Assembly: GCA_001775995.1 (NCBI GenBank)
Contig: MEZH01000004.1
Location: forward strand, 50,313 to 114,312
DNA length: 64,000 nt
Direction: 5' to 3'
Origin: Candidatus Bathyarchaeota archaeon RBG_16_48_13
GTDB lineage: Archaea; Thermoproteota; Bathyarchaeia; RBG-16-48-13
Shown here: in pieces, positions 1 to 64,000 of the stretch
Layout of the letters: each line of letters starts with the position of its first letter
How positions within the stretch are numbered: the first letter of the stretch is position 1
The notes under the pieces: model-generated
Told to the model about the DNA's origin: nothing
Databases searched by the model: none
Seen by the model: the letters and a program-made list of their open reading frames with translations, nothing else
Translations under genes and position numbers: made by a program

Positions 1-22
1 CTTAGGCAGATCATAGCAGGCC

Positions 23-625
23 TCATTTCATTTGTTTTCGAAGATTTCTTGTCAAGTAGCCTGAGAAGCTCTTGTTCCTTCTCAAGACATAACATATTAC
101 TGATAATATGACCAACTCTCCCCAAGCCTTGACTTCCACACTGATCAGAAACGGAAGAGAGAACCATCCGAAGAAGAGCGGGACGAGTGTCATGAAGAAT
201 ATCGCCGTGTACAAAGACTCCGGAATATAACTGAGGAGCACGGTCGGAACTACCCTAAGGAAACTGCGGTCAGATCTGAGGACGCTGAAGGCGTTGGAAA
301 GCCAACCTGCCGTCAATCCCGTCAGGGCTTTTCCAATTGGGATCCCGATCAAGCTCAACAGCCCAAGGTTTCCTCCGATGAAACCGAAATAGATTCCTGC
401 GAAGACCCCGCCTAGGGCACCCGTGGCGAAACCGGTTAGTGGGCCGCCGTAGATGGCCGCAATCAGGGTTGCCAAGTGGGACAAGTCAAGGCCTATTGGA
501 CCGACATTTGCCAGAAATAGTGATAACGCAGAAAGTATGTTGCCTAGGGCGCTCATCATGCAGATTAGCGCAATCTGTTTTGTTTTGTGTGGGGAGCTAT
601 TCAAGCGTTGGCCACGACCAGACAT
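23..625 (-). CDS. Polytopic membrane protein, function unknown (ECF S-component-like)
   Basis: 200-aa ORF with 5-6 Gly-rich hydrophobic segments (LIAAIYGGPLTGFATGALGGVFAGIYFGFIGG). No diagnostic motif recognised. Confidence 0.45.
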   Translation of the reverse strand: MSGRGQRLNSSPHKTKQIALICMMSALGNILSALSLFLANVGPIGLDLSHLATLIAAIYGGPLTGFATGALGGVFAGIYFGFIGGNLGLLSLIGIPIGKALTGLTAGWLSNAFSVLRSDRSFLRVVPTVLLSYIPESLYTAIFFMTLVPLFFGWFSLPFLISVEVKAWGELVILSVICYVLRRNKSFSGYLTRNLRKQMK

Positions 626-691
626 GGTAGAATGGGGATCTAAAACTTATAAAAGCGTTCTTACCCAATAATAGGTAATTGATCGTTGAAA

Positions 692-964
692 CTAAGCGGC
701 TTTCAGTAAGGCTTCAACAAAATCCTCAGGGGTAACCCCTGGGCTGAATATCCCCATCTCTTTGTAGAAGTCATTGACCTTCGCCAATAATTCTTCCCTG
801 ATCAGTTTCATTCCAACGAGTTCCTTTTCTAAAAACCATAAGCTATCTTCTGGATAAAGGAAGAAATCACCTGAAATGACGGCTTTCTGGATTATGCCAC
901 CTTCCTCGTCAACACTGACCTTTATTAACCCTTTTCGCGCTTTGTGTTGCCCCTCGGTTCTCAT
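692..964 (-). CDS. Stand-alone lipoate-protein ligase C-terminal domain protein (LplB-like)
   Basis: 90 aa. The VISGDFFLYPED...L motif is typical of the LplA C-terminal domain. 4-nt overlap with the upstream gene. Confidence 0.6.
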   Translation of the reverse strand: MRTEGQHKARKGLIKVSVDEEGGIIQKAVISGDFFLYPEDSLWFLEKELVGMKLIREELLAKVNDFYKEMGIFSPGVTPEDFVEALLKAA

Positions 965-1650
965 GGAGTCTCACTTGCCTGCCTCACAGCTATGACACGG
1001 ACTTCATCGGCTGTATTCTCGCACCAGTCAGCTACGTTCTCAAGAGAATCCAAGAATTCTGAGAGCAAGATGACGGCTCCTATCTTCAAGTCTCCTTCGT
1101 CGATCTTCGCAAGGAGCCTTCTAGCCTCTTCGTATTGCTCATCCACTTTCTCTTCTATCCTCTCAACTTGGTCGCCCAGATCCAAGACCTCTTTAGAGCT
1201 CTTTCCCAGTCGATTTATGCTGTCTGCAAGCACTGAAACGCAGCTGCGAATCGCGGTGGCCATTTCCATGGAGATCTCTTTGAGTCCCTTTGGAACTTTG
1301 CTGAATTCTGGGAGCAAGATCGCCAGAAGGCGGGCAGCGTCTTTTGACCAATCGGCTATCCAATCTATCGTCCTCACGAGGCGCATCAAATCCTCCCTAT
1401 CTGAAGATGGCAATTCTCCCTTTGCCAGTTCATCCGCTATCTTTCTCCTTAGGAAGTCAGCCTCCTTTTCCATCTGCGAGACTCTCTTTATGCTAGCCTC
1501 TGCCTCTTGATAATCTCCTTTGTCGGAAGAGTTGATGGCTTTAGATAGTTCATCCGCGCAACTGAGGGTCAAGGCGAGATGATCGCGCATTGACTTCAGG
1601 GCTTGCGATTCTCTTCTTTTGGTTAACCATCCTAGGAGTGCATCGCTCAT
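961..1650 (-). CDS. DUF47 / PhoU-like family protein
   Basis: Helical protein with EKEADxLRRKI and DxxDxxxDxA patterns of the TIGR00153/DUF47 family. The ORF runs to 1719, but the ATG at 1650 has a GAGG about 10 nt upstream. Confidence 0.6.
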   Translation of the reverse strand: MSDALLGWLTKRRESQALKSMRDHLALTLSCADELSKAINSSDKGDYQEAEASIKRVSQMEKEADFLRRKIADELAKGELPSSDREDLMRLVRTIDWIADWSKDAARLLAILLPEFSKVPKGLKEISMEMATAIRSCVSVLADSINRLGKSSKEVLDLGDQVERIEEKVDEQYEEARRLLAKIDEGDLKIGAVILLSEFLDSLENVADWCENTADEVRVIAVRQASETP

Positions 1651-1754
1651 GAGGATCCTCAGACAATACATTAGCACGCAAACATATATTAATCTAGTAG
1701 AGAGTTTTCGACAAGACATTTATGTTAATAGGTTATCATGCCTCTGATTGACAA

Positions 1755-3452
1755 GTGACGGTAGAGAGATTGCCAGGAACGAACAATGCATTCAGAAGAT
1801 TCCTGACTTCGAGGTGGTTCCGACGCTTCTGGTACTCTATGATAATACTCTTTTTTCTACTCTTCGTCTTGATACCAAGCACCTTCGTCTTATCTCATCT
1901 CATCTCTGGCTGGGACAAGATCAGCGCTGAAGTGTTAGGAGATGGCCAAATGATTAGCACAATCTCGAATGGAATCATGACCTCCTTTAAGCTGGCCGGT
2001 GCGGTCACAATCATTGATTTCATAGCGGGCCTTCCTATGGCTTGGCTCCTAAACAGAGGTCACTTCAAGGGGAGGAGATATCTAGATACGCTCATCGATC
2101 TACCTCTGGTTGTCCCTACGTCAGCCTTGGGTTTCTCTGTTGCGTTGTTCTGGGCAACCCCCGGGGGATTCGCATTCTTCTTTAATTCCCCAACAGGAGC
2201 TATCACATCCAGTTTCATCCTTCTTATGTTGGTTCACGTGGCCTTCTCTTATCCTTACATGGTGAGAACTCTCAGCGCATCTCTGGAAGAGATTGATATA
2301 ACTTACGAAATAGCTGGAAGAACGTTAGGAGCATCTCCTTTAACCGCCATTCGAACCATTACACTGCCTCTATTCCGAGGGGGAATAGTCTCTGGAACCA
2401 TCTTGTCTTTTGGGAGGAGCATAAGTGAGACAGGTGCTACGGTGTTGGCACTGTCTATTGTCGGAGCGTCGCAAGCCGATGGAACCGCTCCCGTTTTGAT
2501 CGCAGGTTGGCGGAAGCTCATAAATGAGGGGGGTTCAATGGCCGAGAAATACATAACGGCAAGCGCGTTCACAAGCGTATTGCTCATTATTCTTGCGCTG
2601 GTCCTATTGACGCTTGTCATGATAATCATAAAGAAGTTTAAACTTCCCATCAAGAAAGTATGGCCAGCCCAAGAAAAAATGTTAAGCGGAAGAATCTTCA
2701 AGTATCTGAGAGATGCTTCGTCCAACATCTTTCTCATACTCGCGGTCTTGATCCCAGCATTCTTCATCTTCATCTTCTTCTTCAGGGGATTAGCCCAAGG
2801 CAATAGCCTGGCGGGGATTGATCTAGCAGGCTTTCTAAATAGTCTCTTCGCATCCTTTCTTATCGCTAGCATTGTGACTGTGGTGAATATGGGGTTAGGT
2901 ATTCCAATGGCAATCTTGATCGCGCGCAAGAAAGCTGGAACAGTCACACAACCCCTAGACGTCCTCATCAACATCCCAATGATCATACCCTCAACAGCTC
3001 TGGGATTCTCTCTAGGACTGTTTTGGTCAGGTATTGGAGGAGGCTTATCATCGCTCGCGAACGCGGATTTCTTGCTGATAGTCCTTGCTCACATCGCCTT
3101 CACTTACCCGTTCATCGTTAGGACCGTCTCCAGCGCAATATCAGACATAGACATTTCTTTCGAGGAAGCTGCCAGGACTCTTGGTGCGAATCCCTTGCAA
3201 GTTTTCCGTAAAATAATATTTCCCCTAGCCAAACCCTCGATAATGGCTGGAGCCATCATGATGTTCGCTCGCAGCCTCGGCGAGACAGGGGCAACATTGG
3301 CAGTCGCTTCGACAGCCGTAACCACCCCGGTCTATATTGTCAAACTAGTAAACGAAAATGCCCTCTTCGAAGCAGCCTTGGCTTGTATAATACTGATCGG
3401 GATTTCCTACATAATACTCATGGGTCTTCGGCGCCTCTCATCCGGGAAGTGA
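1755..3452 (+). CDS. ABC transporter permease, fused double transmembrane domain (FbpB/CysTW type)
   Basis: 565 aa with two internal repeats. Each repeat has the EAA-loop region (AGRTLGASPL...SISETGAT and AARTLGANPL...SLGETGAT). Confidence 0.85.
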   Translation: MTVERLPGTNNAFRRFLTSRWFRRFWYSMIILFFLLFVLIPSTFVLSHLISGWDKISAEVLGDGQMISTISNGIMTSFKLAGAVTIIDFIAGLPMAWLLNRGHFKGRRYLDTLIDLPLVVPTSALGFSVALFWATPGGFAFFFNSPTGAITSSFILLMLVHVAFSYPYMVRTLSASLEEIDITYEIAGRTLGASPLTAIRTITLPLFRGGIVSGTILSFGRSISETGATVLALSIVGASQADGTAPVLIAGWRKLINEGGSMAEKYITASAFTSVLLIILALVLLTLVMIIIKKFKLPIKKVWPAQEKMLSGRIFKYLRDASSNIFLILAVLIPAFFIFIFFFRGLAQGNSLAGIDLAGFLNSLFASFLIASIVTVVNMGLGIPMAILIARKKAGTVTQPLDVLINIPMIIPSTALGFSLGLFWSGIGGGLSSLANADFLLIVLAHIAFTYPFIVRTVSSAISDIDISFEEAARTLGANPLQVFRKIIFPLAKPSIMAGAIMMFARSLGETGATLAVASTAVTTPVYIVKLVNENALFEAALACIILIGISYIILMGLRRLSSGK

Positions 3453-3458
3453 TGAAGA

Positions 3459-4568
3459 TTGCACGAAATATCACTCCACAATGTCAAGAAGAGATACGGG
3501 ACTATTACGGCACTTGATGATGTCAGCTTTGATATTGAGAAGGGAGAATACGTTACGATATTGGGTCCTACGGGCAGTGGCAAGACAACTATTCTAAAGC
3601 TGCTGGCCGGTTTGATAGAACCCAACGAAGGGGAGGTCAGATTCAAGGGTAGAAGAGTAAATGAACTGTGTCCTGAGGAAAGAGACGTTGGATTGGTCTT
3701 TCAGAATTTCATGCTTTTTCCGCACCTTAATGTCTGGGAAAACGTAACTTTCGGCCCACACATGAGAGGATGGGCACGTGAAAAAACCGACAAATTAGGT
3801 CGCCAGATGCTAGATCTGGTGCATCTCTTCAACAGGGCATTGTCATATCCAAATGAGTTGAGTGGAGGCATGCAACAGAGGATCGCTCTAGCTCGAACTC
3901 TGACACCAGGTTCCAAGATAATGTTGATGGACGAACCCCTTGGAGCATTGGATGCCAGATTAAGGGTAGAGTTGCGATATGAGTTGGTCAGGTTGATGAA
4001 GGGTCTAGGCATTACGACAATTCACGTCACTCATGACCAAGAGGAGGCCATGACTATCTCAGATAAGATAATGGTCCTGAGGAGAGGGAAGATTGAACAG
4101 ATCGGCGCGCCGATGGAACTCTTCTTGAGACCGAGATCAATCTTCGTGGCGAATTTCGTTGGCGAATCAAACTTCATAGAGGGGATAATCAGTGAAATCA
4201 AAGATAGCTTCTTGAAAGTAGAGTTGAAGGATGGGCTGACTGTAGTAGTCCCGTCGGTCGACGGCGCAGCTTTGGGAGAGAGGATAGTCATTGCACTGAA
4301 GCCCGAAAATGTCTCAATCCAGAAGGGCGTGACAAAGGGGATCAACCACATACAGGGGGTCATTGAGAGGAGGAGTTTCTTAGGTACATTCGTAAAATAC
4401 TCTGTCAGGCTGGAAACCGGAGATTTGATCAACTCAAAAGTCCTCACCCTGCAAAAGGATAAGACATTAGAAATGGGTGACAAAAGCACCGTTTCATTCA
4501 GATCCAACGAAGCAGTCGTATATCATCACCCCAAAGATGGCGTTCGGCGGGAGTTGGAGGTGGAGTAG
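3459..4568 (+). CDS. ABC transporter ATP-binding protein (PotA/FbpC-like with C-terminal TOBE-like domain)
   Basis: Walker A GPTGSGKTT, signature LSGGMQQR, Walker B IMLMDEPLGALD, and HVTHDQEEA. Confidence 0.9.
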   Translation: MHEISLHNVKKRYGTITALDDVSFDIEKGEYVTILGPTGSGKTTILKLLAGLIEPNEGEVRFKGRRVNELCPEERDVGLVFQNFMLFPHLNVWENVTFGPHMRGWAREKTDKLGRQMLDLVHLFNRALSYPNELSGGMQQRIALARTLTPGSKIMLMDEPLGALDARLRVELRYELVRLMKGLGITTIHVTHDQEEAMTISDKIMVLRRGKIEQIGAPMELFLRPRSIFVANFVGESNFIEGIISEIKDSFLKVELKDGLTVVVPSVDGAALGERIVIALKPENVSIQKGVTKGINHIQGVIERRSFLGTFVKYSVRLETGDLINSKVLTLQKDKTLEMGDKSTVSFRSNEAVVYHHPKDGVRRELEVE

Positions 4569-5669
4569 ATGCCCGAAGTCAGTCTCGTCGGGGTCTCAAA
4601 GAGTTTTGATTCCATAATCGCGGTGGAAGACTTCACCTTGAAGATTGAGGACGGTGAATATGTAACCTTCTTGGGACCATCAGGTTGCGGAAAGACAACA
4701 GTGCTAAAAATGGTGGCTGGACTCCATGAGCCCGATAGGGGTGAGATTTGGATCGGCAAAAACCCGGCGAGAGGAATTCCTCCGGAAGATAGAAATGTAG
4801 GCTACGTCTTCCAGAACATTCTGCTCTTCCCTCACATGGACGTTTTGGGGAACGTGACATATGGTCCGAGGGTGAAGGATTGGCCCCCTCAAAAGACCAC
4901 GGAACTCGCTCACGAAATATTGGCCCTGGCTGGACTCTCAGCTAGATCTAAATCCCTACCAAAAGAGTTGAGCGGTGGCATGCAACAGAAGGCCGCCGTA
5001 TCACGAGCACTAATATCTGGCGCAAGCCTCCTATTGCTGGACGAGCCGTTGGCAGCTCTTGACGCAAAGGTTAGGGCAGAACTCAGGAATGAGTTGAAGC
5101 GAATAGTCAAAGAACTGGGTCTGACAGCTATCCACGTAACGCACGATCAAGAGGAGGCATTGGCAATCTCGGATAAGATTGTTGTAATGAAGAAGGGAAG
5201 AATAGTCGAAGTAGGAACACCGGAAGAAGTCTATCTCAATCCAAAAAACATTTTCACGGCCAATTTCATCGGTGAAGCGAATTTCCTTGAAGGAAAAGCA
5301 GTCTCTGGAGGAGACAAATGGGAAATAGAGATAGCCAGAGGCCTCAAGATCGCAACATGCAATGAAGTTCCCGCCGGCGATCGTCTTGTTATTGCTGTGA
5401 GGCCGGAGCACATTGTTATCGACAAAGGCCAACGAAAAGAAAGAAACGTGTTTGATGGAAAGATTGAAGATGTCAGGTTCTTGGGTGGCTTGGTGAGGTT
5501 CGAAATCAAGATTGAGAACAATCTGCTGCTAGCGGTTAAAGCACCTTTTGCTTCCTTTGAAAAGTTTCCGCAAATAGATGATCAGATGACCATCAGCTTT
5601 GACCCATCCCGAGTCTTGGTCTACAAATACCCAGAACGCGGGATGGCGAGCGAACTTGCCCTGGAGTAA
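4569..5669 (+). CDS. Second ABC transporter ATP-binding protein (paralogue of the preceding gene)
   Basis: GPSGCGKTT, LSGGMQQK, LLLLDEPLAALD, HVTHDQEEA. The start abuts the previous stop. Confidence 0.9.
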   Translation: MPEVSLVGVSKSFDSIIAVEDFTLKIEDGEYVTFLGPSGCGKTTVLKMVAGLHEPDRGEIWIGKNPARGIPPEDRNVGYVFQNILLFPHMDVLGNVTYGPRVKDWPPQKTTELAHEILALAGLSARSKSLPKELSGGMQQKAAVSRALISGASLLLLDEPLAALDAKVRAELRNELKRIVKELGLTAIHVTHDQEEALAISDKIVVMKKGRIVEVGTPEEVYLNPKNIFTANFIGEANFLEGKAVSGGDKWEIEIARGLKIATCNEVPAGDRLVIAVRPEHIVIDKGQRKERNVFDGKIEDVRFLGGLVRFEIKIENNLLLAVKAPFASFEKFPQIDDQMTISFDPSRVLVYKYPERGMASELALE

Positions 5670-5676
5670 CCAGGTC

Positions 5677-6675
5677 TCAGCGCCGATCGATTATGTCAGT
5701 TGCCTCAGGACCGGTGCCTATCAAGTCCACTGGGACTCCAAGTCTCCGTTCAATCTGATCCACGAACTCTTTCGCTTCATTTGGGAGGTCATCATATCTA
5801 TCAGTGTGGCTACATGTCGGGAATAACACATCAAACTTGGTGACGGCAAGTGACGTGGCACCGTTGAGCGAAACCGCTCTCTGGGCCAGGTCAAAATTGA
5901 AGGGAGCGGCTCGTCTCTTGCGCCCTGTGACAGTCCCTGTTTCAGCCCATCCTCTTTTGATTACCTCTTTTTCAGGCAACTCACCAGGCAAATATCCAGC
6001 ACCTACCCGCGTCATATACGCCTTGAATACGAGTAGAACGTTGTTAACGCTGGTTGGCCCTATGCCAACTTCACTACAAAGGGCTGAGGCAGTAGTGTCC
6101 CTGCCAGTGCAATAAGGATAAGTTCCGTGGAATAAGGATAGGAATGTACCCTGGGTCCCCTCTACTACTACCTTTCTTCCGTCGTCCAAGGCTTTATTTA
6201 GTTCTCCAGGAACATCGGCTAGGAAAGGCTTCAACTCATCGATGTCTTTTGCGAGTCTCGCGACTCTTTTCACCCTGTCTTCAAGAGCGGGTCCCACGCC
6301 GCTCCCTGTTGTTCCTATCTGCTTAGACAAGAATGAACTCTCTCTGTCCCGCGAAACGTGTTGGTCTTCAATTATCGAACACTGGTTGTCCAGACCCACC
6401 CTGCCTCTAACCCCCGTCTTCTCCACCTCTTCGATGAAGACCTTTGGAAAAACATTGGCACCTGGTCCAATGAGAAGCCGGCACTTTTCATAGACAAAAG
6501 CGCCGGGGATCATTCTGAGCGAGTACTTCATCTCATGAATGACAACCGTGTGTCCCGCGTTTATTGAGCCCCCTCGAACCGCAAAATCCACTTTGTCCCT
6601 CAGAGCCAAATAGGAGACAATCTTGCCCTTGCCCTCGTCTCCCCAGAATCCTCCCACTACCACCGAACATGGCAA
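5677..6675 (-). CDS. purA: Adenylosuccinate synthetase (short archaeal type)
   Basis: N-terminal GDEGKGK P-loop, INAGHTV, and TTGSGVGP motifs. 332 aa. Confidence 0.9.
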   Translation of the reverse strand: MPCSVVVGGFWGDEGKGKIVSYLALRDKVDFAVRGGSINAGHTVVIHEMKYSLRMIPGAFVYEKCRLLIGPGANVFPKVFIEEVEKTGVRGRVGLDNQCSIIEDQHVSRDRESSFLSKQIGTTGSGVGPALEDRVKRVARLAKDIDELKPFLADVPGELNKALDDGRKVVVEGTQGTFLSLFHGTYPYCTGRDTTASALCSEVGIGPTSVNNVLLVFKAYMTRVGAGYLPGELPEKEVIKRGWAETGTVTGRKRRAAPFNFDLAQRAVSLNGATSLAVTKFDVLFPTCSHTDRYDDLPNEAKEFVDQIERRLGVPVDLIGTGPEATDIIDRR

Positions 6676-6750
6676 AATTAGCTCACCGAGATTTTGTGTG
6701 TCATCAAGGGCTCCTATTAAGGATTATATTGAAAAAAGACAAGCGGTAGA

Positions 6751-7479
6751 TCATATGAGTTTTCTCTGGTAATTCAAGTCGATTATATCTCGCACCGTCT
6801 TCCAGGATTTCCTGACGGCATCTGGGAAACAACCATTATCCTCAAAATATTTTGCCAAGAAAAGTCGCACTTTCATATCATGCGGATAGCCTGACCCGAA
6901 GTCTCCATATACCAGTTTCAGGCTTTCTATGGCGGAGTCTCGCCTCACCTTGGCCAGGATCGAAGCAGCACTGACGACTGGATAGTTTATGTCTGCTTTA
7001 TGTTCCGAAACTACCTTCGTCTTAGTTCTAAGCAGATCCTCGACCTGGCAGCCATACCGATCAGCTAAGACGTCGCATGCGTCCACATAAGCAATATCCG
7101 GATTGAGTTGATCTATGACTCTGGCCATGGCTTTCGCTTCAAGAAAGTTCAGTCTTTGGAATTTCTTCCCTTTGAGAACCGCCTTGTCTATCTCGTCAGG
7201 CAGGATGTATGTATAAGATGATTTCAAGACAACTCCCTCTATCTTAGGGACAAGGAGAAGTCTCTTTCGAAAGGTCAATTGCTTGGAGTCTTTAACTCCC
7301 AAGGATTTCAGGCTTGAGATACCTTTTTCCTCTACGAGTATGCCTGCTATTACCAGGGGACCTATGACGCACCCTCGGCCGGCATCGTCGACCCCCGAAA
7401 CTAGAACCAACCTTTCTCTCCTGGCACTTAAACGAGGCAGTGACTCCGTTGAATAAAACCCTTTAGGGTAATTGCTCAA
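6751..7479 (-). CDS. rnhB: Ribonuclease HII
   Basis: GVDDAGRGCVIGPLV catalytic motif and SAASILAKVRRD. Confidence 0.9.
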   Translation of the reverse strand: MSNYPKGFYSTESLPRLSARRERLVLVSGVDDAGRGCVIGPLVIAGILVEEKGISSLKSLGVKDSKQLTFRKRLLLVPKIEGVVLKSSYTYILPDEIDKAVLKGKKFQRLNFLEAKAMARVIDQLNPDIAYVDACDVLADRYGCQVEDLLRTKTKVVSEHKADINYPVVSAASILAKVRRDSAIESLKLVYGDFGSGYPHDMKVRLFLAKYFEDNGCFPDAVRKSWKTVRDIIDLNYQRKLI

Positions 7480-7509
7480 GAAATGAGCTAGTTGATATGA
7501 GGTTTCAAT

Positions 7510-8712
7510 TTGGAAAACAGATTTGATTTCCCCTTGGAACGAGTCATGGAAGGAAATGCCAGGGTCTATGTACCGGTGGGCAGGGCTCTTGTCAGAAATA
7601 GGTTACGATATAGACCTTCTAGATCGACAGTCTTCTACAATCCTGTAATGAAGCTTAATCGCGATGTGGCTGTGGCCATCTTACAGGTATTTCAACGAAG
7701 TCTCAACGACCGGATCGATGTATGCGAGCCCCTAGGTGGGTCCGGCATCAGAAGTATCCGCTTTTCTTTGGAGGTCGAAGGGGTAAGGAGTATTGTTCTC
7801 AACGACATCAACCCTCTGGCAGCTAACTTGGCACGCTATAATATAGAAAAGAACAATCTGGAGAACATAGTAGAAGTCACAAACCTTAACGCAAACTTGC
7901 TCCTCCAGGAACATTCACGCCCGAAGAGCCGTTTTGACGCTATAGACTTGGATCCTTTCGGTTCTCCCACACCCTTTCTTGATTCGGCATTGTCAGCCCT
8001 TAAGGATGGCGGTCTCATAGCAGCGACCGCAACGGACATGGCACCCCTCTGCGGAGTCCATCCATTGGCATGTCTTAGAAAATATGGTGCGGTACCTCTT
8101 AGAACAGAGTATTGCCATGAATTAGCCGTGCGAATACTTCTGGGATCGATTGCTGTGACAGCAGCACGTCACGATTTTGGCATAAGAGTCCTTGCATCCC
8201 ACAGCACAGATCACTACGTAAGGGCTTATCTTACATGTTATTATGGAGCCAAAAGAGCTGATCAGAGTCTCTTGAGCATGGGATTCATATCCCATTGTTT
8301 TAATTGTTTTCATAGGGAAATAGGCAGGGGATTTGCAACGAAACTTCCTAGCGTTTGTCCAGAATGCGGAGAAATTCTGAGATTATGCGGACCTTTATGG
8401 ATAGGTGCCCTCGCTGATTCAGAATTCTGCGCCCTGATTTTGGAGAAGCTGCATGAGATGGGCTCAGATACGAACGCATCTGTGAGGACCTTTGAAAGGA
8501 TCTCTAAAGAAGCTGATGCACCACCCACTTACTATGTCATAGACAGAATATGCGACAAGTTCAATCTGCCCATTCCAAGAACAGAAGTTGTCATGGAGAA
8601 AATTTTGGAGCGGGGTTACAAGGTGGTGGGAACTCATTTCAATCCAAAAGGTTTGAAGACCGAAAGCCCCGCTCGAGTGGTCAAAGAGGCAATAACCAAC
8701 GGTCAAATATGA
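7510..8712 (+). CDS. trm1: tRNA (guanine26-N2)-dimethyltransferase Trm1
   Basis: FYNPVMKLNRD, DLDPFGSP, and a CxxC...CPECG zinc motif. 400 aa. Confidence 0.9.
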   Translation: MENRFDFPLERVMEGNARVYVPVGRALVRNRLRYRPSRSTVFYNPVMKLNRDVAVAILQVFQRSLNDRIDVCEPLGGSGIRSIRFSLEVEGVRSIVLNDINPLAANLARYNIEKNNLENIVEVTNLNANLLLQEHSRPKSRFDAIDLDPFGSPTPFLDSALSALKDGGLIAATATDMAPLCGVHPLACLRKYGAVPLRTEYCHELAVRILLGSIAVTAARHDFGIRVLASHSTDHYVRAYLTCYYGAKRADQSLLSMGFISHCFNCFHREIGRGFATKLPSVCPECGEILRLCGPLWIGALADSEFCALILEKLHEMGSDTNASVRTFERISKEADAPPTYYVIDRICDKFNLPIPRTEVVMEKILERGYKVVGTHFNPKGLKTESPARVVKEAITNGQI

Positions 8713-8772
8713 GAAATTCTGCCAGACCATTTGGTATAGATAGGATTTCCAATACATAGAGATTTCAGTAGG

Positions 8773-9396
8773 CTATGTATTCCTAACCGCAAACCTTGGG
8801 GAAAGCCCGAGTACATAGATTTCTGAGCTTTGGCTTTTGCTAGCTTTAGGCTTGATAATCTTGACGACTTGGAAAATCAGTCTCAGTTCCTTTAGAAAAT
8901 CATCCAAAAGGTCTCCCTGGAAAACCTTGCAAAAGAAGGCCCCCCCGATTTCTAGAAAGTCCCTTGCTATTTGGAGGGAAGTCTGAGCAAGGTCGAGTTG
9001 GCGGGCGTGATCAACTTCCCAAATTCCTGAAAGGTTTGGTGAGACATCGGAGAGAACGACATCCGCTCTGCCTCCAGAGATCTCCTTCAACCCAGAGACA
9101 GTCTGTGGGTTCTTTATGTCGCCCCTTAAAGATTTGACATTTTGGTCAGGGAAATCTCTTATCGGGGATACATCAACGCCTATCACTAAACCCGTATCAC
9201 CAACGATCTCACGGGCGGCTTGCATCCATCCACCTGGCGCCGCCCCCAAGTCTATCACCGTATCGCCGTTCTTGATAAAATGAAGGTCTTTGTTGGCTTG
9301 TAGGAGTTTGTAAGAAGCCCTGCTTCTGTAGCCCTCTTTTTTGGCGAGCCTATAGAAAAAGTCGCGTCTCTTCTCGAGGAGCCGATTACTTGGCAA
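8773..9396 (-). CDS. rlmE: 23S rRNA U2552 2'-O-methyltransferase (RlmE/FtsJ)
   Basis: YRSRASYKL, DLGAAPGGW, and VLSDVSPN motifs. Confidence 0.9.
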   Translation of the reverse strand: MPSNRLLEKRRDFFYRLAKKEGYRSRASYKLLQANKDLHFIKNGDTVIDLGAAPGGWMQAAREIVGDTGLVIGVDVSPIRDFPDQNVKSLRGDIKNPQTVSGLKEISGGRADVVLSDVSPNLSGIWEVDHARQLDLAQTSLQIARDFLEIGGAFFCKVFQGDLLDDFLKELRLIFQVVKIIKPKASKSQSSEIYVLGLSPRFAVRNT

Positions 9397-9399
9397 TAA

Positions 9400-9765
9400 C
9401 TATGTGCCACCAGACTTGGAGGCAAGTTCCATAAGCCAGTTTCTAAGCAGCTCACATGTCGTCGGAGAAATTGAACCCCCAAATTCGCATTTTGGAACAA
9501 GCGCGCAAAGAAGACAAGGTTGAGTCAAGACTGAATCTATGGAGATTGGCTGTCTCTTTGGATATAACCGATAAGTCCATCTTCCTTCCGAGATTTCCTT
9601 TTCTCGGCGGATCAATCCTTTGCTCTCGAGTTTCAATGATACCCGCGAACCTTCGCGGGAACTGGCGTCCAGTTTTCGCCAGAGATCCGACTGAATTATG
9701 CCTTCTCTTCCGCTGTTAATGACTATCTGAAGAGCCACATGCTCCAAGTCATCTCTTCTGGGCAA
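9400..9765 (-). CDS. Winged-helix DNA-binding protein with C-terminal CX2CX5CX10C cluster
   Basis: 121 aa. Winged-helix-like N-terminal half (IIQSDLWRKL...SLKLESKGLIRRE) and four clustered Cys in the C-terminal half. Sits between rlmE and tfb. Confidence 0.5.
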   Translation of the reverse strand: MPRRDDLEHVALQIVINSGREGIIQSDLWRKLDASSREGSRVSLKLESKGLIRREKEISEGRWTYRLYPKRQPISIDSVLTQPCLLCALVPKCEFGGSISPTTCELLRNWLMELASKSGGT

Positions 9766-9880
9766 CGAAGTCCACCGTATTCGTCATATACTAGGAGTTA
9801 GCAGCAATTTAAACCCAATCATCGGGGTTTGTTCATTTCACATTAAAGGCCATATGCTTTGTCTCATGAAACGAAGAAGG

Positions 9881-10813
9881 CTATAGGTAGACGTGGATCA
9901 TCAATCGACTTATGAGTTCCTTGTAACGATTTCTGATAGTGACTTCAGTCACATTCGCTATCTCCGCTATTTCTCGTTGGGTTCGATGTTCGGATGCTAA
10001 TACCGACGCGATGTAGGTGGCTGCTGCAGCTATTCCGGTTGGGCCTCGTCCTGATGTCAACCTGATGGAGGAAGCAGTCTGGAGGATTCGAAGAGCCACA
10101 TTTTCGACCTTACCGGCCAAACCTAACTGATTGGCAAAGCGAGATACATAGTAGTTTGGCGTCAAAGGTGGAATGAAACATTCTAGCTCCTTTACTATGA
10201 AGCGATAGCTACGTCCGATCTCCTTCTTGTTTATGTGAGAAATGGTCGAAATCTCATCAAGCGTCCTAGCCACTCCGCACTGTCTGCAAGCCATGTAGAG
10301 AGCAGCAGCAGTAACGCCCTGTATCGAGCGTCCTCGAATCAAGTGTCTTTTTACAGCCCTTCTATATATTACGGACGCGGTCTCCAAGATGTTCTTGGGC
10401 AAATTTATAGCGGAAGCCATCTTGCTCAGTTCTGACAAAGCAAAAGCCAAGTTGCGTTCAGTGGCATCTGAAACTCTTACTCGTCTCTGCCACTTCCTGA
10501 GACGGTAGACTTGAGCCCTCTGACCTGGAGTGAGATTCTTGCCGAAGGTATCTTTGTCCTGCATATCGATCATGGTTGACAAGCCCTTGTCGTGAATAGA
10601 GAAGGTCATTGGCGCACCGACACGGGCTCTTCTAGCTTTCTGCGCATCGTCAAATGCTCTCCATTCTGGTCCTGAATCGGTCAAACGGTCAGCAATGACA
10701 AAACCGCAATCTCTACAGACAACTTCGGCCCACTCGTAGTCCCTGATGACATTTGTGCTCTTGCACTCAGGGCATTCTTTGACCCTGCGCCTAGATTCTA
10801 TCTCTTCTTCCAA
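9881..10813 (-). CDS. tfb: Transcription initiation factor B (TFB)
   Basis: N-terminal Zn ribbon CPECKS...CRDCG followed by two cyclin-fold repeats. 310 aa. Confidence 0.95.
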
Positions 10814-11073
10814 GCCCTTCCGCCCCGTTTCTTCTCTTGAGCCAATTTGTAGAGGATCTGTCCCACATGATAATCTGGTGTGGCCGGTCTTACAGAAATG
10901 TAGGGATTATTGATTGGACCAAACAGGTCCATGACAATACCGATTCTCTTTAGCGACTTATCAACGACCATATCACCAGGAAAAGCGTTGTTCTCTGCTC
11001 GTAGGATTAGATTATTGCTTCCAGTTGATTTATGAAGAACAGCCCCCAGCCGAAATAAGCGATCAGGATACAA
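10798..11073 (-). CDS. gar1: H/ACA RNP subunit Gar1
   Basis: [19 protein letters not shown] type motif (here [19 protein letters not shown]). Conserved tfb-adjacent position. Confidence 0.85.
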
Positions 11074-11140
11074 GAGAACACCGTAGCTGTAAAATAACGT
11101 TGATGACTCGTCCTATTAATATAAGGATTTCTAACGACTC

Positions 11141-11455
11141 TTATTGCTTCAAATTGACGACTTTTTCCTTAAAAGACTTCATTTCTTTGGCTATATTTGA
11201 AATAAGAACAGATTTCTTGCTTTTTTTGTCTACCAATACGTTTCCAGCTTTTTCCCAACAAAAACGCGGATAACGCGAGTTTTTTTCTTCTACCGGGTTC
11301 AATCCAAGTCTGAGAGCGGCTCCATACATGTCCTGAACTTGGGGGTATTCCATGGCCAATGCCTTGTGTATTCTCCTACCATCTCTCCGGGTCTTAGAAG
11401 AATCGAAGTAAACGGGCCAAAGGATATACTTGTCCTTTGACTTCGTGGGAATCAA
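11141..11455 (-). CDS. srp19: Signal recognition particle protein SRP19
   Basis: ILWPVYFDSSKTRRDGRRI signature. 104 aa. Confidence 0.9.
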   Translation of the reverse strand: MIPTKSKDKYILWPVYFDSSKTRRDGRRIHKALAMEYPQVQDMYGAALRLGLNPVEEKNSRYPRFCWEKAGNVLVDKKSKKSVLISNIAKEMKSFKEKVVNLKQ

Positions 11456-11464
11456 CCGCCTAAT

Positions 11465-11866
11465 CTATTCATGAGCCTTTCTCAGAATCGCATTAAGTAC
11501 GCCGTCTACTCCTGGTTGAGAAGTTATTTCCGCTTCACCCAATTCTGTCTCTATTAAGGCGCCTTTGGTTATTACTCCACGCCTGTTGTAATCTATGTTG
11601 GCAGGATTCCTAAGGAATCTGAGTATCGGAACCTTCGTTGTCTTCTTGGTTGCTGGGTCAGTCACGTTTGCTTGGTCAGCCGTCTTAAGTCTATATTTGA
11701 CGTTTCCACCCATGGCTCGGACAACTTTGAGGTCAGTCTCACCTATGATCGTCTCGGCCGGAAGGCTGCCTATCTCGTAACTCCTCTTTCTCCTATGAGA
11801 GCGAGTTCTGCCGCCAGTTCTTTTTCTTTTTAGAAGACCGCCGTGCCATTGGGGCATCCATTTCAC
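11465..11866 (-). CDS. rps8e: 30S ribosomal protein S8e
   Basis: WHGGLLKRKRTGGR...RRKRSYEIG N-terminus and VRAMGGNVKYRL. Confidence 0.9.
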   Translation of the reverse strand: MKWMPQWHGGLLKRKRTGGRTRSHRRKRSYEIGSLPAETIIGETDLKVVRAMGGNVKYRLKTADQANVTDPATKKTTKVPILRFLRNPANIDYNRRGVITKGALIETELGEAEITSQPGVDGVLNAILRKAHE

Positions 11867-12114
11867 CTTGAGATTTGGCTTAGCTTTCTCAAGGATGTGA
11901 TATAAACCTTTTCTGAGATCTTAGGAGTGCCAATTCGTTCAGCTTCAAAGAGAGGGTACTAGTTTTGAACGGAGAGAAAATAGGATTGAAGCAAAATCTG
12001 TCAATTTGCTCAGAATATGAGCAATTCCGGGGGTGCTGTTGTGTCGCTCCTCTTCAAATAGGTTACTGACCCAATCAGAATCTTGCTTGCCGACAATCAA
12101 TGACTTCGTGGCGG

Positions 12115-12747
12115 CTAAGGGACTTCTGTTACTTCGGGAAGCGAGGTTTCTCGGCGAAGCTGAAGCTGTCTCTTCATTTGGCGCAGATCATGGCTCAAGC
12201 CAAACAAATCAGCGAAGACGTCCGTCGTTCTTATTATTTTGGTTCTTCCCAGTTTCTCCGTTTCTATCAGCCCCATTTGGTGAAGGATTTTTACATGATC
12301 GTAGGCTTGAGGACCTCGGACGTTGGCTACGTGGATCTGAGCCACGGGCTGCTTGAATGCGATGTAGGACAGAGTCTTCAGTGGACCAGGCGTCAGGAGA
12401 GGGCTCATCGCGAGTCTCTTGATATGATCAGTGAATTCAGGTTTAAGCTGCATCACAAACCTGCCATCAGGGAGTTCAAGGATCTCCAATGCTAGCTCTC
12501 TATTGGCATACTCTTGGAGCAAGGCTCTAGCCAAACTTTGAACCGCTTTCTTTGAGTGGATATCCAAGATCGAGCAAAGAGTTCTCAATTCAAGCGGTCT
12601 GCCGGCCGCGTATAGTGCCGCTTCTACAATTGCCAAATTCTTTCTCGTTTGCTCAGGATCTGCCTGTTTTTCAGACACCAGCTTCGCCACCCTGTTTAGG
12701 CATTGATATGTATATTTCGCCGAACTCTTCATCCTGCCAAAGGGCAA
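12115..12747 (-). CDS. scpB: Segregation and condensation protein B (ScpB)
   Basis: AIVEAALYAAGRPL motif and tandem winged-helix architecture. The start is uncertain because the ORF overlaps the scpA end. Confidence 0.8.
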   Translation of the reverse strand: MPFGRMKSSAKYTYQCLNRVAKLVSEKQADPEQTRKNLAIVEAALYAAGRPLELRTLCSILDIHSKKAVQSLARALLQEYANRELALEILELPDGRFVMQLKPEFTDHIKRLAMSPLLTPGPLKTLSYIAFKQPVAQIHVANVRGPQAYDHVKILHQMGLIETEKLGRTKIIRTTDVFADLFGLSHDLRQMKRQLQLRRETSLPEVTEVP

Positions 12748-13348
12748 GTCTTTCCCGGGTAGCCAAGAACAGAAGGATTATGAATGTCCGCACAATGTCG
12801 ATTCGCTCCATGTACCTAGATAATTCCGAGAAAAGTACCATTTTCTTCTCCTGAAAGAGTGCAAGAAGCCTTTCGAAGAGACTTTCTATGTGAGAATCGA
12901 TATCAACCAAAAATGGATCCAAGTCCTCAAGGATGGTTGGAGCGGGCAAGAGCGGTTTCAGCACAGGTTCTCTCAATATGGAGAGTTCCATATTAAGGGC
13001 ATCGTCAAGCGCTTTGAGGAGTTCTTCGACCGAAGTCGAGGATAAGGCGTGTCTGTAGGGAAGCTTAATCAAAGGTGGAAGATCTTCGAATATTCTCGCA
13101 TCTGGCGGGTGAGGAGGGTCCTCCATCTTAAGAATATCGTCGGATTTCATTCTATATATTGTGGCGGATGATAGAAGAGCGGTGCCCGAGGCTGTGAAGT
13201 CCATTACTCCATGCTTTCTCATCTCGTTCAGGAATGAATTCAGCAGGAAAGATAAATTCACGTCCCATGGTCTTAGTCTTTGAAGCCTTATTATGTCAAA
13301 TAGAATGAGCCACGGTGGCTTGAACCAGAAAGGTTTCTCATCGCTCAA
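12671..13348 (-). CDS. scpA: Segregation and condensation protein A (kleisin ScpA)
   Basis: Kleisin-like N-terminus (LFDIIRLQRLRPWDVNLS). Located between smc and scpB. Confidence 0.8.
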   Translation of the reverse strand: MSDEKPFWFKPPWLILFDIIRLQRLRPWDVNLSFLLNSFLNEMRKHGVMDFTASGTALLSSATIYRMKSDDILKMEDPPHPPDARIFEDLPPLIKLPYRHALSSTSVEELLKALDDALNMELSILREPVLKPLLPAPTILEDLDPFLVDIDSHIESLFERLLALFQEKKMVLFSELSRYMERIDIVRTFIILLFLATRERLALWQDEEFGEIYISMPKQGGEAGV

Positions 13349-16300
13349 GTCCCAGTATAGCCCCCAACGATCTCCTTTTCCACAGCCGAGGGCAGATTAA
13401 TGGATGCAATATGTGAGTGCCCGCTTTGGATGAAGACCCCAAAAAGCCTTTCTGCTCGGGCAACCACGACATCTTTCAGAGTTATGACCACGAACTGTGA
13501 CATTGCTGATCGGTCTTTGAGAAGGTTTGCGAGCCGCTCAGCATTAATAGGGTCTAGTGAGGCGTCAATCTCATCGAAGAAGTAGAACGGCATGGGCTTG
13601 AAGGAGTGAAGTGCGAAGATGAATGAGACTGCTACCACGGACTTCTCACCTCCGCTAGCCCCGCTGATCAAGCGTGGAGCCTTACCCGTAAACTGTGCAA
13701 ATACGTCGAGGCCGCCACTAAAGGGATCCTCTGAATTCTGGAGCTGGAGCCAAGCATTTCCTCCGCCTGTAATTAGAGTGAAAAAACTCTGGAAACTTTC
13801 GCTAATCTTCAGGTAAGCGTCCATGAAGGCATTCTTCTTTTTTCTCTCTATCTCCTCTACGAAATCTAGAATTGAGCGCTTCTCTCGTTCCAGCTCGTTT
13901 ATTCTGATGGAGAGCTGTTTGTAGTTGCCTATTTGTTCAACGTATTGCCTGATAGCCAATTGGTTTACTGAACCCAACTTTTCGAGTTCGAATCGGACAA
14001 GGTTAAGAATCATATCAATGGTGTTAGCCACTTCGGGTTCAACTTCGAGAGGTCTTTGGTAGCCAAGGGACATTAGTTGCTCTTCCATAAATCTCATCTT
14101 GGCAACCTTGCCTTGTAGGTCGAGTTCCAACTGATGGTACGTGTTGCTCAGAGGCTCATAAGTTGTGTTCGTGGATCTGAGTCTCCCGTCAATCTCGGCT
14201 AATTCCTCTTCAAAGCGATCTTTTTCCTTCCTGACTGAGGAGAGAATTGCGGTTAGTCGCTCCTGTTCTTTCTTCAGGTCTGGAAGCCGCTGCTCAGCGG
14301 TCTTCATGGAGCTTGTAGCTTCTTCGATACGCGATTGCAGGCTCATTATCTGCTTTTCAAGAGACCTGATCTCTATCTGGGCTCTCTCAAGCTCAGGTCT
14401 ATACGTTATCTGGAGACTGTTCTCTAAGATGTTCAGTTCACTATCGATTCTGGAGAGGCGTTCTTGGAACGAGCTAACTTCAGATAAATGAATGGATTTT
14501 TGGGATTCCAGCTTTGATATGAATGACCTTTTCACTCCTAGGGCTAGTCTCCTTTGCTCTTCCAGCAACTGAGCCAGACGTTTATCGAACTCAGCTTTCT
14601 TCTTCTTTATATCAGCTTCATCGGATTTTTCTTTCTCAATAGATCTTCTGAATTTTTTGACCCTCTTATTTGCTATTGAGACGTTTCTTGCGGTCCTGGA
14701 TATGCTTTCCCTAAGGGTGCTGATCTCTCGATCCAAGGCTTCGAGGAGGGCTTCTCTCCTGATTTGATCCTGGCCAAGCTTCTCCACCTCACCAGCCAAG
14801 CTCTCGGTCTCGTTCCTTCTTCTCTCCAGAAGGCTCTGGAGAACATTCACAGTATCATCCAGGTTCGTGAGGGAGACATCGCTTGGGATAAGTGAGAGAA
14901 CATCCACGGGCGTCCTGTAGTAGCCGCTGACAAGACCTCCTCCCAACTCATAGATATCGCCGCTGAGTACGACCGTTCTATATCCTAGCTTTGATGCTAT
15001 CAAAGCAGCTCTCTGGTTCTGGGCTATTAGGGTGTCACCAAAAATGAATTTTACGGCTGGTGAATATTTCTCAGGGAAATCAATAAAGTCCAGTACCTTT
15101 CCAAGTATGCCCTCCATGACAGGAGGCTCAACAATCTCAGGGTTCTTTGAAAGATCTTGGAGCGGGATCAGCTTTATCTGGCCAATCTTGATTCTCTTCA
15201 GGCTCTCAATGCACTTGGCAGCCGTCTCCAGATCCTTGACTATGACACTGTTCATCCACCCGCCTGCAGCGGCATCCACGACCGATTCATAGCCCTTTTT
15301 GGACTTCACGAACTTTCTGAGCCGCCCGTATATGTCCGGAATTGCCCCGGCTTCTCCCATATCCTCAATTTCCTTCAGGGCTTTCTCCTCTGAAGCAATA
15401 TTATCAACGAATTCTTTCTGTGCATGGAATTCCGTCATAGACGCTCTAGCTCTGGATGCGATCCGATCAGCTTCCAAGAGTTCTTGTCTTGTGGTCTCTT
15501 TCGACAGAGATTTCTGCGCTATCGAATCCGACGCTTCTTTCAAGGAGTCATCTTCCTTGTCTCTTAGGGCACCGATCTCTTGGAGATGAATCTTAAGATC
15601 CTTGAACGCTTCCTCGAATTCGGACCGTCTTAACTCCAGATTATTCAAATTTTCTTCGAGTATCTTGTAACGGGTTGCGCTGCCTTTCAATGAGGAATTG
15701 ATCTTCACTAGTCGTTGATTTATATCATTTATTTCTTCTTGCGACTCTTCTCCCTTACCCTCTTTATTACTCAGTGATTGTTTCAGTTCCGCCTCTTTCT
15801 TGGACATTTCCTCAAGGGATGAACGTCCCTTTTCATACTCTGGAAGGAGATCATCACGCTCCTTATGCAAGACCTTTATTCGCTTAGTTTTTTCATCTAT
15901 GTCAACTTTTATAGAGTTGATCTGCTCAGATCTCCCCTCTCGCATCTTGATTAGAGCTCTTAGACTTATGCCTCCCGACTCTATCTCATTCTTTAGCGCT
16001 GTAATCTGAGAAGAGAGCTCGCCCATGGTTCTCTGAGCCATGAAGAGTTGTTCACCCCCCTTGGCCGAGACTTCCTCATCGAATTCTCTCCTTTCGGACT
16101 CCAGCTGATCCCTTCTTGACTCAAATTGTTCTCTTGCTTTTTTGAGTTCCTCGATCTTGTCTTTTCTCAAAGCGATATTTCTATTGAGTTCGTCCAGATC
16201 GCTCTGGAGAGATTTCATTTTGAGAGAGAGCTGTATGGCTTGAGACTTCTTCAACTCTGTCTGCATGAAGTTGTACCGGAGCGCATCGTTCCTCTCTCGC

Positions 16301-16854
16301 TCGAGGCTTTGAACCCTATTCTGAACCTCTTCTATCCTAGCACCCGCGATCTTTAGGTTGAGATCGGCTTGCTGGAGTTGTATTTGAGCCTCTGTCTTTT
16401 TTGCTTCATAATCAGCTATTCCGACAAGGTCTTCTATCATTCTTCGCCTTTCTTCAGGCGTGATATCTGCCAGTCTCGTGATGGTGTTTTGCGGCACCAT
16501 ATTGAAGCCACTGGCTGAAATTCGCGCCATGTTCAATACATCCAAGAGTTGATTTCTGGACACTTTCTTGCCATTAAGGCGGTAGATGCTTTGACCTGTG
16601 CGATCGACCTCTCTGGAGATTGTGACGGGGTTTGTATCCACGGGTATCTGTCGGTCCGAGTTCTCAAACTGGATGGATACTGTGGCCCTTTCAGGTTTCT
16701 CTAATCCTTGGGCCCCGTCGAACAAAGCCTCAGAGAATTTTGAAGCCCGAAGTTCCCTGGGACTTGACTCACCGAGGACAAAACGTACTGAATCCAGTAT
16801 GTTGGATTTTCCGGATCCATTCGGGCCAGTAATGACTGTTAGACCTTTGTCCAA
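13345..16854 (-). CDS. smc: Chromosome segregation ATPase SMC
   Basis: Walker A GPNGSGKSN, long coiled coils, hinge, LSGGEKS signature, and FYFFDEIDASLD Walker B. The conserved N-terminal strand VYIRKIDLRGFKSFG is encoded upstream (to 16923) with no ATG/GTG/TTG. Confidence 0.95.
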   Translation of the reverse strand: MDKGLTVITGPNGSGKSNILDSVRFVLGESSPRELRASKFSEALFDGAQGLEKPERATVSIQFENSDRQIPVDTNPVTISREVDRTGQSIYRLNGKKVSRNQLLDVLNMARISASGFNMVPQNTITRLADITPEERRRMIEDLVGIADYEAKKTEAQIQLQQADLNLKIAGARIEEVQNRVQSLERERNDALRYNFMQTELKKSQAIQLSLKMKSLQSDLDELNRNIALRKDKIEELKKAREQFESRRDQLESERREFDEEVSAKGGEQLFMAQRTMGELSSQITALKNEIESGGISLRALIKMREGRSEQINSIKVDIDEKTKRIKVLHKERDDLLPEYEKGRSSLEEMSKKEAELKQSLSNKEGKGEESQEEINDINQRLVKINSSLKGSATRYKILEENLNNLELRRSEFEEAFKDLKIHLQEIGALRDKEDDSLKEASDSIAQKSLSKETTRQELLEADRIASRARASMTEFHAQKEFVDNIASEEKALKEIEDMGEAGAIPDIYGRLRKFVKSKKGYESVVDAAAGGWMNSVIVKDLETAAKCIESLKRIKIGQIKLIPLQDLSKNPEIVEPPVMEGILGKVLDFIDFPEKYSPAVKFIFGDTLIAQNQRAALIASKLGYRTVVLSGDIYELGGGLVSGYYRTPVDVLSLIPSDVSLTNLDDTVNVLQSLLERRRNETESLAGEVEKLGQDQIRREALLEALDREISTLRESISRTARNVSIANKRVKKFRRSIEKEKSDEADIKKKKAEFDKRLAQLLEEQRRLALGVKRSFISKLESQKSIHLSEVSSFQERLSRIDSELNILENSLQITYRPELERAQIEIRSLEKQIMSLQSRIEEATSSMKTAEQRLPDLKKEQERLTAILSSVRKEKDRFEEELAEIDGRLRSTNTTYEPLSNTYHQLELDLQGKVAKMRFMEEQLMSLGYQRPLEVEPEVANTIDMILNLVRFELEKLGSVNQLAIRQYVEQIGNYKQLSIRINELEREKRSILDFVEEIERKKKNAFMDAYLKISESFQSFFTLITGGGNAWLQLQNSEDPFSGGLDVFAQFTGKAPRLISGASGGEKSVVAVSFIFALHSFKPMPFYFFDEIDASLDPINAERLANLLKDRSAMSQFVVITLKDVVVARAERLFGVFIQSGHSHIASINLPSAVEKEIVGGYTGT

Positions 16855-16990
16855 GGATACACTGATCTTTCTAGGGCCAAAAGATTTGAAGCCTCTAAGA
16901 TCTATCTTCCGTATATAGACCAGTAGTTATCCACCCGCCCTATAAATCAGGATCTCGGTCTAGCAATATTCTCCTATTCCTAGATATGTT

Positions 16991-17548
16991 TTATTTCCCT
17001 TTTTTTAATCCTAAGGCCTGAAGACCGTATTCCCGGGGCATGAGTCTAGGAGCCAAGGCCATCAGGACGGCTGCTTCCACGAGTTCTTCTCTCATGATTT
17101 TACCTCTCGAGACAAAACCTATGAGTCCCATTGATTTCCCAACATTCTTTATACCCACCACTTTCTCGAAGGCTGCGTCCAATTCGAGATTTTCTCCAAG
17201 CACAGTGGAAAGAACCCTCGGAGGAAGCTCAAATGCAGGACCAACACCGAGGGTCTTGCCCCCTTCCCGGTCAATTATGATAGCGACATGCTGGTCGAGG
17301 TACCTTGAGAACCATTTTATTAGGCCCGCTTCCACTCCTACGCCCAAATCAGCATCAGGTCGTTTGATCAAAGCTCCAGAAGCTCTCTCAAGAGCTCCTT
17401 TCACAGTTTCGTTGATCCCAATGGGCTGGTCAGTAACGGACGTCTTAACATCTACTCCAATTATTTCAGCGTCGAAGTTGAACAACTGAAAAGCCTTTTG
17501 AACCGCGCTTAGCTTGATCCTGTTCTTAGATCCCACTATGACCAGCAA
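16991..17548 (-). CDS. Inosine/xanthosine triphosphatase (YjjX / DUF84 NTPase)
   Basis: VGSKNRIKLSAV...DQPIG N-terminal signature. 185 aa. Confidence 0.75.
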   Translation of the reverse strand: MLVIVGSKNRIKLSAVQKAFQLFNFDAEIIGVDVKTSVTDQPIGINETVKGALERASGALIKRPDADLGVGVEAGLIKWFSRYLDQHVAIIIDREGGKTLGVGPAFELPPRVLSTVLGENLELDAAFEKVVGIKNVGKSMGLIGFVSRGKIMREELVEAAVLMALAPRLMPREYGLQALGLKKGK

Positions 17549-17561
17549 GAGACGGCGCCTC

Positions 17562-19076
17562 TCATGGCAAGACTGTTCTGATCGTCGGGATCAAAACATC
17601 TGTTACTAGGGCAGGGTATATGCCAAGAATTAACGCGACTACCATCAGAAGTATCAGGGGCACCATCATGAGAACTGGGGGATCCTTGGCTTCTTCCATG
17701 TGATCGGCGAGAGGTCCAAAGAAAATTCTCCTCACGGTCCAGAGACCGTAACCCGCGGTCAAAACACTGGAGAAAATTGCAGATATGGCCACGATCAGGC
17801 GCAGCACAGATCCAGTTGTCATAGCACTAGCCACAACGCCAGAGAATAGCAGCCACTCTGACTGGAATCCGCTAAGAGGGGGTACACCAGCAATGCCCAA
17901 GAAACCTATTAGAGCGGCTAAGGCAGTCAGAGGCATCTTCTTGGCAAGTCCCCCGAGCTTTCCTATGCTGCGAACTCCATGCGTCCGGTATATTATTATG
18001 CCCGCCACTGAGAAGAGAATACACTTGGACAAGCCATGACTCACATAGTGAAAGATTGAACCTGAAATTCCAAGTGAGGTAAATGAGGCTAAGCCCAAAA
18101 GGAGGTAACCCATCTGACTTATGCTGGAATAAGCCAAGAGACGTTTTATGTCGTCCTGGGCAAGAGCCATCAGACCTCCGTACACCATTGTTACAAGGGC
18201 CCAGATGAATAGGATGTCAGAGAAACTGTTAAACACCCCACCGAAAGGCGTTATCACGAGCCTCACAATTGCGTAGGCCCCCAGACCTATCATAGCAGGG
18301 CTCAACAAGGCACTTATTGGCGTTGGGGCTTCCGCGTGAGCATATGGAAGCCACACGTGGATTCCGAAGACCGCCATCTTGACAAGGAAACCCAGAAGAA
18401 GCGCAGCCGACACCCAGGCTGCCAGTTGGGGATTGGCAGAGGCCAGGATATGCATATCAGCTATCTCGAAGCTTCCCACTACTGGAAAAATCGCCAATAT
18501 GCCAGCCAGTACAGATAGGGCACCTATATGAGTCCACAGGAAGTACATAATACCTATCCGCTCTTTTTGGCCGTAGCCGAAGGTGCTAAGAAGGAGCCAA
18601 GATGGTATCAACATCAACTCATAGAATAGATAGAACTCTACAAGATTGGTGGCAAGGACTGTCCCGACCATGCCTACCGTATACAGAAGATACATGGAGA
18701 AGTAGATTGAGTATGCAGTATTATCACCACCTTGTTCGTTGATCTTGTGCTCAATGTAAGGCATCGAAAAAAGAGTGGTTACAAGACAAAGGAAAACTAT
18801 CGTCAAGGCCAGGGGTAAACTTATCCCATCAAGAAGGAAACCGAAATTGAGCCCCGCGATTGGGGCCCAGAGATATTCCTCGGTCACTCGACCTTGGCTC
18901 AGTACACTCGGGGCAGAAAAAGCCAGTAACGCAGTCGCATAGGCAAGAGGGATGAGAGCTACATAACCCACATTCTTGCCCATCCTTCTTCCAAGCAGAT
19001 ACACGAGTGGTACGAAAACAGCCGGGACCAAGAGAACTTGCAGAAGAGACGAAGGGATGGGATTCAGTGAACTCAT
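17562..19076 (-). CDS. nuoM: Antiporter-like membrane subunit, NuoM type, of the membrane-bound hydrogenase
   Basis: 504 aa, about 14 TM. FYELMLIPSWLLL and WLPYAHAEAPTP motifs. Confidence 0.85.
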   Translation of the reverse strand: MSSLNPIPSSLLQVLLVPAVFVPLVYLLGRRMGKNVGYVALIPLAYATALLAFSAPSVLSQGRVTEEYLWAPIAGLNFGFLLDGISLPLALTIVFLCLVTTLFSMPYIEHKINEQGGDNTAYSIYFSMYLLYTVGMVGTVLATNLVEFYLFYELMLIPSWLLLSTFGYGQKERIGIMYFLWTHIGALSVLAGILAIFPVVGSFEIADMHILASANPQLAAWVSAALLLGFLVKMAVFGIHVWLPYAHAEAPTPISALLSPAMIGLGAYAIVRLVITPFGGVFNSFSDILFIWALVTMVYGGLMALAQDDIKRLLAYSSISQMGYLLLGLASFTSLGISGSIFHYVSHGLSKCILFSVAGIIIYRTHGVRSIGKLGGLAKKMPLTALAALIGFLGIAGVPPLSGFQSEWLLFSGVVASAMTTGSVLRLIVAISAIFSSVLTAGYGLWTVRRIFFGPLADHMEEAKDPPVLMMVPLILLMVVALILGIYPALVTDVLIPTIRTVLP

Positions 19077-19077
19077 C

Positions 19078-21117
19078 TCAGAACCTCCCGAAATTCATTA
19101 ACATTAGGATTATGAAAAGAAGAGCCAGAACGACTGCAACCATGTTGTAGGATAGAACGCCCGTTTGAAGTCTCTTGAACCTGTTGTATAACCCGATCAT
19201 GAGGCCGGGTAAAATAATGTTGAAGGCGCGGTCGATGACTCTCGTCTCAAGAGCGTCGTATGTTTTCCGGCCGAAGGCTATCACATTGTTCACGAACAAT
19301 CTGTAATAGAGACTGTTGATATGCCACCTGTTCCAGAAGAAGCTGGACAGGTTCTTGAGGAGAGGGTTCTTATCTACTATGCCCTGAGAATCTGCTCTCC
19401 GTCTCACATAGAGGAGGTAGGCGGGAATGCCACCTATCATAAGCATTGCCAGAGAGAGTGATAGGGCCAAGTAGAAGGGAGGGATTATTGGCGAAGCTAT
19501 GATTGACCCCGAGGATTCAACCGTAACTAATAATTTACTGAAGATATCTTTCAGATGGTCTTCTAAGAAGGGCCCACTCAGTCCTATCACTATTGTTCCC
19601 AGAGCCAAAGCTCCATACGGAATCCACATGATCTTCGGTGACTCGTGCACATGATGACCTTCCCTCTCCATCTCTTTCAAATGCAAGCTGGGCTCCCCAA
19701 GAAATGTCCTGAAGATCATCCTTAGCGTGTAAAAGAAGGTCATAGCCGATGTAGCCAGGGCCACGGCAAGTAGTCCATATTGACCAGCTTCAATAGCTGA
19801 GACTAATATGGCATCCTTGCTCCAGAAGCCGCTGAGAGGAGGAACGCCAGACAGCGAGAGTGCGGTTATTAGCATGAACCAGAATGTCTTCTGCATTTTT
19901 CCTCTTAATCCACCTGTATCCGTCACATATATGGAGTGGGTTGCATGAATTATTGCGCCCGCAGCCAAGAAGAGTGAGGCTTTGAAAACAGCGTGGCTCA
20001 GCAGGTGAAAAATGCTTGACACATATCCTTCCACGCCTTCAGCCGTCAAACCCGCGATGCCCAGCGCGAGCATCATATAGCCAATTTGGCTTATGGTTGA
20101 GTAAGCGAGGATCTTCTTTAGCTCCAGTGCGACTATGGCCTGAGTGGCTGCCATAATGGCCGTGAAGGCGCCTACCCAAGCTAACACCACGAAGAAGTTC
20201 ATGAACTCTGTGTAGCCTAACCAGTAGGCTGTATGGAATATGGGGAATACCCTGGCTATGAGATAGACTCCTGCGTTCACCATGGTGGCAGCGTGAATAA
20301 GGGCTGAGACAGAGGTCGGACCCGCCATAGCTTCGGGTAACCATTCATGAAATGGAAATTGAGCCGATTTTCCAAAGGGCCCACCAAGGAAGAGTAGGGA
20401 TACCAGGGTTATTAGACCAGGAGTATTACCTAGGGCGCTTATCCATTGAGTCGAGCCTTGAAGCTCCGTGAAGCTGAATGTCTTTGAGTACACATATATA
20501 ATGAAGATGGCTACTAGGAGGGCCGCGTCACCAACACGAGTGATTATGAAGGCCTTCATTCCGCAATGCGATGGGGGGTACGCTGGAGTTGGAGCGGGTC
20601 CTCCAACCCAGTGCTCACGTTCATCGCTGTACCAGAACCCAATAAGTGCATAGCTGCAAAGTCCTACCCCCTCCCAACCTATGAGAAGCTGAATGAAGTT
20701 GTCTGACATCACAAGAAGCAGCATGTTCGCTATGAAGAAGTTCATGAGGAACCAGTACCTGGTTAGACCTGATTCACCTTTCATGTAGCCTATGGAATAC
20801 ACCATAACCGCGAAACTGATTATGGAGACTACATTGGCCATGAATATGCTCAAGGGATCCACCAATAGTCCGAACCTGAGCTCACTCAAACCCAAGGCGG
20901 AGAGGGAAGGAAGCCATTTGGCCTCTTCATGGATTGTGATACCCAACAATAGTTCAGGGATCATAGAAACTGCCATGACAACTGCCGCGAAAGAGAAAGC
21001 CAAGGCAACTCCGTCTCTCAGTTTCGATGAGAACTTGGACGCTACAATGGAGATCAAGGCTCCTGCCAAAGGCAGAAACCAGACGAGCCACGGTGCGTAG
21101 GGAAGCATCAGAGACAC
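19078..21117 (-). CDS. nuoL: Antiporter-like membrane subunit, NuoL type (long C-terminal extension)
   Basis: 679 aa. LLIGWEGVGLCSYALIGFWY and HEWLPEAMAGPTSVSALIHAATMV motifs. Confidence 0.9.
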   Translation of the reverse strand: MSLMLPYAPWLVWFLPLAGALISIVASKFSSKLRDGVALAFSFAAVVMAVSMIPELLLGITIHEEAKWLPSLSALGLSELRFGLLVDPLSIFMANVVSIISFAVMVYSIGYMKGESGLTRYWFLMNFFIANMLLLVMSDNFIQLLIGWEGVGLCSYALIGFWYSDEREHWVGGPAPTPAYPPSHCGMKAFIITRVGDAALLVAIFIIYVYSKTFSFTELQGSTQWISALGNTPGLITLVSLLFLGGPFGKSAQFPFHEWLPEAMAGPTSVSALIHAATMVNAGVYLIARVFPIFHTAYWLGYTEFMNFFVVLAWVGAFTAIMAATQAIVALELKKILAYSTISQIGYMMLALGIAGLTAEGVEGYVSSIFHLLSHAVFKASLFLAAGAIIHATHSIYVTDTGGLRGKMQKTFWFMLITALSLSGVPPLSGFWSKDAILVSAIEAGQYGLLAVALATSAMTFFYTLRMIFRTFLGEPSLHLKEMEREGHHVHESPKIMWIPYGALALGTIVIGLSGPFLEDHLKDIFSKLLVTVESSGSIIASPIIPPFYLALSLSLAMLMIGGIPAYLLYVRRRADSQGIVDKNPLLKNLSSFFWNRWHINSLYYRLFVNNVIAFGRKTYDALETRVIDRAFNIILPGLMIGLYNRFKRLQTGVLSYNMVAVVLALLFIILMLMNFGRF

Positions 21118-21118
21118 C

Positions 21119-22633
21119 TTACAGAGGTATTATTCTTCTTACATACTCTCCAATTTGCAGAAGGGAGCCCGCCGCATTCTGGCTAAATTCGAACAAGGGC
21201 CCAGGCCATAAGCCGAAGATCGTGATGAGAGCGGCCATTGCAATCAATACCATCAACATTGAGGGGGGGACCTCTTTAATGCGCGAGATATCCTTCTCCG
21301 GTTTTGCCAGAAAGATTGTTTGTATCACTCTGAGATAGTATGCCATAGACAATCCGCTATTCAGGATGCCGGCTATTGCAAGCACGGGCATGCCTCCCTC
21401 GAAGGCTGACAAGAACAGAGTGTATTTGCTTATGAAGCCACTAAAGGATGGAACACCCCCCAAAGCTAGCAAAGATATGGATAGGGAAACAGATGTTACC
21501 GGCATTAAGCGACCTACGCCTTTTAGGTTAGTGAGCTCTCTGGATCCGAGCTTATAAATCAGGGCGCCTGCGCTTAAGAAGGCAAGTCCCTTCATGAGAG
21601 AATGATTGAAGACATGCATGAAGAGACCTGTTAGTCCGTCAATATTCGCCTGTGATGACCCGGGTGTGCCAGCAACGGCGAGCCCGATGAGCATGTATCC
21701 GATCTGGGAAATACTGGAGTAGGCCAAAAGACGTTTCAAATCCTTCTGGAGAAGCGCCATGATGTTACCTGTGGTCATGGTGACTATTGCAAGGACAGCT
21801 ATCAAAATATCCCAACGGAACTGAAGACTGAACATAATGATGAAGATTCTACAGAATCCGTATAGCCCGGTTTCGATGAGGACCCCTGACAGGAGAGCGC
21901 TTATTGAGCTGGGAGCCTCCGAGTGAGCGTCCGGCAGCCACGTGTGCAATGGAACTATGGCGGTTTTTATACCAAAACCTACAGTGATCATTGCAAAGAC
22001 TATCATTAGCCAAGGCGTTGGCGCAGCATTGAGCAGGGATTGAGAGAGCGACGCCAAGTTGAGTGTCCCTGTAGCTCCGTAAAGAAGAGAGAGAGCGAAG
22101 AGTATGGTTCCCGCGCCGAAGGAGCTTATGATCAGATATTTGAAGCTTGCTTCCATAGCGGTTTTCTGGGTTTTCCGGAATGCCACCAAAACGTATGATG
22201 TGATACTCATGAGTTCCCAGAAAATGAACAATGTGAAGAAGTCACCTGCCGAGACAACTCCCACCATTCCAGCTATCATTCCGAAGATCAGAACGTAATA
22301 CTGGGGTAGGCCGGTTTCGTTCTCCATGTATCTTACTGAATAGATGACCACGAATAACCCCAACAATAGGTAGATGGAAATCATGAAAATTGAAACCGAA
22401 TCAACTTCTAATAAGGTGCCAAGGGTGGGAGCGATAGTTTTCACGATAATGAAGCCATTGGCTGAGACGAGTGGCAGATCATACACCAAGAAGAAGAGGA
22501 TTGTCGAAACAAAACCAATGACAGAGTAATATTGAACAAGATTCTTGACTCTAATCTTGGAGCTTAACCACCCGACGACTGCTGTCGATATCATAAAGAA
22601 AAACAGAACGTCAAGGGTCGCGGTAAACATCAT
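21119..22633 (-). CDS. nuoN: Antiporter-like membrane subunit, NuoN type
   Basis: 504 aa. FWELMSITSYVLVAF...ASFKYLIISSFGAG and WLPDAHSEAPS motifs. Confidence 0.85.
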   Translation of the reverse strand: MMFTATLDVLFFFMISTAVVGWLSSKIRVKNLVQYYSVIGFVSTILFFLVYDLPLVSANGFIIVKTIAPTLGTLLEVDSVSIFMISIYLLLGLFVVIYSVRYMENETGLPQYYVLIFGMIAGMVGVVSAGDFFTLFIFWELMSITSYVLVAFRKTQKTAMEASFKYLIISSFGAGTILFALSLLYGATGTLNLASLSQSLLNAAPTPWLMIVFAMITVGFGIKTAIVPLHTWLPDAHSEAPSSISALLSGVLIETGLYGFCRIFIIMFSLQFRWDILIAVLAIVTMTTGNIMALLQKDLKRLLAYSSISQIGYMLIGLAVAGTPGSSQANIDGLTGLFMHVFNHSLMKGLAFLSAGALIYKLGSRELTNLKGVGRLMPVTSVSLSISLLALGGVPSFSGFISKYTLFLSAFEGGMPVLAIAGILNSGLSMAYYLRVIQTIFLAKPEKDISRIKEVPPSMLMVLIAMAALITIFGLWPGPLFEFSQNAAGSLLQIGEYVRRIIPL

Positions 22634-22663
22634 TGGTTTCTCCGGTGCGGACGTGCCTTCATA

Positions 22664-23017
22664 TTACCATTTTAACTCTTTCAGTTCGCTAACATCGAGT
22701 GTCTTGTACCGTCGATATGCATAAATCGCGATAGCCAATCCCACTGCGATCACACAGCTGCTAACGCCGATGGAGATTATGACGAAGGATTGAGCTAGGG
22801 GATCAGTGAAACCCTGAACTCGATAGGCCGCAAAGGCTATGAAATTCAGGTCTGCAGCGTTGACGATGATTTCGATGCCAATGATCAATTTAATCAAATT
22901 CTTCTTTGTTACCAGGCAATATAGCCCTATAAAATATAGAGCCAATGAGCCTGCGAGGAAGAATTCTATGGAGAGCGTAGATCTTCCTCCCTCTCTCCTC
23001 TCACCATAGCCAAGCAA
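22664..23017 (-). CDS. nuoK: NuoK-type membrane subunit
   Basis: About 100 aa, 3 TM. LIKLIIGIEIIVNAADLNFIAF motif. Start uncertain (the TTG at 23017 overlaps the upstream gene). Confidence 0.8.
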   Translation of the reverse strand: MLGYGERREGGRSTLSIEFFLAGSLALYFIGLYCLVTKKNLIKLIIGIEIIVNAADLNFIAFAAYRVQGFTDPLAQSFVIISIGVSSCVIAVGLAIAIYAYRRYKTLDVSELKELKW

Positions 23018-23256
23018 CAGGCCGCCGCTCCAAAGAGCACGAGGGCCAGCAGAATCAGATCAAGAGGCCGGAAACTCCAGAGAAAATTTGCTAGCATTTG
23101 ACCCAGGTTGGGCACATCTATCCTTAAGAGTTCACTCGGAGCGCTCGAATATTCAAACAACGGAAACGTGTATCTTGACAACAGGGAGACTATGAAGGCC
23201 CCAAAGAGGACTAGAAATGTCAGTCCTAAGGCCAGAACTCGATCAACTTTTGGCAT
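22966..23256 (-). CDS. nuoJ: NuoJ-type subunit, C-terminal half (separate gene)
   Basis: 96 aa, 2 TM. Its own ATG at 23256 is preceded by GGAGGAGGA (23261-23269). Confidence 0.65.
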   Translation of the reverse strand: MPKVDRVLALGLTFLVLFGAFIVSLLSRYTFPLFEYSSAPSELLRIDVPNLGQMLANFLWSFRPLDLILLALVLFGAAACCLAMVRGEREEDLRSP

Positions 23257-23581
23257 GAATTCCTCCTCCGAGCATTATTGCCGCAATGAAAAGAACTATC
23301 ACGGCACCAGCGTAGACCAAGATTTGGAAGAGTGCCGGATAGGGCGCACTTAGCAACCAAAAGAGGGCCCCGATCGTGATGCTCATTCCGCCAAGAGCTA
23401 CAACTGAATGAAGAAGGTCAGGAAGTTCCACAACCAATATGGCCAGAACTATAGAGGCAATTATCAGAATTAGGCTAAGTAATTCTTCCACCCACATTAA
23501 TTGAAATCTTCCCATCGAAACTTGATAGCCCACTGTTAAATTAGGAATATTAATAAACATTTTCACATACTCTTTGACCAA
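23243..23581 (-). CDS. nuoJ: NuoJ-type subunit, N-terminal half
   Basis: LLHSVVALGGMSITIGALFWLLSAPYPALFQILVYAGAVIVLFIAAIML matches the NuoJ core. The true start is probably the internal Met near 23497. Confidence 0.75.
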   Translation of the reverse strand: MVKEYVKMFINIPNLTVGYQVSMGRFQLMWVEELLSLILIIASIVLAILVVELPDLLHSVVALGGMSITIGALFWLLSAPYPALFQILVYAGAVIVLFIAAIMLGGGIHAKS

Positions 23582-23634
23582 AAAGCTTTAAGCGGCGTCG
23601 ACATCCAAAGCTTGAATTCAAGGGTTCATGGTCA

Positions 23635-23967
23635 ATGCCCGGCGTTCTTTCGTCCCCTCCTTTCATAATACTTTTCTCAGTTTTCGTAGGAGTAGCTATT
23701 TACTGGATTGGCGGTAGGTTGGGGGCCAAAGGGGAGGCTAGTCCAGGAAAAGAGGAGGCTTATGCATGTGGGGAAGATATGCCGGCGGTCAAGACCCAAA
23801 TAAACATACAGTCTTTCTTCATATACGCTTTTTACTTCATGATTTTTGACATACTCGCATTTGTCTTAGTGACATCGTTCGGAACTGCTGGTATTTACGC
23901 AACCCTTTTCACTGGAATAGTCCTCTTGGCAGTAATTGTGCTTCCTAAGCTGGGAACTGGGGACTAA
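23635..23967 (+). CDS. nuoA: NuoA-type membrane subunit
   Basis: 110 aa, 3 TM. EAYACGED and FMIFDILAFVL patterns. Confidence 0.75.
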   Translation: MPGVLSSPPFIILFSVFVGVAIYWIGGRLGAKGEASPGKEEAYACGEDMPAVKTQINIQSFFIYAFYFMIFDILAFVLVTSFGTAGIYATLFTGIVLLAVIVLPKLGTGD

Positions 23968-23968
23968 G

Positions 23969-24388
23969 ATGAACGTAGTCAAGTGGGCCAGATCGAAATC
24001 GCCATGGATAATCCATTTCAACACTGGATCATGTAACGGTTGCGACATCGAAGTAGTTGCGGCCTTAACCCCCAAGTTCGATCTCGAGAGATTCGGCGTT
24101 CTTTTGAAGGGAAGCCCACGACACGCCGACGTCATTGTAGTTACGGGCCCGGTCACTAACCAAGTGAAGGAAAGGCTGAAAAGAGTATACGAACAGATGC
24201 CCAGCCCAAAATTCGTAATGGCCATCGGCACCTGCGCATGCTCAGGCGGAGTCTTCAAAGACTGTTACAACTTATGCCAAGGGGTCGACAAAGTGATCCC
24301 GGTGGATATCTATGTTCCGGGCTGCGCGGCCAGCCCCGAAGCTATAATAGATGGCGCAGCAAAATTGTTGAAGAAGATCAGCGGCTAA
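23969..24388 (+). CDS. nuoB: [NiFe]-hydrogenase small subunit (NuoB/MbhJ/EchC family)
   Basis: GSCNGCDIE, GTCACSGG, and PGCAASP motifs (4-Cys proximal cluster, hydrogenase-type CxxC). ATG 1 nt after the nuoA stop. Confidence 0.85.
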   Translation: MNVVKWARSKSPWIIHFNTGSCNGCDIEVVAALTPKFDLERFGVLLKGSPRHADVIVVTGPVTNQVKERLKRVYEQMPSPKFVMAIGTCACSGGVFKDCYNLCQGVDKVIPVDIYVPGCAASPEAIIDGAAKLLKKISG

Positions 24389-24400
24389 GGAGAAGGAGCA

Positions 24401-24907
24401 ATGGTAGAAACGAAGGAGAGCAAAACGGGACTCTTAGAGAGGTTAAGAAACTCAATTCCTCAAGAATGGATATTGAGTCTCAAAGCTCCTGAGCCACGCA
24501 GGATTTTCCTATCAGTAAAAAGGGAGCATTTCAAAGAAGCTATGACCAAGATGCTCAAAGATGAGGAGATAACACACCTTTCGACGATTACAGGTGTGGA
24601 TCTTGGAGAAGAAATCGAGGTCATTTATCACCTTGATAAGTCTGGGACCATTCTATCAGTCAAGACGACGACCCCAAAGAGCCAACCCACGTTGCCGACT
24701 GTGACGGATTTGATACCAGGAGCGCCACTCTACGAGCGAGAGGTGCATGAGCTCTTAGGGGTTGCATTCGATGGTCACCCAGATCTCTCCCGTCTGGTTC
24801 TCCCAGAAGGCTGGCCTCCTGGACTGTACCCACTAAGGAGGGAGATCAGCATAGAGAACATACGTTCTGCACTTGAAAAGGCAAAGGAGGAAAAAAAAGT
24901 TGGATGA
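24401..24907 (+). CDS. nuoC: NuoC / 30-kDa-family subunit
   Basis: 168 aa. YEREVHELLGVAFDGHPD signature. Confidence 0.85.
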   Translation: MVETKESKTGLLERLRNSIPQEWILSLKAPEPRRIFLSVKREHFKEAMTKMLKDEEITHLSTITGVDLGEEIEVIYHLDKSGTILSVKTTTPKSQPTLPTVTDLIPGAPLYEREVHELLGVAFDGHPDLSRLVLPEGWPPGLYPLRREISIENIRSALEKAKEEKKVG

Positions 24908-26078
24908 AGAAAGAGTCATCATCCCAATAGGCCCTCAACACCCTGCCTTGAAAGAACCCATGAATTTCATGCTAAAGGTCGAAGGCGAGAAAGTCCTGGA
25001 AGCAATTCCCAACCTAGGCTATAACCATAGAGGAATAGAGAAAGCAGCCACTGTAAGAACGTACATTCAGAACCTCTATCTCGCAGAGAGAATATGCGGA
25101 ATTTGCTCGATTGCCCACGTGCAATGCTACGCCCAAGGGGTGGAGAAACTTCTGGAGATGGAGATACCACCTAGAGCTCAATACGTCAGATTGATTCTCT
25201 CAGAGTTGAATCGACTCCACAGTCATCTCTTGTGGGTTGGGGTCGCGGCTCACGAGATTGGTTTTGACACGTTATTCATGTATCTGTGGAGAGACAGAGA
25301 GATAGTGATGGACACACTTGAACTCATAACTGGAAACAGAGTCTCATATGGTTTCACAATGTTGGGTGGAGTTCGAAGAGACATATCGCCCGACATGGCC
25401 GCCAGAGTGAAAAAAGAGATGAAAACGGTACGGGATAGAACTCAATACTATAAGAAGATGAGCTCTAATGAAAGAAGCATCCTGAAGAGAACACAGGGTG
25501 TGGGAATCCTAAAGCCCCAAGACGCCCTAGCCCTATGTGCATGCGGACCCACTCTGAGGGCTAGCAACATCAAATGGGATGTGAGGAGAGAGGACCCATA
25601 CTTAGCATACAACGAGATACCCTTCAATGTTGTGACTTCTGATGGATGCGACGTGCTAAGCAGAATGATCGTCCACTACGATGAGGTGATAGAGGCTACA
25701 AACATAATCGAATATGCCCTTGACCACATGCCAAGCGGCTCCTTCAGGGAAAAAGTCACCAGAAGGATTCCAGCGGGAGAGGTAGTAAGTAGAGTTGAAG
25801 CTCCCAGAGGAGAGGACATACATTACATAAAATCCAATGGAACTGACAAGCCGGAGAGATTCAAGGTTAGGGCTCCGACTCTCGGAAACATACCCGCCGT
25901 CTGCAAAATGCTCTCTGACAGTTACATCGCGGACGTGCCAATAATCCTGGCAGGGATAGATCCCTGTTTCAGTTGCACGGATAGGGTCACTTTCGTAAAG
26001 GGAGAGATGGGTAAGGGCTGGATCTGGACCCAAGAGGAACTCAGGAGGTACGCCAACAGGTGGTACCAGCAGAGATAA
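24873..26078 (+). CDS. Group-4 [NiFe]-hydrogenase large subunit (NuoD/HycE/MbhL family)
   Basis: RICGICSIAH at 25089-25118 and DPCFSCTDR at 25959-25985, followed by a 30-aa C-terminal tail. The start may instead be the TTG at 24900. Confidence 0.9.
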   Translation: MKRQRRKKKLDEERVIIPIGPQHPALKEPMNFMLKVEGEKVLEAIPNLGYNHRGIEKAATVRTYIQNLYLAERICGICSIAHVQCYAQGVEKLLEMEIPPRAQYVRLILSELNRLHSHLLWVGVAAHEIGFDTLFMYLWRDREIVMDTLELITGNRVSYGFTMLGGVRRDISPDMAARVKKEMKTVRDRTQYYKKMSSNERSILKRTQGVGILKPQDALALCACGPTLRASNIKWDVRREDPYLAYNEIPFNVVTSDGCDVLSRMIVHYDEVIEATNIIEYALDHMPSGSFREKVTRRIPAGEVVSRVEAPRGEDIHYIKSNGTDKPERFKVRAPTLGNIPAVCKMLSDSYIADVPIILAGIDPCFSCTDRVTFVKGEMGKGWIWTQEELRRYANRWYQQR

Positions 26079-27022
26079 TAGAATTCTTAAGCGTTCTAAT
26101 ATATCCGGGATTCATCTTCATCTTTACCCTGGCTTTTTTCTATGAGTGGGTAGATAGGAAATTTGTGGCAAGATTGCAGAACAGATACGGTCCCCTTTAC
26201 GCCGGACCGGGTGGTATTCTGCAGCCATTCGCAGATTTCATCAAGCTGTTGGCCAAGGAAGACATTACTCCGCGTGCTGCTGACAAGACCACCTTCCGAG
26301 TCACGCCCATACTCATGCTTGCCTTGGCTCTTTCGACACTATTCTTCATCCCTACAGCCTACACAACAGCTGTGTCGTGGTTCGAAGGGGACTTGATCTT
26401 CGTTACTTTCTTGGTCAGTATATTGGTATTGATAACCTTGATAGCAGCCTGGAGTTCTACCAGCACGTTCAGCACAGTGGGGGGTATCAGGGTAGTGCTC
26501 CAGATGCTGGGGTTTGAAATTCCTATGACAATAGTCATGGTCGGTCCGGCAATAGTGTCCAAGACGCTATCCATTACCAATATTGCTCTGTGGCAATACA
26601 CCACTGGTCATTACTTCGCCATCTACCAGCCCATAGGGCTTATAGTACTCATCATTTGCCTTTTGGCTGAAATCAAGAAAGCTCCCTTCGATATTCCCGA
26701 AGCTGAAAGTGAGTTAGCTGCCGGATGGATCACGGAGTTCTCAGGAAGGAAGTTGGCTCTGATAAGACTGACAACAGACGTCGAGCTGATACTGGCCGGG
26801 GCCTTGGTGACAGCCCTGTTCCTAGGTGGCCCAACCGGACCTTTCGGAATACCCTCCGTCATATTCTTCCTGATAAAGACCACGGGGGTCATACTCGTCA
26901 TCTCAAACCTGAGAGCGCTATTTGCCCGGTTCAGGATTGATCAGATGCTTGGAGGATTCTGGAAGTATCTGGTACCCCTAGCTCTTCTTCAGATAATATT
27001 AGTCACATTAGGGGTTGGTTAG
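26060..27022 (+). CDS. nuoH: NuoH-type membrane subunit
   Basis: 320 aa, 8 TM. RKFVARLQNRYGP, PFADFIKLL, and PFDIPEAESEL motifs. Confidence 0.9.
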   Translation: MVPAEIIEFLSVLIYPGFIFIFTLAFFYEWVDRKFVARLQNRYGPLYAGPGGILQPFADFIKLLAKEDITPRAADKTTFRVTPILMLALALSTLFFIPTAYTTAVSWFEGDLIFVTFLVSILVLITLIAAWSSTSTFSTVGGIRVVLQMLGFEIPMTIVMVGPAIVSKTLSITNIALWQYTTGHYFAIYQPIGLIVLIICLLAEIKKAPFDIPEAESELAAGWITEFSGRKLALIRLTTDVELILAGALVTALFLGGPTGPFGIPSVIFFLIKTTGVILVISNLRALFARFRIDQMLGGFWKYLVPLALLQIILVTLGVG

Positions 27023-27024
27023 AG

Positions 27025-27369
27025 ATGGCGATGGAACATGAATTGCTCCGAAATCTAAGGAAGAAGGTTGCCACTGAGAAATACCCTTTTATTAAGAAGA
27101 AGCCCCCGGAAGGACTGCGCGGTAAACTGATAATAGACATGGCGAAGTGCATAGGATGCGGTCTCTGCGTCTTTGATTGCCCTGCCGGGGCCATAGAAAT
27201 GATTGGCAAAGGCACTGCAGCAGATCTAAAGGTATACTTGGACAGGTGCCACTTCTGTGGCCAATGTGCCGAGAGTTGCCCCTCAAAATGTATAGTGTAC
27301 AGCACTGAGTTTGAGTTGGCGAATTTCGATAAGAAAAATCTGACTATAGAATTTAAGAGAAAACTGTAG
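27025..27369 (+). CDS. nuoI: NuoI-type 2x[4Fe-4S] ferredoxin subunit
   Basis: CIGCGLCVFDCP and CHFCGQCAESCP motifs. 114 aa. Confidence 0.85.
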   Translation: MAMEHELLRNLRKKVATEKYPFIKKKPPEGLRGKLIIDMAKCIGCGLCVFDCPAGAIEMIGKGTAADLKVYLDRCHFCGQCAESCPSKCIVYSTEFELANFDKKNLTIEFKRKL

Positions 27370-27397
27370 TATAACTGATTCTGGCAGCACGAGCTAT

Positions 27398-27931
27398 TTG
27401 CGATTCTTGTCAGACTCAGGTTTCGGTGGCATGACCGTCATGAAATGGGAAAAAGATTTGACATCATGGCTCAAAGATTCAAGGAGAGTATTGGTCATGG
27501 GAATTGGAAATCCTCTCGGAGGGGACGACAACCTTGGAAACTCAATGATTGAAGCAATCAAAAGGTTACCGCCAATAAAGGGAGTAACCTTACTAAGGTG
27601 TGATACGATACCCGAAAACTTCACTGGAAGGATAAGGAAACTGAAGCCAGATCACGTGATTATCATAGATGCATCAGAGATAAATGGAAGATGGGGGGAA
27701 GCGGCACTCATACCGCCCTCAGAGATCAAGGGGATACCAATATCCAATCATTCACTGCCCATAAATCTCCTCTCGGAATATGTCCAAGAAACCATAGGTA
27801 CGAAAGTTATGATGCTTGCTGTTCAACCCAAAGAGATGTCATACAGCGACAGACTTTCTAAAGAGATAGAGAGCTCCATAACGGTTATCTCAAAGAAATT
27901 ATTTGAAATCCTATCGGCCCGGCGTTCTTGA
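27398..27931 (+). CDS. Hydrogenase maturation endopeptidase (HycI/HyaD family)
   Basis: VLVMGIGNPLGGDDNLG, TIPENF, and IIIDA motifs. Directly downstream of the hydrogenase operon. The start may be the ATG at 27431. Confidence 0.8.
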   Translation: MRFLSDSGFGGMTVMKWEKDLTSWLKDSRRVLVMGIGNPLGGDDNLGNSMIEAIKRLPPIKGVTLLRCDTIPENFTGRIRKLKPDHVIIIDASEINGRWGEAALIPPSEIKGIPISNHSLPINLLSEYVQETIGTKVMMLAVQPKEMSYSDRLSKEIESSITVISKKLFEILSARRS

Positions 27932-27964
27932 TCCATCAGATCAAGATGAAAATGAGAGTATTTC

Positions 27965-29065
27965 ATGAATGACCTTGGAAAACAAGCCTCTAAACACCTA
28001 GGGAGTACTGCTATGAGAATAGAAAATCTCAGGAAAGCATTCTCATCAGATTTAGATCACTTCATAGTGACAAATCCGAAAAATCTATTCTATTTGACAG
28101 GATTTCAGGGGAGTGGCGTCTTGATGATAACGCCGGACAGTGCAGTGACCCTCTATGTATATTCGATCGAATTTGAGCATGCAAAGAGCAAAGCAAGAGG
28201 ATGCGAAATAGAACTCTTGGAGAATAAGATGAAGATTGAAGAGAAGGTTATGAATGATCTGAAGGTTCGGGGAGCCAAACGGGTAGGCATCGATGACCTT
28301 CCAATCTCCCAGTATCTGTTATTCAAGAGAAGAAGCAGAGGAATGGAAATCCTGCTCAAAGTCGATCTAATATGGAAGCTACGGAAGAGAAAGGATTCTG
28401 TAGAACTCAAGAACATGAAAAAAGCTGCTGAAATAGCGACCCATGGCTTCGAAGCTGCTCTGGAAGCAATAAGACCGGGAGCAACTGAAAAAGAAGTCGC
28501 TGCGGAAATCGAATATAGGATGAGGAGGCACGGATCGGAGGGGTTGGCTTTCGACTCAATAGTTGCATCAGGCTTCAACTCGATTCTTCCTCATGTTGGA
28601 CCGACAGAAAGAAAAATCAGGGATGACGATTTCGTTATAGTTGACATAGGGTCAATTTACGAAGGCTACTGCACAGACATAACTAGAACATACGTGGCAG
28701 GAAACCCATCGGTTCGACAAAGACGGATGTACGATGCCGTTTTGAGAGCACACGATAGGGCCATCGAATGTATCCAAGAGGGTGTAATGGCGAAGGTGGT
28801 TGATCACAGAGCTAGACAGATCCTGTCAAGAAGAGGCTATGGAGAATTCTTTGTGCATTCCTTAGGTCATGGCGTGGGTTTGGAAGTCCACGAGCCTCCA
28901 AGGCTGAGTCCTAATAGCAGTGAGGAACTTCAGAGCGGATATGTGGTCACAGTCGAGCCCGGGGTATACATTCCAGGCTATGGAGGCGTAAGGATAGAAG
29001 ATACAGTTGCTGTGGTCAGAGGTGGGTCTGAAAGGTTATCCGAGGCCCCGTATGGCCTGAGCTAG
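27965..29065 (+). CDS. M24-family Xaa-Pro aminopeptidase/dipeptidase
   Basis: Pita-bread fold motifs DIGSIYEGYCTDITRT, HSLGHGVGLEVHE, and GGVRIED. Confidence 0.85.
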   Translation: MNDLGKQASKHLGSTAMRIENLRKAFSSDLDHFIVTNPKNLFYLTGFQGSGVLMITPDSAVTLYVYSIEFEHAKSKARGCEIELLENKMKIEEKVMNDLKVRGAKRVGIDDLPISQYLLFKRRSRGMEILLKVDLIWKLRKRKDSVELKNMKKAAEIATHGFEAALEAIRPGATEKEVAAEIEYRMRRHGSEGLAFDSIVASGFNSILPHVGPTERKIRDDDFVIVDIGSIYEGYCTDITRTYVAGNPSVRQRRMYDAVLRAHDRAIECIQEGVMAKVVDHRARQILSRRGYGEFFVHSLGHGVGLEVHEPPRLSPNSSEELQSGYVVTVEPGVYIPGYGGVRIEDTVAVVRGGSERLSEAPYGLS

Positions 29066-29853
29066 TGGCCGAACCGTCTCTTCCTTTTTTGATAAATCCT
29101 GACAGCTCTCCAGAGGTCTATCTTTCTCAGGTCCGGCCAATAGACGTCCAAGAAGTACAGTTCGCTATACGCGCTCTGCCAAAGAAGGAAGCCGCTTAGT
29201 CTCTCCTCTCCAGAAGTCCTTATAATGAGATCAGGATCGGATTTTGGCAAGTGTGATGTGTAAAGATGGTCTTCGATGAGCTTCTCATCAATGTCCTCTG
29301 GGCGAAGTCTACCTTCTGTTACCGCCTTAGTGATCCAACGCGTAGCGTCGACTATCTCGGCTCTACCGCCGTAAGCGATTGCTATGTTCAAAAAATGCTC
29401 TGCATAATTTTCAGTCGACTTCTCAGTCTCCGCAATTAGGTCTTGGAGGACTTGGGGAAGTAGATGTATCCTGCCTATAGCTTTGACACGAACCCTTTTC
29501 TGGTGGATCTTTACATCGGCCAGTAATGTTCGTATTTTTTCCTCGGCCAGCTTCATTATTGTTGTGATCTCCTCTGGAGGGCGCTGGAAATTCTCCATGG
29601 AAAAAACGTAGATGGTTATGGTTCTGACGTTAAGGTCAAGGCACCAATCCAATAGAGTCTGTACCTTTTCAGCGCCCTTTTTATGGCCTATCCAAACTGG
29701 GAGTAGGTTCTCGCGAGCCCATCTCCTATTTCCGTCCAATATGACACCTATGTGGCCAGGCATTTGGGAATTTCTTATCTGGCGCCACAGGTATTCTTCA
29801 TAGGCTTTGTAGACTCCTAGTACTCGTAAGGTTCTCTCTAAAATAGGCGGCAT
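29062..29853 (-). CDS. uppS: Cis-prenyl (undecaprenyl) diphosphate synthase
   Basis: HIGVILDGNRRWA, AFSMENF-type (here VFSMENF), and RTSGEERLSGFLLWQ motifs. Confidence 0.9.
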   Translation of the reverse strand: MPPILERTLRVLGVYKAYEEYLWRQIRNSQMPGHIGVILDGNRRWARENLLPVWIGHKKGAEKVQTLLDWCLDLNVRTITIYVFSMENFQRPPEEITTIMKLAEEKIRTLLADVKIHQKRVRVKAIGRIHLLPQVLQDLIAETEKSTENYAEHFLNIAIAYGGRAEIVDATRWITKAVTEGRLRPEDIDEKLIEDHLYTSHLPKSDPDLIIRTSGEERLSGFLLWQSAYSELYFLDVYWPDLRKIDLWRAVRIYQKRKRRFGH

Positions 29854-29867
29854 CTCCGGTCTTGGGA

Positions 29868-31103
29868 TTATTCTTCCTCGCTGTGCTCATCTTTCCTGAA
29901 GTGATTTGAGTATCTCCTGCTCAGAACCCGCACTATGAAAACCGAGGAAGCGGTTACCAAGATGCCAAATCCTACAGAAGCAACCAGAGTCATTGGCGAC
30001 ACAGATGGGTCAAGAAGGATGAGGGAAGATCTAAGAGCCACCTCTCTTGAAGGCAGTACCATGACAGCGCCAATCACGTTTCGCCAAAGCTTTGAACTCT
30101 CGATGAAAAGGTAATAGATGGACCTACCAATAAAGAACACTCCGACGCCTATGGTTATCAGGTCCAGTGAGTAGGCTATGAATTTGCCAATTATGAGTGG
30201 CAAATTTGCAAGTATTATGCCCAGATCAAAGGGAATTTGAACCTCAACCATTATTTTGGATATCGCCTGATAAGTGCCGATGAGAACTAGGACGAACCCT
30301 GCAGAGCTTGTGAAGAATCTAATCTGAGCCAAAGGAGTTGGTATAAGGCTCGTTCGGACATAATGATTCACTCGCTTGATCCGCTGGTCCAATGCAAAGC
30401 CCTTGACAAGCAGTATGACGCCTAGAATTATCAATAGAGCTTGCCCTGTATAGATTAGTTGTTGGTAATACCAAAGGAAAAAGAAGGCTATCAGCAGTAT
30501 TCCAGGTATTCCCAGGAACACCCGTGAGTACCTAGCATCCTCCGTAATCATTCTGACATATTTGAAGAAGACGGCCCAAGATTCTTCTATGGACTCACTG
30601 TGCTTCACAACTGTCCGTTTTATGGACATTATTGGAACGCGTGATTCAACAATTGGGATGACTGATTCATCTCCGTAGCCATCGGAAACCAGAATAGCGT
30701 TGTTGGCTGGAAATCTTTCGAGAATCGATTCGAGTTCTGAGGCCAACTTCCGGTCAGCCTCTACTCCCCCAGAGTGAGAACCCGAAATAGAGGCCACTTC
30801 AATCTTCTCTTTAGGTTCAGTCAGGGTCTTCTTCATATCATCGAAAATTTTCACCGCATCGAATATGGCGTTGGCATCTGCTTCTTCCGGATCGTTCAGA
30901 GCCAATTCTATTGCAGCCTTAATGTTTTCATCTCGCCCTATGACAGGAGTATTCACGCGCCCCTTTGCCTCGATATCCCCATCTCGGTCAACGCATAGCA
31001 CCAGGATTCTGTCGGACTCGCCTTTGATCTTACTTGCCATGAGGAATCGAGCGCCTTTGGTCAATCTTGAAACAACGATTCTTGATTTCTGGGTACTGGT
31101 CAA
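29868..31103 (-). CDS. DUF373-family membrane protein
   Basis: Soluble N-terminal domain (ILVLCVDRDGDI...PVIGRDE) followed by about 6 TM helices. Confidence 0.6.
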   Translation of the reverse strand: MTSTQKSRIVVSRLTKGARFLMASKIKGESDRILVLCVDRDGDIEAKGRVNTPVIGRDENIKAAIELALNDPEEADANAIFDAVKIFDDMKKTLTEPKEKIEVASISGSHSGGVEADRKLASELESILERFPANNAILVSDGYGDESVIPIVESRVPIMSIKRTVVKHSESIEESWAVFFKYVRMITEDARYSRVFLGIPGILLIAFFFLWYYQQLIYTGQALLIILGVILLVKGFALDQRIKRVNHYVRTSLIPTPLAQIRFFTSSAGFVLVLIGTYQAISKIMVEVQIPFDLGIILANLPLIIGKFIAYSLDLITIGVGVFFIGRSIYYLFIESSKLWRNVIGAVMVLPSREVALRSSLILLDPSVSPMTLVASVGFGILVTASSVFIVRVLSRRYSNHFRKDEHSEEE

Positions 31104-31130
31104 TGAAGAAAGCGTAATAGACGCTCTCTG

Positions 31131-31469
31131 TCAAATAGTGAGCCTCTTCACTGTAACGGTTCCATCCTCGGTTACCCTTATCTCGAATTCATCACCATAA
31201 CTGTATTTCTTGGTGAGCCGCTCCCATTCCTGAATTGTCAAGTAAAGGACGAAACGGTTTGTGTATGCTCTTGCCTGAGGAAACATCCTCGGAAGCTGTT
31301 TGAGAATAGGCATAACAGCCATTACTTCTGGAGACGAGTTAGAGGGCATGGCGACGACACTAGTTTGTTGGGATTCTATGGCAAACTCTATGCTTATCAG
31401 CTCTCCACCCATGCCATCGAATGTTGGATGTACCGCAGTAACCTTGCAACTGATCGTCGTTTCGACCAT
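31131..31469 (-). CDS. Hypothetical protein
   Basis: 112-aa ORF in a gap with consistent orientation. No motif recognised. Confidence 0.4.
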   Translation of the reverse strand: MVETTISCKVTAVHPTFDGMGGELISIEFAIESQQTSVVAMPSNSSPEVMAVMPILKQLPRMFPQARAYTNRFVLYLTIQEWERLTKKYSYGDEFEIRVTEDGTVTVKRLTI

Positions 31470-31522
31470 TTTCTACAACCTTTATTTTGTTCTTTGGCTC
31501 TGCTATAAGGTGGGGATGGTCA

Positions 31523-31912
31523 CTATTGGGCATTTCTTTCCTTTTTTCTACTAAGATAGTCTTGTATGGCGGCGTGTAAGCCATCAGCCGCCAGATTTGA
31601 GCAATGCATCTTCACCGGAGGCAATCCTTCCAAGGCATCGGCGACATCTTGCCTGGTGATCTCCATGGCTTCCTCCAGAGTTTTACCCCGGGCTAACTCC
31701 GTAATCATGCTACTGGTCGCTATTGCTGCTCCACAACCGAATGTCTTGAATTTAATGTCTTCTAGCCTGTTATCTTTGACTTTTATGTATATCCACATCA
31801 GGTCGCCGCATACAGGGTTGCCTACCTTCCCTATGCCATCTGCATCTTTTATCTCGCCCATGTTTCGAGGGTTTCGAAAATGATCCATAACCTTCTCGGA
31901 ATACATAGTCAA
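31523..31912 (-). CDS. iscU: Fe-S cluster assembly scaffold IscU/NifU-N
   Basis: GNPVCGD, FKTFGCGAAIATSS, and HCSNLA motifs. Confidence 0.9.
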   Translation of the reverse strand: MTMYSEKVMDHFRNPRNMGEIKDADGIGKVGNPVCGDLMWIYIKVKDNRLEDIKFKTFGCGAAIATSSMITELARGKTLEEAMEITRQDVADALEGLPPVKMHCSNLAADGLHAAIQDYLSRKKERNAQ

Positions 31913-32088
31913 ACTATCCTGGTCATCTTTGTGATTTGAAGATTATTTGCCTTGCTACTTTTATGTTCATCGATGAATTGGGGGGAATATATTGAGCCCC
32001 GAGAGCATTTTGGGCGTGACCGAGAAGATGAAACAATTCTTTCTAAGCAACATGATTGTGTGTATGAATTTGTGAAAAGCGGTCGTAT

Positions 32089-33315
32089 TTATCCCTCCAA
32101 ATATGATTGGGCCTCATCGGAAAAGGACAGTTGCTCGGAGATCTTGGGTTTCTGTTCGGGATGGTTGAGCATGATGACTTTCACGACGTTCAAATAATCC
32201 TCTGTAGCGGTCCTCTTTGACACATGATACCTAAAACCGATCTTCTGGGCCAACTCATCCAATAAGGATCGGGTTGCCCTTGACCTTCCTAGCATGACAA
32301 ACCTGCCGTGTGGAAAGTGAAAGTGATTATTTTCTTTCGCCGAGTCTTTGGCCAAGACAATCCCTGATACCATCAGTTCTAAGGCATAGCTTAGGAGGTG
32401 CCAATCTTGGGTCTTCTTGATCTCCCCAAAACAGATGTCAGCTTTCGAGAGATAGTCGTACGCTGTAGCCAGGGCTTCTGGGTCTCGAAACCGAAAGGGT
32501 AAGTTATCATGGAGTGCCTGATATATGGATTCGTAGTCCATGTCTGATTCATCGATAACTTTCTTCGCTTCTCGCAGGGTTTGAGCTGCAAAGATTGAAT
32601 TCAGTGTCTCTGAAATGTTGGCAGGCCTGTCTCGTGCAAATAAGCCAGCTATGTTCTCTCTTCTAAGTGTGACAGCGCCGGAAGAGGTGGATTGTAGATC
32701 ATTTATGGCCGATCTTACATCACCCTGACTCATCTCAGTTATCATTTCTAACGCCCCTTCTTCAGCGTTTATCCCTTCGAGGCGACATATGTTTTTGAGA
32801 AGAGCCAGTAGAACAGGGGGGCGAACCCTTTGGAACCTTACCACCTGACAACAATGAATTAAAGGTTGAAGGGCTTCTCTCTGTGTACTGTTTGCTGCAA
32901 GGATTATTGGGACTCGGGTCACTTCCAGAATCTTCTGTATTGCTGCCATACCACCATGATCTTCTCGACCGAAAATCCCGTCAATTTCATCGACAAACAA
33001 AAGGAGACCACGGTATCCATAGAATGCTTTGTCCAAAGAGCCTTCGATTGAGGCTGGGCCCATGACGCGTGATATCTGTTTCTCGGTACGGACGTCGCTG
33101 GCGTTCATCTCGATGAGTTGATATTGAAAATCGTGGGCTGCGGCCTGGACGAGGCTAGTTTTTCCCGTTCCGGGAGGTCCCCAGAGCAGAAACCCCTCAT
33201 TTCCGGGAACCCAATTCTTCAGCCATTTAACGATGGCTACTTTAGCTTCTTCATTGCCTATGATCTCACAAATGCTTTTGGGGCGGTATTTCTCCGTCCA
33301 CATAACGTCCTTCAT
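32089..33315 (-). CDS. rfcL: Replication factor C large subunit
   Basis: WTEKYRPKS, and LLWGPPGTGKTS Walker A. 408 aa. Directly downstream of rfcS. Confidence 0.9.
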   Translation of the reverse strand: MKDVMWTEKYRPKSICEIIGNEEAKVAIVKWLKNWVPGNEGFLLWGPPGTGKTSLVQAAAHDFQYQLIEMNASDVRTEKQISRVMGPASIEGSLDKAFYGYRGLLLFVDEIDGIFGREDHGGMAAIQKILEVTRVPIILAANSTQREALQPLIHCCQVVRFQRVRPPVLLALLKNICRLEGINAEEGALEMITEMSQGDVRSAINDLQSTSSGAVTLRRENIAGLFARDRPANISETLNSIFAAQTLREAKKVIDESDMDYESIYQALHDNLPFRFRDPEALATAYDYLSKADICFGEIKKTQDWHLLSYALELMVSGIVLAKDSAKENNHFHFPHGRFVMLGRSRATRSLLDELAQKIGFRYHVSKRTATEDYLNVVKVIMLNHPEQKPKISEQLSFSDEAQSYLEG

Positions 33316-33333
33316 AATAGCTGCCAGTTCCTC

Positions 33334-34311
33334 TCAGACTCTTCTGCAGAATTTCACAACTTGAGCTAGGAAAGCGCTCAATTGGATGTCTTCGTTTGCA
33401 CCTTCCAGCAATCTAAAATCATATTCTCCAAGCACCCGGATCAGTTCTATTCTGACGTCTTCAGGTACATCGAGCACGAGTATTTGGCGATGGATCTGGC
33501 GAATGATCTCGCTCCCTGAGAGGCCCTTATTGAACATGAGGCTAAACAAGGTCTCTCGGGCCCCTCGGAAGTCGCCTTCTAGGGCCTTATTGATCATTTT
33601 CTTAATGTCGCTTTTGTCGATTTCCCCTAGGAATTGATTTACGGCTCTCTCATCTACAGCTTTTTCCATCGCTGAAGCAGCCTGAAGCGTGTTTATGGCT
33701 CTTCGGAGATCACCGTTTGCGAAGGTCGTAATAGCATTCAAGCCATCATCCAAGAGCTTCACACCCTCTTTATGGGATATTTCTTGAAGATACTGTGCAA
33801 CGTCATCCCTTTTCAGAGGTAAGAAACGGAAGATTGCACATCGACTTTGAATGGGTTCTATGATTTTCCCAGAGTAGTTGGCAATGAGAATGAAACGAGA
33901 ATTTCTTGAACTGACCTCCATAATCCTTCTCAACGCGGTCTGAGCGTCGGAGGTCATCTGATCACATTCATCCAAGATTACCACATTTATGGAGAGCCCT
34001 GATAACCTGCCCGTCGCCATGCGGGAGAAATTCTTCACCCTTTCTCTGATCATCTGGATGCCTCTCTCATCAGAGGCGTTCAGTTCGAGGATGTTGTTTC
34101 TCCAAGTTTGTCCCAAGATCTTTTGAGCTGCACAGAGGGCAACAGTTGTTTTTCCTGTGCCTGGCGGGCCCGCGAACAGGAGATGTGGCATGGTGGAGGG
34201 AGAAACCAACAAGGCTCCTAACATCTTTATGATGTCTTTCTGATTCACAACGTCGTCGAGAGAAGATGGCCGGTATTTTTCGGTCCACATTACTTCGTTC
34301 TCTTGAGCCAT
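33334..34311 (-). CDS. rfcS: Replication factor C small subunit
   Basis: WTEKYRP, FAGPPGTGKTT, ILDECD, and SRC motifs. 325 aa, no intein. Confidence 0.95.
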   Translation of the reverse strand: MAQENEVMWTEKYRPSSLDDVVNQKDIIKMLGALLVSPSTMPHLLFAGPPGTGKTTVALCAAQKILGQTWRNNILELNASDERGIQMIRERVKNFSRMATGRLSGLSINVVILDECDQMTSDAQTALRRIMEVSSRNSRFILIANYSGKIIEPIQSRCAIFRFLPLKRDDVAQYLQEISHKEGVKLLDDGLNAITTFANGDLRRAINTLQAASAMEKAVDERAVNQFLGEIDKSDIKKMINKALEGDFRGARETLFSLMFNKGLSGSEIIRQIHRQILVLDVPEDVRIELIRVLGEYDFRLLEGANEDIQLSAFLAQVVKFCRRV

Positions 34312-34460
34312 GGCGGTATGACCTGTGGTGCGCTCGGCAACGAGTAACTATTCCACCAACACTATTATAAGTTATTAGAATCATGCGTTCATGCCAATTT
34401 GCATGGATGTCTGAAGTGACATGAAATGAAGATCGAGCAGCGGCAAAAGTGTGAGGAGAT

Positions 34461-34997
34461 TTAGGAGGTTATTCTTTGACCGGTCTCGACGCCAAATGGG
34501 ACGTAGACGAAAGCCACTATGCAGCATCCATAACGATCTTTTGGAACGCGCATGCTGCTGACCACCGCTTTGGGGTTAACGAGCTTTACATCGCGGTCTG
34601 AAGCCATCCTCTTCATTCTCTTGTAGAGCTCTTCTTCAATGGTTTTTGCATCTTTGTAGCCATGATTCTCTGCGACAAAGCCATAGGTTGGACCCTTCTT
34701 GTTCATGCAATTGGAATAACCAACGCCAGCTCCTATGTTCTCCCCTTCATCACCATCCATTCTAGCCACAACGGCGAAGGTCAGAGTACCCGGAGTGATG
34801 CGGCAGGGTCTGACTTCTTTTGCGTCTTTAGGAATTATAGATGATATGTATATTAAGTTACATTCATCTATCTTGGCCTCGCTCAGAGCGTCATCAAATG
34901 CGTTGAGCATTGATTCTGTGCTGGTTCCTTTGCCACTGGTCACAAAGAAGGCTTGAGGCAGGAAAATGCCGTGGGTAGTACGATAATGTTTCATCAA
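34461..34997 (-). CDS. pdaD: Pyruvoyl-dependent arginine decarboxylase
   Basis: FVTSGKG and the LIYISSIIP self-cleavage region. 178 aa. Confidence 0.85.
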   Translation of the reverse strand: MMKHYRTTHGIFLPQAFFVTSGKGTSTESMLNAFDDALSEAKIDECNLIYISSIIPKDAKEVRPCRITPGTLTFAVVARMDGDEGENIGAGVGYSNCMNKKGPTYGFVAENHGYKDAKTIEEELYKRMKRMASDRDVKLVNPKAVVSSMRVPKDRYGCCIVAFVYVPFGVETGQRITS

Positions 34998-35114
34998 ATG
35001 TCACTTAGAGAACAATGTGACATACAATCTAAAATACTTACGTTTCTGTGAATTTGGACCCTGAATCATATTTCAAGTATATAGAATTCGGCGCTAGGTT
35101 TTGCGTATAAACCG

Positions 35115-35124
35115 AGAAAACGAA
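35115..35124 (-). terminator. Oligo-T tract downstream of the tRNA
   Basis: Sense-strand TTCGTTTTCT begins 6 nt after the discriminator base. Archaeal termination uses oligo-T. Confidence 0.3.
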
Positions 35125-35129
35125 GTTAG

Positions 35130-35244
35130 TGGGGAGGCCGGGATTTGAACCCGGGATCACCAGCGCCCCAGGTTCCCCGCGTTTTTTGAACGCTCTGGAA
35201 TCCTGTTGGCGGTCTGAACCTTGACCAAGCTAGACTACCTCCCC
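35130..35244 (-). tRNA. tRNA gene with a roughly 40-nt insertion in the anticodon-arm region; anticodon unresolved (candidates Pro-GGG or Trp-CCA)
   Basis: Sense strand has acceptor GGGGAGG/CCTCCCC plus A73, D-arm GTCT-AGCTTGGTCA-AGGT, and T-arm CCGGG-TTCAAAT-CCCGG. 52 nt lie where 12 are expected. Confidence 0.8.
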
Positions 35245-35268
35245 GCAGATTCGTTAAGAATTGCGGTT

Positions 35269-36039
35269 TCAGGTTTTAACGCTTTCTAAACCGAGGGCAA
35301 AAAGGATTTCTACGAAATCTCTTTGAGCCAAGGTCATTTTGTATTTCCGAAGTTTGTCGATCAAATAGGCTTTGTCAAAGGGTAGCAGCCTTCTGGTTGT
35401 CTGAGAGATTTCGCTTCCAATGAAGAGATATTGGCACATGGAGGTGACGTTAGAGGGGTGCCGTGTTGTGCTAGCTGATTCGAAATCCAATATAACCGGT
35501 TTTCCTCGCAGGGGTATTATGAGATGCTTGTGGGCCGTGCTCATTTCACCGTGGTCGAGCCCGATAGAGTCGAGTTTTCTGCAGTCGCCCAGAATGGATC
35601 TGAAAACGGGCTTGAAACTGCATCTTGATTCTTCAGACTGCAGCCACTCTGCTGGTCTCAACCCATCGATGAATTCCATCAAGAGAAAGTTTGCTGATTG
35701 GGCAATTAGCTTTGGGCCCACTCCTAATTCATTTGCGTGCATCAATAACTGGGCTTCTCGATCCATGTCAGGTCGATTAGCATCTAGCCTACGTATTTTC
35801 AAAGCCACTTGTCCTAGACTAGTGTTAGCCAATAGGACTAGACTGACGCATCCCTTTCCCAGGATTTTTATTCCGTCAAGAGTTTCCGGCCCATAAGGGA
35901 TAATCGCCTTGACCCCTAGTGATTCAAGCTCTTTGATTCTTGACCGGAGTGTGTCTATGTTAGGTCTTGGGTAGCAGAGAAGATGGGCTATTCTCTCTCC
36001 ATTAAAATAGATGCTAGGTATTGCCTCGGTCGGATTCAA
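35269..36039 (-). CDS. Atypical Ser/Thr protein kinase (RIO/Bud32-like, COG2112 type)
   Basis: ILGKGCVSLV Gly-loop, VALKIRR Lys, GLDHGEMS catalytic loop, and ILDFESAS. Confidence 0.65.
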   Translation of the reverse strand: MNPTEAIPSIYFNGERIAHLLCYPRPNIDTLRSRIKELESLGVKAIIPYGPETLDGIKILGKGCVSLVLLANTSLGQVALKIRRLDANRPDMDREAQLLMHANELGVGPKLIAQSANFLLMEFIDGLRPAEWLQSEESRCSFKPVFRSILGDCRKLDSIGLDHGEMSTAHKHLIIPLRGKPVILDFESASTTRHPSNVTSMCQYLFIGSEISQTTRRLLPFDKAYLIDKLRKYKMTLAQRDFVEILFALGLESVKT

Positions 36040-37462
36040 GCCATCTAGGCCTCCCGTACAAGAAATCTGTCAAGAAAATTGCGAAATCTCTACTGGAAGA
36101 AAGGAAATCAAGGATTTCCTCGTTCACGAAGATCTCCAAGTCCCTCATTGCAGCTTCTGCAATAAAACTACCGACACCGATATCTCGCCCTCCATTCTTC
36201 ACTTTTCTCTCCAGTAGTACCCGTGCATCCATGGATCTTCTGCGGATTTGGGCGACCCATCGGTTATCCTCTATCCAAGGCCCGGCCACCAATTCTTTTG
36301 AGCCTAGATATTTTTCAAGGAAATCCGCGGATTCCTTGATCTTAGAGATAGGAGGTCCAAGATGTTTCTTTGTCATTGACAGAAGGTTTCTCTCAAGCTC
36401 GAATACTAGAAGGCTACAATTTGCTTCGTCGCTCCATGCAGAAGATCTTAGAACTTGGAAATCGTTTTGTCTAAGGTACCTCTCGATCGATCGGAGAGTC
36501 TTGTAAAGTTGACCCCAAAGGATGTCGGATACGACGCCCGCACCACCAATCTTTATGAATATGATATCTGTGCCTTTCCCATCCATCGTCGATATTACGC
36601 CATCGGGCCCAAATGGCTGAGTTATTCCTGGGAAAAAGAAGCGTTCACGTGGGGATTTCAGGAATATCCTCGAAGCTGCTCTGAACTCATTTAGCTTCCT
36701 TGAAGACACTGATGAGGCGACGTTTCTACGTCTATCGACCGGATCCACCACAATAAAATTAGAGGAAAAAAACTTCTGCAGTTCATCTCCATTTCGGTAG
36801 GACTTCATGTAGTCGAGAGTAATCATCTCGCCACTTGCAGCAATGGCTTCCAGAACTTTGATGAAAGACCCATAATGGATAGTCAGAAGTTCACACAGAT
36901 AACCGCTGAATCCACCCACTCTGATCTCAGCGCCATACACTCCGATGCCCTTCATGAACCTCTTTAGGAGTCGCACATCTCCCTTCAGGCTGTCTCCAAG
37001 GTTCTTCTTTATGAATTCCGTGTGGTATGGTGTCCGATCAGTAGCGCTCATCCAATCGCTTCTCTTCGCTCTGTCGGAGGAAATTTTGTAGAAAGGAACA
37101 AGATTTATTCTCGTACCTTCAATCCGTGCTTCCAGATACGGGTGCTCCGCAAATCTCTCTTTCTGTTCATGGCCTTCTGCCACTTTTCGAGCTATCTCCA
37201 GGGCAACCTTTTCGAATCTCTTCCTTCCCACTTCAGGAGAAAAACCTATGAAAAGGTCTATGTCCACGTCACTACTCAACCATGTGTCTTTTGCCAAGGA
37301 ACCTTCTAGCCGAACTGATACCTCGAGGTTGTTCTCTCTTGCCGAAGTCTCCGTCCTCTTGATCAATCTCAAGGTCAGGTCTTGAAGTCTCTGCCTCTCA
37401 CCAGGCTCTGGCGTTACTTCTTTCAGGACATGTGTGCAGATCTCTTCAAGAATGGAACTCAA
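36014..37462 (-). CDS. cca: Archaeal class I CCA-adding enzyme
   Basis: EGSLAKDTWLSSDVDIDLF nucleotidyltransferase motif. 482 aa. Confidence 0.9.
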   Translation of the reverse strand: MSSILEEICTHVLKEVTPEPGERQRLQDLTLRLIKRTETSARENNLEVSVRLEGSLAKDTWLSSDVDIDLFIGFSPEVGRKRFEKVALEIARKVAEGHEQKERFAEHPYLEARIEGTRINLVPFYKISSDRAKRSDWMSATDRTPYHTEFIKKNLGDSLKGDVRLLKRFMKGIGVYGAEIRVGGFSGYLCELLTIHYGSFIKVLEAIAASGEMITLDYMKSYRNGDELQKFFSSNFIVVDPVDRRRNVASSVSSRKLNEFRAASRIFLKSPRERFFFPGITQPFGPDGVISTMDGKGTDIIFIKIGGAGVVSDILWGQLYKTLRSIERYLRQNDFQVLRSSAWSDEANCSLLVFELERNLLSMTKKHLGPPISKIKESADFLEKYLGSKELVAGPWIEDNRWVAQIRRRSMDARVLLERKVKNGGRDIGVGSFIAEAAMRDLEIFVNEEILDFLSSSRDFAIFLTDFLYGRPRWLESDRGNT

Positions 37463-38064
37463 ACAGCTACCTCGCGTAGGGTGCTGTAGATGGGACCGCT
37501 TGGAGTCAGAACACTCTTTTTCAGCTTTAAGCTATTCACCCTAATGGATCCGAATTCGAGACCAACAAGATCGTCTATCTTGTGAACTAATACGTCTTTG
37601 TTCTTCGCCGATTTGACTCTAATTATTGTAAGGTGAGCGCTAAATTTCCTATTCTCAGGCGGAAAGCCGAGGTTCTTCAATCCAGTTTCAAGACTCTCTG
37701 CGATTCTGGATAATTCTTCAAAGCCATTCGTTATTCCAATCCATACAACATTCATCCTCGAGAGGCTTGGAAAGACTCCTACATTTTTGAGCCCCACGTC
37801 GAACGCTTTGACATAAACGTTCTTCATCACATCGTGAACATCATCTATCATAGAGGATCGAATGTCGCCAAGGAATTTCATCGTGATATGGATATTCTGA
37901 GGTTCCACTATTTTGAGGTCAGCACCAGTGGCTTGGAGTAACCCTTGAACCTCGGTGATTCCTCGGAGAATGTTGGGCTCCGAGATGTCGAAGGCTATGA
38001 AGCTTCTATTGATCTCGCTGGCCAATATTTCCACTTCCAAAAGGATGACCAAATATACGAACAA
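37459..38064 (-). CDS. thpR: RNA 2',3'-cyclic phosphodiesterase (2H family, ThpR/LigT)
   Basis: Two HxT motifs (HITMKFLG and HLTIIRV). Confidence 0.85.
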   Translation of the reverse strand: MFVYLVILLEVEILASEINRSFIAFDISEPNILRGITEVQGLLQATGADLKIVEPQNIHITMKFLGDIRSSMIDDVHDVMKNVYVKAFDVGLKNVGVFPSLSRMNVVWIGITNGFEELSRIAESLETGLKNLGFPPENRKFSAHLTIIRVKSAKNKDVLVHKIDDLVGLEFGSIRVNSLKLKKSVLTPSGPIYSTLREVAV

Positions 38065-38196
38065 TTAGCTGAGATGAAGCTGGATAAATACCATTATAAA
38101 CATATTTTGTGTTTTATATGGAGACAAGCTCCAATTAGGGATTTCTCACAGCCACGAAATAGAGCACATTAGGATGGAGATGAATAGGAAGAGCTG

Positions 38197-38790
38197 ATGA
38201 CAAGTAAGAAAAGGACGGACACATCAATGGAAGAGAAAAAGATCATCGGTATCACCGGCATGCCAGGTGCAGGTAAGGGATCTGCAATGGAGACAGCAAA
38301 GAAAGCGGGCTACCCTGTCGTTGTGATGGGGGACCTCATAAGAGAGGAAACTGAAAAGAGAGGCCTAAGTCAGACGCCTGACAATTTGGGCAGAATCATG
38401 CTAAAGATCAGAGAAGAAGGAGGACCGGGCGTTGTGGCAAAGAGATGCCTCCTCAAGATAAGAGATTCGATCGGACAGACGGTAATAGTAGAAGGTATTA
38501 GAGGTCTAGCAGAAGTTAATGAGCTGAAAGAGCACTTTCCAGATATGTTTTTAGTTGCCATTCATGCGTCGCCCAAGAAAAGGGCTCAGCGTTTACGTCG
38601 TCGCGGCAGAAGCGATGATCCGAAAACATGGGAAGAATTCCAGAAAAGGGACTTGAGGGAACTTGTAGTGGGAGTGGGTTCCGCAGTAGCCATATCTGAC
38701 CATATCATTATCAACGAAGGAACACCTAAGCAGCTAGATCGTAATGTGTCGAAAATGTTAAAGAAGGTAGAAAAGCGCTGGAAGATGTAA
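38197..38790 (+). CDS. UPF0200-family P-loop nucleotide kinase
   Basis: IIGITGMPGAGKGS P-loop. Conserved pairing with UPF0201 downstream. Confidence 0.7.
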   Translation: MTSKKRTDTSMEEKKIIGITGMPGAGKGSAMETAKKAGYPVVVMGDLIREETEKRGLSQTPDNLGRIMLKIREEGGPGVVAKRCLLKIRDSIGQTVIVEGIRGLAEVNELKEHFPDMFLVAIHASPKKRAQRLRRRGRSDDPKTWEEFQKRDLRELVVGVGSAVAISDHIIINEGTPKQLDRNVSKMLKKVEKRWKM

Positions 38791-38837
38791 TTGTCAGGAT
38801 AGAAACAGACGTAAATCCCACAGAAGACCTCGAAAAG

Positions 38838-39188
38838 GTGAAGAAAGCTCTCTCAATTATCACGCCTGACCAAAACCTCGAGGAAGTGAAAAAGGGCTAT
38901 AAATCATTCATAGGACTTGAGAAGAAGGGGATTGCAGCATTAGCCCAGCTGTTTAGTAGGCTCCGGGATGAGATGATTCTCGATGCAGCCAGGAAAGCCT
39001 TGTTCTCTTCGACAAAGGAGAATGTCATTAGTTTTCACTTGAATAAGCAAGCTGCCTTTGCAGGACGCATCTCTTTCTGTAAACCGACTGGCGAGTCGCC
39101 CCTAGGTCCCATAAGTGTTCATATAAGATGCACGGATCCAGAGGCATTAATAGAATGGCTAGCGCCAAGCACATCCAGGAAGCAATAA
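38838..39188 (+). CDS. UPF0201-family (COG1931) putative RNA-binding protein
   Basis: Family-typical NPTEDLEKVKKAL lies partly upstream of the called GTG. The frame is open from 38745 and the likely start is the CTG at 38778. Confidence 0.65.
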   Translation: MKKALSIITPDQNLEEVKKGYKSFIGLEKKGIAALAQLFSRLRDEMILDAARKALFSSTKENVISFHLNKQAAFAGRISFCKPTGESPLGPISVHIRCTDPEALIEWLAPSTSRKQ

Positions 39189-39193
39189 AGTTG

Positions 39194-40111
39194 TTACGTC
39201 TTTTTGTAGGATATATTTAAGGTCATGAAATCTTCAGCGACAAAGACGTTAGTAAAGAATTGTTTAGCTTCTTCTAAGAGAATCTTAGGATTAACATAGC
39301 GGGCGCTTAGATGAAAAAGGGCCAAAAAACTGACTTTCGACTGTTCTGCAATTTGGGCTGCTTGGCTGGCCGTTGAGTGACCTTCTTCGGATGCTTTTTC
39401 TTGCAGATCGTCGCCAAAGGTGGAGTCGTGAACAAGAAGATCAGCCCCTTGGGCAAATTTCGCGAGCCTTGCGGAAGGCTTTGTGTCTCCTGAGTAGACG
39501 ATTTTTCGCCCCGGTCTTCTTGGATCTGTCACCTCTTTAGGGGTCACTATTCTGCCTCCTTCGAGGGCTATCGGCTCATTGTATTGAAGTTGAGACCATT
39601 TAGGTCCCTTTGGAATACCCAAAGCCATGGCTTTCTCGGGATGAAACCTGCCTGGCCTTTCTTTTTCAAAAAGTCCATACGCGAGGGCAGGTATTGAATG
39701 CTCCGCCTGTGCACATCTAATAGAATAATCTCGTGTCTCGTAGAGTGATCGACCATCCCTGATTTCTTCTACTATTACAGGAAAGGTCAGACCGAATTGG
39801 ACTGTCTTCTTGAATGCTTCTATGAATTTTTGGAGACCTGGGGGGCCAAAAACCTCCAAGGGTTCTTCCCGCCCCAATAGTGACATTGTTTGAAAGAGAC
39901 CGGGGAGACCAAGGACGTGGTCACCATGCATATGAGTAATGAAGATCTTAGTTTTTCTACCGAACCCGACCCTAGCTATGAACATCTGCCTCTGGGTCCC
40001 TTCGCCACAATCGAAAAGGAAAAGCTCAGATTGACGTAGGATGGCCATGCTTGGCAAATTTCTATTGGCCGTCGGGATGCTCCCCGAGGTTCCTAAGAAG
40101 GTGACCAACAT
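39194..40111 (-). CDS. rnz: Ribonuclease Z
   Basis: LGTSGSIP and HMHGDH metallo-beta-lactamase motifs. 305 aa. Confidence 0.9.
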   Translation of the reverse strand: MLVTFLGTSGSIPTANRNLPSMAILRQSELFLFDCGEGTQRQMFIARVGFGRKTKIFITHMHGDHVLGLPGLFQTMSLLGREEPLEVFGPPGLQKFIEAFKKTVQFGLTFPVIVEEIRDGRSLYETRDYSIRCAQAEHSIPALAYGLFEKERPGRFHPEKAMALGIPKGPKWSQLQYNEPIALEGGRIVTPKEVTDPRRPGRKIVYSGDTKPSARLAKFAQGADLLVHDSTFGDDLQEKASEEGHSTASQAAQIAEQSKVSFLALFHLSARYVNPKILLEEAKQFFTNVFVAEDFMTLNISYKKT

Positions 40112-40150
40112 TGTTCATGACACCGAATACATTTTGTCGAGTTTCTCTAA

Positions 40151-41182
40151 TTATCCTTTGCAGAACACGGCTATCTCTCGTGTTAGACTGCTATGAACGT
40201 AGAGAAGATGGCTCTCAATCAATGCAAAGCCTGATTCTAGGCCTATCTCCTTCAATTTCGATCCTTGGGGATACGCCAAACAAATATGGCGCCCCTTCAT
40301 GAGAAGACGGCTTGCCTCCTGAAAGAAAGCTCTCAGAATCTCACAAGAGGCTAATCCCATAGTTGTCGCTGCTCTACCATAAGGCGGATCGGTGACAATG
40401 ACATCAGCAATCCTGAATGGCGTCTGCCGAGCATCGTGTAATACCAATGCTGGATCCAAGTCAAAATGCCTTAGGTTTTCAGCACAACCCACCACCATTC
40501 GTCGCTTCACATCACCCCCCGCGACTCTGAAGCCCATCAAACCAGCCTCCAATAGAATGCTACCAGTACCACAGAAAGGGTCCAAGACCAGGTCATCATC
40601 TCGGGGTCTGGCCAAGTTGACCATACATCTTGACAATTTGACCGACATTACGGTAGCGTGAAAGAAGGGTCTCTTCCTAGGCCGTCTCTCGAAAAATCCT
40701 TTTTTTGGTAATGGCCCTTTCCGAGCTCCCAGAATGAAGAACTCCTCTGCCAAGACACCTATCAGAAGCACCTGAGGCTTCCTGAGATCGACATTCAGAC
40801 CGGGAATGTTCGAAACGGCTGCTGTGCCAATCTCCTCTTCCAATCGCTCAATTTTCTCTCCAGAAACCCGGCCGAGTCTGATGACTCTTGCCGCGATTCG
40901 GTCGCCCTTTCTAAGAACCGAGTCGAAGCTCAGTCTGCGCAAAGTCCTAGAGATTCTTTCGAGATTAGGTTCCATAAGGGCTATTTCCAGACAGCCGGCT
41001 CGGGTCAACCCACAGCGAGCATCAATCACGGGCAGGGCACTCTCGTCAACCCTTAGACGAACCACTTGGTGCATCTTATCCAATAGCGTGTAGTTGAAGG
41101 ATTCTGCATCCAGTACTGATCTGAGCTCAGCGCAGGGCAATGTCGGATGCTCGCCTGAGAGGACGAAGAAAATGTTGTCCAC
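40151..41182 (-). CDS. trm11: tRNA (guanine10-N2)-methyltransferase (THUMP + MTase, Trm11/TrmG10)
   Basis: DPFCGTGSILLEA SAM motif and TDPPYG catalytic motif. THUMP-like N-terminal half. Confidence 0.8.
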   Translation of the reverse strand: MDNIFFVLSGEHPTLPCAELRSVLDAESFNYTLLDKMHQVVRLRVDESALPVIDARCGLTRAGCLEIALMEPNLERISRTLRRLSFDSVLRKGDRIAARVIRLGRVSGEKIERLEEEIGTAAVSNIPGLNVDLRKPQVLLIGVLAEEFFILGARKGPLPKKGFFERRPRKRPFFHATVMSVKLSRCMVNLARPRDDDLVLDPFCGTGSILLEAGLMGFRVAGGDVKRRMVVGCAENLRHFDLDPALVLHDARQTPFRIADVIVTDPPYGRAATTMGLASCEILRAFFQEASRLLMKGRHICLAYPQGSKLKEIGLESGFALIESHLLYVHSSLTREIAVFCKG

Positions 41183-41191
41183 TCGCGAACC

Positions 41192-42064
41192 TCATCTAAG
41201 AATGGAAGCTATGGCGGGGGCGACTGACACAATGCTGGTTTCATTCTCCACAGTGTCAGTGCTGATAATGCTCGTGACCCCACTTTGCTTTATTCTTTCT
41301 TTGGCGTCTCCCATGAGGAGGGCGTGCGTGCACGCTACATAGATGGACTTGGCCATCCGTTTCGAAGCCATCTCCGCAGCCTTGACTATGGTCACTCCAG
41401 TAGAGACTATGTCATCAACGACCACAACTTCCCTTCCAGCTAGATCTATGGTTCTTTCATCAATATCCACCTGACCTGTAACGCGGTCTCTATGTTTGTC
41501 GAGGACAATGCAATCTGTTACCCCTAATGTCTCAGCTACTAGTTCGGCATGATGCTTGGCACCTTTGTCTGGAGCCAATATCAAGGGTCTTTTCATAGGG
41601 AGCATTCTCAGATACTCTGCTAGAGCCGGCATGGCTGAAACATTCTTAATGGGGATTTTGAAAGGGGCCAGAGATTCCTGAGAGTGAACATCAACTGTCA
41701 CAACCTCCTCGATCCCGACGGCCTGGACCAATCTTGCTACTGCCTCAACGCTCACGACATCGCCAACTCTGAAGGCCTTGTCTTGTCTCATATAAGCCAA
41801 GTAGGGGATAACAGCTGAAACATTATCCGCGCCCATTTTTCTCGCTCCTTCAGCCATTAGGAATAATTGAATTAGATTTCTGTCAGTTGGAGGGGGACAA
41901 GATTGAACGAGAACAACGCTTTCGCCCTCGATCGGTCGGGGGTACCTAATGTAGGATTCTCCGTCTGGAAAGATTCGCCACTCCAACGGATATGGTTCAA
42001 CACCCAATTCAACTGCAATTGATCTTCCCAGTCTTTGAGAAGCTGGTCCAGGGACGACTATCAT
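41192..42064 (-). CDS. prs: Ribose-phosphate pyrophosphokinase
   Basis: VVVDDIVSTGVT PRPP loop. 290 aa. Confidence 0.9.
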   Translation of the reverse strand: MIVVPGPASQRLGRSIAVELGVEPYPLEWRIFPDGESYIRYPRPIEGESVVLVQSCPPPTDRNLIQLFLMAEGARKMGADNVSAVIPYLAYMRQDKAFRVGDVVSVEAVARLVQAVGIEEVVTVDVHSQESLAPFKIPIKNVSAMPALAEYLRMLPMKRPLILAPDKGAKHHAELVAETLGVTDCIVLDKHRDRVTGQVDIDERTIDLAGREVVVVDDIVSTGVTIVKAAEMASKRMAKSIYVACTHALLMGDAKERIKQSGVTSIISTDTVENETSIVSVAPAIASILR

Positions 42065-42200
42065 TTAAGTATACAACTCTCGAGAATATCAAGAGGATAA
42101 GACACTATATATGATTTAGTTGGTGTCTGAAAGAAGTTAATTAGGAGGAAAATGCACCTCAACTATTCGTTTAGGATTTCTTTTTGAGTGGGTACTTGTC

Positions 42201-43253
42201 ATGCCAAGGAAAGAGGCCTTAATGTACGAGGTGTTGGCCAAGGATATAATTCACTGCAAACTATGTCCAAAGAGTTGTTACATCGCACCCAATAAAAGAG
42301 GTTTCTGCAAGGTCAGAGAGAATGATAGAGGAAGACTATTCACATTAGCATACGGTGAAACGACTGCTCAAGCCATAGATCCGATTGAGAAGAAACCACT
42401 CTTCAACTTCTGGCCAGGTAGTCTATCATTCTCAATAAGCACCATTTCATGCACCTTCTCCTGCGTCTGGTGTCAGAACTGGAATATTTCACAGGTTGCT
42501 CCGGGAGAGATTCGAACAGAAGAGATAAGTCCGGAAGATGCTGTGAAACTGGCGAAGAAATACGGATGTCGATCAATCTCATACACATACAACGAACCAT
42601 TCGTCTGGTATGAATTCATCATGGACACAGCGAAGATCGCTCAGAAAGAGAACATATTAAATGTGATGGTAACAAATGGATACGTAACTCTAGAGGCACT
42701 AGACCAGATTGCTCCATTCATAGACGCGGCTAACGTTGATATCAAAGGATTCACAGAAGGATTCTATCGCAAGTATTGCGCTGCTGAGCTCAAACCCGTT
42801 TTGAATGCGACAACGGCGATGAAAGACAAAGGGATCCACGTTGAGGTCACAAATCTCATAATCCCGGATCTGAACGATAACTCGGAAGAAATCAGGGAAA
42901 TGTGCAAGTGGCATGTTGAAAATCTCGGAGAAGAGACACCGCTCCACCTTAGCAGATTTTATCCCCATTACAGACTTGCTTCCACTCCTGAGACCCCGGT
43001 GAGTACTCTGGAAAAGGCTCAAAAGATAGCTTTGGAAATGGGATTGCATTATGTGTACGTCGGAAATGTGCCTGGACATGGCGGAGAAAACACGTATTGC
43101 CCGAAATGCAAGGCTCTTCTCATCGAAAGGAACGGCTTTGACATTACAGAGTGGCGGCTTGCGCCAGGGAAGAGCTGCCCAGAATGCGGTTTCAAGCCAA
43201 ACATCATAGGGGAATACGAGGCACGATCACGAGTACCGCATTCGACGATTTAG
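42201..43253 (+). CDS. amrS: AmmeMemoRadiSam-system radical SAM enzyme (AmrS)
   Basis: CKLCPKSC...GFCKVR N-terminal cluster, DPIEKKPLFNFWPGS, and CTFSCVWCQNW radical-SAM motif. Confidence 0.85.
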   Translation: MPRKEALMYEVLAKDIIHCKLCPKSCYIAPNKRGFCKVRENDRGRLFTLAYGETTAQAIDPIEKKPLFNFWPGSLSFSISTISCTFSCVWCQNWNISQVAPGEIRTEEISPEDAVKLAKKYGCRSISYTYNEPFVWYEFIMDTAKIAQKENILNVMVTNGYVTLEALDQIAPFIDAANVDIKGFTEGFYRKYCAAELKPVLNATTAMKDKGIHVEVTNLIIPDLNDNSEEIREMCKWHVENLGEETPLHLSRFYPHYRLASTPETPVSTLEKAQKIALEMGLHYVYVGNVPGHGGENTYCPKCKALLIERNGFDITEWRLAPGKSCPECGFKPNIIGEYEARSRVPHSTI

Positions 43254-43257
43254 GGAT

Positions 43258-43683
43258 GTGAAAATTTTGAGCAGAGAAGTCCAAACTAGGTTCAGCATAA
43301 CCATATCTCCACCCATCTTGGAGGAGTTCGACCGAGTTGTCCATGATGTAGGATACAGGAGCAGGTCAAAGGCTGTGCGTGACGCCCTTCTCAATTTCAT
43401 TGCCCACCAGAAGATGCTCAGAGGAAAAGGAACCAGGGCAGGAAGCATAACGATAGTGTATGATTACAGGGACCCAACAAACGAATTGACTTCTCTCAAA
43501 CATAGATATGCTGGCATAATTGAAGCGACCCTTGATGTGAATCTTGGAGAACACCATAATCTGGCGATTATGGCTGTAAATGGTGATCTTGGCGATATAA
43601 GTAAGCTCACCAAGGCACTTCAGACTCAAAAAAACATAAAACACACCGAAACCGTGATACTGACATCATCCAAAATCGACTAG
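43258..43683 (+). CDS. NikR-fold (RHH + ACT-like) transcriptional regulator lacking canonical Ni ligands
   Basis: RFSITISPPILEEFD...YRSRSKAVRDAL ribbon-helix-helix. The C-terminal domain aligns to NikR but reads ATLDVNLGEHHNLAIMAV. Confidence 0.7.
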   Translation: MKILSREVQTRFSITISPPILEEFDRVVHDVGYRSRSKAVRDALLNFIAHQKMLRGKGTRAGSITIVYDYRDPTNELTSLKHRYAGIIEATLDVNLGEHHNLAIMAVNGDLGDISKLTKALQTQKNIKHTETVILTSSKID

Positions 43684-43974
43684 TACCAACCTTTGAGAAG
43701 TGCCGCCATGTTGGAGTCCAAAGTAGAAAGTGGTTTCTGAAGGCATCTCAGCTGGAAGATTGGCAGATACATTGAAAGAAGTTTCAAGTGACGATGGTCA
43801 TAGAAACATGACCAATGTGACTTTGAACTAGCCTTCCAGAACATTTCGCCTTTACTATCATTCCCCTTTCCGAAAGCGGAAGTGTAATCTCCGATTCGTA
43901 GATAAAAAACTTTTTAAGGCGACAGACTCAATTCGCTTAACCCTTCGAGCGCGAGATGGAGGACCCAAAGATTA

Positions 43975-44178
43975 ATGGTTTCATGCACTGATTGCCACGC
44001 GGAGATGTCATACGATCCCAAATTCAAGAAGTTTGTATGCAAGCATTGCGGACTTACGCTGACTTATCAAGAGTACATGGAGCTCAGAGACAAGAATCGC
44101 TCCGATGATGAGTCAGACGCAGATAAGAAGAAGAGAAAACACGACGAATACCTGAAATGGTGGCTATCCAAGAAATAA
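43975..44178 (+). CDS. Small Zn-ribbon protein with basic/acidic tail
   Basis: CTDCH...CKHCG four-Cys ribbon. 67 aa. Confidence 0.5.
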   Translation: MVSCTDCHAEMSYDPKFKKFVCKHCGLTLTYQEYMELRDKNRSDDESDADKKKRKHDEYLKWWLSKK

Positions 44179-44196
44179 TGAAGGGAGCGCCACTAT

Positions 44197-45009
44197 TTGG
44201 TCTGTCAGGTGGAGTTAATATGCATAGGTAACGAACTTCTCATAGGCAAGACCCTAAATACCAATGCGCATTGGCTTTCCAAGAGGATCACGAGCCTAGG
44301 CTGCATAGTTAGGAGAACAACGGTCGTCAGGGACGAAATCAGCGAGATTGTCGCCTCAACCAGAGAAGCCATTGCACGAAAACCGGATTTTATAATAATC
44401 ACGGGAGGGCTTGGACCAACCTTCGACGATATGACCTTGGAAGGAGTGGCCAAAGCTTTGAGTAGAAAGTTGGAGATGAACGATGAAGCCCTTGAAATGT
44501 TGAGGGAAAGGTACGCAGAATTCACCAAGATGGGGCGTATTAAGGATTCAAATCTGACAGAATATAGACTAAAAATGGCTCGCCTTCCCCAAGGTGCGAG
44601 ACCGATTCACAATCCTGTTGGGACTGCACCAGGAGTAACGATCCATGAAAACTCAACGACCATTCTCGTACTTCCAGGAGTGCCACAAGAGATGGAAGCG
44701 ATCTTCGAGGCAAGTATCATTCATCTATTGCGAGACAAGTCAGATGGACTATTCTATGTGGAAAGGAGCCTTCAGGTCCTTGGGGTTGTTGAGTCATCGC
44801 TAGCTGCTCTGATAGATCGAGTGATGTTGGAATATCCCGCAATCTACATAAAATCTCATCCAATTGGATCCGAACCAGAGGTTCACATTGAACTTCACCT
44901 CACAACCAGCTCCAGAAATAAAGAAGGGGCGGAGGAGGAGATCAGCAAGGCAATGGAGAAAATCCAGGTCTTAATCTCGCAAAAAGGCGGGAGAACAGGG
45001 TTCGTTTAG
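44197..45009 (+). CDS. CinA-N / MoCF-biosynthesis-domain protein (COG1058 family)
   Basis: IGNELLIGKTLNTNAHWL and ITGGLGPTFDDMT motifs. Confidence 0.8.
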   Translation: MVCQVELICIGNELLIGKTLNTNAHWLSKRITSLGCIVRRTTVVRDEISEIVASTREAIARKPDFIIITGGLGPTFDDMTLEGVAKALSRKLEMNDEALEMLRERYAEFTKMGRIKDSNLTEYRLKMARLPQGARPIHNPVGTAPGVTIHENSTTILVLPGVPQEMEAIFEASIIHLLRDKSDGLFYVERSLQVLGVVESSLAALIDRVMLEYPAIYIKSHPIGSEPEVHIELHLTTSSRNKEGAEEEISKAMEKIQVLISQKGGRTGFV

Positions 45010-45016
45010 AAAGAGA

Positions 45017-45790
45017 ATGATACAATTGTTCGCGATATTCGTTGTTGGAACGGCGGGTTCTGGGAAATCGCTGTTTACGGGGTCATTCCTAGAATGGCTC
45101 AAAGCAAAAGATCAAAATGCTATAACGGTTAATCTCGATCCAGGGGCCTCGTATACTCCGTACAATCCCGATGTAGACGTTAGAACCAACATAGACGTCT
45201 TGGAGATCATGAATGAATATAGGCTGGGCCCTAACGGAGCTTTGGTGATGGCTGCCGACCAAGTTGCTTCGGAGCTGGACAGTATTCAGGAACAGATTGA
45301 TGAGTTGAACCCTGACTATACGATAATTGATACCTCTGGACAGATGGAGCTTTTCGCCTTCAGGGCTAGCGGCCCATATATAGCCAAAGAAATCGTTGCT
45401 GATAATAAGATCGTACTATACATGTTTGACAGCATCTTCTCCAACAACCCCTTCAACTACGTTTCAAACATGTTTTTGGCTGCCGCAGTCAATAATCGCT
45501 TCAATCTGCCTCAGGTTCACGTCTTGTCCAAGACAGATATACTTCCTCCAAGCAAGGTGAAAGAGATTCTGGATTGGTCGTCGAGGTCAGGTAAGCTGGA
45601 AATGGCATTGGAAAGCAGTGGTGAAGCAACCAGGATGCTGCTAAATAGAGATGTTCTTAGAGCATTGGGGAGACTCAATCTAACCTTCTCTTTATTGCCT
45701 ATTTCCTCCACGAATAATGGTGGATTTACGAATTTGTTTGCTGTGCTTCAGAGAATCTTCATGGGCGGAGAAGAAATAATCAAGGGATAA
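45017..45790 (+). CDS. GPN-loop GTPase
   Basis: GTAGSGKS P-loop, RLGPNGAL GPN motif, and IIDTSGQMELF. Confidence 0.85.
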   Translation: MIQLFAIFVVGTAGSGKSLFTGSFLEWLKAKDQNAITVNLDPGASYTPYNPDVDVRTNIDVLEIMNEYRLGPNGALVMAADQVASELDSIQEQIDELNPDYTIIDTSGQMELFAFRASGPYIAKEIVADNKIVLYMFDSIFSNNPFNYVSNMFLAAAVNNRFNLPQVHVLSKTDILPPSKVKEILDWSSRSGKLEMALESSGEATRMLLNRDVLRALGRLNLTFSLLPISSTNNGGFTNLFAVLQRIFMGGEEIIKG

Positions 45791-45849
45791 TACAAGCATA
45801 AAGATTGCATCAGGCCTTATGGCGGGCGCGGCGTTCAGCATAGTTCCGC

Positions 45850-48261
45850 TTAGGATTCGTCTTCTTTCTGAATGTCATCTGAGGTTGGATCTTTTCGTTT
45901 GCCACGAATTACCGCATATGCTACTGCAACTAAGGATATTCCGCTGATTGCGTATGCAACCAATTGCATTAGGCCACCTTGCTTGCTTACTAGTATTAGC
46001 AGCGGAGCAATAAGCAGTGAGATCAGGTTGACTACTTTAATCATCGGATTCAAAGCCGGACCTGCCGTGTCTTTAAGCGGGTCACCAACGGTGTCACCAA
46101 TAATGCTTGCTTTATGGCGAAGCGAGCCTTTGCCAAGATTCTCATCCGGTGCACTTCTTTCGCTTTCAATCTCTTTCTTAGCATTGTCCCAGGCGCCGCC
46201 CGCGTTTGCCATGAAGACAGCTAATAATTGACCAGTTATTATCACACCCGCTAAGAATCCGCCTAGAGCAAGTTCGCCTATTAGAAAACCTATGATTATC
46301 GGCATCAAAACAGCCAACAACGCCACGCTAATCAGTTCGCTCTGGGCAGCATTCGTGCATATGCGCACGACCTTTGCATAGTCTGGTTTTGTTGTGCCTT
46401 CCATCACACCTGGAATTCTGAATTGTTTGCGCACTTCCTCTACGATTAGTGAAGCTGCTCTTTGAACGGCGCGCAATAGAATTGAACTGAACAAGAACGG
46501 CATGGCTCCGCCAATCAGCATCCCGATGAAGACGAGGGGCTGTGCGATGTCCAGTACTATGTTCAGGCCGAGTGCTTCAACAAATGAGCCAAACAAGCTG
46601 ACGGCGGCAATGACGGCAGAGGCAATAGCAATGCCTTTCGTAATTGCCTTGGTCGTATTGCCCGTCGCATCCAAATCGGCAAGAGTAGCTTGGCCTTCCG
46701 TGCTCTGGAAGTCTTCCTTGCACATCTCTGCGATACCGCCCGCGTTGTCCGAGATCGGTCCGAATGCATCCATAGCCAAGTTGTTGCCAGTATGCGAAAG
46801 CATTCCTATTCCGGTAAGAGCTACAGAGTAGAATATGAACAGCACTTGGTTTGTTGGCGGGATTTTAAAACTACTGATGATCAATCCGAGCACTATAACG
46901 GCCATTGCTCCGAAAACACCAATTTCTATCTTCTTGCTTCGCCTAGCCAAGAGAATTCCCACTATGACGGCTGCTATAACTGCTCCCGCTATTATCATGG
47001 GTGCTAGTGCCACTGGGGTCGTGAAAGAGTATATGGAAACTGCTCCCAGAATTGATAATGCGATTATCAGAATAGCCCATACACTGCTTTCGTAGCCTAT
47101 GGTAATTCCAGATAATATTACGATGGCTGCGCCAAATTTAGTGGACCTAACTATGTCTTTAACTGAACCTGTATCTCGTTGAGTGAATGCCCCAGTGTAT
47201 TTGTTAAATGCTATTGCCAGCAAGATTCCTGTTGCTGTTGCTGCAAAAAGGCGTAAATCTTGGACATAGAAGTAGGCGATGAAGAAAAAGGCAGTTGTGG
47301 AAATAACCGAAGACAGGTCGTAGGAAAGATCCATCGCCCGAAAAGCATCACCTTTCGTCGGCCACCAATTAACCGCGTAGGTCCCAATGATGGAGCTAAA
47401 TACACCTATAGCGCGCACCAGCAGGGGGAATATGATATACTTGAGACTGTGGGTTGGGTCGATCGCTGATACAGCTAACCCCAAGATCAACGCAGAAACC
47501 ATCGTGACTTCATAAGACTCAAAAACATCCTCAGCCATCCCGCTGAAGTCACCCACGTTGTCACCGACTAGGTCGGCAATGGCAGCCGCATTGCGCGGAT
47601 CATCCTCAGGAATGTCATGTTCAACCTTACCAACTAGGTCAGCTCCTACATCAGCCGCCTTAGTGTAAATGCCACCTCCGACTCTCATGAACATGGCTAG
47701 CAAAGTGCCTCCAAAGCCGAAGCCCAATAGCACATCTGGGGCGTGAACACCATACAGAATGAATATGACTGTGCCTCCAAGCAACCCGAGCCCATCTGCT
47801 AACATTCCAGCAATTGTACCAGCTCTATAAGCGACCCGCAATGCTCCTTGAAAAGATCCGGCTCGAGCTTGTTGGGCGACTCTGACGTTGGCTCGCGTCC
47901 CAATTACTCTAAGTCCAATTTGCCCAATCGCCAGCGAGCAGGCTGCTCCAAACAGTAGGGCAATTCCGCGTCCAATGTAGATCTGCCAAGGATACTGCGA
48001 AAAATATGCTGATACCGCTAAGGCTAACGCGAGAAGAAAGGCAATTGGTATAACTACTTCCATCTGACGATTCAGATAGGCAATTGCGCCCTCACGGATA
48101 GAGTTCGAGAGGTCCTGCATCTTCTTGGTGCCTGGGTCTTCTTTCAGCACCCTTCGAGCCAGCCAAAAGGCGTATAAAAGCGCTGCGACACCCGTGCTGA
48201 TCACAAGTAGCAGAGCTATTTGCTCAAACTGGGATAGGCCGCTCGTCAGAATTGAACTCAT
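45850..48261 (-). CDS. hppA: Membrane-bound proton/sodium-translocating pyrophosphatase
   Basis: 803 aa, about 16 TM. GGIYTKAADVGADLVGKVE, DNVGDxxGM, and GDTVGDPLKDT motifs. Confidence 0.95.
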   Translation of the reverse strand: MSSILTSGLSQFEQIALLLVISTGVAALLYAFWLARRVLKEDPGTKKMQDLSNSIREGAIAYLNRQMEVVIPIAFLLALALAVSAYFSQYPWQIYIGRGIALLFGAACSLAIGQIGLRVIGTRANVRVAQQARAGSFQGALRVAYRAGTIAGMLADGLGLLGGTVIFILYGVHAPDVLLGFGFGGTLLAMFMRVGGGIYTKAADVGADLVGKVEHDIPEDDPRNAAAIADLVGDNVGDFSGMAEDVFESYEVTMVSALILGLAVSAIDPTHSLKYIIFPLLVRAIGVFSSIIGTYAVNWWPTKGDAFRAMDLSYDLSSVISTTAFFFIAYFYVQDLRLFAATATGILLAIAFNKYTGAFTQRDTGSVKDIVRSTKFGAAIVILSGITIGYESSVWAILIIALSILGAVSIYSFTTPVALAPMIIAGAVIAAVIVGILLARRSKKIEIGVFGAMAVIVLGLIISSFKIPPTNQVLFIFYSVALTGIGMLSHTGNNLAMDAFGPISDNAGGIAEMCKEDFQSTEGQATLADLDATGNTTKAITKGIAIASAVIAAVSLFGSFVEALGLNIVLDIAQPLVFIGMLIGGAMPFLFSSILLRAVQRAASLIVEEVRKQFRIPGVMEGTTKPDYAKVVRICTNAAQSELISVALLAVLMPIIIGFLIGELALGGFLAGVIITGQLLAVFMANAGGAWDNAKKEIESERSAPDENLGKGSLRHKASIIGDTVGDPLKDTAGPALNPMIKVVNLISLLIAPLLILVSKQGGLMQLVAYAISGISLVAVAYAVIRGKRKDPTSDDIQKEDES

Positions 48262-48596
48262 ACGATAGAACCTCCTAGTGCGCGCGCGGCGGTTTCCACG
48301 ATGGCATGACCCTCAATCATTACAGTTAAGAGTCTTAAAATTTCAAGGGCGCATATAAAACCTTTTCCCATCATGATCTAATCAAGAAAGAAACTATAGC
48401 GTTCAGGAAATTGAAAATTCATGGACAAGAAACGCTCAATTGTGCCCTCGTAGAGGGAGTATGAACATGGGAAAAGTTAGGGCCAAATATCGACAATCTT
48501 GTTATTCGATACAGCATAAGGAAGAGATGCTTTTTAATAACAAAAGAAAGGGTTACGAGAATTCAAAGCCGTTCAAGGATTCATGATTGTGAAAGA

Positions 48597-49472
48597 TTAG
48601 ATCATTCCGCGCTCAACCAGAAGTTTGAATTCATCGAAGGTCAACTTGTCGCCTTTCTTCAATTTCTCTGAGGCCTCTTTGGCAGTGACCTCTCTGGCTT
48701 GCAGGACTCTCTGAACCTGATCCATCTTTAGATTCTTCTCATTCTGATGGATCTGCCTTTCCAATTCCTTGATCTCTATTATGAAGTTGATGTAGCTATG
48801 GTGAGATTCGTCCGCTTTCTTCTTTGAGTCCAGGAACGTTTGGTGAGCGGAATCAGCTTCGGATTTCACGGCGTCCAACTCTTTAAGGGATTCCAGCATT
48901 CCGATGTGATTCTCCTGACTGGCCTGAGCCAGATCCCTGATCTGGGAATACACATCGTTGTTCTTGATTTTTTCAGATCTGACCTTGGCATTGATTTCTA
49001 TGAGTTGAGCTCGCAGTTTGTCGATCTGCTCAACATTCTTAATTTGACCCTCCAGACCCTTCAACTGCCTTATGATTCTCGCCTCGTCCTGGAGGTTCGT
49101 TGGATCCGTCTGAAGTTTCCACTCAAGTTTCTTGAACATGCTCTTCGCCCTCCTTTCCTTTCCAGTCATTTGTTTCTGGAGGGCTTTGAGTTCCTCTTTT
49201 ATCCGATCACTCTGTTCTCTTAACCCCGAGAAGTCTGTCTTAGTACTTTCCCTGAATTTCTTTAATTCTTGGATCTGGCTGTTGAGCTCATCACGTTTAG
49301 CCCTTTGGTCCATAGCTTTGTTCTTCAGCTCTCGAGCCCGCTCGTTTAGCTTATCCCTCTTCTCCGCAGACTTTCTGACCTCATCGTTCATGTTATCGCG
49401 CAATTCCTTCAGCGGTAGAGCCTTTGCTTCGAGGTCACCGAGCTTCCTCAACATCTCTTCTGTGGACGCCAT
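48597..49472 (-). CDS. Archaeal coiled-coil protein (COG1340 type)
   Basis: 291 aa, almost entirely heptad-like and charged (K/E/L rich). Confidence 0.55.
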   Translation of the reverse strand: MASTEEMLRKLGDLEAKALPLKELRDNMNDEVRKSAEKRDKLNERARELKNKAMDQRAKRDELNSQIQELKKFRESTKTDFSGLREQSDRIKEELKALQKQMTGKERRAKSMFKKLEWKLQTDPTNLQDEARIIRQLKGLEGQIKNVEQIDKLRAQLIEINAKVRSEKIKNNDVYSQIRDLAQASQENHIGMLESLKELDAVKSEADSAHQTFLDSKKKADESHHSYINFIIEIKELERQIHQNEKNLKMDQVQRVLQAREVTAKEASEKLKKGDKLTFDEFKLLVERGMI

Positions 49473-49562
49473 TCAAGTCGACCTAAAACTTCGAGATAAT
49501 GTGGGTAGAGATCATGATGTAATTAAGTTTTTGTCTTTCTCGTGATGAAAAAGTGTGAAAGT

Positions 49563-50294
49563 CTACTTTGTGAGTATGATTCTGGCATCCACCACTTGAA
49601 GACCATCAGAATAGAGTATAGTGGGATTAAGATCCAACTCACTTATTTCTTGGTGTTCCGTGACAAGCCTTGATACCTTCAATAAGAGATCTGAAAGCGC
49701 CTTCAAATCCACTGCAGGATAGTTCCTGTAGCCCTTCAATATGGGGAAGGCCTTAATCTCGGTAATCATTTCCATGGCATCGTTTTCGGTTATTGGAGCG
49801 ACCCTGAAAGAGACATCCTTTAATAGCTCAACGAAGATTCCTCCCAAACCAAACATGAGTGCGGGACCAAATTGAGGGTCTTTTATGGAGCCAACTATTA
49901 CCTCAGTGGATGAAGGCGCCATAGCCGAAACCAGTATCCCGTCAATCCTAGCATCAGGTTTGTTCTTTTTTACGTTTGCCATGATCAATTCAAAGGCGGC
50001 TTTCACCTCATCAATAGTCTTGGGCCCAACGACTACACCTCCAACGTCCGATTTGTGAATTACATCTTGTGAGACTATCTTTAGGACCACCGGGAAACCG
50101 AGTTCTTTGGCAGCTGAGGTGGCCTCGCTCTCGCTCTTTGCCACTCTGAAGCCGGGTACAGGGATTCCGTACTCGATGCATATCATCTTGGCCTCAGGTT
50201 CCAGGAGGTATGTTCGGTTCTCATTCAACGCATTTCGTATTAGGTTATTTGTTATCGAATCCATTTCTTGAGACCTCATTTCTTCTTTAGCCAA
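49563..50294 (-). CDS. acdB: Acetyl-CoA synthetase (ADP-forming) beta subunit
   Basis: ATP-grasp segment (EAKMICIEYGIPVP...PVVLKIVS...HKSDVGGV). Overlaps the end of acdA. Confidence 0.85.
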   Translation of the reverse strand: MAKEEMRSQEMDSITNNLIRNALNENRTYLLEPEAKMICIEYGIPVPGFRVAKSESEATSAAKELGFPVVLKIVSQDVIHKSDVGGVVVGPKTIDEVKAAFELIMANVKKNKPDARIDGILVSAMAPSSTEVIVGSIKDPQFGPALMFGLGGIFVELLKDVSFRVAPITENDAMEMITEIKAFPILKGYRNYPAVDLKALSDLLLKVSRLVTEHQEISELDLNPTILYSDGLQVVDARIILTK

Positions 50295-51697
50295 TCACCA
50301 TAGCTCTTGAGTGCTCCCATGGCCTTTACCGCCCTTTCAGGGATAGGATAGGTCGGGATCCCTCTTTTCTCAAGCTGATTGACAACTTTTGCGGTGTATT
50401 CACCGCCAATACAACATAAGACTATCGGTTTCTTGCTTCTAGAGCAAATATCGTCTAAAACGTCCACAATGTCGGTCGATAGGAGAGGCGCCTGCAAAAG
50501 AACATTGACCACGGCTCCATCAATCTCATCGTTCTCCAGAAAGGCCTTCTCCAAAGCCACCTTGTATCGCCCGATATCAGTATCACCAGTCACATCTATG
50601 GGATTATGGGTTATGCAATGAGATGGGAAAACCTTCTTCAATTCCTCTTGAATTGTAGGTGAAAGCTCTTGGACTATAAGTCCGGATTTCTCGCAAGCAT
50701 CAACGGCCATGACGCCGCAACCGCCTCCGTTAGTGAGGATTAGGACTCGGTTATTCTTCAACGCAGGCTGAGAAGACAGAGCCTTGGCCATGTCGAACAT
50801 GTCCTCGAAATCGTTAGCTTCAATTATACCGCTCTGTTTCATCGCCGCCTCATAAATCTTATAGGTTCCAGCCAGAGAGCCCGTATGAGATTTTGCGGCA
50901 GCAGCGCCCCGCATGGTCTTCCCCGCTTTTATTAGGATTACGGGTTTTGTGGCGGACGCCTTCGCCGCAGCCCTCATGAAATCATGCCCCTCGCCCTCAT
51001 CTATGCCCTCAATGTAGGCGGCGATGACCTTGGTCGATGAGTCACCCGCCAAATATTCTAGAAGATCAGAATCATCAACGTCGCTCATGTTCCCATAGCT
51101 GATACATTTGCTCATGCCCATCCCCGCGTAGGATGCCCAGTCAAGGATGGCTGCCCCGAAAGCGCCACTCTGGGTCATAAAGGTTATAGAACCGGGTTTG
51201 GGTCGACCCATCTTCTCAGGCGTAAAGAAGAAAGTATCCACTTTGGACGTTCCGTCGAATATTCCTATGCAATTTGGTCCTATTATTCTGACTCCGCTCT
51301 TCTTTGACATTTCAGTCAGAATTCGCTCTCGATCAGCACCTTCAGGCCCGATCTCCTTGAAGCCACCGCTAATTATGACAACTGTTTTGACGCCCTTCTC
51401 GATGCACTCTCCCATAATATTTGGGACGATAGCGGCAGGAACCAGAACAACCGCCAAGTCCACCTCTGAAGGGATATCTTTGACAGTAGGGTAGCAAGGG
51501 TGCCCAAACAGCTGCGAATACTTGGGGTTCACGGCAAAGATCTTTCCAGCAAAACCATTATGAAGGAAATTCTCATAGACTACTGTACCGATCTTGTTAT
51601 GAATATCTGAGGCCCCAATTATCGCCACCGCCTTCGGGTGAAAAAAGGGCTTCAGAGAAGACGATCCAACTCTTCCCATTAAGATGGCACCGAACAC
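50276..51697 (-). CDS. acdA: Acetyl-CoA synthetase (ADP-forming) alpha subunit
   Basis: CoA-binding VAIIGAS, GPNCIGI, and the phosphohistidine loop AKSHTGSLAG. Confidence 0.9.
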   Translation of the reverse strand: MFGAILMGRVGSSSLKPFFHPKAVAIIGASDIHNKIGTVVYENFLHNGFAGKIFAVNPKYSQLFGHPCYPTVKDIPSEVDLAVVLVPAAIVPNIMGECIEKGVKTVVIISGGFKEIGPEGADRERILTEMSKKSGVRIIGPNCIGIFDGTSKVDTFFFTPEKMGRPKPGSITFMTQSGAFGAAILDWASYAGMGMSKCISYGNMSDVDDSDLLEYLAGDSSTKVIAAYIEGIDEGEGHDFMRAAAKASATKPVILIKAGKTMRGAAAAKSHTGSLAGTYKIYEAAMKQSGIIEANDFEDMFDMAKALSSQPALKNNRVLILTNGGGCGVMAVDACEKSGLIVQELSPTIQEELKKVFPSHCITHNPIDVTGDTDIGRYKVALEKAFLENDEIDGAVVNVLLQAPLLSTDIVDVLDDICSRSKKPIVLCCIGGEYTAKVVNQLEKRGIPTYPIPERAVKAMGALKSYGDWLKKK

Positions 51698-51831
51698 TCG
51701 CCAAGATAATGTAGGTAGTATAAGTGTTTATGGAATCGCGTTGTCAAGATCAAGGCCGAGAGATGCCCACGATCATCTGGAGCATAGACGATATATGACA
51801 GGAGCAAGACTTGTTTGGTAGGTGACATCCC

Positions 51832-52179
51832 ATGAAGATCATAGCCGGAGGCCGTTTCAAGCTTCCATTCGTAGGGAAAGAAACATATATTGAATTGATG
51901 AGGGCGGGACTAGGTTACAATAGGAAAGACGGAACATTCTTCCTGAAGGAAACAGAAAATGTAGACACCGCAAAGGTTCTACTTCAAAGAATCCTTAGGG
52001 AGGAAGTGGTCTTTGCACAACGCTGCTTCATTTGCGAATCGCACTTTACGTGTTCTATTTGCGCTTATAAAGAGAAGTGCAGAACACCTGATCTGCCTCT
52101 TTGTTGTATCTGTTATCAGTGCAGGACAAGAACGAATCTATACGATCTCTATCTCGAAAAGAGTAGGAGAATGATTTGA
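51832..52179 (+). CDS. Cys-rich hypothetical protein
   Basis: 115 aa. Nine Cys within 33 residues (CX2CX5CX2CX5CX7CCXCX2C, 52024-52122). Confidence 0.45.
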   Translation: MKIIAGGRFKLPFVGKETYIELMRAGLGYNRKDGTFFLKETENVDTAKVLLQRILREEVVFAQRCFICESHFTCSICAYKEKCRTPDLPLCCICYQCRTRTNLYDLYLEKSRRMI

Positions 52180-52224
52180 AGGACTCTTCAGAGATCAATG
52201 CTATGACATGTGGAGGATAGAAGG

Positions 52225-52758
52225 TCAGTTTTCTCTGACATGTTTCACGACGTGCCCGATTTCAGGTATTATAAGTTTTCCCAAGGCAACCTCAACGGCT
52301 TGAGTGGAGCCAGGGATGCAGAAAACTACCTTGTCTCCTATTGTACCAGCGATGGCCCGAGTTAACATGGCTGCAGAACCAATAGTTGAATAGCTGATCT
52401 TTCTCATAAGCTCACCAAAACCGGGCAATGTCTTAGCAAACATGGGTTCAATTGTCTCGATGGTCACATCGCTTCGTGTTATGCCGGTTCCGCCGCAAGT
52501 AATAATGGCATCCACTTCTTCTGCAGCGACAAGAGCCTTCAAGGCGTTGATTATTGAGGATTTGTCATCGGGGATAATTCTCCTGAAACTCACTTTGTGC
52601 CCTGCATCCTCAAGGAGCTTCATGGCTGCGTCACCCGACTGATCTTTGACAGCGACCCCATTGGTCAGTTGTTTCATCCTGGATGTGCTTATGGTCAAGA
52701 TCGCAAATGTCAGTTTTTTTGGAGCAGAAGCTCTGTGTTCTTCCACAGTCTTACTCAT
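52225..52758 (-). CDS. moaB: Molybdenum cofactor biosynthesis protein B (MogA/MoaB family)
   Basis: ITCGGTGITRSDVT and PGSTQA motifs. Confidence 0.85.
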   Translation of the reverse strand: MSKTVEEHRASAPKKLTFAILTISTSRMKQLTNGVAVKDQSGDAAMKLLEDAGHKVSFRRIIPDDKSSIINALKALVAAEEVDAIITCGGTGITRSDVTIETIEPMFAKTLPGFGELMRKISYSTIGSAAMLTRAIAGTIGDKVVFCIPGSTQAVEVALGKLIIPEIGHVVKHVREN

Positions 52759-52887
52759 TGGAATTGCACCTATCTTGATGATAGTGGATCACTAATTTCG
52801 CTGCCAAGGGATAATCAATTTGTTCTTTTTCAAACATCAACCTTCACCCCTGCTTTCACCGGGCATACGAATTCCTTACTTGAGATT

Positions 52888-53403
52888 CTAAGAGTGATTT
52901 TTCTTTGAATTGACCTCGTCTTTCTCGTACGGCCCAGACAATTGGGAAGGAGAGGGCCCTCCGAGAGTTGATTCTTGAACAGCCTTCTGTCTCATCTTGA
53001 GATCGAGTATGGCTTTTATGATTGGGTTGGGGTTTGCCCTGGCTTCTTTTAGAATATGGAGAAAATCGGATGCCTCCACGAGGGCTTGACGGAGTTGTTC
53101 TAGCCCCAAGCGAGAGTTTGTCAACGGCTCGGTAGTCCTTTGAAACAATATTTCCCTAAAAGTGTTGAGTCTTTGAACCATGGCTTCATAATGGTGATTT
53201 ATGGTATGAAACCTCTCGGGCTTTAGTGAAACTGCTTCTTCCCTCAAAGCAACCGCTGACTCCAATAGGACCGCAACCGGTTTCTCAACCCTTTCCCAGA
53301 CCACGTTTGGAGCCATTCTCTCAAAGAAGATTCCGCCAGTCAGGTCTATCGCTATTTTTCTCAATAATAGCTCGAAGTCTGTGGAAGCCTTATCCTCAGT
53401 CAT
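52888..53403 (-). CDS. Hypothetical helical protein
   Basis: 171-aa ORF co-oriented downstream of orc1 and the wHTH gene. No motif recognised. Confidence 0.4.
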   Translation of the reverse strand: MTEDKASTDFELLLRKIAIDLTGGIFFERMAPNVVWERVEKPVAVLLESAVALREEAVSLKPERFHTINHHYEAMVQRLNTFREILFQRTTEPLTNSRLGLEQLRQALVEASDFLHILKEARANPNPIIKAILDLKMRQKAVQESTLGGPSPSQLSGPYEKDEVNSKKNHS

Positions 53404-53478
53404 CGGTAATTCCTGGGCATGTCTAAAGAAGATTATTCTAGATTTATGTGCTTTGTTGCAGGTACCGGAACGGCTACT

Positions 53479-53793
53479 CTAGACGTACTTGATTCTTGTA
53501 AAGAAATCTATTAGATGGGGGATGTTGGGGTTTCTTGAATTCACTCGGTATTTTTTCAAGTCGTTTATCTGGGTGGATTGAACCCATCCTGTTTCAACTA
53601 GTTTGCTCAGATGCTCCTCTACGGCCTTGCCCTTGAGTCCCGTCAAGACGGCGATCTTGTACTTTGTTAGAGACTCTTCTCGAGAAGGATTCTTGATCAA
53701 AAACTTTAGGATTCGAAGTCGTGCTTCTCTGCCGAGTCCTTTTTCTATCAGTTCATCAACTTCAGCATGATTTTCTTTTCTTATACTACGCAT
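53479..53793 (-). CDS. Small winged-helix (ArsR-like) transcriptional regulator
   Basis: RLRILKFL...YKIAVLTGLKGKAVEEHLSKLVETGWV. Overlaps the orc1 stop by 8 nt. Confidence 0.6.
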   Translation of the reverse strand: MRSIRKENHAEVDELIEKGLGREARLRILKFLIKNPSREESLTKYKIAVLTGLKGKAVEEHLSKLVETGWVQSTQINDLKKYRVNSRNPNIPHLIDFFTRIKYV

Positions 53794-54967
53794 TCTTGGC
53801 CCTTCTCTCTAGAGTTAAAATCACCCTATCGAAATCTTCCATCGTGGCACCAGTTATGGTTATTCCTTTATCCAATCTGTATTCTATGAAACTTCTAAGG
53901 CTCAAATCCTGAATGTGATTCCTAAAAGTTCTATATGAGTCAGGAGAGATGTTTTCCTCCTCACACACGAGAAGATAGTCTTGCCAACACTCCTGGATTG
54001 ACACATAAGGTCTTTGGCGGGTCTTGAGAGCTCTGACCGTCGCCTTGAGAACTGGCAATTCTCGGTCGCTAAGCGTCATGAGGTCCTCTGTCCTCATGCC
54101 CGGGAAACTATCTTTCGCAACCAACCTGACGTATTCTGGGATGATTTTCCTAGAACCTTTGGTGTCGGCAACCAAGCCGCTGTAAAAGAGTATGTCCAAG
54201 GCAAACCGGCAATCACCAGGATTCAAAGATTTGTTGGCAGCAATATCAGCTATGTATGCGATGGTTTCTTCTGACAAGGCGCCTTCCTTGAAGGCTTCTT
54301 CAGCTCTCTTTGTCAAGATGGCATTCAGTTGCTCGGCTTTGTAGCTTGAGAGTTGCAACTTCAAATCGCCTAGAGTGCTCTTTTCTGATGGGTCTAGGAG
54401 GTTGCACCAAGTGAAGTCTCTAGAGATGAAAATGGCACCCACTACTGGCCCGAATGGACTCAGCATTATTTCATTGATCCTGGTGAGGTCGTATATTACC
54501 GAGCCTATGTCTTTCTGCTCCTTCATTCTTCTAATTAGGTAGTCAATCTCATCTAGAGCTAATATGACGAATAACCCCTCACCATGAAGATAGTTTACAA
54601 GTTGAGTTAACATCTCCTCGGGAGAGAGACCGCGTGAGAGGAGATCAGGTGAGATTTTCTCCAAAAGCTTCCGATACAAGAGAAAACGGGAACCCGCTTC
54701 GAGCTTGCAATTTGTGTAGACAAACTTCAAGGGGATCTTTAGAGCATTTGCCTCTTTTTCGAATTCTCTTCCAAAGCTCAGGACTGTACAGGTCTTTCCT
54801 GAGCCTACCTCACCGTGCATGCGCAGGATCTTCTCAGAGGTTCTTCCGGACTTCTCCAAGAAATCCCCGAAGATCCCGTGGAGGAGGCCTATCTGCTCCC
54901 TCCTGTAGGGCAAATCTGCAGGTATGTATTGTGGAGAAAGTCTCTCCTTGTCGGCAAAGACGGTCAA
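53786..54967 (-). CDS. Orc1/Cdc6 replication initiator family AAA+ protein
   Basis: LPYRREQI, Walker A GEVGSGKT, Walker B ILALDEID, and a C-terminal winged helix. Confidence 0.9.
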   Translation of the reverse strand: MTVFADKERLSPQYIPADLPYRREQIGLLHGIFGDFLEKSGRTSEKILRMHGEVGSGKTCTVLSFGREFEKEANALKIPLKFVYTNCKLEAGSRFLLYRKLLEKISPDLLSRGLSPEEMLTQLVNYLHGEGLFVILALDEIDYLIRRMKEQKDIGSVIYDLTRINEIMLSPFGPVVGAIFISRDFTWCNLLDPSEKSTLGDLKLQLSSYKAEQLNAILTKRAEEAFKEGALSEETIAYIADIAANKSLNPGDCRFALDILFYSGLVADTKGSRKIIPEYVRLVAKDSFPGMRTEDLMTLSDRELPVLKATVRALKTRQRPYVSIQECWQDYLLVCEEENISPDSYRTFRNHIQDLSLRSFIEYRLDKGITITGATMEDFDRVILTLERRAKNA

Positions 54968-55002
54968 CTTGAGATTACCACCCGAAATTGTATGATCAGT
55001 TC

Positions 55003-56031
55003 TTAGAATTGCCTACTCAAAGCCACCCATAGATGGTCAGAGATGGGTCTCGTCAAATCCCTTGCTGAGGAATTGCGTGACACAATCTTTCTTCCTTCAG
55101 ATTTCTTGACAATCTCACCCACTATGGCTGCTGGTATGCCTTTCTTTCTTATTCCTTCAAGTATTCTCTCAGCTTTCCTTCTCTGTGCTGTGATCAGAAG
55201 GCAACCGGAGCTGATCAGTTGTAGCGGATCTATGCCGAAGAGATGGCATATCTTGATTGTTTCTGGAAGGATTAGCAGGGAGTCTTCATGGACTCGGAAG
55301 CCGGTCTCGGCCGCATCCGCGACTTCGTGGAGTCCTCCCGCCAGGCCGCCTTCGGTTGGATCATGCATGGCGGTCACCCCACCGCTTTCCACTGCAGTCA
55401 TAGCTTCATCCACAATGCTGATCTTCTCGAAGAAAAGTTCGGCCCTTTTCGCAAAATCGGACCCATATTTCTTGGTGACAACCATACGTCTATCGGAGGC
55501 CAGAATGGCTGTACCTTCGATCCCTACACCTTTCGTAATGATTATTTCGTCTCCCGGTTTGGCTCCACCAGATGTTACGTATGATCCCCCATCGGTGATG
55601 CCGAACATACAGCCAACCACGATGGGATGGACTAGAGTCGGTGTAGCCTCGGAGTGACCACCCACTATTGCTATTCTGAGTCCTTTGGCGGCTTTGTCTA
55701 TCTGAGAACAGATGTTCTCGAGAGCAAATCTATCTGAGTTTTCGGGCATAAGGATGGTTGATACGAACCATCTCGGTTTCACTCCACGAACTGCTATATC
55801 GTTGGCGCACACTTGAAGCGCCAACCATCCGACCTTTTCCACCGCGCCCGTCACCGGATCTGATGAGATTACGAGATACTCCTTGCCCAACTTGATGATG
55901 GCGGCATCCTCTCCAACAGCCGGACCCATCATTACTTCTGGGAGTTTTGCCCCTAGATGCTTGAGGACAACCTCTCGAAATATCTGAAGAGGTATCTTGC
56001 CAAGGGGAAGAGACAAGGTGTTCATATCCAA
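55003..56031 (-). CDS. PurM-superfamily (AIR synthase-related, HypE/ThiL-like) protein
   Basis: GEDAAII...VISSDPV and ANDIAVRGVKP motifs. No C-terminal Cys of true HypE. Confidence 0.6.
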   Translation of the reverse strand: MDMNTLSLPLGKIPLQIFREVVLKHLGAKLPEVMMGPAVGEDAAIIKLGKEYLVISSDPVTGAVEKVGWLALQVCANDIAVRGVKPRWFVSTILMPENSDRFALENICSQIDKAAKGLRIAIVGGHSEATPTLVHPIVVGCMFGITDGGSYVTSGGAKPGDEIIITKGVGIEGTAILASDRRMVVTKKYGSDFAKRAELFFEKISIVDEAMTAVESGGVTAMHDPTEGGLAGGLHEVADAAETGFRVHEDSLLILPETIKICHLFGIDPLQLISSGCLLITAQRRKAERILEGIRKKGIPAAIVGEIVKKSEGRKIVSRNSSARDLTRPISDHLWVALSRQF

Positions 56032-56283
56032 GTCTGAAATAGAGCATTTAGGCTATAATAAGAATATTTGCCAGTTGCATTATCAGGTCATGGACTTTTG
56101 TAGGACGTAAGAGAATGAGAGGTTCTTGTACAATCAAAGTGGCAACATGATGGCCCCTATTAGAATCAAAGGAACACTTGAAAGCAATAAATCTCTCATA
56201 ACGCCCCTAAGAGATGCGATCTATTTAATACAATGCCGTCAAAAATAATATTTTACACCACCTATAAGCATAGGTAGTTCGAA

Positions 56284-57027
56284 TTGCCCCCACCCAGAGA
56301 CGAATTGTTATACTTTGTGGGTTGCACCACATCCTATCGAAATGATGAAATAGCCAAGGCAACAGTGCAAATCTTGGAGAAAGCTAAGATATCTTTCTCA
56401 ATCTTGGGGCTCGAAGAGAAGTGCTGCGGGGTTCCTCTCGCTAGTGCTGGTTTCGACGGTACGTTTGAATCGCTAGCACGTCACAACACTGGGGTCATTG
56501 AGGGAAGAAGAACAAACTTGGTACTAACTACTTGTCCATCATGTTGCAGGGCGCTGAGAATAGACTATCCAAGGCTTCTAGGAAAGGTCAATTTCAGAAC
56601 CGTTCACATAAGTGAGTTACTTTTGGATTTGATGAATGATGGACGCCTGAAGTTTATACATCCCGGAAATAACCGAACTATTGTCACATACCACGATCCA
56701 TGCCATCTAGGACTTCATATGGGCATCTACGACCAACCCCGAAGGGTTCTGAAGGGTATTCCAGGGATAGTGCTAGTGGAAATGGATCGCATCCGAGAGA
56801 GAAGCTATTGCTGTGGATCAGGAAGTGGCCCCTTGAGGGCGGCATTCCCAGAACTTGCCATGAGCATGAGTGAAGAAAGGGTGAAAGAAGCCAAGGCCAC
56901 TGGTGCAGAGATTCTGGTCACCAGTTGCCCGGACTGCCTATTTAATCTGGAACAGGCCTCAAAGCGCATCAGGTCGGGTCTAACTGTCATGGACCTTTGT
57001 GTAATGATTGCTAGTCGATTGGCTTAA
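56284..57027 (+). CDS. CCG-domain (Fe-S)-binding oxidoreductase subunit (LutA/GlcF/HdrB-like)
   Basis: Two Cys-rich CCG-type repeats (YFVGCT...EKCCG and HDPCHL...SYCCGSG). TTG start. Confidence 0.7.
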   Translation: MPPPRDELLYFVGCTTSYRNDEIAKATVQILEKAKISFSILGLEEKCCGVPLASAGFDGTFESLARHNTGVIEGRRTNLVLTTCPSCCRALRIDYPRLLGKVNFRTVHISELLLDLMNDGRLKFIHPGNNRTIVTYHDPCHLGLHMGIYDQPRRVLKGIPGIVLVEMDRIRERSYCCGSGSGPLRAAFPELAMSMSEERVKEAKATGAEILVTSCPDCLFNLEQASKRIRSGLTVMDLCVMIASRLA

Positions 57028-57042
57028 ACCGGGGGACTGAAG

Positions 57043-58341
57043 GTGAGTGAAACCTACTTTCAAGAAAAACGAAGAGAGATAAAGAAGAGGGTCCGAGACG
57101 AGAGACTGGATGCAATAAGGAAGTCTGACAAAGAAGGCTGGAAGCGGAGAACCTCTGTTGAAAAAAGAATAAACCTCATCGAGTTGGCGAGACAGGTCAG
57201 AGCCGTCAAAGAAGATTCCTTGAAAAGGCTAGATGAACTCGTGAAAATAGCGAGGGAAAGCTTAGAGAGAAATGGAATCCAGACGTATTACGCGCGGACT
57301 GCAAAAGAAGCGGCCGACATATTTCTCGAGGTAATAGGGGATGCAAAATTCGTTGCAAAATCAGCAGCTGACGTTCCCAATGAGATAGGTCTCCCCAGAA
57401 TTCTCGAAAAGAAAGGTATAGAACTACTCAATACGGATTTCGGATACTTGCTGTGGAACTTCGTTCCCGAGGAATATGGTTCCACAAAGGGTATACCCAT
57501 GGTGCACATTTCCTTGGAGACCATGGCGAAGGCCATCTCGAAGAAGACTGGTACTCATGTCAAGCCTGAACGCGAAGACATTCTGAGAAATGTGAAGAAG
57601 GTAGCTGAAAGATTCTTGGGAAAAGCAGAGGTTGGTCTCACGGGCGCCAACGCCATCGCAGCCAATGAGGGTTCCATAGTGTTGATTCATGAGCAGGGCA
57701 ACATCAACCGGGTCATCAGTCTGCCTCAACATGTGGTAATGGCGGGGATCGACAAGGTTGTGCCGACGCTTCTGGACTCAGTAGCTATTGCCGAGCTGAC
57801 TTCCGTCTATCAGCTTGGTCGACCCCCCAGTAACATGAACATAGTGAGCGCGCCTACGGAAGATTGGAACATGGAACTCAAGCCGACCAGAGGCATATTT
57901 GGCTCCAGAGAGATCCACGTCATAATGGTCGACAACGGGAGGACAAAGGCGATAGAAAAGGGGTTCGCTGAATGTCTCTACTGCACCAGATGCTTCGCGT
58001 GCCACAACGTTTGTCCCGCTCAAGAACGAGTTCGGAACCTCTTCGGATATAATAATTCGTACATTTCTGGAAGAGGAATAATTCTCTCTGCCTTCGTCGC
58101 TGGACTGAAGGAGGCCGTGGAGAGCGGGCTGTTCCTATGTACCCTGTGCGGTGCATGCAAGGAGGAGTGCCCTATTGACATTGATGTCCCTACAATGATA
58201 AGGAGATTAAGAGTGGAGGCAGTATCCAAGGGTTTGGTTCCAAAAGCGGACACTCAGATGGATAACAACGTGCGAGATACTGGCAATCCCTTCGGCGAGC
58301 CCGAGAGGGAGAGGACTCGCTGGATGAATGAAAAGAGTTAG
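57043..58341 (+). CDS. LUD-domain iron-sulfur protein (LutB-like)
   Basis: LUD/DUF162-like N-terminal part plus CTRCFACHNVCP and CTLCGACKEECP. Confidence 0.75.
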   Translation: MSETYFQEKRREIKKRVRDERLDAIRKSDKEGWKRRTSVEKRINLIELARQVRAVKEDSLKRLDELVKIARESLERNGIQTYYARTAKEAADIFLEVIGDAKFVAKSAADVPNEIGLPRILEKKGIELLNTDFGYLLWNFVPEEYGSTKGIPMVHISLETMAKAISKKTGTHVKPEREDILRNVKKVAERFLGKAEVGLTGANAIAANEGSIVLIHEQGNINRVISLPQHVVMAGIDKVVPTLLDSVAIAELTSVYQLGRPPSNMNIVSAPTEDWNMELKPTRGIFGSREIHVIMVDNGRTKAIEKGFAECLYCTRCFACHNVCPAQERVRNLFGYNNSYISGRGIILSAFVAGLKEAVESGLFLCTLCGACKEECPIDIDVPTMIRRLRVEAVSKGLVPKADTQMDNNVRDTGNPFGEPERERTRWMNEKS

Positions 58342-58436
58342 AATCACCTATCATCGACCGCAATCACTGGGGTTCAGCTGGAGGAAGATTCTTCTAAGCG
58401 TAGCTCATTTCTGTCATTTGAGGAAGGCATGTATCG

Positions 58437-59216
58437 TTGGAGCCCTTGGAAGTTCTTCTTAGACCATTCAGGATAGCGGACCTTGATCAAGTGCACGAAA
58501 TTGAGAGGCATTCCTTCCCAAAGCCCTGGCCAAAATTCTCTTTTGTGGTCTTTCATTACAAAGAACCCGATGGCTTCCAAGTCGCGACTTCGAATGATCA
58601 GATCATAGGCTATGCGATCATGGCGACTGAAAGGGCTAGAATTGCGCCTCATGAGCGGACGGCGCACCTGGCGAATTTGGCTATTCATACAGATTTCAGA
58701 CAGAGGGGTATAGGAAGAAGACTTGTGGAGACCATGATCGCATATGCCAAGAACATGAATGCTCACGAAATCACTCTGGAGGTCAGCATTCATAACGGCG
58801 TCGCAAGGGATCTATACTGTAAATTCGGCTTCGTTGAAAGGAAGACTATTAGGGGATATTATGGGAAGAGAGAAGACGCCATTCTCATGGCCAAGAGGTG
58901 CTTAGAGAGGGAAGACAAATATTCCTCACCAAATATAGGAGTGCTTATGGCTAAGAAGGAGGATATTCGCGAAAGAGTCGAGACTGTACTCAACGAATTA
59001 ATTAGACCTAGCCTAAGGGCGGACGGGGGAGACATTCAAGTCGTAGACGTTAATGAGGATAAGGGTATCGTGAAGTTGAGACTTATGGGCCAATGCACCG
59101 GGTGCCCAATGTCCGGGAACACGTTCTATAACATGGTCGAGAAGACTCTGAAGGAGAAAATCCCGGAAGTCAAATCTGTGAGACAAGTTTCTTGGGGACA
59201 GTATCTGGAAGTGTAG
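58437..59216 (+). CDS. GNAT N-acetyltransferase (RimI-like) fused to an Nfu/NifU-C domain
   Basis: The RQRGIGRRL acetyl-CoA motif lies in residues 1-165. Residues 171-259 carry IRPSLRADGGDIQVV...GQCTGCPMS. Confidence 0.8.
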   Translation: MEPLEVLLRPFRIADLDQVHEIERHSFPKPWPKFSFVVFHYKEPDGFQVATSNDQIIGYAIMATERARIAPHERTAHLANLAIHTDFRQRGIGRRLVETMIAYAKNMNAHEITLEVSIHNGVARDLYCKFGFVERKTIRGYYGKREDAILMAKRCLEREDKYSSPNIGVLMAKKEDIRERVETVLNELIRPSLRADGGDIQVVDVNEDKGIVKLRLMGQCTGCPMSGNTFYNMVEKTLKEKIPEVKSVRQVSWGQYLEV

Positions 59217-59560
59217 TTTGAGACATTTCCAATTTTGGATCCGATTCTCTTGTTTTGTCTCGAGCGATTATGGAGAAACGTCTATAATCCCTTTCAGACT
59301 GATATGAGGCGACAAAGGGTAGAATCCATCGATCATTCGTTTTCTTGTCTATGCTGTTTCATTTCAATCGATTTTCTTTGTTACAGGCGACAAAAGCGAT
59401 GGTTTGAATAGCAGCTAATGCGGGCGTGTTCCGCACTCAAGATCTATTTCATCAATTTGATATGTCAAACAGGCCAGACTCATCATCACACACCCAATAA
59501 AGAGAAATAACAATACCGATAAAAAGGTATTTTTGTCCATTCTAAGCAGAGCGATACGAT

Positions 59561-60070
59561 GTGAGAAGCTTGGAGAAGAAACTGACAGTTCAGGCAAGGT
59601 TTGAAGGATCAGATGTTGTTACATTTGAAGGTGACGCCGATGAAGTGGCAAAAGCCTTTCTCAAATTCCTTTCCCAAGTGTACCCTTCTTTTGACCTCCT
59701 CAGAAGGCTGACTATTACGGTAGATTTGGAGGATCTTCTGAGAAATGCAGAGGGAGTCTTTGCCTTTTCAGAGAGGGGTCCAATTGTGCTCACGACCAAG
59801 TCTAGAATGTCAGATAAGGACGCAGTATTGATTCATTTGACGAGACAATACCTGGCCGAGAGATTAGGGAGAAGCCCGAGTTCTTCTATGTTGTTGGAGG
59901 AGCTTTCCACAATAGTGGGTAAGAGATCCAAGACCGTTTCTGCCCGGTTAGCTGAATTGATGTCTTCTTGGTATGTCGAGAAAATTGGTAGAGGGCAGTA
60001 TGGTATCCTTCCAGCGGGAATAAAATACGTGACCTCTGCAATATTACCGGCGTTGAAGGGAGGAAAATGA
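59561..60070 (+). CDS. Hypothetical two-domain protein, paralogue A (small N-terminal domain + C-terminal winged helix)
   Basis: 169 aa. Alignable along its whole length with the next ORF. GTG start downstream of an ATAAAAAGGTATTTTT box. Confidence 0.6.
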   Translation: MRSLEKKLTVQARFEGSDVVTFEGDADEVAKAFLKFLSQVYPSFDLLRRLTITVDLEDLLRNAEGVFAFSERGPIVLTTKSRMSDKDAVLIHLTRQYLAERLGRSPSSSMLLEELSTIVGKRSKTVSARLAELMSSWYVEKIGRGQYGILPAGIKYVTSAILPALKGGK

Positions 60071-60570
60071 GCGACAAGCCACGCCTTACCGTGAAGATAC
60101 AATATGATGGGTTCTCCGAGGATCTCTCCGGAGAATTCGATGACGTTGCCCGCCAAGCGATGAAGTTTCTCTATGATATAGCCCCAAAACTGAGCATCCT
60201 AGATAAATTGAAGCTCACCGTGGAAGACGATGAATTAATCGAAGAGTTAGGTTTGGTCATGAAGATAGCCCCTGAAGGCCCCGTATTCCTGAAGGATTTC
60301 AAAGGGATAAAGACTTCCGACGCGATAATCAGCTATCTAGTGGGAGCTAGTCTTGGTTTCAGACTTGGAATATTGTCCAAGCCTGCTCTCTCGATCGATC
60401 AACTGTCGATCTACACTGGGGCTGGAAAAGAAGTTGTTCGAGCCCGACTGAGCGAACTGAACCGCTCTTTGATGGTAGAGACAGTTGATTTAGGTGAGAA
60501 GAGGATAACCACGAGCGGGTTATTGAGATTCAAAGATCATATCTTACCTAAGCTGATAGAAGAAGACTAG
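60067..60570 (+). CDS. Hypothetical two-domain protein, paralogue B
   Basis: 167 aa. ATGA start/stop overlap with paralogue A. Shared LTV...G..D.VA...KFL...GP..L...V.ARL.EL...ILP.L pattern. Confidence 0.6.
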   Translation: MSDKPRLTVKIQYDGFSEDLSGEFDDVARQAMKFLYDIAPKLSILDKLKLTVEDDELIEELGLVMKIAPEGPVFLKDFKGIKTSDAIISYLVGASLGFRLGILSKPALSIDQLSIYTGAGKEVVRARLSELNRSLMVETVDLGEKRITTSGLLRFKDHILPKLIEED

Positions 60571-60976
60571 TTGGCGGTTTCTTCTGAATGTAGTTGTAGT
60601 GGCCCTTCATCCCTTGCCTGGTCAGCAAGCCTTCTCTCACGAGATCTACCAAAGTATGGGCTATGGCAGTTCTGTCATAGTTGTACCCCCTCCGAGACAG
60701 CTCTGTATGCACTTCTGATAGATTCCGAGCTGTGCTGAACCATCCTTCTGACCAGAATCCTTTGACTAGGTCAGACACAAACACCTTCTTGTGGGGGGTG
60801 GATTCCGGACTGGACCCCAGAGGCAGGCTACTCGGAGTGGAAGCGATTTCTTTGCTTTCCAAAGCTGAAATGAAATTCTCTACCGCTGCCTTGAGCTGAT
60901 CTGGCTGACAAGATATTTCGGCTTCTACATTGCCTATTTTGATCTTGATGTGAACAGTTCGTTGCTGCTCAGCCAA
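60548..60976 (-). CDS. Hypothetical protein, paralogue C (similar N-terminal domain + winged helix)
   Basis: 142 aa. TVHIKIKIGNVEAEISCQPDQLKAAVENFISAL resembles the A/B N-termini. The C-terminus AIAHTLVDLVREGLLTRQG is winged-helix-like. Confidence 0.55.
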   Translation of the reverse strand: MAEQQRTVHIKIKIGNVEAEISCQPDQLKAAVENFISALESKEIASTPSSLPLGSSPESTPHKKVFVSDLVKGFWSEGWFSTARNLSEVHTELSRRGYNYDRTAIAHTLVDLVREGLLTRQGMKGHYNYIQKKPPTSLLLSA

Positions 60977-61053
60977 TGATGCTTTTCTCCGACGGTGTTG
61001 AGTGAATATTCAATGATAGTGGTGCACAACGCTTATATACTTTTGACCAACCC

Positions 61054-61090
61054 TATTGATTGTTGATTGCGCAATCAATACTATTGATTG
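61054..61090. promoter_or_regulatory. Operator-like cluster of three TATTGATTG 9-mers (direct, inverted, direct) around the palindrome TTGATTGCGCAATCAA
   Basis: Copies at 61054-61062, 61072-61080 (inverted) and 61082-61090. The palindrome spans 61063-61078. The cluster lies between a TTATATA box (61033-61039) and the ATG at 61117. Confidence 0.6.
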
Positions 61091-61116
61091 TACAACGAAA
61101 ATCAAGGTTGTTGACA

Positions 61117-62202
61117 ATGCAAGTACTTGAAAACACAATGCAGTTCCACGATGAACTAATGAAACTCAGTCAAGATTCTCTGTCCGGTGTCAGAAATTGT
61201 CGGGTAGTCTCTGATAAGACCGATCCGTCAGACATGAGTGTGAGCCACGACAATGAGCCTTGGATGGAACTCAATCTGAGCCGTGAAAACGCAGCAATCA
61301 AATCAATCCCTATACAGTCTGACCCTACAGAAACTACAATTGTTGGCATCGACACAACAAACGTTGATCTGGGAGAGACGAATGAAGGCGGTTTATTCGC
61401 GCTTCGGGGGACAGTGGTGTGGGCCCAAAACCATCACTATAATCTGACGCGTTACGGTCCCTTCATAGTATTCGCGACGGAGAAGAATAAGCAGGTCCTT
61501 TACAACACTCTTGCCGCGAATTTACTGTCAATCAGGCAAACGTACAGAGCGCCAGACCGCCCTTATGTTTCAAACGCTTTTCGCGCCATTTTCGAGCGAG
61601 CTCTCCAAAGGAATGTATGCGGGAAATTCAGGAACGCCGTAATCCTTTGGGATGGGTCTCTGACCGTTTGGACGAACGATCCAACTTATTATGCGACACA
61701 ACGGATCCTAAGAGACGCGAGAGAAAACGGCAACACCGTCATGGGGCTCTCCAAGAAAACCCAGCTCTATGTAGGCGACAGATGCATCACCGATCTCATA
61801 GATGACGGATGTTCGCCCTGCATGATCCCCTTGAGCTTCGTCACCAAATCTGGTGACGAAGAGGCTGTCAGGTCGTTTGGGAGAGTCTACGTAACTAAGC
61901 TTGCTGCAGGGTCTTGCACGTTCAGGTTCGATATTGACAGGGAACTAACAGAAGAGCAGGGGTTGATAGGGGTGAGACGTCTGATAGGCAATGACCTAAT
62001 CATCGAAAACTATCCTGAAACGTTGAGACTAGCTCACATATTTTCCAGATTCACGGCAACCGAAGTTATAGGTCTTCAAAGATATGTATCGGAATACTAT
62101 TCCTTTCGTATTTCAAAAAGACCCGATGTGAGGCACATAATATTCGGTCCGTTCGGGGGGAGACAAATCATGGAGGGGCCAGCTTATGATGCGGTTGTAT
62201 AA
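61117..62202 (+). CDS. NurA-domain nuclease-like protein
   Basis: IVGIDTTN, VILWDGSL (DGS at 61651-61659), and NYPETLRLAHIFSRF motifs. The ORF track starts at the TTG at 61060, but the ATG at 61117 is more likely. Confidence 0.7.
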   Translation: MQVLENTMQFHDELMKLSQDSLSGVRNCRVVSDKTDPSDMSVSHDNEPWMELNLSRENAAIKSIPIQSDPTETTIVGIDTTNVDLGETNEGGLFALRGTVVWAQNHHYNLTRYGPFIVFATEKNKQVLYNTLAANLLSIRQTYRAPDRPYVSNAFRAIFERALQRNVCGKFRNAVILWDGSLTVWTNDPTYYATQRILRDARENGNTVMGLSKKTQLYVGDRCITDLIDDGCSPCMIPLSFVTKSGDEEAVRSFGRVYVTKLAAGSCTFRFDIDRELTEEQGLIGVRRLIGNDLIIENYPETLRLAHIFSRFTATEVIGLQRYVSEYYSFRISKRPDVRHIIFGPFGGRQIMEGPAYDAVV

Positions 62203-63628
62203 GATCGAGAACGGCACCCTCCAAATCCTTAGTTGCCCTCCTGAGGGATTGAGGAGAGGAGATTATCTGCTTGTCGAAGACGGCGGCAAGGCGCTGATAG
62301 CGCACATCATCGATGTGGCGTTCGCGAACGTTCCGGGCATCATGGAAGATCTCCTCAGAGACTTATCAGGTCTAGACATAGACGCCGAGGATGTAGACCC
62401 GCTCAATCTGAAGTCCTACCTCAATCAGGTAAGGGATGCACAGCTCTACATCTGCAAGGTAAGAGGAACACTGTCGCAAGAAGGGCTCAGCTCCGACGTT
62501 TCTTGGATTCCGTCGAGGTGCACCGCCAAGATCGCTAAGATTTCAGACGAGAAAATTCTAAAAATGGTTTCACCCGACGACTCCATGGCAATAGGACTGG
62601 GCTTCACAAGAAGTGGCGCCGAGATCGCCATCAGCGCTCACTCCATAGACGGAAAGTTGAACATAATCACCGGAAAAAAAGAGTCTGGAAAATCCAACTT
62701 CTCAAAACTCTTGATGTTAGGGCTCATAGACCATGGTGGCAAGTGTATCGTTTTTGACGTGAATGGCGAATATACGAAGCTGGGATTCAATAAAGATGGG
62801 ACCCAAAACAAATACTACGAAAAAGTGGTGGTTCTGACCCCAGGTCGCAATTTCCAGACCGCTATTTCCTATGTGGGGATTCGCGTTGTCTTGAATATCC
62901 TCAGAACTGTGTTTGATCTTCCAGAAACCTCAGCTTGGGAGTTCAGAAGGATTTGGGAGAGCCTCGACAAAAAAAGTGTCCCCACATTGCAGAGTCTAAA
63001 ACAAGCGATAGAATCTACTCAGAATGAATTCATAAAGGACGCGTTGATCAGAAGGTTCGACGGACTCATAAACTCAAGTCTATTCACTGACGACCCCAAG
63101 CTGACCACGACGCTTGAGGATCAATTCAAATCGATCCCGAAGGGCGGAACTCTGGTGATAAATCTCAGAGAATTGCCCCAAGTATACAAGAGACTGGTTG
63201 TAGAGTTCGTCCTAAGTAAGCTCACGGGTCTCTTGGAGAGATGGACGTTAAGAGGGGTCTTCCTCTTCGCAGAAGAAGCTCATTTGTATCTTAACGACAC
63301 GTATTGGGAAGACATAGTAACAAGGATGCGGCACTTGGGAATATTCACGACGTTCATAACCAATCAGCCAGACAGCATAAAACAGGCGATTTACCGGCAG
63401 GCAGACAACGCATTTCTTTTCAACTTCACCAACGAAAATGATTTGGAAACAGTTTCAAAGTCATCGAAAATAGATGTGGAAACCGTGAAGATATTGGCTC
63501 GAGAGTTGCCACCGCACCATTGCTTGATTCTCGGCAAAGCGACAAGTGACTACCCCATGGTGGTGAAGATAAAAGCTCTCAATGTGTCGACATTGGGGGA
63601 AACACGGTTCTTCTTTGGCAATAATTAG
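62186..63628 (+). CDS. HerA/DUF87-like P-loop ATPase
   Basis: HAS-barrel-like N-terminus, Walker A GKKESGKS (62672-62695), and Walker B VFLFAEEAH. 17-nt overlap with the nurA-like gene. Confidence 0.75.
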   Translation: MMRLYKIENGTLQILSCPPEGLRRGDYLLVEDGGKALIAHIIDVAFANVPGIMEDLLRDLSGLDIDAEDVDPLNLKSYLNQVRDAQLYICKVRGTLSQEGLSSDVSWIPSRCTAKIAKISDEKILKMVSPDDSMAIGLGFTRSGAEIAISAHSIDGKLNIITGKKESGKSNFSKLLMLGLIDHGGKCIVFDVNGEYTKLGFNKDGTQNKYYEKVVVLTPGRNFQTAISYVGIRVVLNILRTVFDLPETSAWEFRRIWESLDKKSVPTLQSLKQAIESTQNEFIKDALIRRFDGLINSSLFTDDPKLTTTLEDQFKSIPKGGTLVINLRELPQVYKRLVVEFVLSKLTGLLERWTLRGVFLFAEEAHLYLNDTYWEDIVTRMRHLGIFTTFITNQPDSIKQAIYRQADNAFLFNFTNENDLETVSKSSKIDVETVKILARELPPHHCLILGKATSDYPMVVKIKALNVSTLGETRFFFGNN

Positions 63629-63849
63629 ACGTCTTCGAAACGACGCAAAAACGAATATTCCACAGGCCCTCTGACCCGCCTTTCATAAGATCGAAAATGA
63701 GGTAATTCACCCGCACATATGAATTTTCTCAGTGATTCCTTTACATTTCTTCTTTGGCAGATAGCGCGCTGAAAATCAGCCTAAGTTTTCCCTCAGCAAG
63801 TAGGGATTTAAGCGCGCAACGTCTTTAATTTGCAGTCGGTTGTACTAAC

Positions 63850-64000
63850 TTGAATGGGATTGTGATCACACCACTCGCCTTCGAAAGCCTTGGCGTTAGA
63901 TCGATGTGCACATTTATTGAAACCCCAGATGTGAAACTCCTAATTGATCCCGGCGTATCTCTGGGTCCTCGCTTCGGTCTCATGCCCCATCCTTCAGAGT
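63850..64000 (+). CDS. MBL-fold hydrolase-like protein, 5' fragment (runs off the window)
   Basis: The open frame reads [50 protein letters not shown]. Start is the TTG at 63850 or the GTG at 63862. Confidence 0.45.

Follow-up and report, generated by a model that had tools for sequence, protein, structure and literature searches.

The locus described here lies in a 64,000-nucleotide stretch of DNA (the window) from a Bathyarchaeia MAG and holds twelve complex-I-type genes together with one for a HycI-type protease. The earlier note had described the twelve genes as two divergent operons, and all of the ORFs are indeed intact at the positions listed below, with NuoA, B, C, D, H and I types on the plus strand and split J, K, N-like, L and M types on the minus strand. 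Families were assigned by Pfam and NCBIfam profile searches, with the NCBIfam cut-offs as thresholds; the NuoM, NuoL, NuoK and NuoB types pass these, while the scores of D, H, C and I are all too low for the Nuo models.

17562-19076, minus strand: NuoM/NdhD-type antiporter-like subunit, 504 aa (PF00361; TIGR01972)
19078-21117, minus strand: NuoL/NdhF-type antiporter-like subunit, 679-aa ORF (TIGR01974)
21119-22633, minus strand: MbhH/MrpD/NuoN-type antiporter-like subunit, 504 aa (PF00361; PRK08376)
22664-23017, minus strand: NuoK subunit (PF00420; NF004320)
22966-23256, minus strand: J2, C-terminal half of split NuoJ, 96 aa (hhalign to unsplit J)
23243-23581, minus strand: J1, N-terminal half of split NuoJ, ORF of 112 aa (PF00499)
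23498-23634: intergenic region between the divergent operons, A+T-rich with TATA-like stretches
23635-23967, plus strand: NuoA subunit, 110 aa (PF00507)
23969-24388 (ORF from 23936), plus strand: NuoB/MbhJ-type hydrogenase small subunit, 139 aa (PF01058)
24401-24907, plus strand: NuoC/MbhK-type subunit, 168 aa (PF00329)
24900-26078 (ORF from 24873), plus strand: putative [NiFe]-hydrogenase large subunit (D), 392 aa (PF00346 and PF00374)
26060-27022, plus strand: NuoH-type membrane subunit, 320 aa (PF00146)
27025-27369, plus strand: 2x[4Fe-4S] ferredoxin-like subunit of NuoI/HycF/MbhN type (Fer4 families)
27431-27931 (ORF from 27398), plus strand: HycI-type maturation endopeptidase, 166 aa (PF01750; TIGR00072)

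Public gene calls and homologues indicate that the start sites are probably 23969 for B, 24900 for D, 21108 for L and 27431 for the protease. J1 probably starts at 23497 to give a protein of 84 aa, as its homologues at loci L001 and L024 start at the equivalent of Met29 and the J1 gene on the contig of a 76%-identical relative is called at 84 aa. With this start the divergent intergenic region (23498-23634) lengthens from 53 bp to about 137 bp, and it could hold a promoter shared between the two operons. A scan of the region for bacterial-type promoters gave nothing above chance, which is expected given that the host is an archaeon.

Within the D subunit, the L1 motif RICGICSIAH (25089-25118) and the L2 motif DPCFSCTDR (25959-25985) translate exactly where the earlier note had placed them, and the latter is followed by a 30-aa C-terminal tail (25986-26075; VTFVKGEMGKGWIWTQEELRRYANRWYQQR). 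The protein matches both Complex1_49kDa (PF00346) and NiFeSe_Hases (PF00374), and its best PDB matches are HycE (293 bits), MbhL (279 bits) and Nqo4 (239 bits). The two pairs of Cys fall in exactly the alignment columns that hold the Ni-Fe ligands in HycE and MbhL, the tail is alignable with that of HycE, and the closest homologues (59-76% identity) retain the four Cys in 120/120 cases, all with a tail of 24-59 aa; the alignment and this retention together argue that the Cys motifs are not there by chance. In the alignment the quinone ligands of complex I are replaced, His38 of Nqo4 by Lys and Tyr87 by the Gly of CGIC, and the proton-relay Glu21 of MbhL is kept. Weighing against a hydrogenase is the score of D on the NuoD profile, which at 343 bits is just below the cut-off of 360 and places the protein near the complex-I family (the FpoD profile gives 333 bits). 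In a neighbour-joining tree of 162 sequences, a clade of 33 members separates from the hydrogenase side with a bootstrap of 91/100; Nqo4 belongs to this clade, as do two NuoD sequences and a bona fide FpoD (723 bits). The window D falls on the hydrogenase side and not, as it might have done, within NuoD/FpoD.

The B subunit (PF01058, 115 bits) has MbhJ as its best PDB match at 176 bits, against at most 135 bits for complex I/NDH-1 homologues. Its CNGC (24032-24043) lies in the motif GSCNGCDIE, which is that of MbhJ, whereas the complex-I subunits align with a three-residue gap and CC; the Cys ligands, of the form C-x2-C...C...C, would hold one [4Fe-4S] cluster. The C subunit (PF00329, 107 bits) has its own stop codon and a reading frame other than that of D, and is thus unfused. 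The I subunit carries two CxxCxxCxxxCP motifs, CIGCGLCVFDCP and CHFCGQCAESCP, and its NCBIfam matches, to NuoI-like and FHL iron-sulfur subunit models, are all under cut-off. The protease contains GIGNPLGGDDNLG and PEN, passes TIGR00072 (86 bits, cut-off 47) and misses the HycI model TIGR00142 (104 bits, cut-off 119). Its best PDB matches are HycI of Thermococcus kodakarensis (83.6 bits) and of E. coli (52 bits), and three metal-binding positions (GDD, the IIDA Asp and the SNHSLP His) align with those of HycI.

The membrane arm has three antiporter-like proteins. The M subunit scores 310 bits on TIGR01972 (cut-off 264), with PDB matches to MbhH (206 bits), NdhD (183 bits) and NuoM (176 bits). 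The Glu of TM5 and the Lys of TM7 are present in M, as is a NuoM-like Glu in TM12 (GFQSEW); the central TM8 position is occupied by Gly. The L subunit covers positions 5-629 of the 630 in TIGR01974 (503 bits, cut-off 407.5) and best matches NdhF in the PDB (318 bits), with residues 8-670 aligned on 8-651 of 656, the C-terminal region included; the motifs WEGVG, GKSAQFP, LIHAATMV, HLLSHAVFKA and FWSKD were all found, and L is a full-length NuoL with its entire C-terminal extension. For the N-like subunit the best NCBIfam match is PRK08376 (356 bits), the NuoN model TIGR01770 being missed (276 bits, cut-off 333), and the PDB matches are MbhH (258 bits), MbsH (206 bits) and NuoN (176 bits). The N-like and M subunits also score 240-290 bits on 'hydrogenase 4 subunit B/D' models. 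MbhH, MbsH and MrpD have Lys at the central position of TM8, where the N-like subunit has Glu (LIETG); this difference, together with the Gly of M, means that some channels may be altered, which counts against a pumping hydrogenase.

NuoK is recognised by PF00420 (86 bits) and NF004320 (67 bits, cut-off 57), and NuoA weakly by PF00507 (27.7 bits, cut-off 23.3), its position being kept at loci L001, L023, L024 and L026. The NuoH type (PF00146, 297 bits) matches NdhA (154 bits), Nqo8 (143 bits), NuoH (139 bits), MbhM (104 bits) and HycD (66 bits) in the PDB, and H, like L and M, is complex-I-like. J1 matches positions 2-59 of the 146 in PF00499 (48 bits) and more weakly the MbhD family PF13244 (28 bits). 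J2, with two predicted TM helices and kept in L001, L024 and L026, gave no match in Pfam or NCBIfam and a sole PDB match to MbhE at E = 0.73; hhalign places its last TM helix (55-84) on 116-145 of the unsplit 154-aa J of canonical-order relatives (probability 81%, E = 1.3e-5). The membrane arm proposed earlier, of NuoA, split NuoJ, NuoK, NuoH and three antiporter-like subunits including a NuoL of 679 aa, is thus borne out by the profile, PDB and hhalign matches.

No hypA-F gene was found within the 64 kb window, which weighs against a hydrogenase. In favour of one, HypF, HypC and a cobW/HypB-like gene flank a 62%-identical D homologue, which is followed by HycI, and the window also encodes a NikR-type nickel regulator. 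The D sequence matches HJX24338.1 and OGD46686.1 exactly. One record names this protein 'NADH dehydrogenase', whereas a newer one has it as 'nickel-dependent hydrogenase large subunit', so that the mislabelling anticipated in the earlier note holds for the former record and not for the latter. A close match and a member of a close match's cluster carry the labels Hodarchaeota and Hermodarchaeia, which may reflect binning or gene transfer.

The closest counterpart is Hfo, a [NiFe] hydrogenase of HydDB subgroup 4g with 11 Fpo-like subunits, which Loh, Hervé & Brune described from Bathyarchaeia in 2021 (PMC7886697). The two share a Bathyarchaeia host, the subunits A, B, C, D, H, I, J, K, L, M and N, the lack of NuoEFG/FpoFO and of an Mrp-type Na+ module, and both L1 and L2 in D, and canonical-order Bathyarchaeia loci (L002-L005) form the nearest sister of the window clade in the neighbour-joining tree; this sister relation is, however, weak (43/100) and D identity is just 51-54%. 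Hfo differs in having C and D fused (hfoCD), one J of 154 aa, a D that stops exactly at DPCFSCTDR, and a single co-directional operon in Fpo order, whereas the window has separate C and D, a split J, the 30-aa tail accompanied by a neighbouring HycI gene, and two divergent operons. In these the minus-strand order is J1-J2-K-N-L-M, with the N-like gene adjoining K rather than standing last, an order rightly called non-canonical at the outset. Hfo-like clusters occur in Ca. Methanomethylicus and Pyrodictium delaneyi (PMC7886697), and similar complexes have been reported from Korarchaeia (PMC10667645) and Bathyarchaeum tardum (PMC10477458). Complex-I-like group-4 [NiFe] hydrogenases with NuoL/M/N-like subunits have been reported both from these Korarchaeia and from Asgard archaea, where the complexes carry an HL helix (Valentin-Alvarado et al. 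2024; PMC11291895); the phyla concerned are other than that of the window.

Among solved structures, Mbh of Pyrococcus furiosus (group 4d; PDB 6CFW) provides the closest small subunit (MbhJ) and the second-closest large subunit (MbhL), MbhH is the best match of both the N-like and M subunits, and J1/J2 parallel MbhD/MbhE. Mbh couples ferredoxin-dependent H2 evolution to an ion gradient. Its membrane part combines just one antiporter-like subunit with an Mrp-type Na+ module (MbhA-C, F) and has no NuoL with a lateral helix, in contrast to the three antiporter-like subunits, full NuoL and NuoA of the window cluster, which has no MbhA-C/F homologues and whose H is nearer to NuoH/NdhA than to MbhM. 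The best solved large subunit is HycE of the E. coli Hyc/Hyf formate hydrogenlyase (group 4a; PDB 7Z0S), whose C-terminal tail is removed by HycI, and Hyf also has three antiporter-like subunits; the window cluster, however, contains neither a formate dehydrogenase nor any subunit specific to FHL, C and D are fused in HycE, and among the H homologues HycD lies furthest away. Respiratory complex I, the 11-subunit Fpo-like complexes and NDH-1 have the same set of subunits, share a NuoL/NdhF of full length and provide the closest relatives of H (NdhA, Nqo8), but differ in that the window has Ni-Fe ligands at the quinone-ligand sites, CxxC rather than CC at the N2-equivalent cluster, a D outside the NuoD/FpoD clade and a maturation protease.

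Taken together, the affinities of D for HycE/MbhL and of B for MbhJ favour, at a probability of roughly 0.85, the group-4 reading put forward in the earlier note, namely a membrane-bound energy-converting [NiFe]-hydrogenase on a complete complex-I scaffold, similar to Hfo. In such an enzyme the two [4Fe-4S] clusters of I would take electrons from reduced ferredoxin and pass them through the single cluster of B to a Ni-Fe centre on the four Cys of D, which would occupy the complex-I quinone site and reduce protons to H2, or oxidise H2 in reverse. The redox reaction would drive ion translocation through the 'E-channel' region of H/A/J/K and the N-like, M and L subunits, with the long C-terminal extension of L clamping the antiporter-like chain. 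D would be made as a precursor, into which Hyp proteins encoded elsewhere would insert the metal before the HycI-type protease cut off the tail after the Arg of DPCFSCTDR. The sequence shows directly which genes are present, which motifs they carry and how well these are kept, and which proteins each subunit most resembles; we infer that ferredoxin is the partner and that the tail is cut, as well as which way the reaction runs, which ion is coupled, how many ions are pumped and how the subunits are physically arranged. Counting against this scheme, little energy is released between ferredoxin and H2: by our own estimate from textbook potentials it suffices for some 1-2 H+ per 2 e-, a poor fit to a four-channel complex-I arm.

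It is possible, at less than even odds, that the same enzyme works physiologically in H2 uptake, a membrane potential from an ATPase or H+-pyrophosphatase driving the uphill reduction of ferredoxin by H2, with the ferredoxin feeding the Wood-Ljungdahl pathway and the large membrane arm providing reverse electron flow with a high-ratio 'gearbox'. A many-channel arm would be thermodynamically sensible if several ions entered per H2 oxidised; on the other side, Wood-Ljungdahl, Hox and other hydrogenase genes are absent from the 64 kb window, sequence by itself does not fix direction, and Mbh and FHL, the characterised relatives with the closest large subunits, evolve H2. Uptake has been argued by Loh et al. 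for Hfo in acetogenic Bathy-6 (PMC7886697). We consider it unlikely that an NADH- or F420-oxidising module (NuoEFG/HoxEFU-like or FpoF-like), encoded apart from the cluster, supplies the electrons instead of free ferredoxin, which would make the complex an NADH:H+ or F420H2:H+ oxidoreductase. Neither NuoEFG nor FpoF/O is encoded in the cluster or the rest of the 64 kb window, and making H2 from NADH is endergonic, so that outward ion pumping would be impossible besides. The studied eleven-subunit Fpo-like complexes, moreover, use ferredoxin (cited in PMC7886697), although a NuoEFG-like set of Bathyarchaeum tardum, clustered apart, might dock on its NiFe-containing Nuo-like complex (PMC10477458) and all Hfo MAGs also have a Hox hydrogenase with HoxEFU (PMC7886697).

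A genuinely respiratory complex of the Fpo/Nuo kind, passing electrons from ferredoxin to quinone or methanophenazine, in which the Cys motifs were relics or bound something other than Ni-Fe, would agree with a subunit set that is exactly that of 11-subunit complex I, with H, L, M, K and B at or near the Nuo thresholds, with the NuoD and FpoD scores of D and with the former annotation of the identical protein. It is highly improbable in view of the four Cys and tail in every one of the closest homologues, the substitution of both quinone ligands, the hydrogenase CxxC of the small subunit, the adjoining dedicated HycI protease, the Hyp genes flanking a close homologue and the place of D in the tree.

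The suggestion that the energy-converting hydrogenase favoured here is an intermediate architecture stands as regards its complex-I-like arm, but such an architecture has already been published as Hfo and in other lineages, where it was read likewise (PMC7886697, PMC10477458, PMC10667645, PMC11291895). The enzyme type has been known from genomes since 2021 but neither purified nor assayed, HydDB subgroup 4g having no biochemically characterised members (PMC7886697). The window cluster belongs to an abundant lineage related to Hfo and set apart from it by the separate C and D, the split J, the tail with its adjacent HycI, and the divergent operons.

The cluster at 17562-27931 most probably encodes a group-4 membrane-bound energy-converting [NiFe]-hydrogenase similar to Hfo, the Fpo-like 11-subunit hydrogenase of Bathyarchaeia, a reading from sequence to which we assign a probability of about 0.85. 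It consists of 13 intact, closely spaced ORFs forming two divergent operons, and the interval codes for no further gene. As classified with Pfam and NCBIfam, the minus-strand operon, in the order J1-J2-K-N-L-M, comprises a split NuoJ (J1, its N-terminal part, and the 96-aa J2), NuoK, an MbhH/MrpD/NuoN-type subunit, a 679-aa NuoL-type subunit and a NuoM-type subunit. The plus-strand operon comprises NuoA, NuoB, NuoC, the large subunit D (matching both Complex1_49kDa and NiFeSe_Hases in Pfam), NuoH, a 2x[4Fe-4S] subunit of the NuoI type and a hydrogenase maturation protease, so that the cluster includes both the 2x[4Fe-4S] subunit and a membrane anchor of the NuoH/HycD/MbhM type. C and D are separate genes in different reading frames. 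The features on which the argument turns are as follows.

17562-19076, minus strand: M, the NuoM-type subunit
21119-22633, minus strand: the N-like subunit
24900-26078, plus strand: D, the predicted hydrogenase large subunit
25089-25118, plus strand: motif L1 of D, RICGICSIAH
25959-25985, plus strand: motif L2 of D, DPCFSCTDR, near the C-terminus

All motifs quoted in the earlier note translate exactly at its coordinates, and the tail behind DPCFSCTDR is indeed 30 residues long. Gene starts could be refined, and are probably 23969 for B, 24900 for D and 27431 for the protease, following the gene calls of a second assembly of the same DNA (GCA_035256105.1), and 23497 for J1, following homologues in other contigs. 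A scan of the cluster for bacterial-type promoters and terminators gave nothing above chance, as expected for an archaeal host.

The Ni-Fe site of D is the central piece of evidence. Its L1 motif aligns with RVCGICGFAH of HycE, the large subunit of Escherichia coli FHL, and RMCGICSFSH of MbhL, the large subunit of Mbh, at the proximal Cys ligands, and its L2 motif with DPCYSCTDR and DPCLSCTDR in the same two proteins, so that the proposed correspondence of the Cys pairs to Ni-Fe ligands holds in a proper alignment. HycE (293 bits) and MbhL (279 bits) are also the best PDB matches of D, ahead of Nqo4 (239 bits), and the 30-aa tail can be aligned to that of HycE. In the alignment with Nqo4 the two quinone ligands are replaced, His38 by Lys and Tyr87 by the Gly of CGIC, and the columns of Asp86 and His89 are occupied by Cys residues in D, while Glu21 of MbhL is conserved.

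These features are not peculiar to one sequence. Among the 120 closest homologues (59-76% identity), every one keeps the four Cys, the conservation that the earlier note had asked to see, together with L2 and a tail of 24-59 residues; six have K or H at the R position of L1 and retain both of its Cys. Both motifs also occur in the majority of the nearest clusters when 1.84 billion cluster representatives are scanned in full with HMMER. A neighbour-joining tree of 162 near-full-length sequences (MAFFT alignment, fast setting), in which HydDB references and published Hfo sequences are absent, places D outside NuoD/FpoD: a 33-member clade holding FpoD (723 bits, cut-off 600), two NuoD above cut-off, Nqo4 and bacterial NuoD genes is split from the side of the window with a bootstrap of 91/100. 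The clade of the window itself has a bootstrap of 77, and its weakly supported sister (43/100) is a group of sequences that we take as Hfo-type (loci L002-L005 and P0121).

The small subunit tells a similar story. The best PDB match of B is MbhJ, the Mbh small subunit (176 bits), with GSCNGCDIE identical, and the putative cluster ligands Cys33, Cys36, Cys100 and Cys130 (ORF numbering) form a CxxC...C...C arrangement for one [4Fe-4S]; where B has CNGC, NdhK and PSST of the complex-I type align with a gap of three residues and CC. The protease, which adjoins the operon, is closest to HycI of Thermococcus kodakarensis, the GDD, Asp and His positions aligning between the two. An M24 Xaa-Pro-type peptidase gene (27965-29065, plus strand) directly follows HycI; the adjacency and the downstream synteny recur in the contig of a 76%-identical homologue, and an M24 gene is also found near the cluster of the relative L027, although the HycI-M24 adjacency is possibly a coincidence.

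The earlier note had also called for hypA-F. None was found in the 64-kb window by signature regex or by Pfam and NCBIfam scans of about 50 ORFs, nor were hyp genes present in the approximately 2.6 kb of further sequence that a fragmented assembly provides; HypF, HypC and a cobW-like gene flank the 62%-identical D homologue of L027. An AIR-synthase-family protein (55003-56031, minus strand) was considered as HypE, its best NCBIfam match, but at 121.6 bits it lies well below the cut-off of 251.6 and it ends in ...VALSRQF without the C-terminal PRIC Cys that HypE needs, and it is therefore probably not HypE. A gene for a NikR-type nickel regulator (RHH and NikR_C; 43258-43683, plus strand) lies some 15 kb away from the hydrogenase genes, directly after a radical-SAM gene (42201-43253, plus strand), and fits nickel homeostasis in the organism.

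PDB scores, replaced quinone ligands, conservation, tree, small subunit and protease all point to a hydrogenase. The alternative of a true Fpo/Nuo complex in which the Cys motifs persist as relics was rejected on account of the conservation of the motifs, the loss of the quinone ligands, the presence of the protease and the position of D in the tree. The hydrogenase interpretation of the earlier note is thus supported on every point where it could be tested, D lying outside NuoD/FpoD and its Cys pairs aligning with Ni-Fe ligands. In such an enzyme, electrons would most likely pass from reduced ferredoxin by way of the I subunit and B to the Ni-Fe site of D, at which the interconversion of H+ and H2 would be coupled to ion translocation through the complex-I-type arm, and the adjacent HycI would trim the D precursor following Hyp-dependent metal insertion. 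In this scheme we infer which partner exchanges electrons with the complex, which way the reaction runs, and which ion is coupled at what stoichiometry.

The membrane arm has a different affinity. H matches NdhA, Nqo8 and NuoH at 139-154 bits, compared with 104 for MbhM and 66 for HycD; L spans the full length of NuoL/NdhF, down to the C-terminal part from which complex I builds its lateral helix; and M scores above the NCBIfam threshold for NuoM. The N-like subunit, encoded beside K, is closest to MbhH. For J2, Pfam, NCBIfam and a single-sequence PDB search gave no assignment and profile-profile comparison gave no link to bacterial NuoJ; hhalign matches the final helix of J2, with a probability of 81%, to that of the 154-aa J that related loci carry in one piece, and the sole PDB match of J2 is MbhE. 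By these subunit affinities the complex is a mosaic of a hydrogenase-like redox module and a complex-I-like arm.

Some of the proton channels of this arm may be altered, since the central TM8 Lys present in MbhH, MbsH, MbsH' and MrpD is replaced in two of its three antiporter-like subunits, the N-like subunit having Glu (LIETG) and M having Gly (MIGLG) instead. In relatives (L024, L026 and L003-L005) the same position holds Pro, Lys, Ser or Gly, with the TM5 Glu and TM7 Lys retained. The pattern fits altered channels, but proves nothing. From textbook potentials we estimate that the span between ferredoxin and H2 would allow only some 1-2 H+ per 2 e-, an awkward fit for an arm with four channels. 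Either the enzyme works mainly in reverse, as proposed by Loh et al. (PMC7886697), or not all of the channels work. The window also encodes a membrane H+-pyrophosphatase and the alpha/beta subunits of an ADP-forming acetyl-CoA synthetase (45850-48261 and 49563-51697, both minus strand), which are parts of the published Hfo model for membrane energisation and substrate-level ATP synthesis.

Complex I and Fpo have the quinone His and Tyr in NuoD and a tandem CC in NuoB, neither of which is found here, while complex I does share with the window a membrane arm of A, H, J, K and three antiporter-like subunits with a long-tailed NuoL. Mbh (group 4d) has the MbhA, B, C and F Na+ module and a single antiporter-like subunit, whereas the cluster lacks the module and has three such subunits, as does E. 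coli Hyf. With Hfo the likeness is closer, both having the eleven Fpo/Nuo subunit types and neither having FpoFO, NuoEFG or an Mrp Na+ module. Hfo was named in Bathyarchaeia by Loh et al. (2021), who placed it in HydDB subgroup 4g, described it as a link between hydrogenases and complex I and emphasised its Fpo-like gene order (PMC7886697). In the cultivated Bathyarchaeum tardum, the 'NuoD' was reported by Khomyakova et al. (2023) to contain L1 and L2 (PMC10477458), and similar complexes have been described in Korarchaeia (PMC10667645) and in Asgard archaea, the latter with an HL helix (PMC11291895). In the literature the related Hfo and korarchaeal enzymes fall in 4g, a group described as heterogeneous and polyphyletic; none of its members has been characterised biochemically (PMC7886697), nor is any known to have been purified or assayed. 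The suggestion that the locus represents an intermediate architecture was therefore right as an idea, but it had already been published and is not new.

What does differ from Hfo is the organisation of the genes. Hfo is encoded in a single Fpo-order operon (A-B-CD-H-I-J-K-L-M-N) with fused CD (hfoCD in the supplement of Loh et al.), in contrast to the two divergent operons and separate C and D of the window. Among the relatives there are four layouts. The closest contigs have that of the window, including the downstream run HycI-M24 peptidase-UPP synthase-DUF373-arcadin-NifU. Relatives of approximately 63% identity (L024, 2595-12477; L026, 2807-12559) retain the divergent core J-K-N and A-B-C-D-H-I, with the L-M pair upstream of N on the opposite strand, convergent with N-K-J; relocated there around a core that stays in place, this distal pair behaves like a movable gene module. 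At 62% identity, L027 (1-12232; GCA_012974725.1, JABAHQ010009513.1) is a bare B-C-D-I-HycI module with HypF divergently upstream, HypC and a cobW/HypB-like gene nearby and no A, H or antiporter-like genes close by, which may represent a soluble form of the enzyme or may have its membrane arm encoded elsewhere. Finally, the canonical loci of Bathyarchaeia (L002-L005; 51-54% D identity) are arranged B-CD-H-I-J-K-L-M-N; in these, C and D are fused, sharing one frame with no stop codon between them, J is unsplit, and DPCFSCTDR forms the very C-terminus of D. They match published Hfo in hfoCD and in the Fpo-like order. Judged from its sequence, the window locus belongs to a sub-lineage set apart from published Hfo by gene organisation and by a predicted cleavable tail with its own protease.

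A bolder view is that the lineage of the window, with its separate C and D, split J, cleavable tail and dedicated HycI, divergent core and movable L-M pair, is a distinct, undescribed branch of complex-I-like hydrogenases beyond Hfo, perhaps with fewer working channels. We consider this unlikely. Under it, the TM8 replacements could yield an arm with fewer working channels, matching pumping stoichiometry to the ferredoxin/H2 span; if this is true, the enzyme would serve as a natural experiment for understanding what determines the H+/e- ratio of complex I and how the arm was built up from modules.

Otherwise the cluster is surrounded by ordinary housekeeping genes of archaea (SMC/ScpAB, TFB, RFC, Orc1/Cdc6 and the CCA-adding enzyme), and from the Orc1/Cdc6 initiator gene (53786-54967, minus strand) a replication origin may be nearby. 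At 56284-58341 (plus strand) are adjacent genes for a CCG-domain protein (HdrD/GlpC/TfrB-like) and a LUD/LutB-like Fe-S protein, possibly an oxidoreductase pair of the lactate or heterodisulfide type.

Bathyarchaeia belong to the most abundant sediment archaea, and hydrogenases of this kind are probably a main route by which they shed or gain low-potential electrons. Metabolic reconstructions can miss this hydrogen metabolism because such enzymes are readily given the wrong name: D is identical in sequence both to HJX24338.1, a 'nickel-dependent hydrogenase large subunit' of Ca. Bathyarchaeia archaeon, and to OGD46686.1, an 'NADH dehydrogenase' of Ca. Bathyarchaeota archaeon RBG_16_48_13. In JGI, close homologues of D are named variously NuoD, 'membrane-bound hydrogenase subunit alpha' and 'Ni,Fe-hydrogenase III large subunit'. 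In one study of Bathyarchaeota, hardly any ferredoxin-recycling hydrogenases were reported. The locus leaves the current picture unchanged and adds to it a well-preserved example of a tail-bearing, HycI-linked sub-lineage, among the extant enzymes that most closely connect ancient hydrogenases with respiratory complex I.

Follow-up and report, generated by a model that had tools for sequence, protein, structure and literature searches.

The window analyzed here, the whole 64-kb stretch of DNA, contains an island of five genes arranged around a shared control region:

59561-60070, + strand: gene A, open reading frame of 169 amino acids
60067-60570, + strand: gene B, open reading frame of 167 amino acids
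60548-60976, - strand: gene C, open reading frame of 142 amino acids
60977-61116, no strand: shared control region between C and nurA
61117-62202, + strand: NurA-family nuclease (NurA2), 361 amino acids from the ATG at 61117
62186-63628, + strand: HerA-family ATPase of FtsK/HerA type (HerA2), open reading frame of 480 amino acids

An earlier note on this DNA had described the five reading frames with the same coordinates and overlaps; all are real, and every motif quoted for the nuclease (GIDTT, LWDGSL, YPETLRLAH) and the ATPase (GKKESGKS, LFAEEAH) was found. The start of B lies on the stop of A (ATGA, an overlap of 4 nt), so that A and B are translationally coupled. C is convergent with B, which it overlaps by 23 nt, and divergent from nurA. 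The longest reading frame of the nuclease starts from a TTG at 61060 (61060-62202, + strand); the ATG at 61117 is taken as the start because homologues point to it. The nurA and herA genes overlap by 17 nt, and a metallo-beta-lactamase-fold gene follows 3′ of herA from about 63844. Searches of the 64-kb window with tblastn revealed neither a second herA or nurA nor mre11 or rad50, the last two having already been reported as missing.

HerA2 matches the Pfam family DUF87 (E 2.5e-12) and, over its full length, HerA of S. solfataricus (4D2I, E 2.2e-9); its Walker A, Walker B, and NQPD motifs do not vary across two archaeal classes. It is thus a genuine HerA relative with intact Walker motifs, as first proposed. 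A match to Sir2-HerA (8J4U) was obtained at E 2e-4. The equally apt description of its partner as NurA-like is borne out by fold and active site: the AF2 model of NurA2 (pLDDT 78.7, pTM 0.82) has S. solfataricus NurA (2YGK) as its best Foldseek match (E 2.5e-8), and a D-E-D-H set of residues (D79, E160, D179, H307) is invariant among relatives. In a more canonical NurA, the segments aligned with the WDGSL and YPETLRLAH motifs read VDGTL and YPYGLVDAD. Of 31 relatives, 23 are recognized by the Pfam NurA model; the window nuclease itself scores under its gathering threshold.

A and B share 30% identity over 159 amino acids (BLASTP, E 8e-21). C has no BLAST similarity to either, but profile-profile comparison of the two families by hhalign gives a probability of 95.7% (E 9.5e-9) over 120 columns spanning the N-terminal module and the winged helix. 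The proposal of three paralogues therefore holds clearly for A and B and, since C is linked by profiles rather than by BLAST, at the level of remote homology for all three. A begins with a beta-beta-alpha module and ends in a winged helix, with a middle segment between the two; the A/B family alignment (A3) matches solved wHTH regulators in HMM searches (CooA, E 3.9e-4). This family is uncharacterized and small, with 308 clusters (50% identity) in a set of 1.84 billion proteins. In the AF2 model of C, a beta-hairpin and helix (residues 8-41) are connected by a disordered linker (42-62) to a winged helix (67-131; pLDDT 84-89), for which Foldseek returned generic winged-helix regulators alone. 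The recognition-helix region (helix 3) and wing residues of C are invariant among relatives. The N-terminal module common to A, B, and C is predicted with low confidence, and none of the three proteins matches a Pfam family above threshold.

The repeat-rich operator postulated upstream of nurA is real. A conserved element, TGCACAACGCTTATATA at 61023-61039, constitutes the BRE/TATA part of the promoter of nurA, whose TATA box lies at about 61033-61040. Three copies of TATTGATTG(T/C) lie directly downstream, at 61054-61063 (+), 61071-61080 (-), and 61082-61091 (+), and the palindrome TTGATTGCGCAATCAA is found among these repeats (61054-61091). Exact copies of TATTGATTG(T/C) number two, both in the control region, with no others in 64 kb. 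About 70 related loci each have a single TGCACAACGCTTATATA-type element, always 5′ of nurA, with a major-allele frequency of 0.95 (65 species); conservation amounts to 78% in the 45 nt upstream versus 53% downstream. In the 64-kb window it was observed once, against 0.07 occurrences expected by chance. The winged-helix family and this conserved nurA promoter element are the new features of the locus.

A total of 423 species genomes contain relatives of the nuclease, and all 80 of those inspected belong to Bathyarchaeia; Nitrososphaeria-type MAGs have the same gene set. The nurA-herA pair is adjacent in every relative locus. C adjoins the nuclease in 71 of 76 loci, divergently in 64 of them. 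Of 56 loci, 34 have A/B-type genes in the 5 kb upstream of the nuclease, and the remaining 22 have none in that range. Since the small genes are syntenic with the pair across two archaeal classes, the lack of synteny considered earlier as an objection falls away, and the picture of a self-contained, locally regulated nuclease-translocase module with its own DNA-binding accessory proteins is supported. The locus flanks are likewise syntenic across species, including the closest relative (L001), with housekeeping neighbors (gatD/E, nudix, mre11-rad50) conserved, and the comparison of GC, GC3, and codon usage proposed at the outset gave host-like values. The module is chromosomal and vertically inherited. 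In some loci (L002, L007-L011, L013) three A/B genes, C, and nurA-herA form one co-directional operon, and four loci have A/B without C; both arrangements suit structural partners no less than regulators.

The earlier note had also considered that the pair might be the orthodox HerA-NurA of its lineage with mre11-rad50 close by. This largely applies to relatives, where mre11-rad50 follows the pair within 5 kb in 11 of 58 loci (order nurA-herA-(nudix)-mre11-rad50), but in this window and in L001 the two are not adjacent. "Stand-alone" is accordingly a matter of local gene order and does not denote a separate kind of system. A single genome (L005) carries a second, more canonical herA-nurA pair, which is barely alignable to the first (31% over 70 amino acids). 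The HerA2 and NurA2 of L005 are 85-87% and 80% identical, respectively, to those of L022 and L038, whereas its Mre11 shares only 27-28% identity with theirs (89% between L022 and L038). Because Mre11 diverges while HerA2 and NurA2 stay close, the second pair of L005 must have arrived with a foreign cassette, and NurA2-HerA2 appears to be the native partner of mre11-rad50.

The locus is therefore best explained as a highly divergent HerA-NurA machine that is native to the Bathyarchaeia lineage and under winged-helix regulation, a reading that we consider likely, with DNA end or break processing as its probable task: there are relatives in which the native mre11-rad50 follows the pair directly. 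Among the three functions initially offered, a divergent repair system is the sole one that fits. If the solved HerA-NurA complexes are a guide, HerA2 would form a hexamer that uses ATP to translocate double-stranded DNA into a NurA2 dimer, whose D-E-D-H sites would cut the strands so delivered; the 17-nt gene overlap fits production of both proteins as one complex. Expression would be steered from the short bidirectional control region. We infer that C is the dedicated regulator of the pair: it may bind the conserved element overlapping the nurA BRE/TATA—an assignment based on circumstantial evidence—and, in this genome, also the three TATTGATTG repeats just downstream, presumably repressing a potentially dangerous nuclease-translocase until it is needed. 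A and B may act as co-regulators or as subunits or DNA-binding partners, and they probably pair via the N-terminal beta-beta-alpha module that they have in common with C.

A possible, though less probable, alternative gives A, B, and C a main role other than that of transcription factors: all five proteins would make up one machine, in which these three serve as DNA-binding subunits or adaptors. They could, for instance, form a heteromeric module for end recognition or loading by which HerA2-NurA2 is recruited or gated. C (44-47% identity to the Nitrososphaeria MAG proteins) and HerA2 (41-43%) are far better kept between the classes than NurA2 (25-27%), and the six-gene operons AB-AB-AB-C-nurA-herA in several lineages, a recurrent three-gene operon C′-AB-AB with overlapping genes, and the common low-confidence N-terminal module, as expected of an oligomerization surface, all agree with such a role. 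However, a divergent C, a conserved operator-like element in the promoter region common to C and nurA, and a generic repressor-like winged helix form the classic signature of a local regulator, and many loci lack A/B genes or have them several kb off. It is rather unlikely that NurA2-HerA2 represents a second, functionally distinct paralogous pair, with a canonical herA-nurA elsewhere in the genome as in Pyrobaculum. HerA2 reaches about 26 bits against the NCBIfam HerA equivalogs (cut-offs 800-970) and the second pair of L005 reaches 101 bits, two such disparate pairs do coexist in that genome, and several paralogous pairs are known from Thermoproteales (PMC3396285). Yet the second pair of L005 travels with a foreign Mre11, 10 of the 11 mre11-rad50-linked loci have no second pair within 10 kb, and several NurA2 family members are already called NurA at NCBI.

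A role in defense against viruses or plasmids, as a HerA-plus-nuclease module akin to TdpAB, Sir2-HerA, or DUF4297-HerA, appears improbable. The best PADLOC match of HerA2 is mad8 (E 9e-18; PADLOC HerA models about 1e-11), the NurA2 model matches the defense nuclease TdpB (8WFD_G, E 4.8e-8, TM 0.51), and a defense role has recently been proposed even for canonical HerA-NurA (PMC12977600). Against this stand the class-wide vertical distribution with housekeeping flanks, the native composition, and the near absence of PADLOC signal beyond the ATPase (none for NurA2, B, or C; a marginal AbiEi match at E 0.015 for A); moreover, neither Sir2, DUF4297, nor a modification gene recurs among the neighbors, and TdpA is not matched by HerA2 among PDB sequences at E ≤ 0.01. 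Descent from a plasmid or viral maintenance or partition module now fixed in the chromosome is disfavored and very improbable. ATPases of the HerA type have relatives among viral packaging ATPases, HerA2 has a terminase-like PHROG match (E 2e-13), and the A/B family weakly resembles the partition protein AspA (HMM, E 0.046). However, this generic P-loop match is the only PHROG match of the locus, IMG/VR viral contigs and PLSDB plasmids contain no relatives, and the conserved neighborhood is devoid of integrase, replication, and other mobile-element genes.

The closest known counterparts are the archaeal HerA-NurA systems of Saccharolobus solfataricus (4D2I/2YGK), Pyrococcus furiosus (3TAI), and Thermococcus kodakarensis (9X1L), with which the present pair shares adjacent, coupled genes, a HerA-type ATPase with an N-terminal barrel region, a NurA-fold nuclease, and the catalytic D-E-D-H and Walker motifs; linkage to mre11-rad50 likewise occurs in a subset of genomes. 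The sequences studied here are, however, extremely divergent. In Sulfolobales the gene order is herA-mre11-rad50-nurA, whereas the linked relatives of the present pair have nurA-herA-(nudix)-mre11-rad50; in this genome the pair is separate from mre11-rad50. It also has its own winged-helix genes and conserved promoter element, neither of which was found described in the literature searched on canonical HerA-NurA operons. There is no agreement on what HerA-NurA itself does in the cell: both strands are degraded by the complex of T. kodakarensis, and the authors of that work doubt that it takes part in end resection (PMC12977600).

TdpAB (cryo-EM structures 8WFD/8WET), the HerA-like TdpA and NurA-like TdpB of the phosphorothioation-linked tdpABC system, is a two-gene module as well, and in structure NurA2 resembles TdpB about as closely as it does Sulfolobus NurA. 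In contrast to tdpABC, no tdpC-like modification gene recurs beside the pair (83 loci), and the distribution of HerA2-NurA2 is vertical and class-wide rather than patchy. The bacterial anti-phage HerA systems Sir2-HerA (8J4U) and DUF4297-HerA, as well as MADS (mad8), possess the same FtsK/HerA-type ATPase core, but the partner here is a NurA-fold nuclease, no other MADS component is found among the five proteins, and a defense-island context is absent. In their C-terminal domains, A, B, and C share the fold of Fur, BlaI/MecI, ArsR/SmtB, MarR, and PadR regulators, and C, like typical local repressors, is divergent from its presumed target; unlike in these small regulators, the N-terminal beta-hairpin and helix module has no recognizable match, and the range of the family is limited to Bathyarchaeia and Nitrososphaeria-type archaea. 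Related archaea offer a precedent: Thermoproteales hold several paralogous nurA-herA pairs—three or more in Pyrobaculum—and a CRISPR-linked nurA-csm6-herA cluster (PMC3396285). Those pairs, too, are divergent, vertically inherited, and accompanied by lineage-specific accessory genes. Here, in contrast, neither csm6 nor a CRISPR array lies near the pair, the accessory genes encode winged-helix proteins, and the pair, rather than being an extra copy, appears to be the native partner of mre11-rad50.

The five open reading frames (ORFs) that the earlier note had read from the sequence are all present, and every motif quoted for them was found. They encode three small winged-helix proteins (A, B, and C), a NurA-family nuclease (NurA2), and a HerA-family ATPase (HerA2), arranged as follows.

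59561-60070 (+), ORF of protein A, overlapping B by 4 nt
60067-60570 (+), ORF of protein B, overlapping A by 4 nt
60548-60976 (-), ORF of protein C, convergent with B and overlapping it by 23 nt
61060-62202 (+), NurA-like ORF, its start placed at ATG 61117 by homologues of 361-366 aa
62186-63628 (+), HerA-like ORF, overlapping the nuclease gene by 17 nt

Just upstream, a 259-aa ORF (58437-59216, +) combines N-acetyltransferase and NifU-like domains; its counterpart in the closest related locus (L001) consists of two separate genes, 3755-4225 and 4270-4539. Elsewhere in the window, an Rfam tRNA match of 37.8 bits at 35130-35244 (-) is 115 nt long and covers the full 71-position model. ARAGORN reports no tRNA in the whole window, and the match is probably an intron-containing archaeal tRNA.

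The nuclease is a NurA-type protein by predicted structure. Profile libraries agree on the two large proteins, though their signals are weak. In profile searches, Pfam NurA (PF09376) scores the window protein at 14.8 bits, below the gathering cut-off of 21 (E 0.02), PADLOC finds no match for it, and the same Pfam model is matched by 23 of 31 family members at E < 0.01 (best 7.7e-8). Because the family profile found no solved NurA when compared by sequence with solved structures, a structure prediction was needed. The best PDB match of the resulting AlphaFold (AF2) model (pLDDT 78.7, pTM 0.82) in Foldseek is the NurA of S. solfataricus (2YGK; E 2.5e-8, TM 0.46/0.51), followed by TdpB of the TdpAB system, T. 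kodakarensis NurA (9X1L_G), and P. furiosus NurA. The matches also comprise 3TAZ and 1ZUP; EndoV and the PIWI domains of Argonaute rank lower and are more distant. The model thus places NurA2 in the NurA-type RNase H-like/PIWI-like fold. D79, E160, D179, and H307 are invariant in the 31 family sequences, and we take them to be the published metal-binding catalytic residues of NurA (Asp, Glu, Asp, His/Asp). In an hhalign alignment with NurA1, the nuclease of a second, more canonical nurA-herA pair in the related locus L005 (CP070745.1), WDGSL lies opposite VDGTL and YPETLRLAH opposite YPYGLVDAD.

The ATPase is recognized by sequence. HerA2 scores 47.8 bits with Pfam DUF87 (E 2.5e-12), above the gathering cut-off of 23.2, and matches S. 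solfataricus HerA (4D2I) over its full length, residues 53-472 aligning to 42-470 of 500 (E 2.2e-9). The Walker A (TG.K..GKS, 162-170) and Walker B (FL.AEEAH, 359-366) motifs are intact and, together with NQPD (393-396), invariant in HerA2 of Bathyarchaeia and Nitrososphaeria. The NCBIfam HerA equivalog models have cut-offs of 800 and 970 bits, of which HerA2 reaches only 25.8; the CedD model likewise stays far under its cut-off. With the Thermoproteota HerA model, the window protein reaches about 26 bits, HerA2 of L005 32 bits, and the more canonical HerA1 of L005 101 bits, a score that also misses the equivalog cut-off; the NCBIfam models are evidently too narrow for the phylum. The nurA2 and herA2 genes are adjacent in all loci whose contig extends past nurA2 (about 70 of 82). 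The first reading of the pair as HerA- and NurA-like is borne out, and both proteins are therefore predicted to be active, very divergent members of their families.

The three small proteins had been described as paralogues. This is clear for A and B (30% identity in BLASTP, E 8e-21); for C the relationship is only remote, BLAST detecting no similarity to A or B. Family alignments were built from the related loci and from searches (A3, 46 A/B sequences; A2, 42 C sequences), and hhalign joins them with a probability of 95.7% (E 9.5e-9) over 120 columns, in which both the winged helix and an N-terminal strand-strand-helix module are aligned. This makes C a distant paralogue from which the middle segment of A/B is missing. 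Its AF2 model consists of a beta-hairpin and helix, a disordered linker, and a winged helix at residues 67-131 (pLDDT 84-89). For the latter, Foldseek returns domains of Fur, BlaI, and ArsR, with TM values of at most 0.81 relative to the target; these are generic repressor domains only, and no match spans the N-terminal module. HMM matches of the A/B family include CooA (E 3.9e-4), the iron-dependent repressor-related 4O5V, and PH1932. A winged helix-turn-helix fold is accordingly predicted for C by the model and for the A/B family by its profile matches. The predicted recognition helix and wing of C are almost invariant (D101, A104, H107, L109, L112, V113, R120, G122, Y129, Q131, and K132). 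A word-indexed search with A returned three close relatives only, and an exhaustive profile search among 1.84 billion proteins was used instead; it yielded 308 clusters (50% identity level), whose annotation does not go beyond 'hypothetical protein' or 'predicted regulator'. Some members are overlong (P0246, 535 aa; P0271, 369 aa; P0284, 376 aa; P0353, 326 aa); with two- to threefold the usual length, they are possibly tandem-paralogue fusions or gene-calling read-throughs.

The association of these genes with the nuclease-ATPase pair is retained across a whole archaeal class. NurA2 relatives occur in 423 genomes in a scan of one genome per GTDB species, and the 80 genomes listed are all Bathyarchaeia or unclassified Thermoproteota; strong NurA2 homologues all come from Bathyarchaeia metagenomes or metagenome-assembled genomes (MAGs). 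Gene order was determined by calling and clustering ORFs in 83 loci, with tblastn as a cross-check. A C-type gene adjoins nurA2-herA2 in 71 of the 76 loci with enough upstream sequence, in divergent orientation in 64 and co-directionally in seven. Of 56 loci, 34 have A/B-type genes in the 5 kb upstream, 30 of these 34 with at least two copies, and 16 of the 56 have an operon C'-AB-AB whose first gene is another C-like gene (C'). Seven loci (L002, L007-L011, L013) carry a six-gene co-directional operon, AB-AB-AB-C-nurA-herA; four others (L066, L071, L073, L081) have A/B without C. C homologues of 44-47% identity are also found in MAGs labelled Nitrososphaerales, Thaumarchaeota, or Geothermarchaeota, where the same arrangement recurs: C is divergent from nurA-herA, and C' and AB converge on it (identity to the window 41-43% for HerA2 and 25-27% for NurA2). 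The small genes are thus kept with NurA/HerA in relatives, as the first reading required. In the Bathyarchaeum clade (L014, L020, L021, L023, L025-L027, L030, L042, and others), A/B genes are not nearby and an unrelated winged-helix gene of about 83 aa is convergent with C; it is HTH_45-like by sequence pattern, and a Pfam-annotated HTH_45 gene occupies the same place in L088.

The repeat-rich operator noticed between C and the nuclease gene is likewise real. Its elements in the window are listed below.

60977-61116, candidate sites TGCACAAC and TATTGATTG
61023-61039, TGCACAACGCTTATATA, window copy of a conserved promoter element
about 61033-61040, TATA box
61054 (+), 61071 (-), and 61082 (+), copies of TATTGATTG(T/C) after the TATA box, including the palindrome TTGATTGCGCAATCAA

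The two exact TATTGATTG(T/C) copies at 61054-61091 are the only exact ones in 64 kb. Across loci, conservation is striking in the 80-100 bp that separate C from nurA2. About 70 related loci, which add up to 1.35 Mb, each contain the element ATGC[AG]CAA[CT]A[CT]TTA[AT]ATA a single time when at most two mismatches are allowed, and its position is almost always just upstream of nurA2, one Nitrososphaerales locus included. Its major-allele frequency across 65 Bathyarchaeia species is 0.95, as compared with 0.78 in the 45 nt upstream (consensus CCTTATTGTTTATTGTATTG.GCAT..TG.TC) and 0.53 in the 45 nt downstream. The window copy is the sole match in 64 kb, where 0.07 are expected by chance; within the window this BRE/TATA element thus matches at nurA only, and no regulon is seen within the 64 kb. 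The Bathyarchaeia-wide 18-mer consensus of an upstream repeat, TTATTGTTTATTGTATTG, has no match in the window. Other lineages have other motifs. In L007, L009, L010, L011, and L013, the palindrome TTAACGTTA, repeated three or four times in tandem, precedes the first A/B gene, just upstream of a TATA-like box and in front of the six-gene operons; this operator differs from the one at nurA in other lineages. A further, conserved motif, CGTAAATTCTAAAAGG, is found in many species about 30-60 nt upstream of the first small-protein gene in C'-AB-AB (or AB-AB) operons (L033, L041, L045, L048, L050, L051, L053, L055, L072, L076, L079, and L084).

Neither mre11 nor rad50, nor a second herA/nurA, is present in the window, and mre11/rad50 are also absent from the 7-8 kb flanks of L001; the canonical linkage in a herA-mre11-rad50-nurA operon is not seen in the window. 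The absence that had been noted is therefore correct for the window, but native Mre11 is linked in relatives: mre11-rad50 lies within 5 kb downstream of herA2 in 11 of 58 loci, usually with an antisense Nudix gene in between. Such a Nudix hydrolase gene of about 150 aa stands immediately downstream of herA2 in 23 of the 58 (e.g., L015, 12352-12798, -). In L005, nurA2-herA2 is directly followed by the second nurA-herA and then mre11-rad50 (10751-15071). Taking this second pair as proof that NurA2-HerA2 is an extra paralogue was rejected after Mre11 identities were compared. While HerA2 and NurA2 of L005 are 85-87% and 80% identical to those of the loci L022 and L038, its Mre11 is only 27-28% identical to theirs, although L022 and L038 share 89% identity in Mre11. 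L005 therefore acquired its second pair together with a foreign mre11-rad50 cassette, and these identities suggest a xenologous replacement of the native mre11-rad50. The native order in the L005/L022/L038 clade is nurA2-herA2-(nudix)-mre11-rad50. Most simply, NurA2-HerA2 is the lineage's own HerA-NurA, as judged from the window and the locus flanks; a canonical pair elsewhere in the genomes is possible.

The earlier note had seen a self-contained nuclease-translocase module that might be a defence system, a plasmid- or virus-derived module, or a divergent repair system. This view holds in part: the module exists and is probably under local control, but the findings favour native genes for a repair-type HerA-NurA over a defence or mobile island. 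The GC content of the region (0.44-0.47) falls in the range of the window (0.43-0.50), and neither GC3 nor codon-usage distance departs from what the other 49 long ORFs of the window show; with composition host-like within the window, a foreign origin by this measure was rejected. L001, a 59%-identical relative, shares the upstream flank (AIR-synthase-like, CCG and LUD-domain, acetyltransferase, and NifU genes) and, downstream, a beta-lactamase-fold gene; gatD/gatE and a Nudix hydrolase are other recurrent neighbours in relatives. A virus or plasmid origin was rejected as well: a scan of IMG/VR viral contigs with the nuclease alignment and a tblastn search of PLSDB plasmids with the ATPase found none, and PHROGs gave only generic P-loop matches, for the ATPase. 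The defence reading was rejected, as distribution and context speak against it. Of the five proteins, PADLOC returned nothing for the nuclease, B, or C, and a marginal AbiEi match for A (E 0.015); the ATPase matches mad8 (E 9e-18) and HerA models (about 1e-11), and the cognate effector or partner genes of Sir2-HerA, DUF4297-HerA, and MADS were not found beside it. The patchy, mobile distribution of the anti-phage HerA type is not observed: NurA2 relatives occur in 423 species genomes, with conserved flanks and native composition.

By analogy with solved complexes (PMC12977600), a HerA2 hexamer would translocate duplex DNA into a NurA2 dimer, which would cleave the strands. The linkage with native mre11-rad50 suggests that break or end processing may be the role. 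How the winged-helix proteins would contribute can be read in two ways. Because its recognition helix and the promoter element are co-conserved, C is proposed as a dedicated regulator of the nurA2-herA2 promoter; the element overlaps with the BRE/TATA, from where a bound protein would govern initiation, and C, possibly with A/B, may tightly control the promoter. Circumstantial evidence that the winged-helix proteins could bind the operator and control transcription comes from the repeats and the conserved element in the promoter region that C and nurA2 share. Alternatively, A, B, and C might be subunits or adaptors of the HerA2-NurA2 machine, a role compatible with regulation. In support of this, some lineages have them in a single operon with nurA-herA, the conservation of C equals that of HerA2, and all three share the N-terminal module, predicted at low confidence, which may be an oligomerisation surface; we nevertheless consider it a doubtful possibility. 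More specifically, A, B, and C (with C' in relatives) might form a heteromeric winged-helix complex, assembled through this module, as an integral DNA-recognition or gating part of HerA2-NurA2. Taken jointly, this proposal is unlikely. If true, it would describe a previously unrecognised multi-subunit break-processing machine in Bathyarchaeia and Nitrososphaeria-type archaea, with accessory subunits that could provide a selectivity for ends or strands seemingly missing from HerA-NurA by itself. With C as putative promoter regulator, the A/B/C family and the cis-element make the control of HerA-NurA directly testable.

What HerA-NurA does in the cell is unsettled: according to a 2026 study, which questioned its role in end resection, the complex degrades both DNA strands when alone (PMC12977600). 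In Thermoproteales, multiple vertically inherited nurA-herA pairs occur with lineage-specific partners (PMC3396285). In the present case, an entire uncultured class, along with part of a sister class, retains a divergent HerA-NurA, a private family of small winged-helix proteins, and a promoter element preserved almost to the nucleotide; this combination points to missing regulatory or specificity factors. In annotation, the genes are to be corrected to the repair-type pair native to Bathyarchaeia rather than a defence island, and the small 'hypothetical' genes belong with the pair. Literature searches found no account of the module or of the small proteins, neither the private winged-helix family nor the conserved promoter being described. 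Defence HerA systems resemble the pair only in the ATPase core. In the case of TdpAB, TdpB structurally resembles NurA2, TdpA is not among the PDB sequence matches of HerA2, and ORF clustering revealed no recurrent tdpC-like modification gene or other third enzyme gene beside NurA2-HerA2 in the 83 loci. The pair is like known HerA-NurA in fold, motifs, and context, although it fails the curated equivalog thresholds; from the described HerA-NurA operons it is set apart by its gene order, by the missing link to mre11-rad50 in this genome, and by a winged-helix family and a conserved promoter element of its own.
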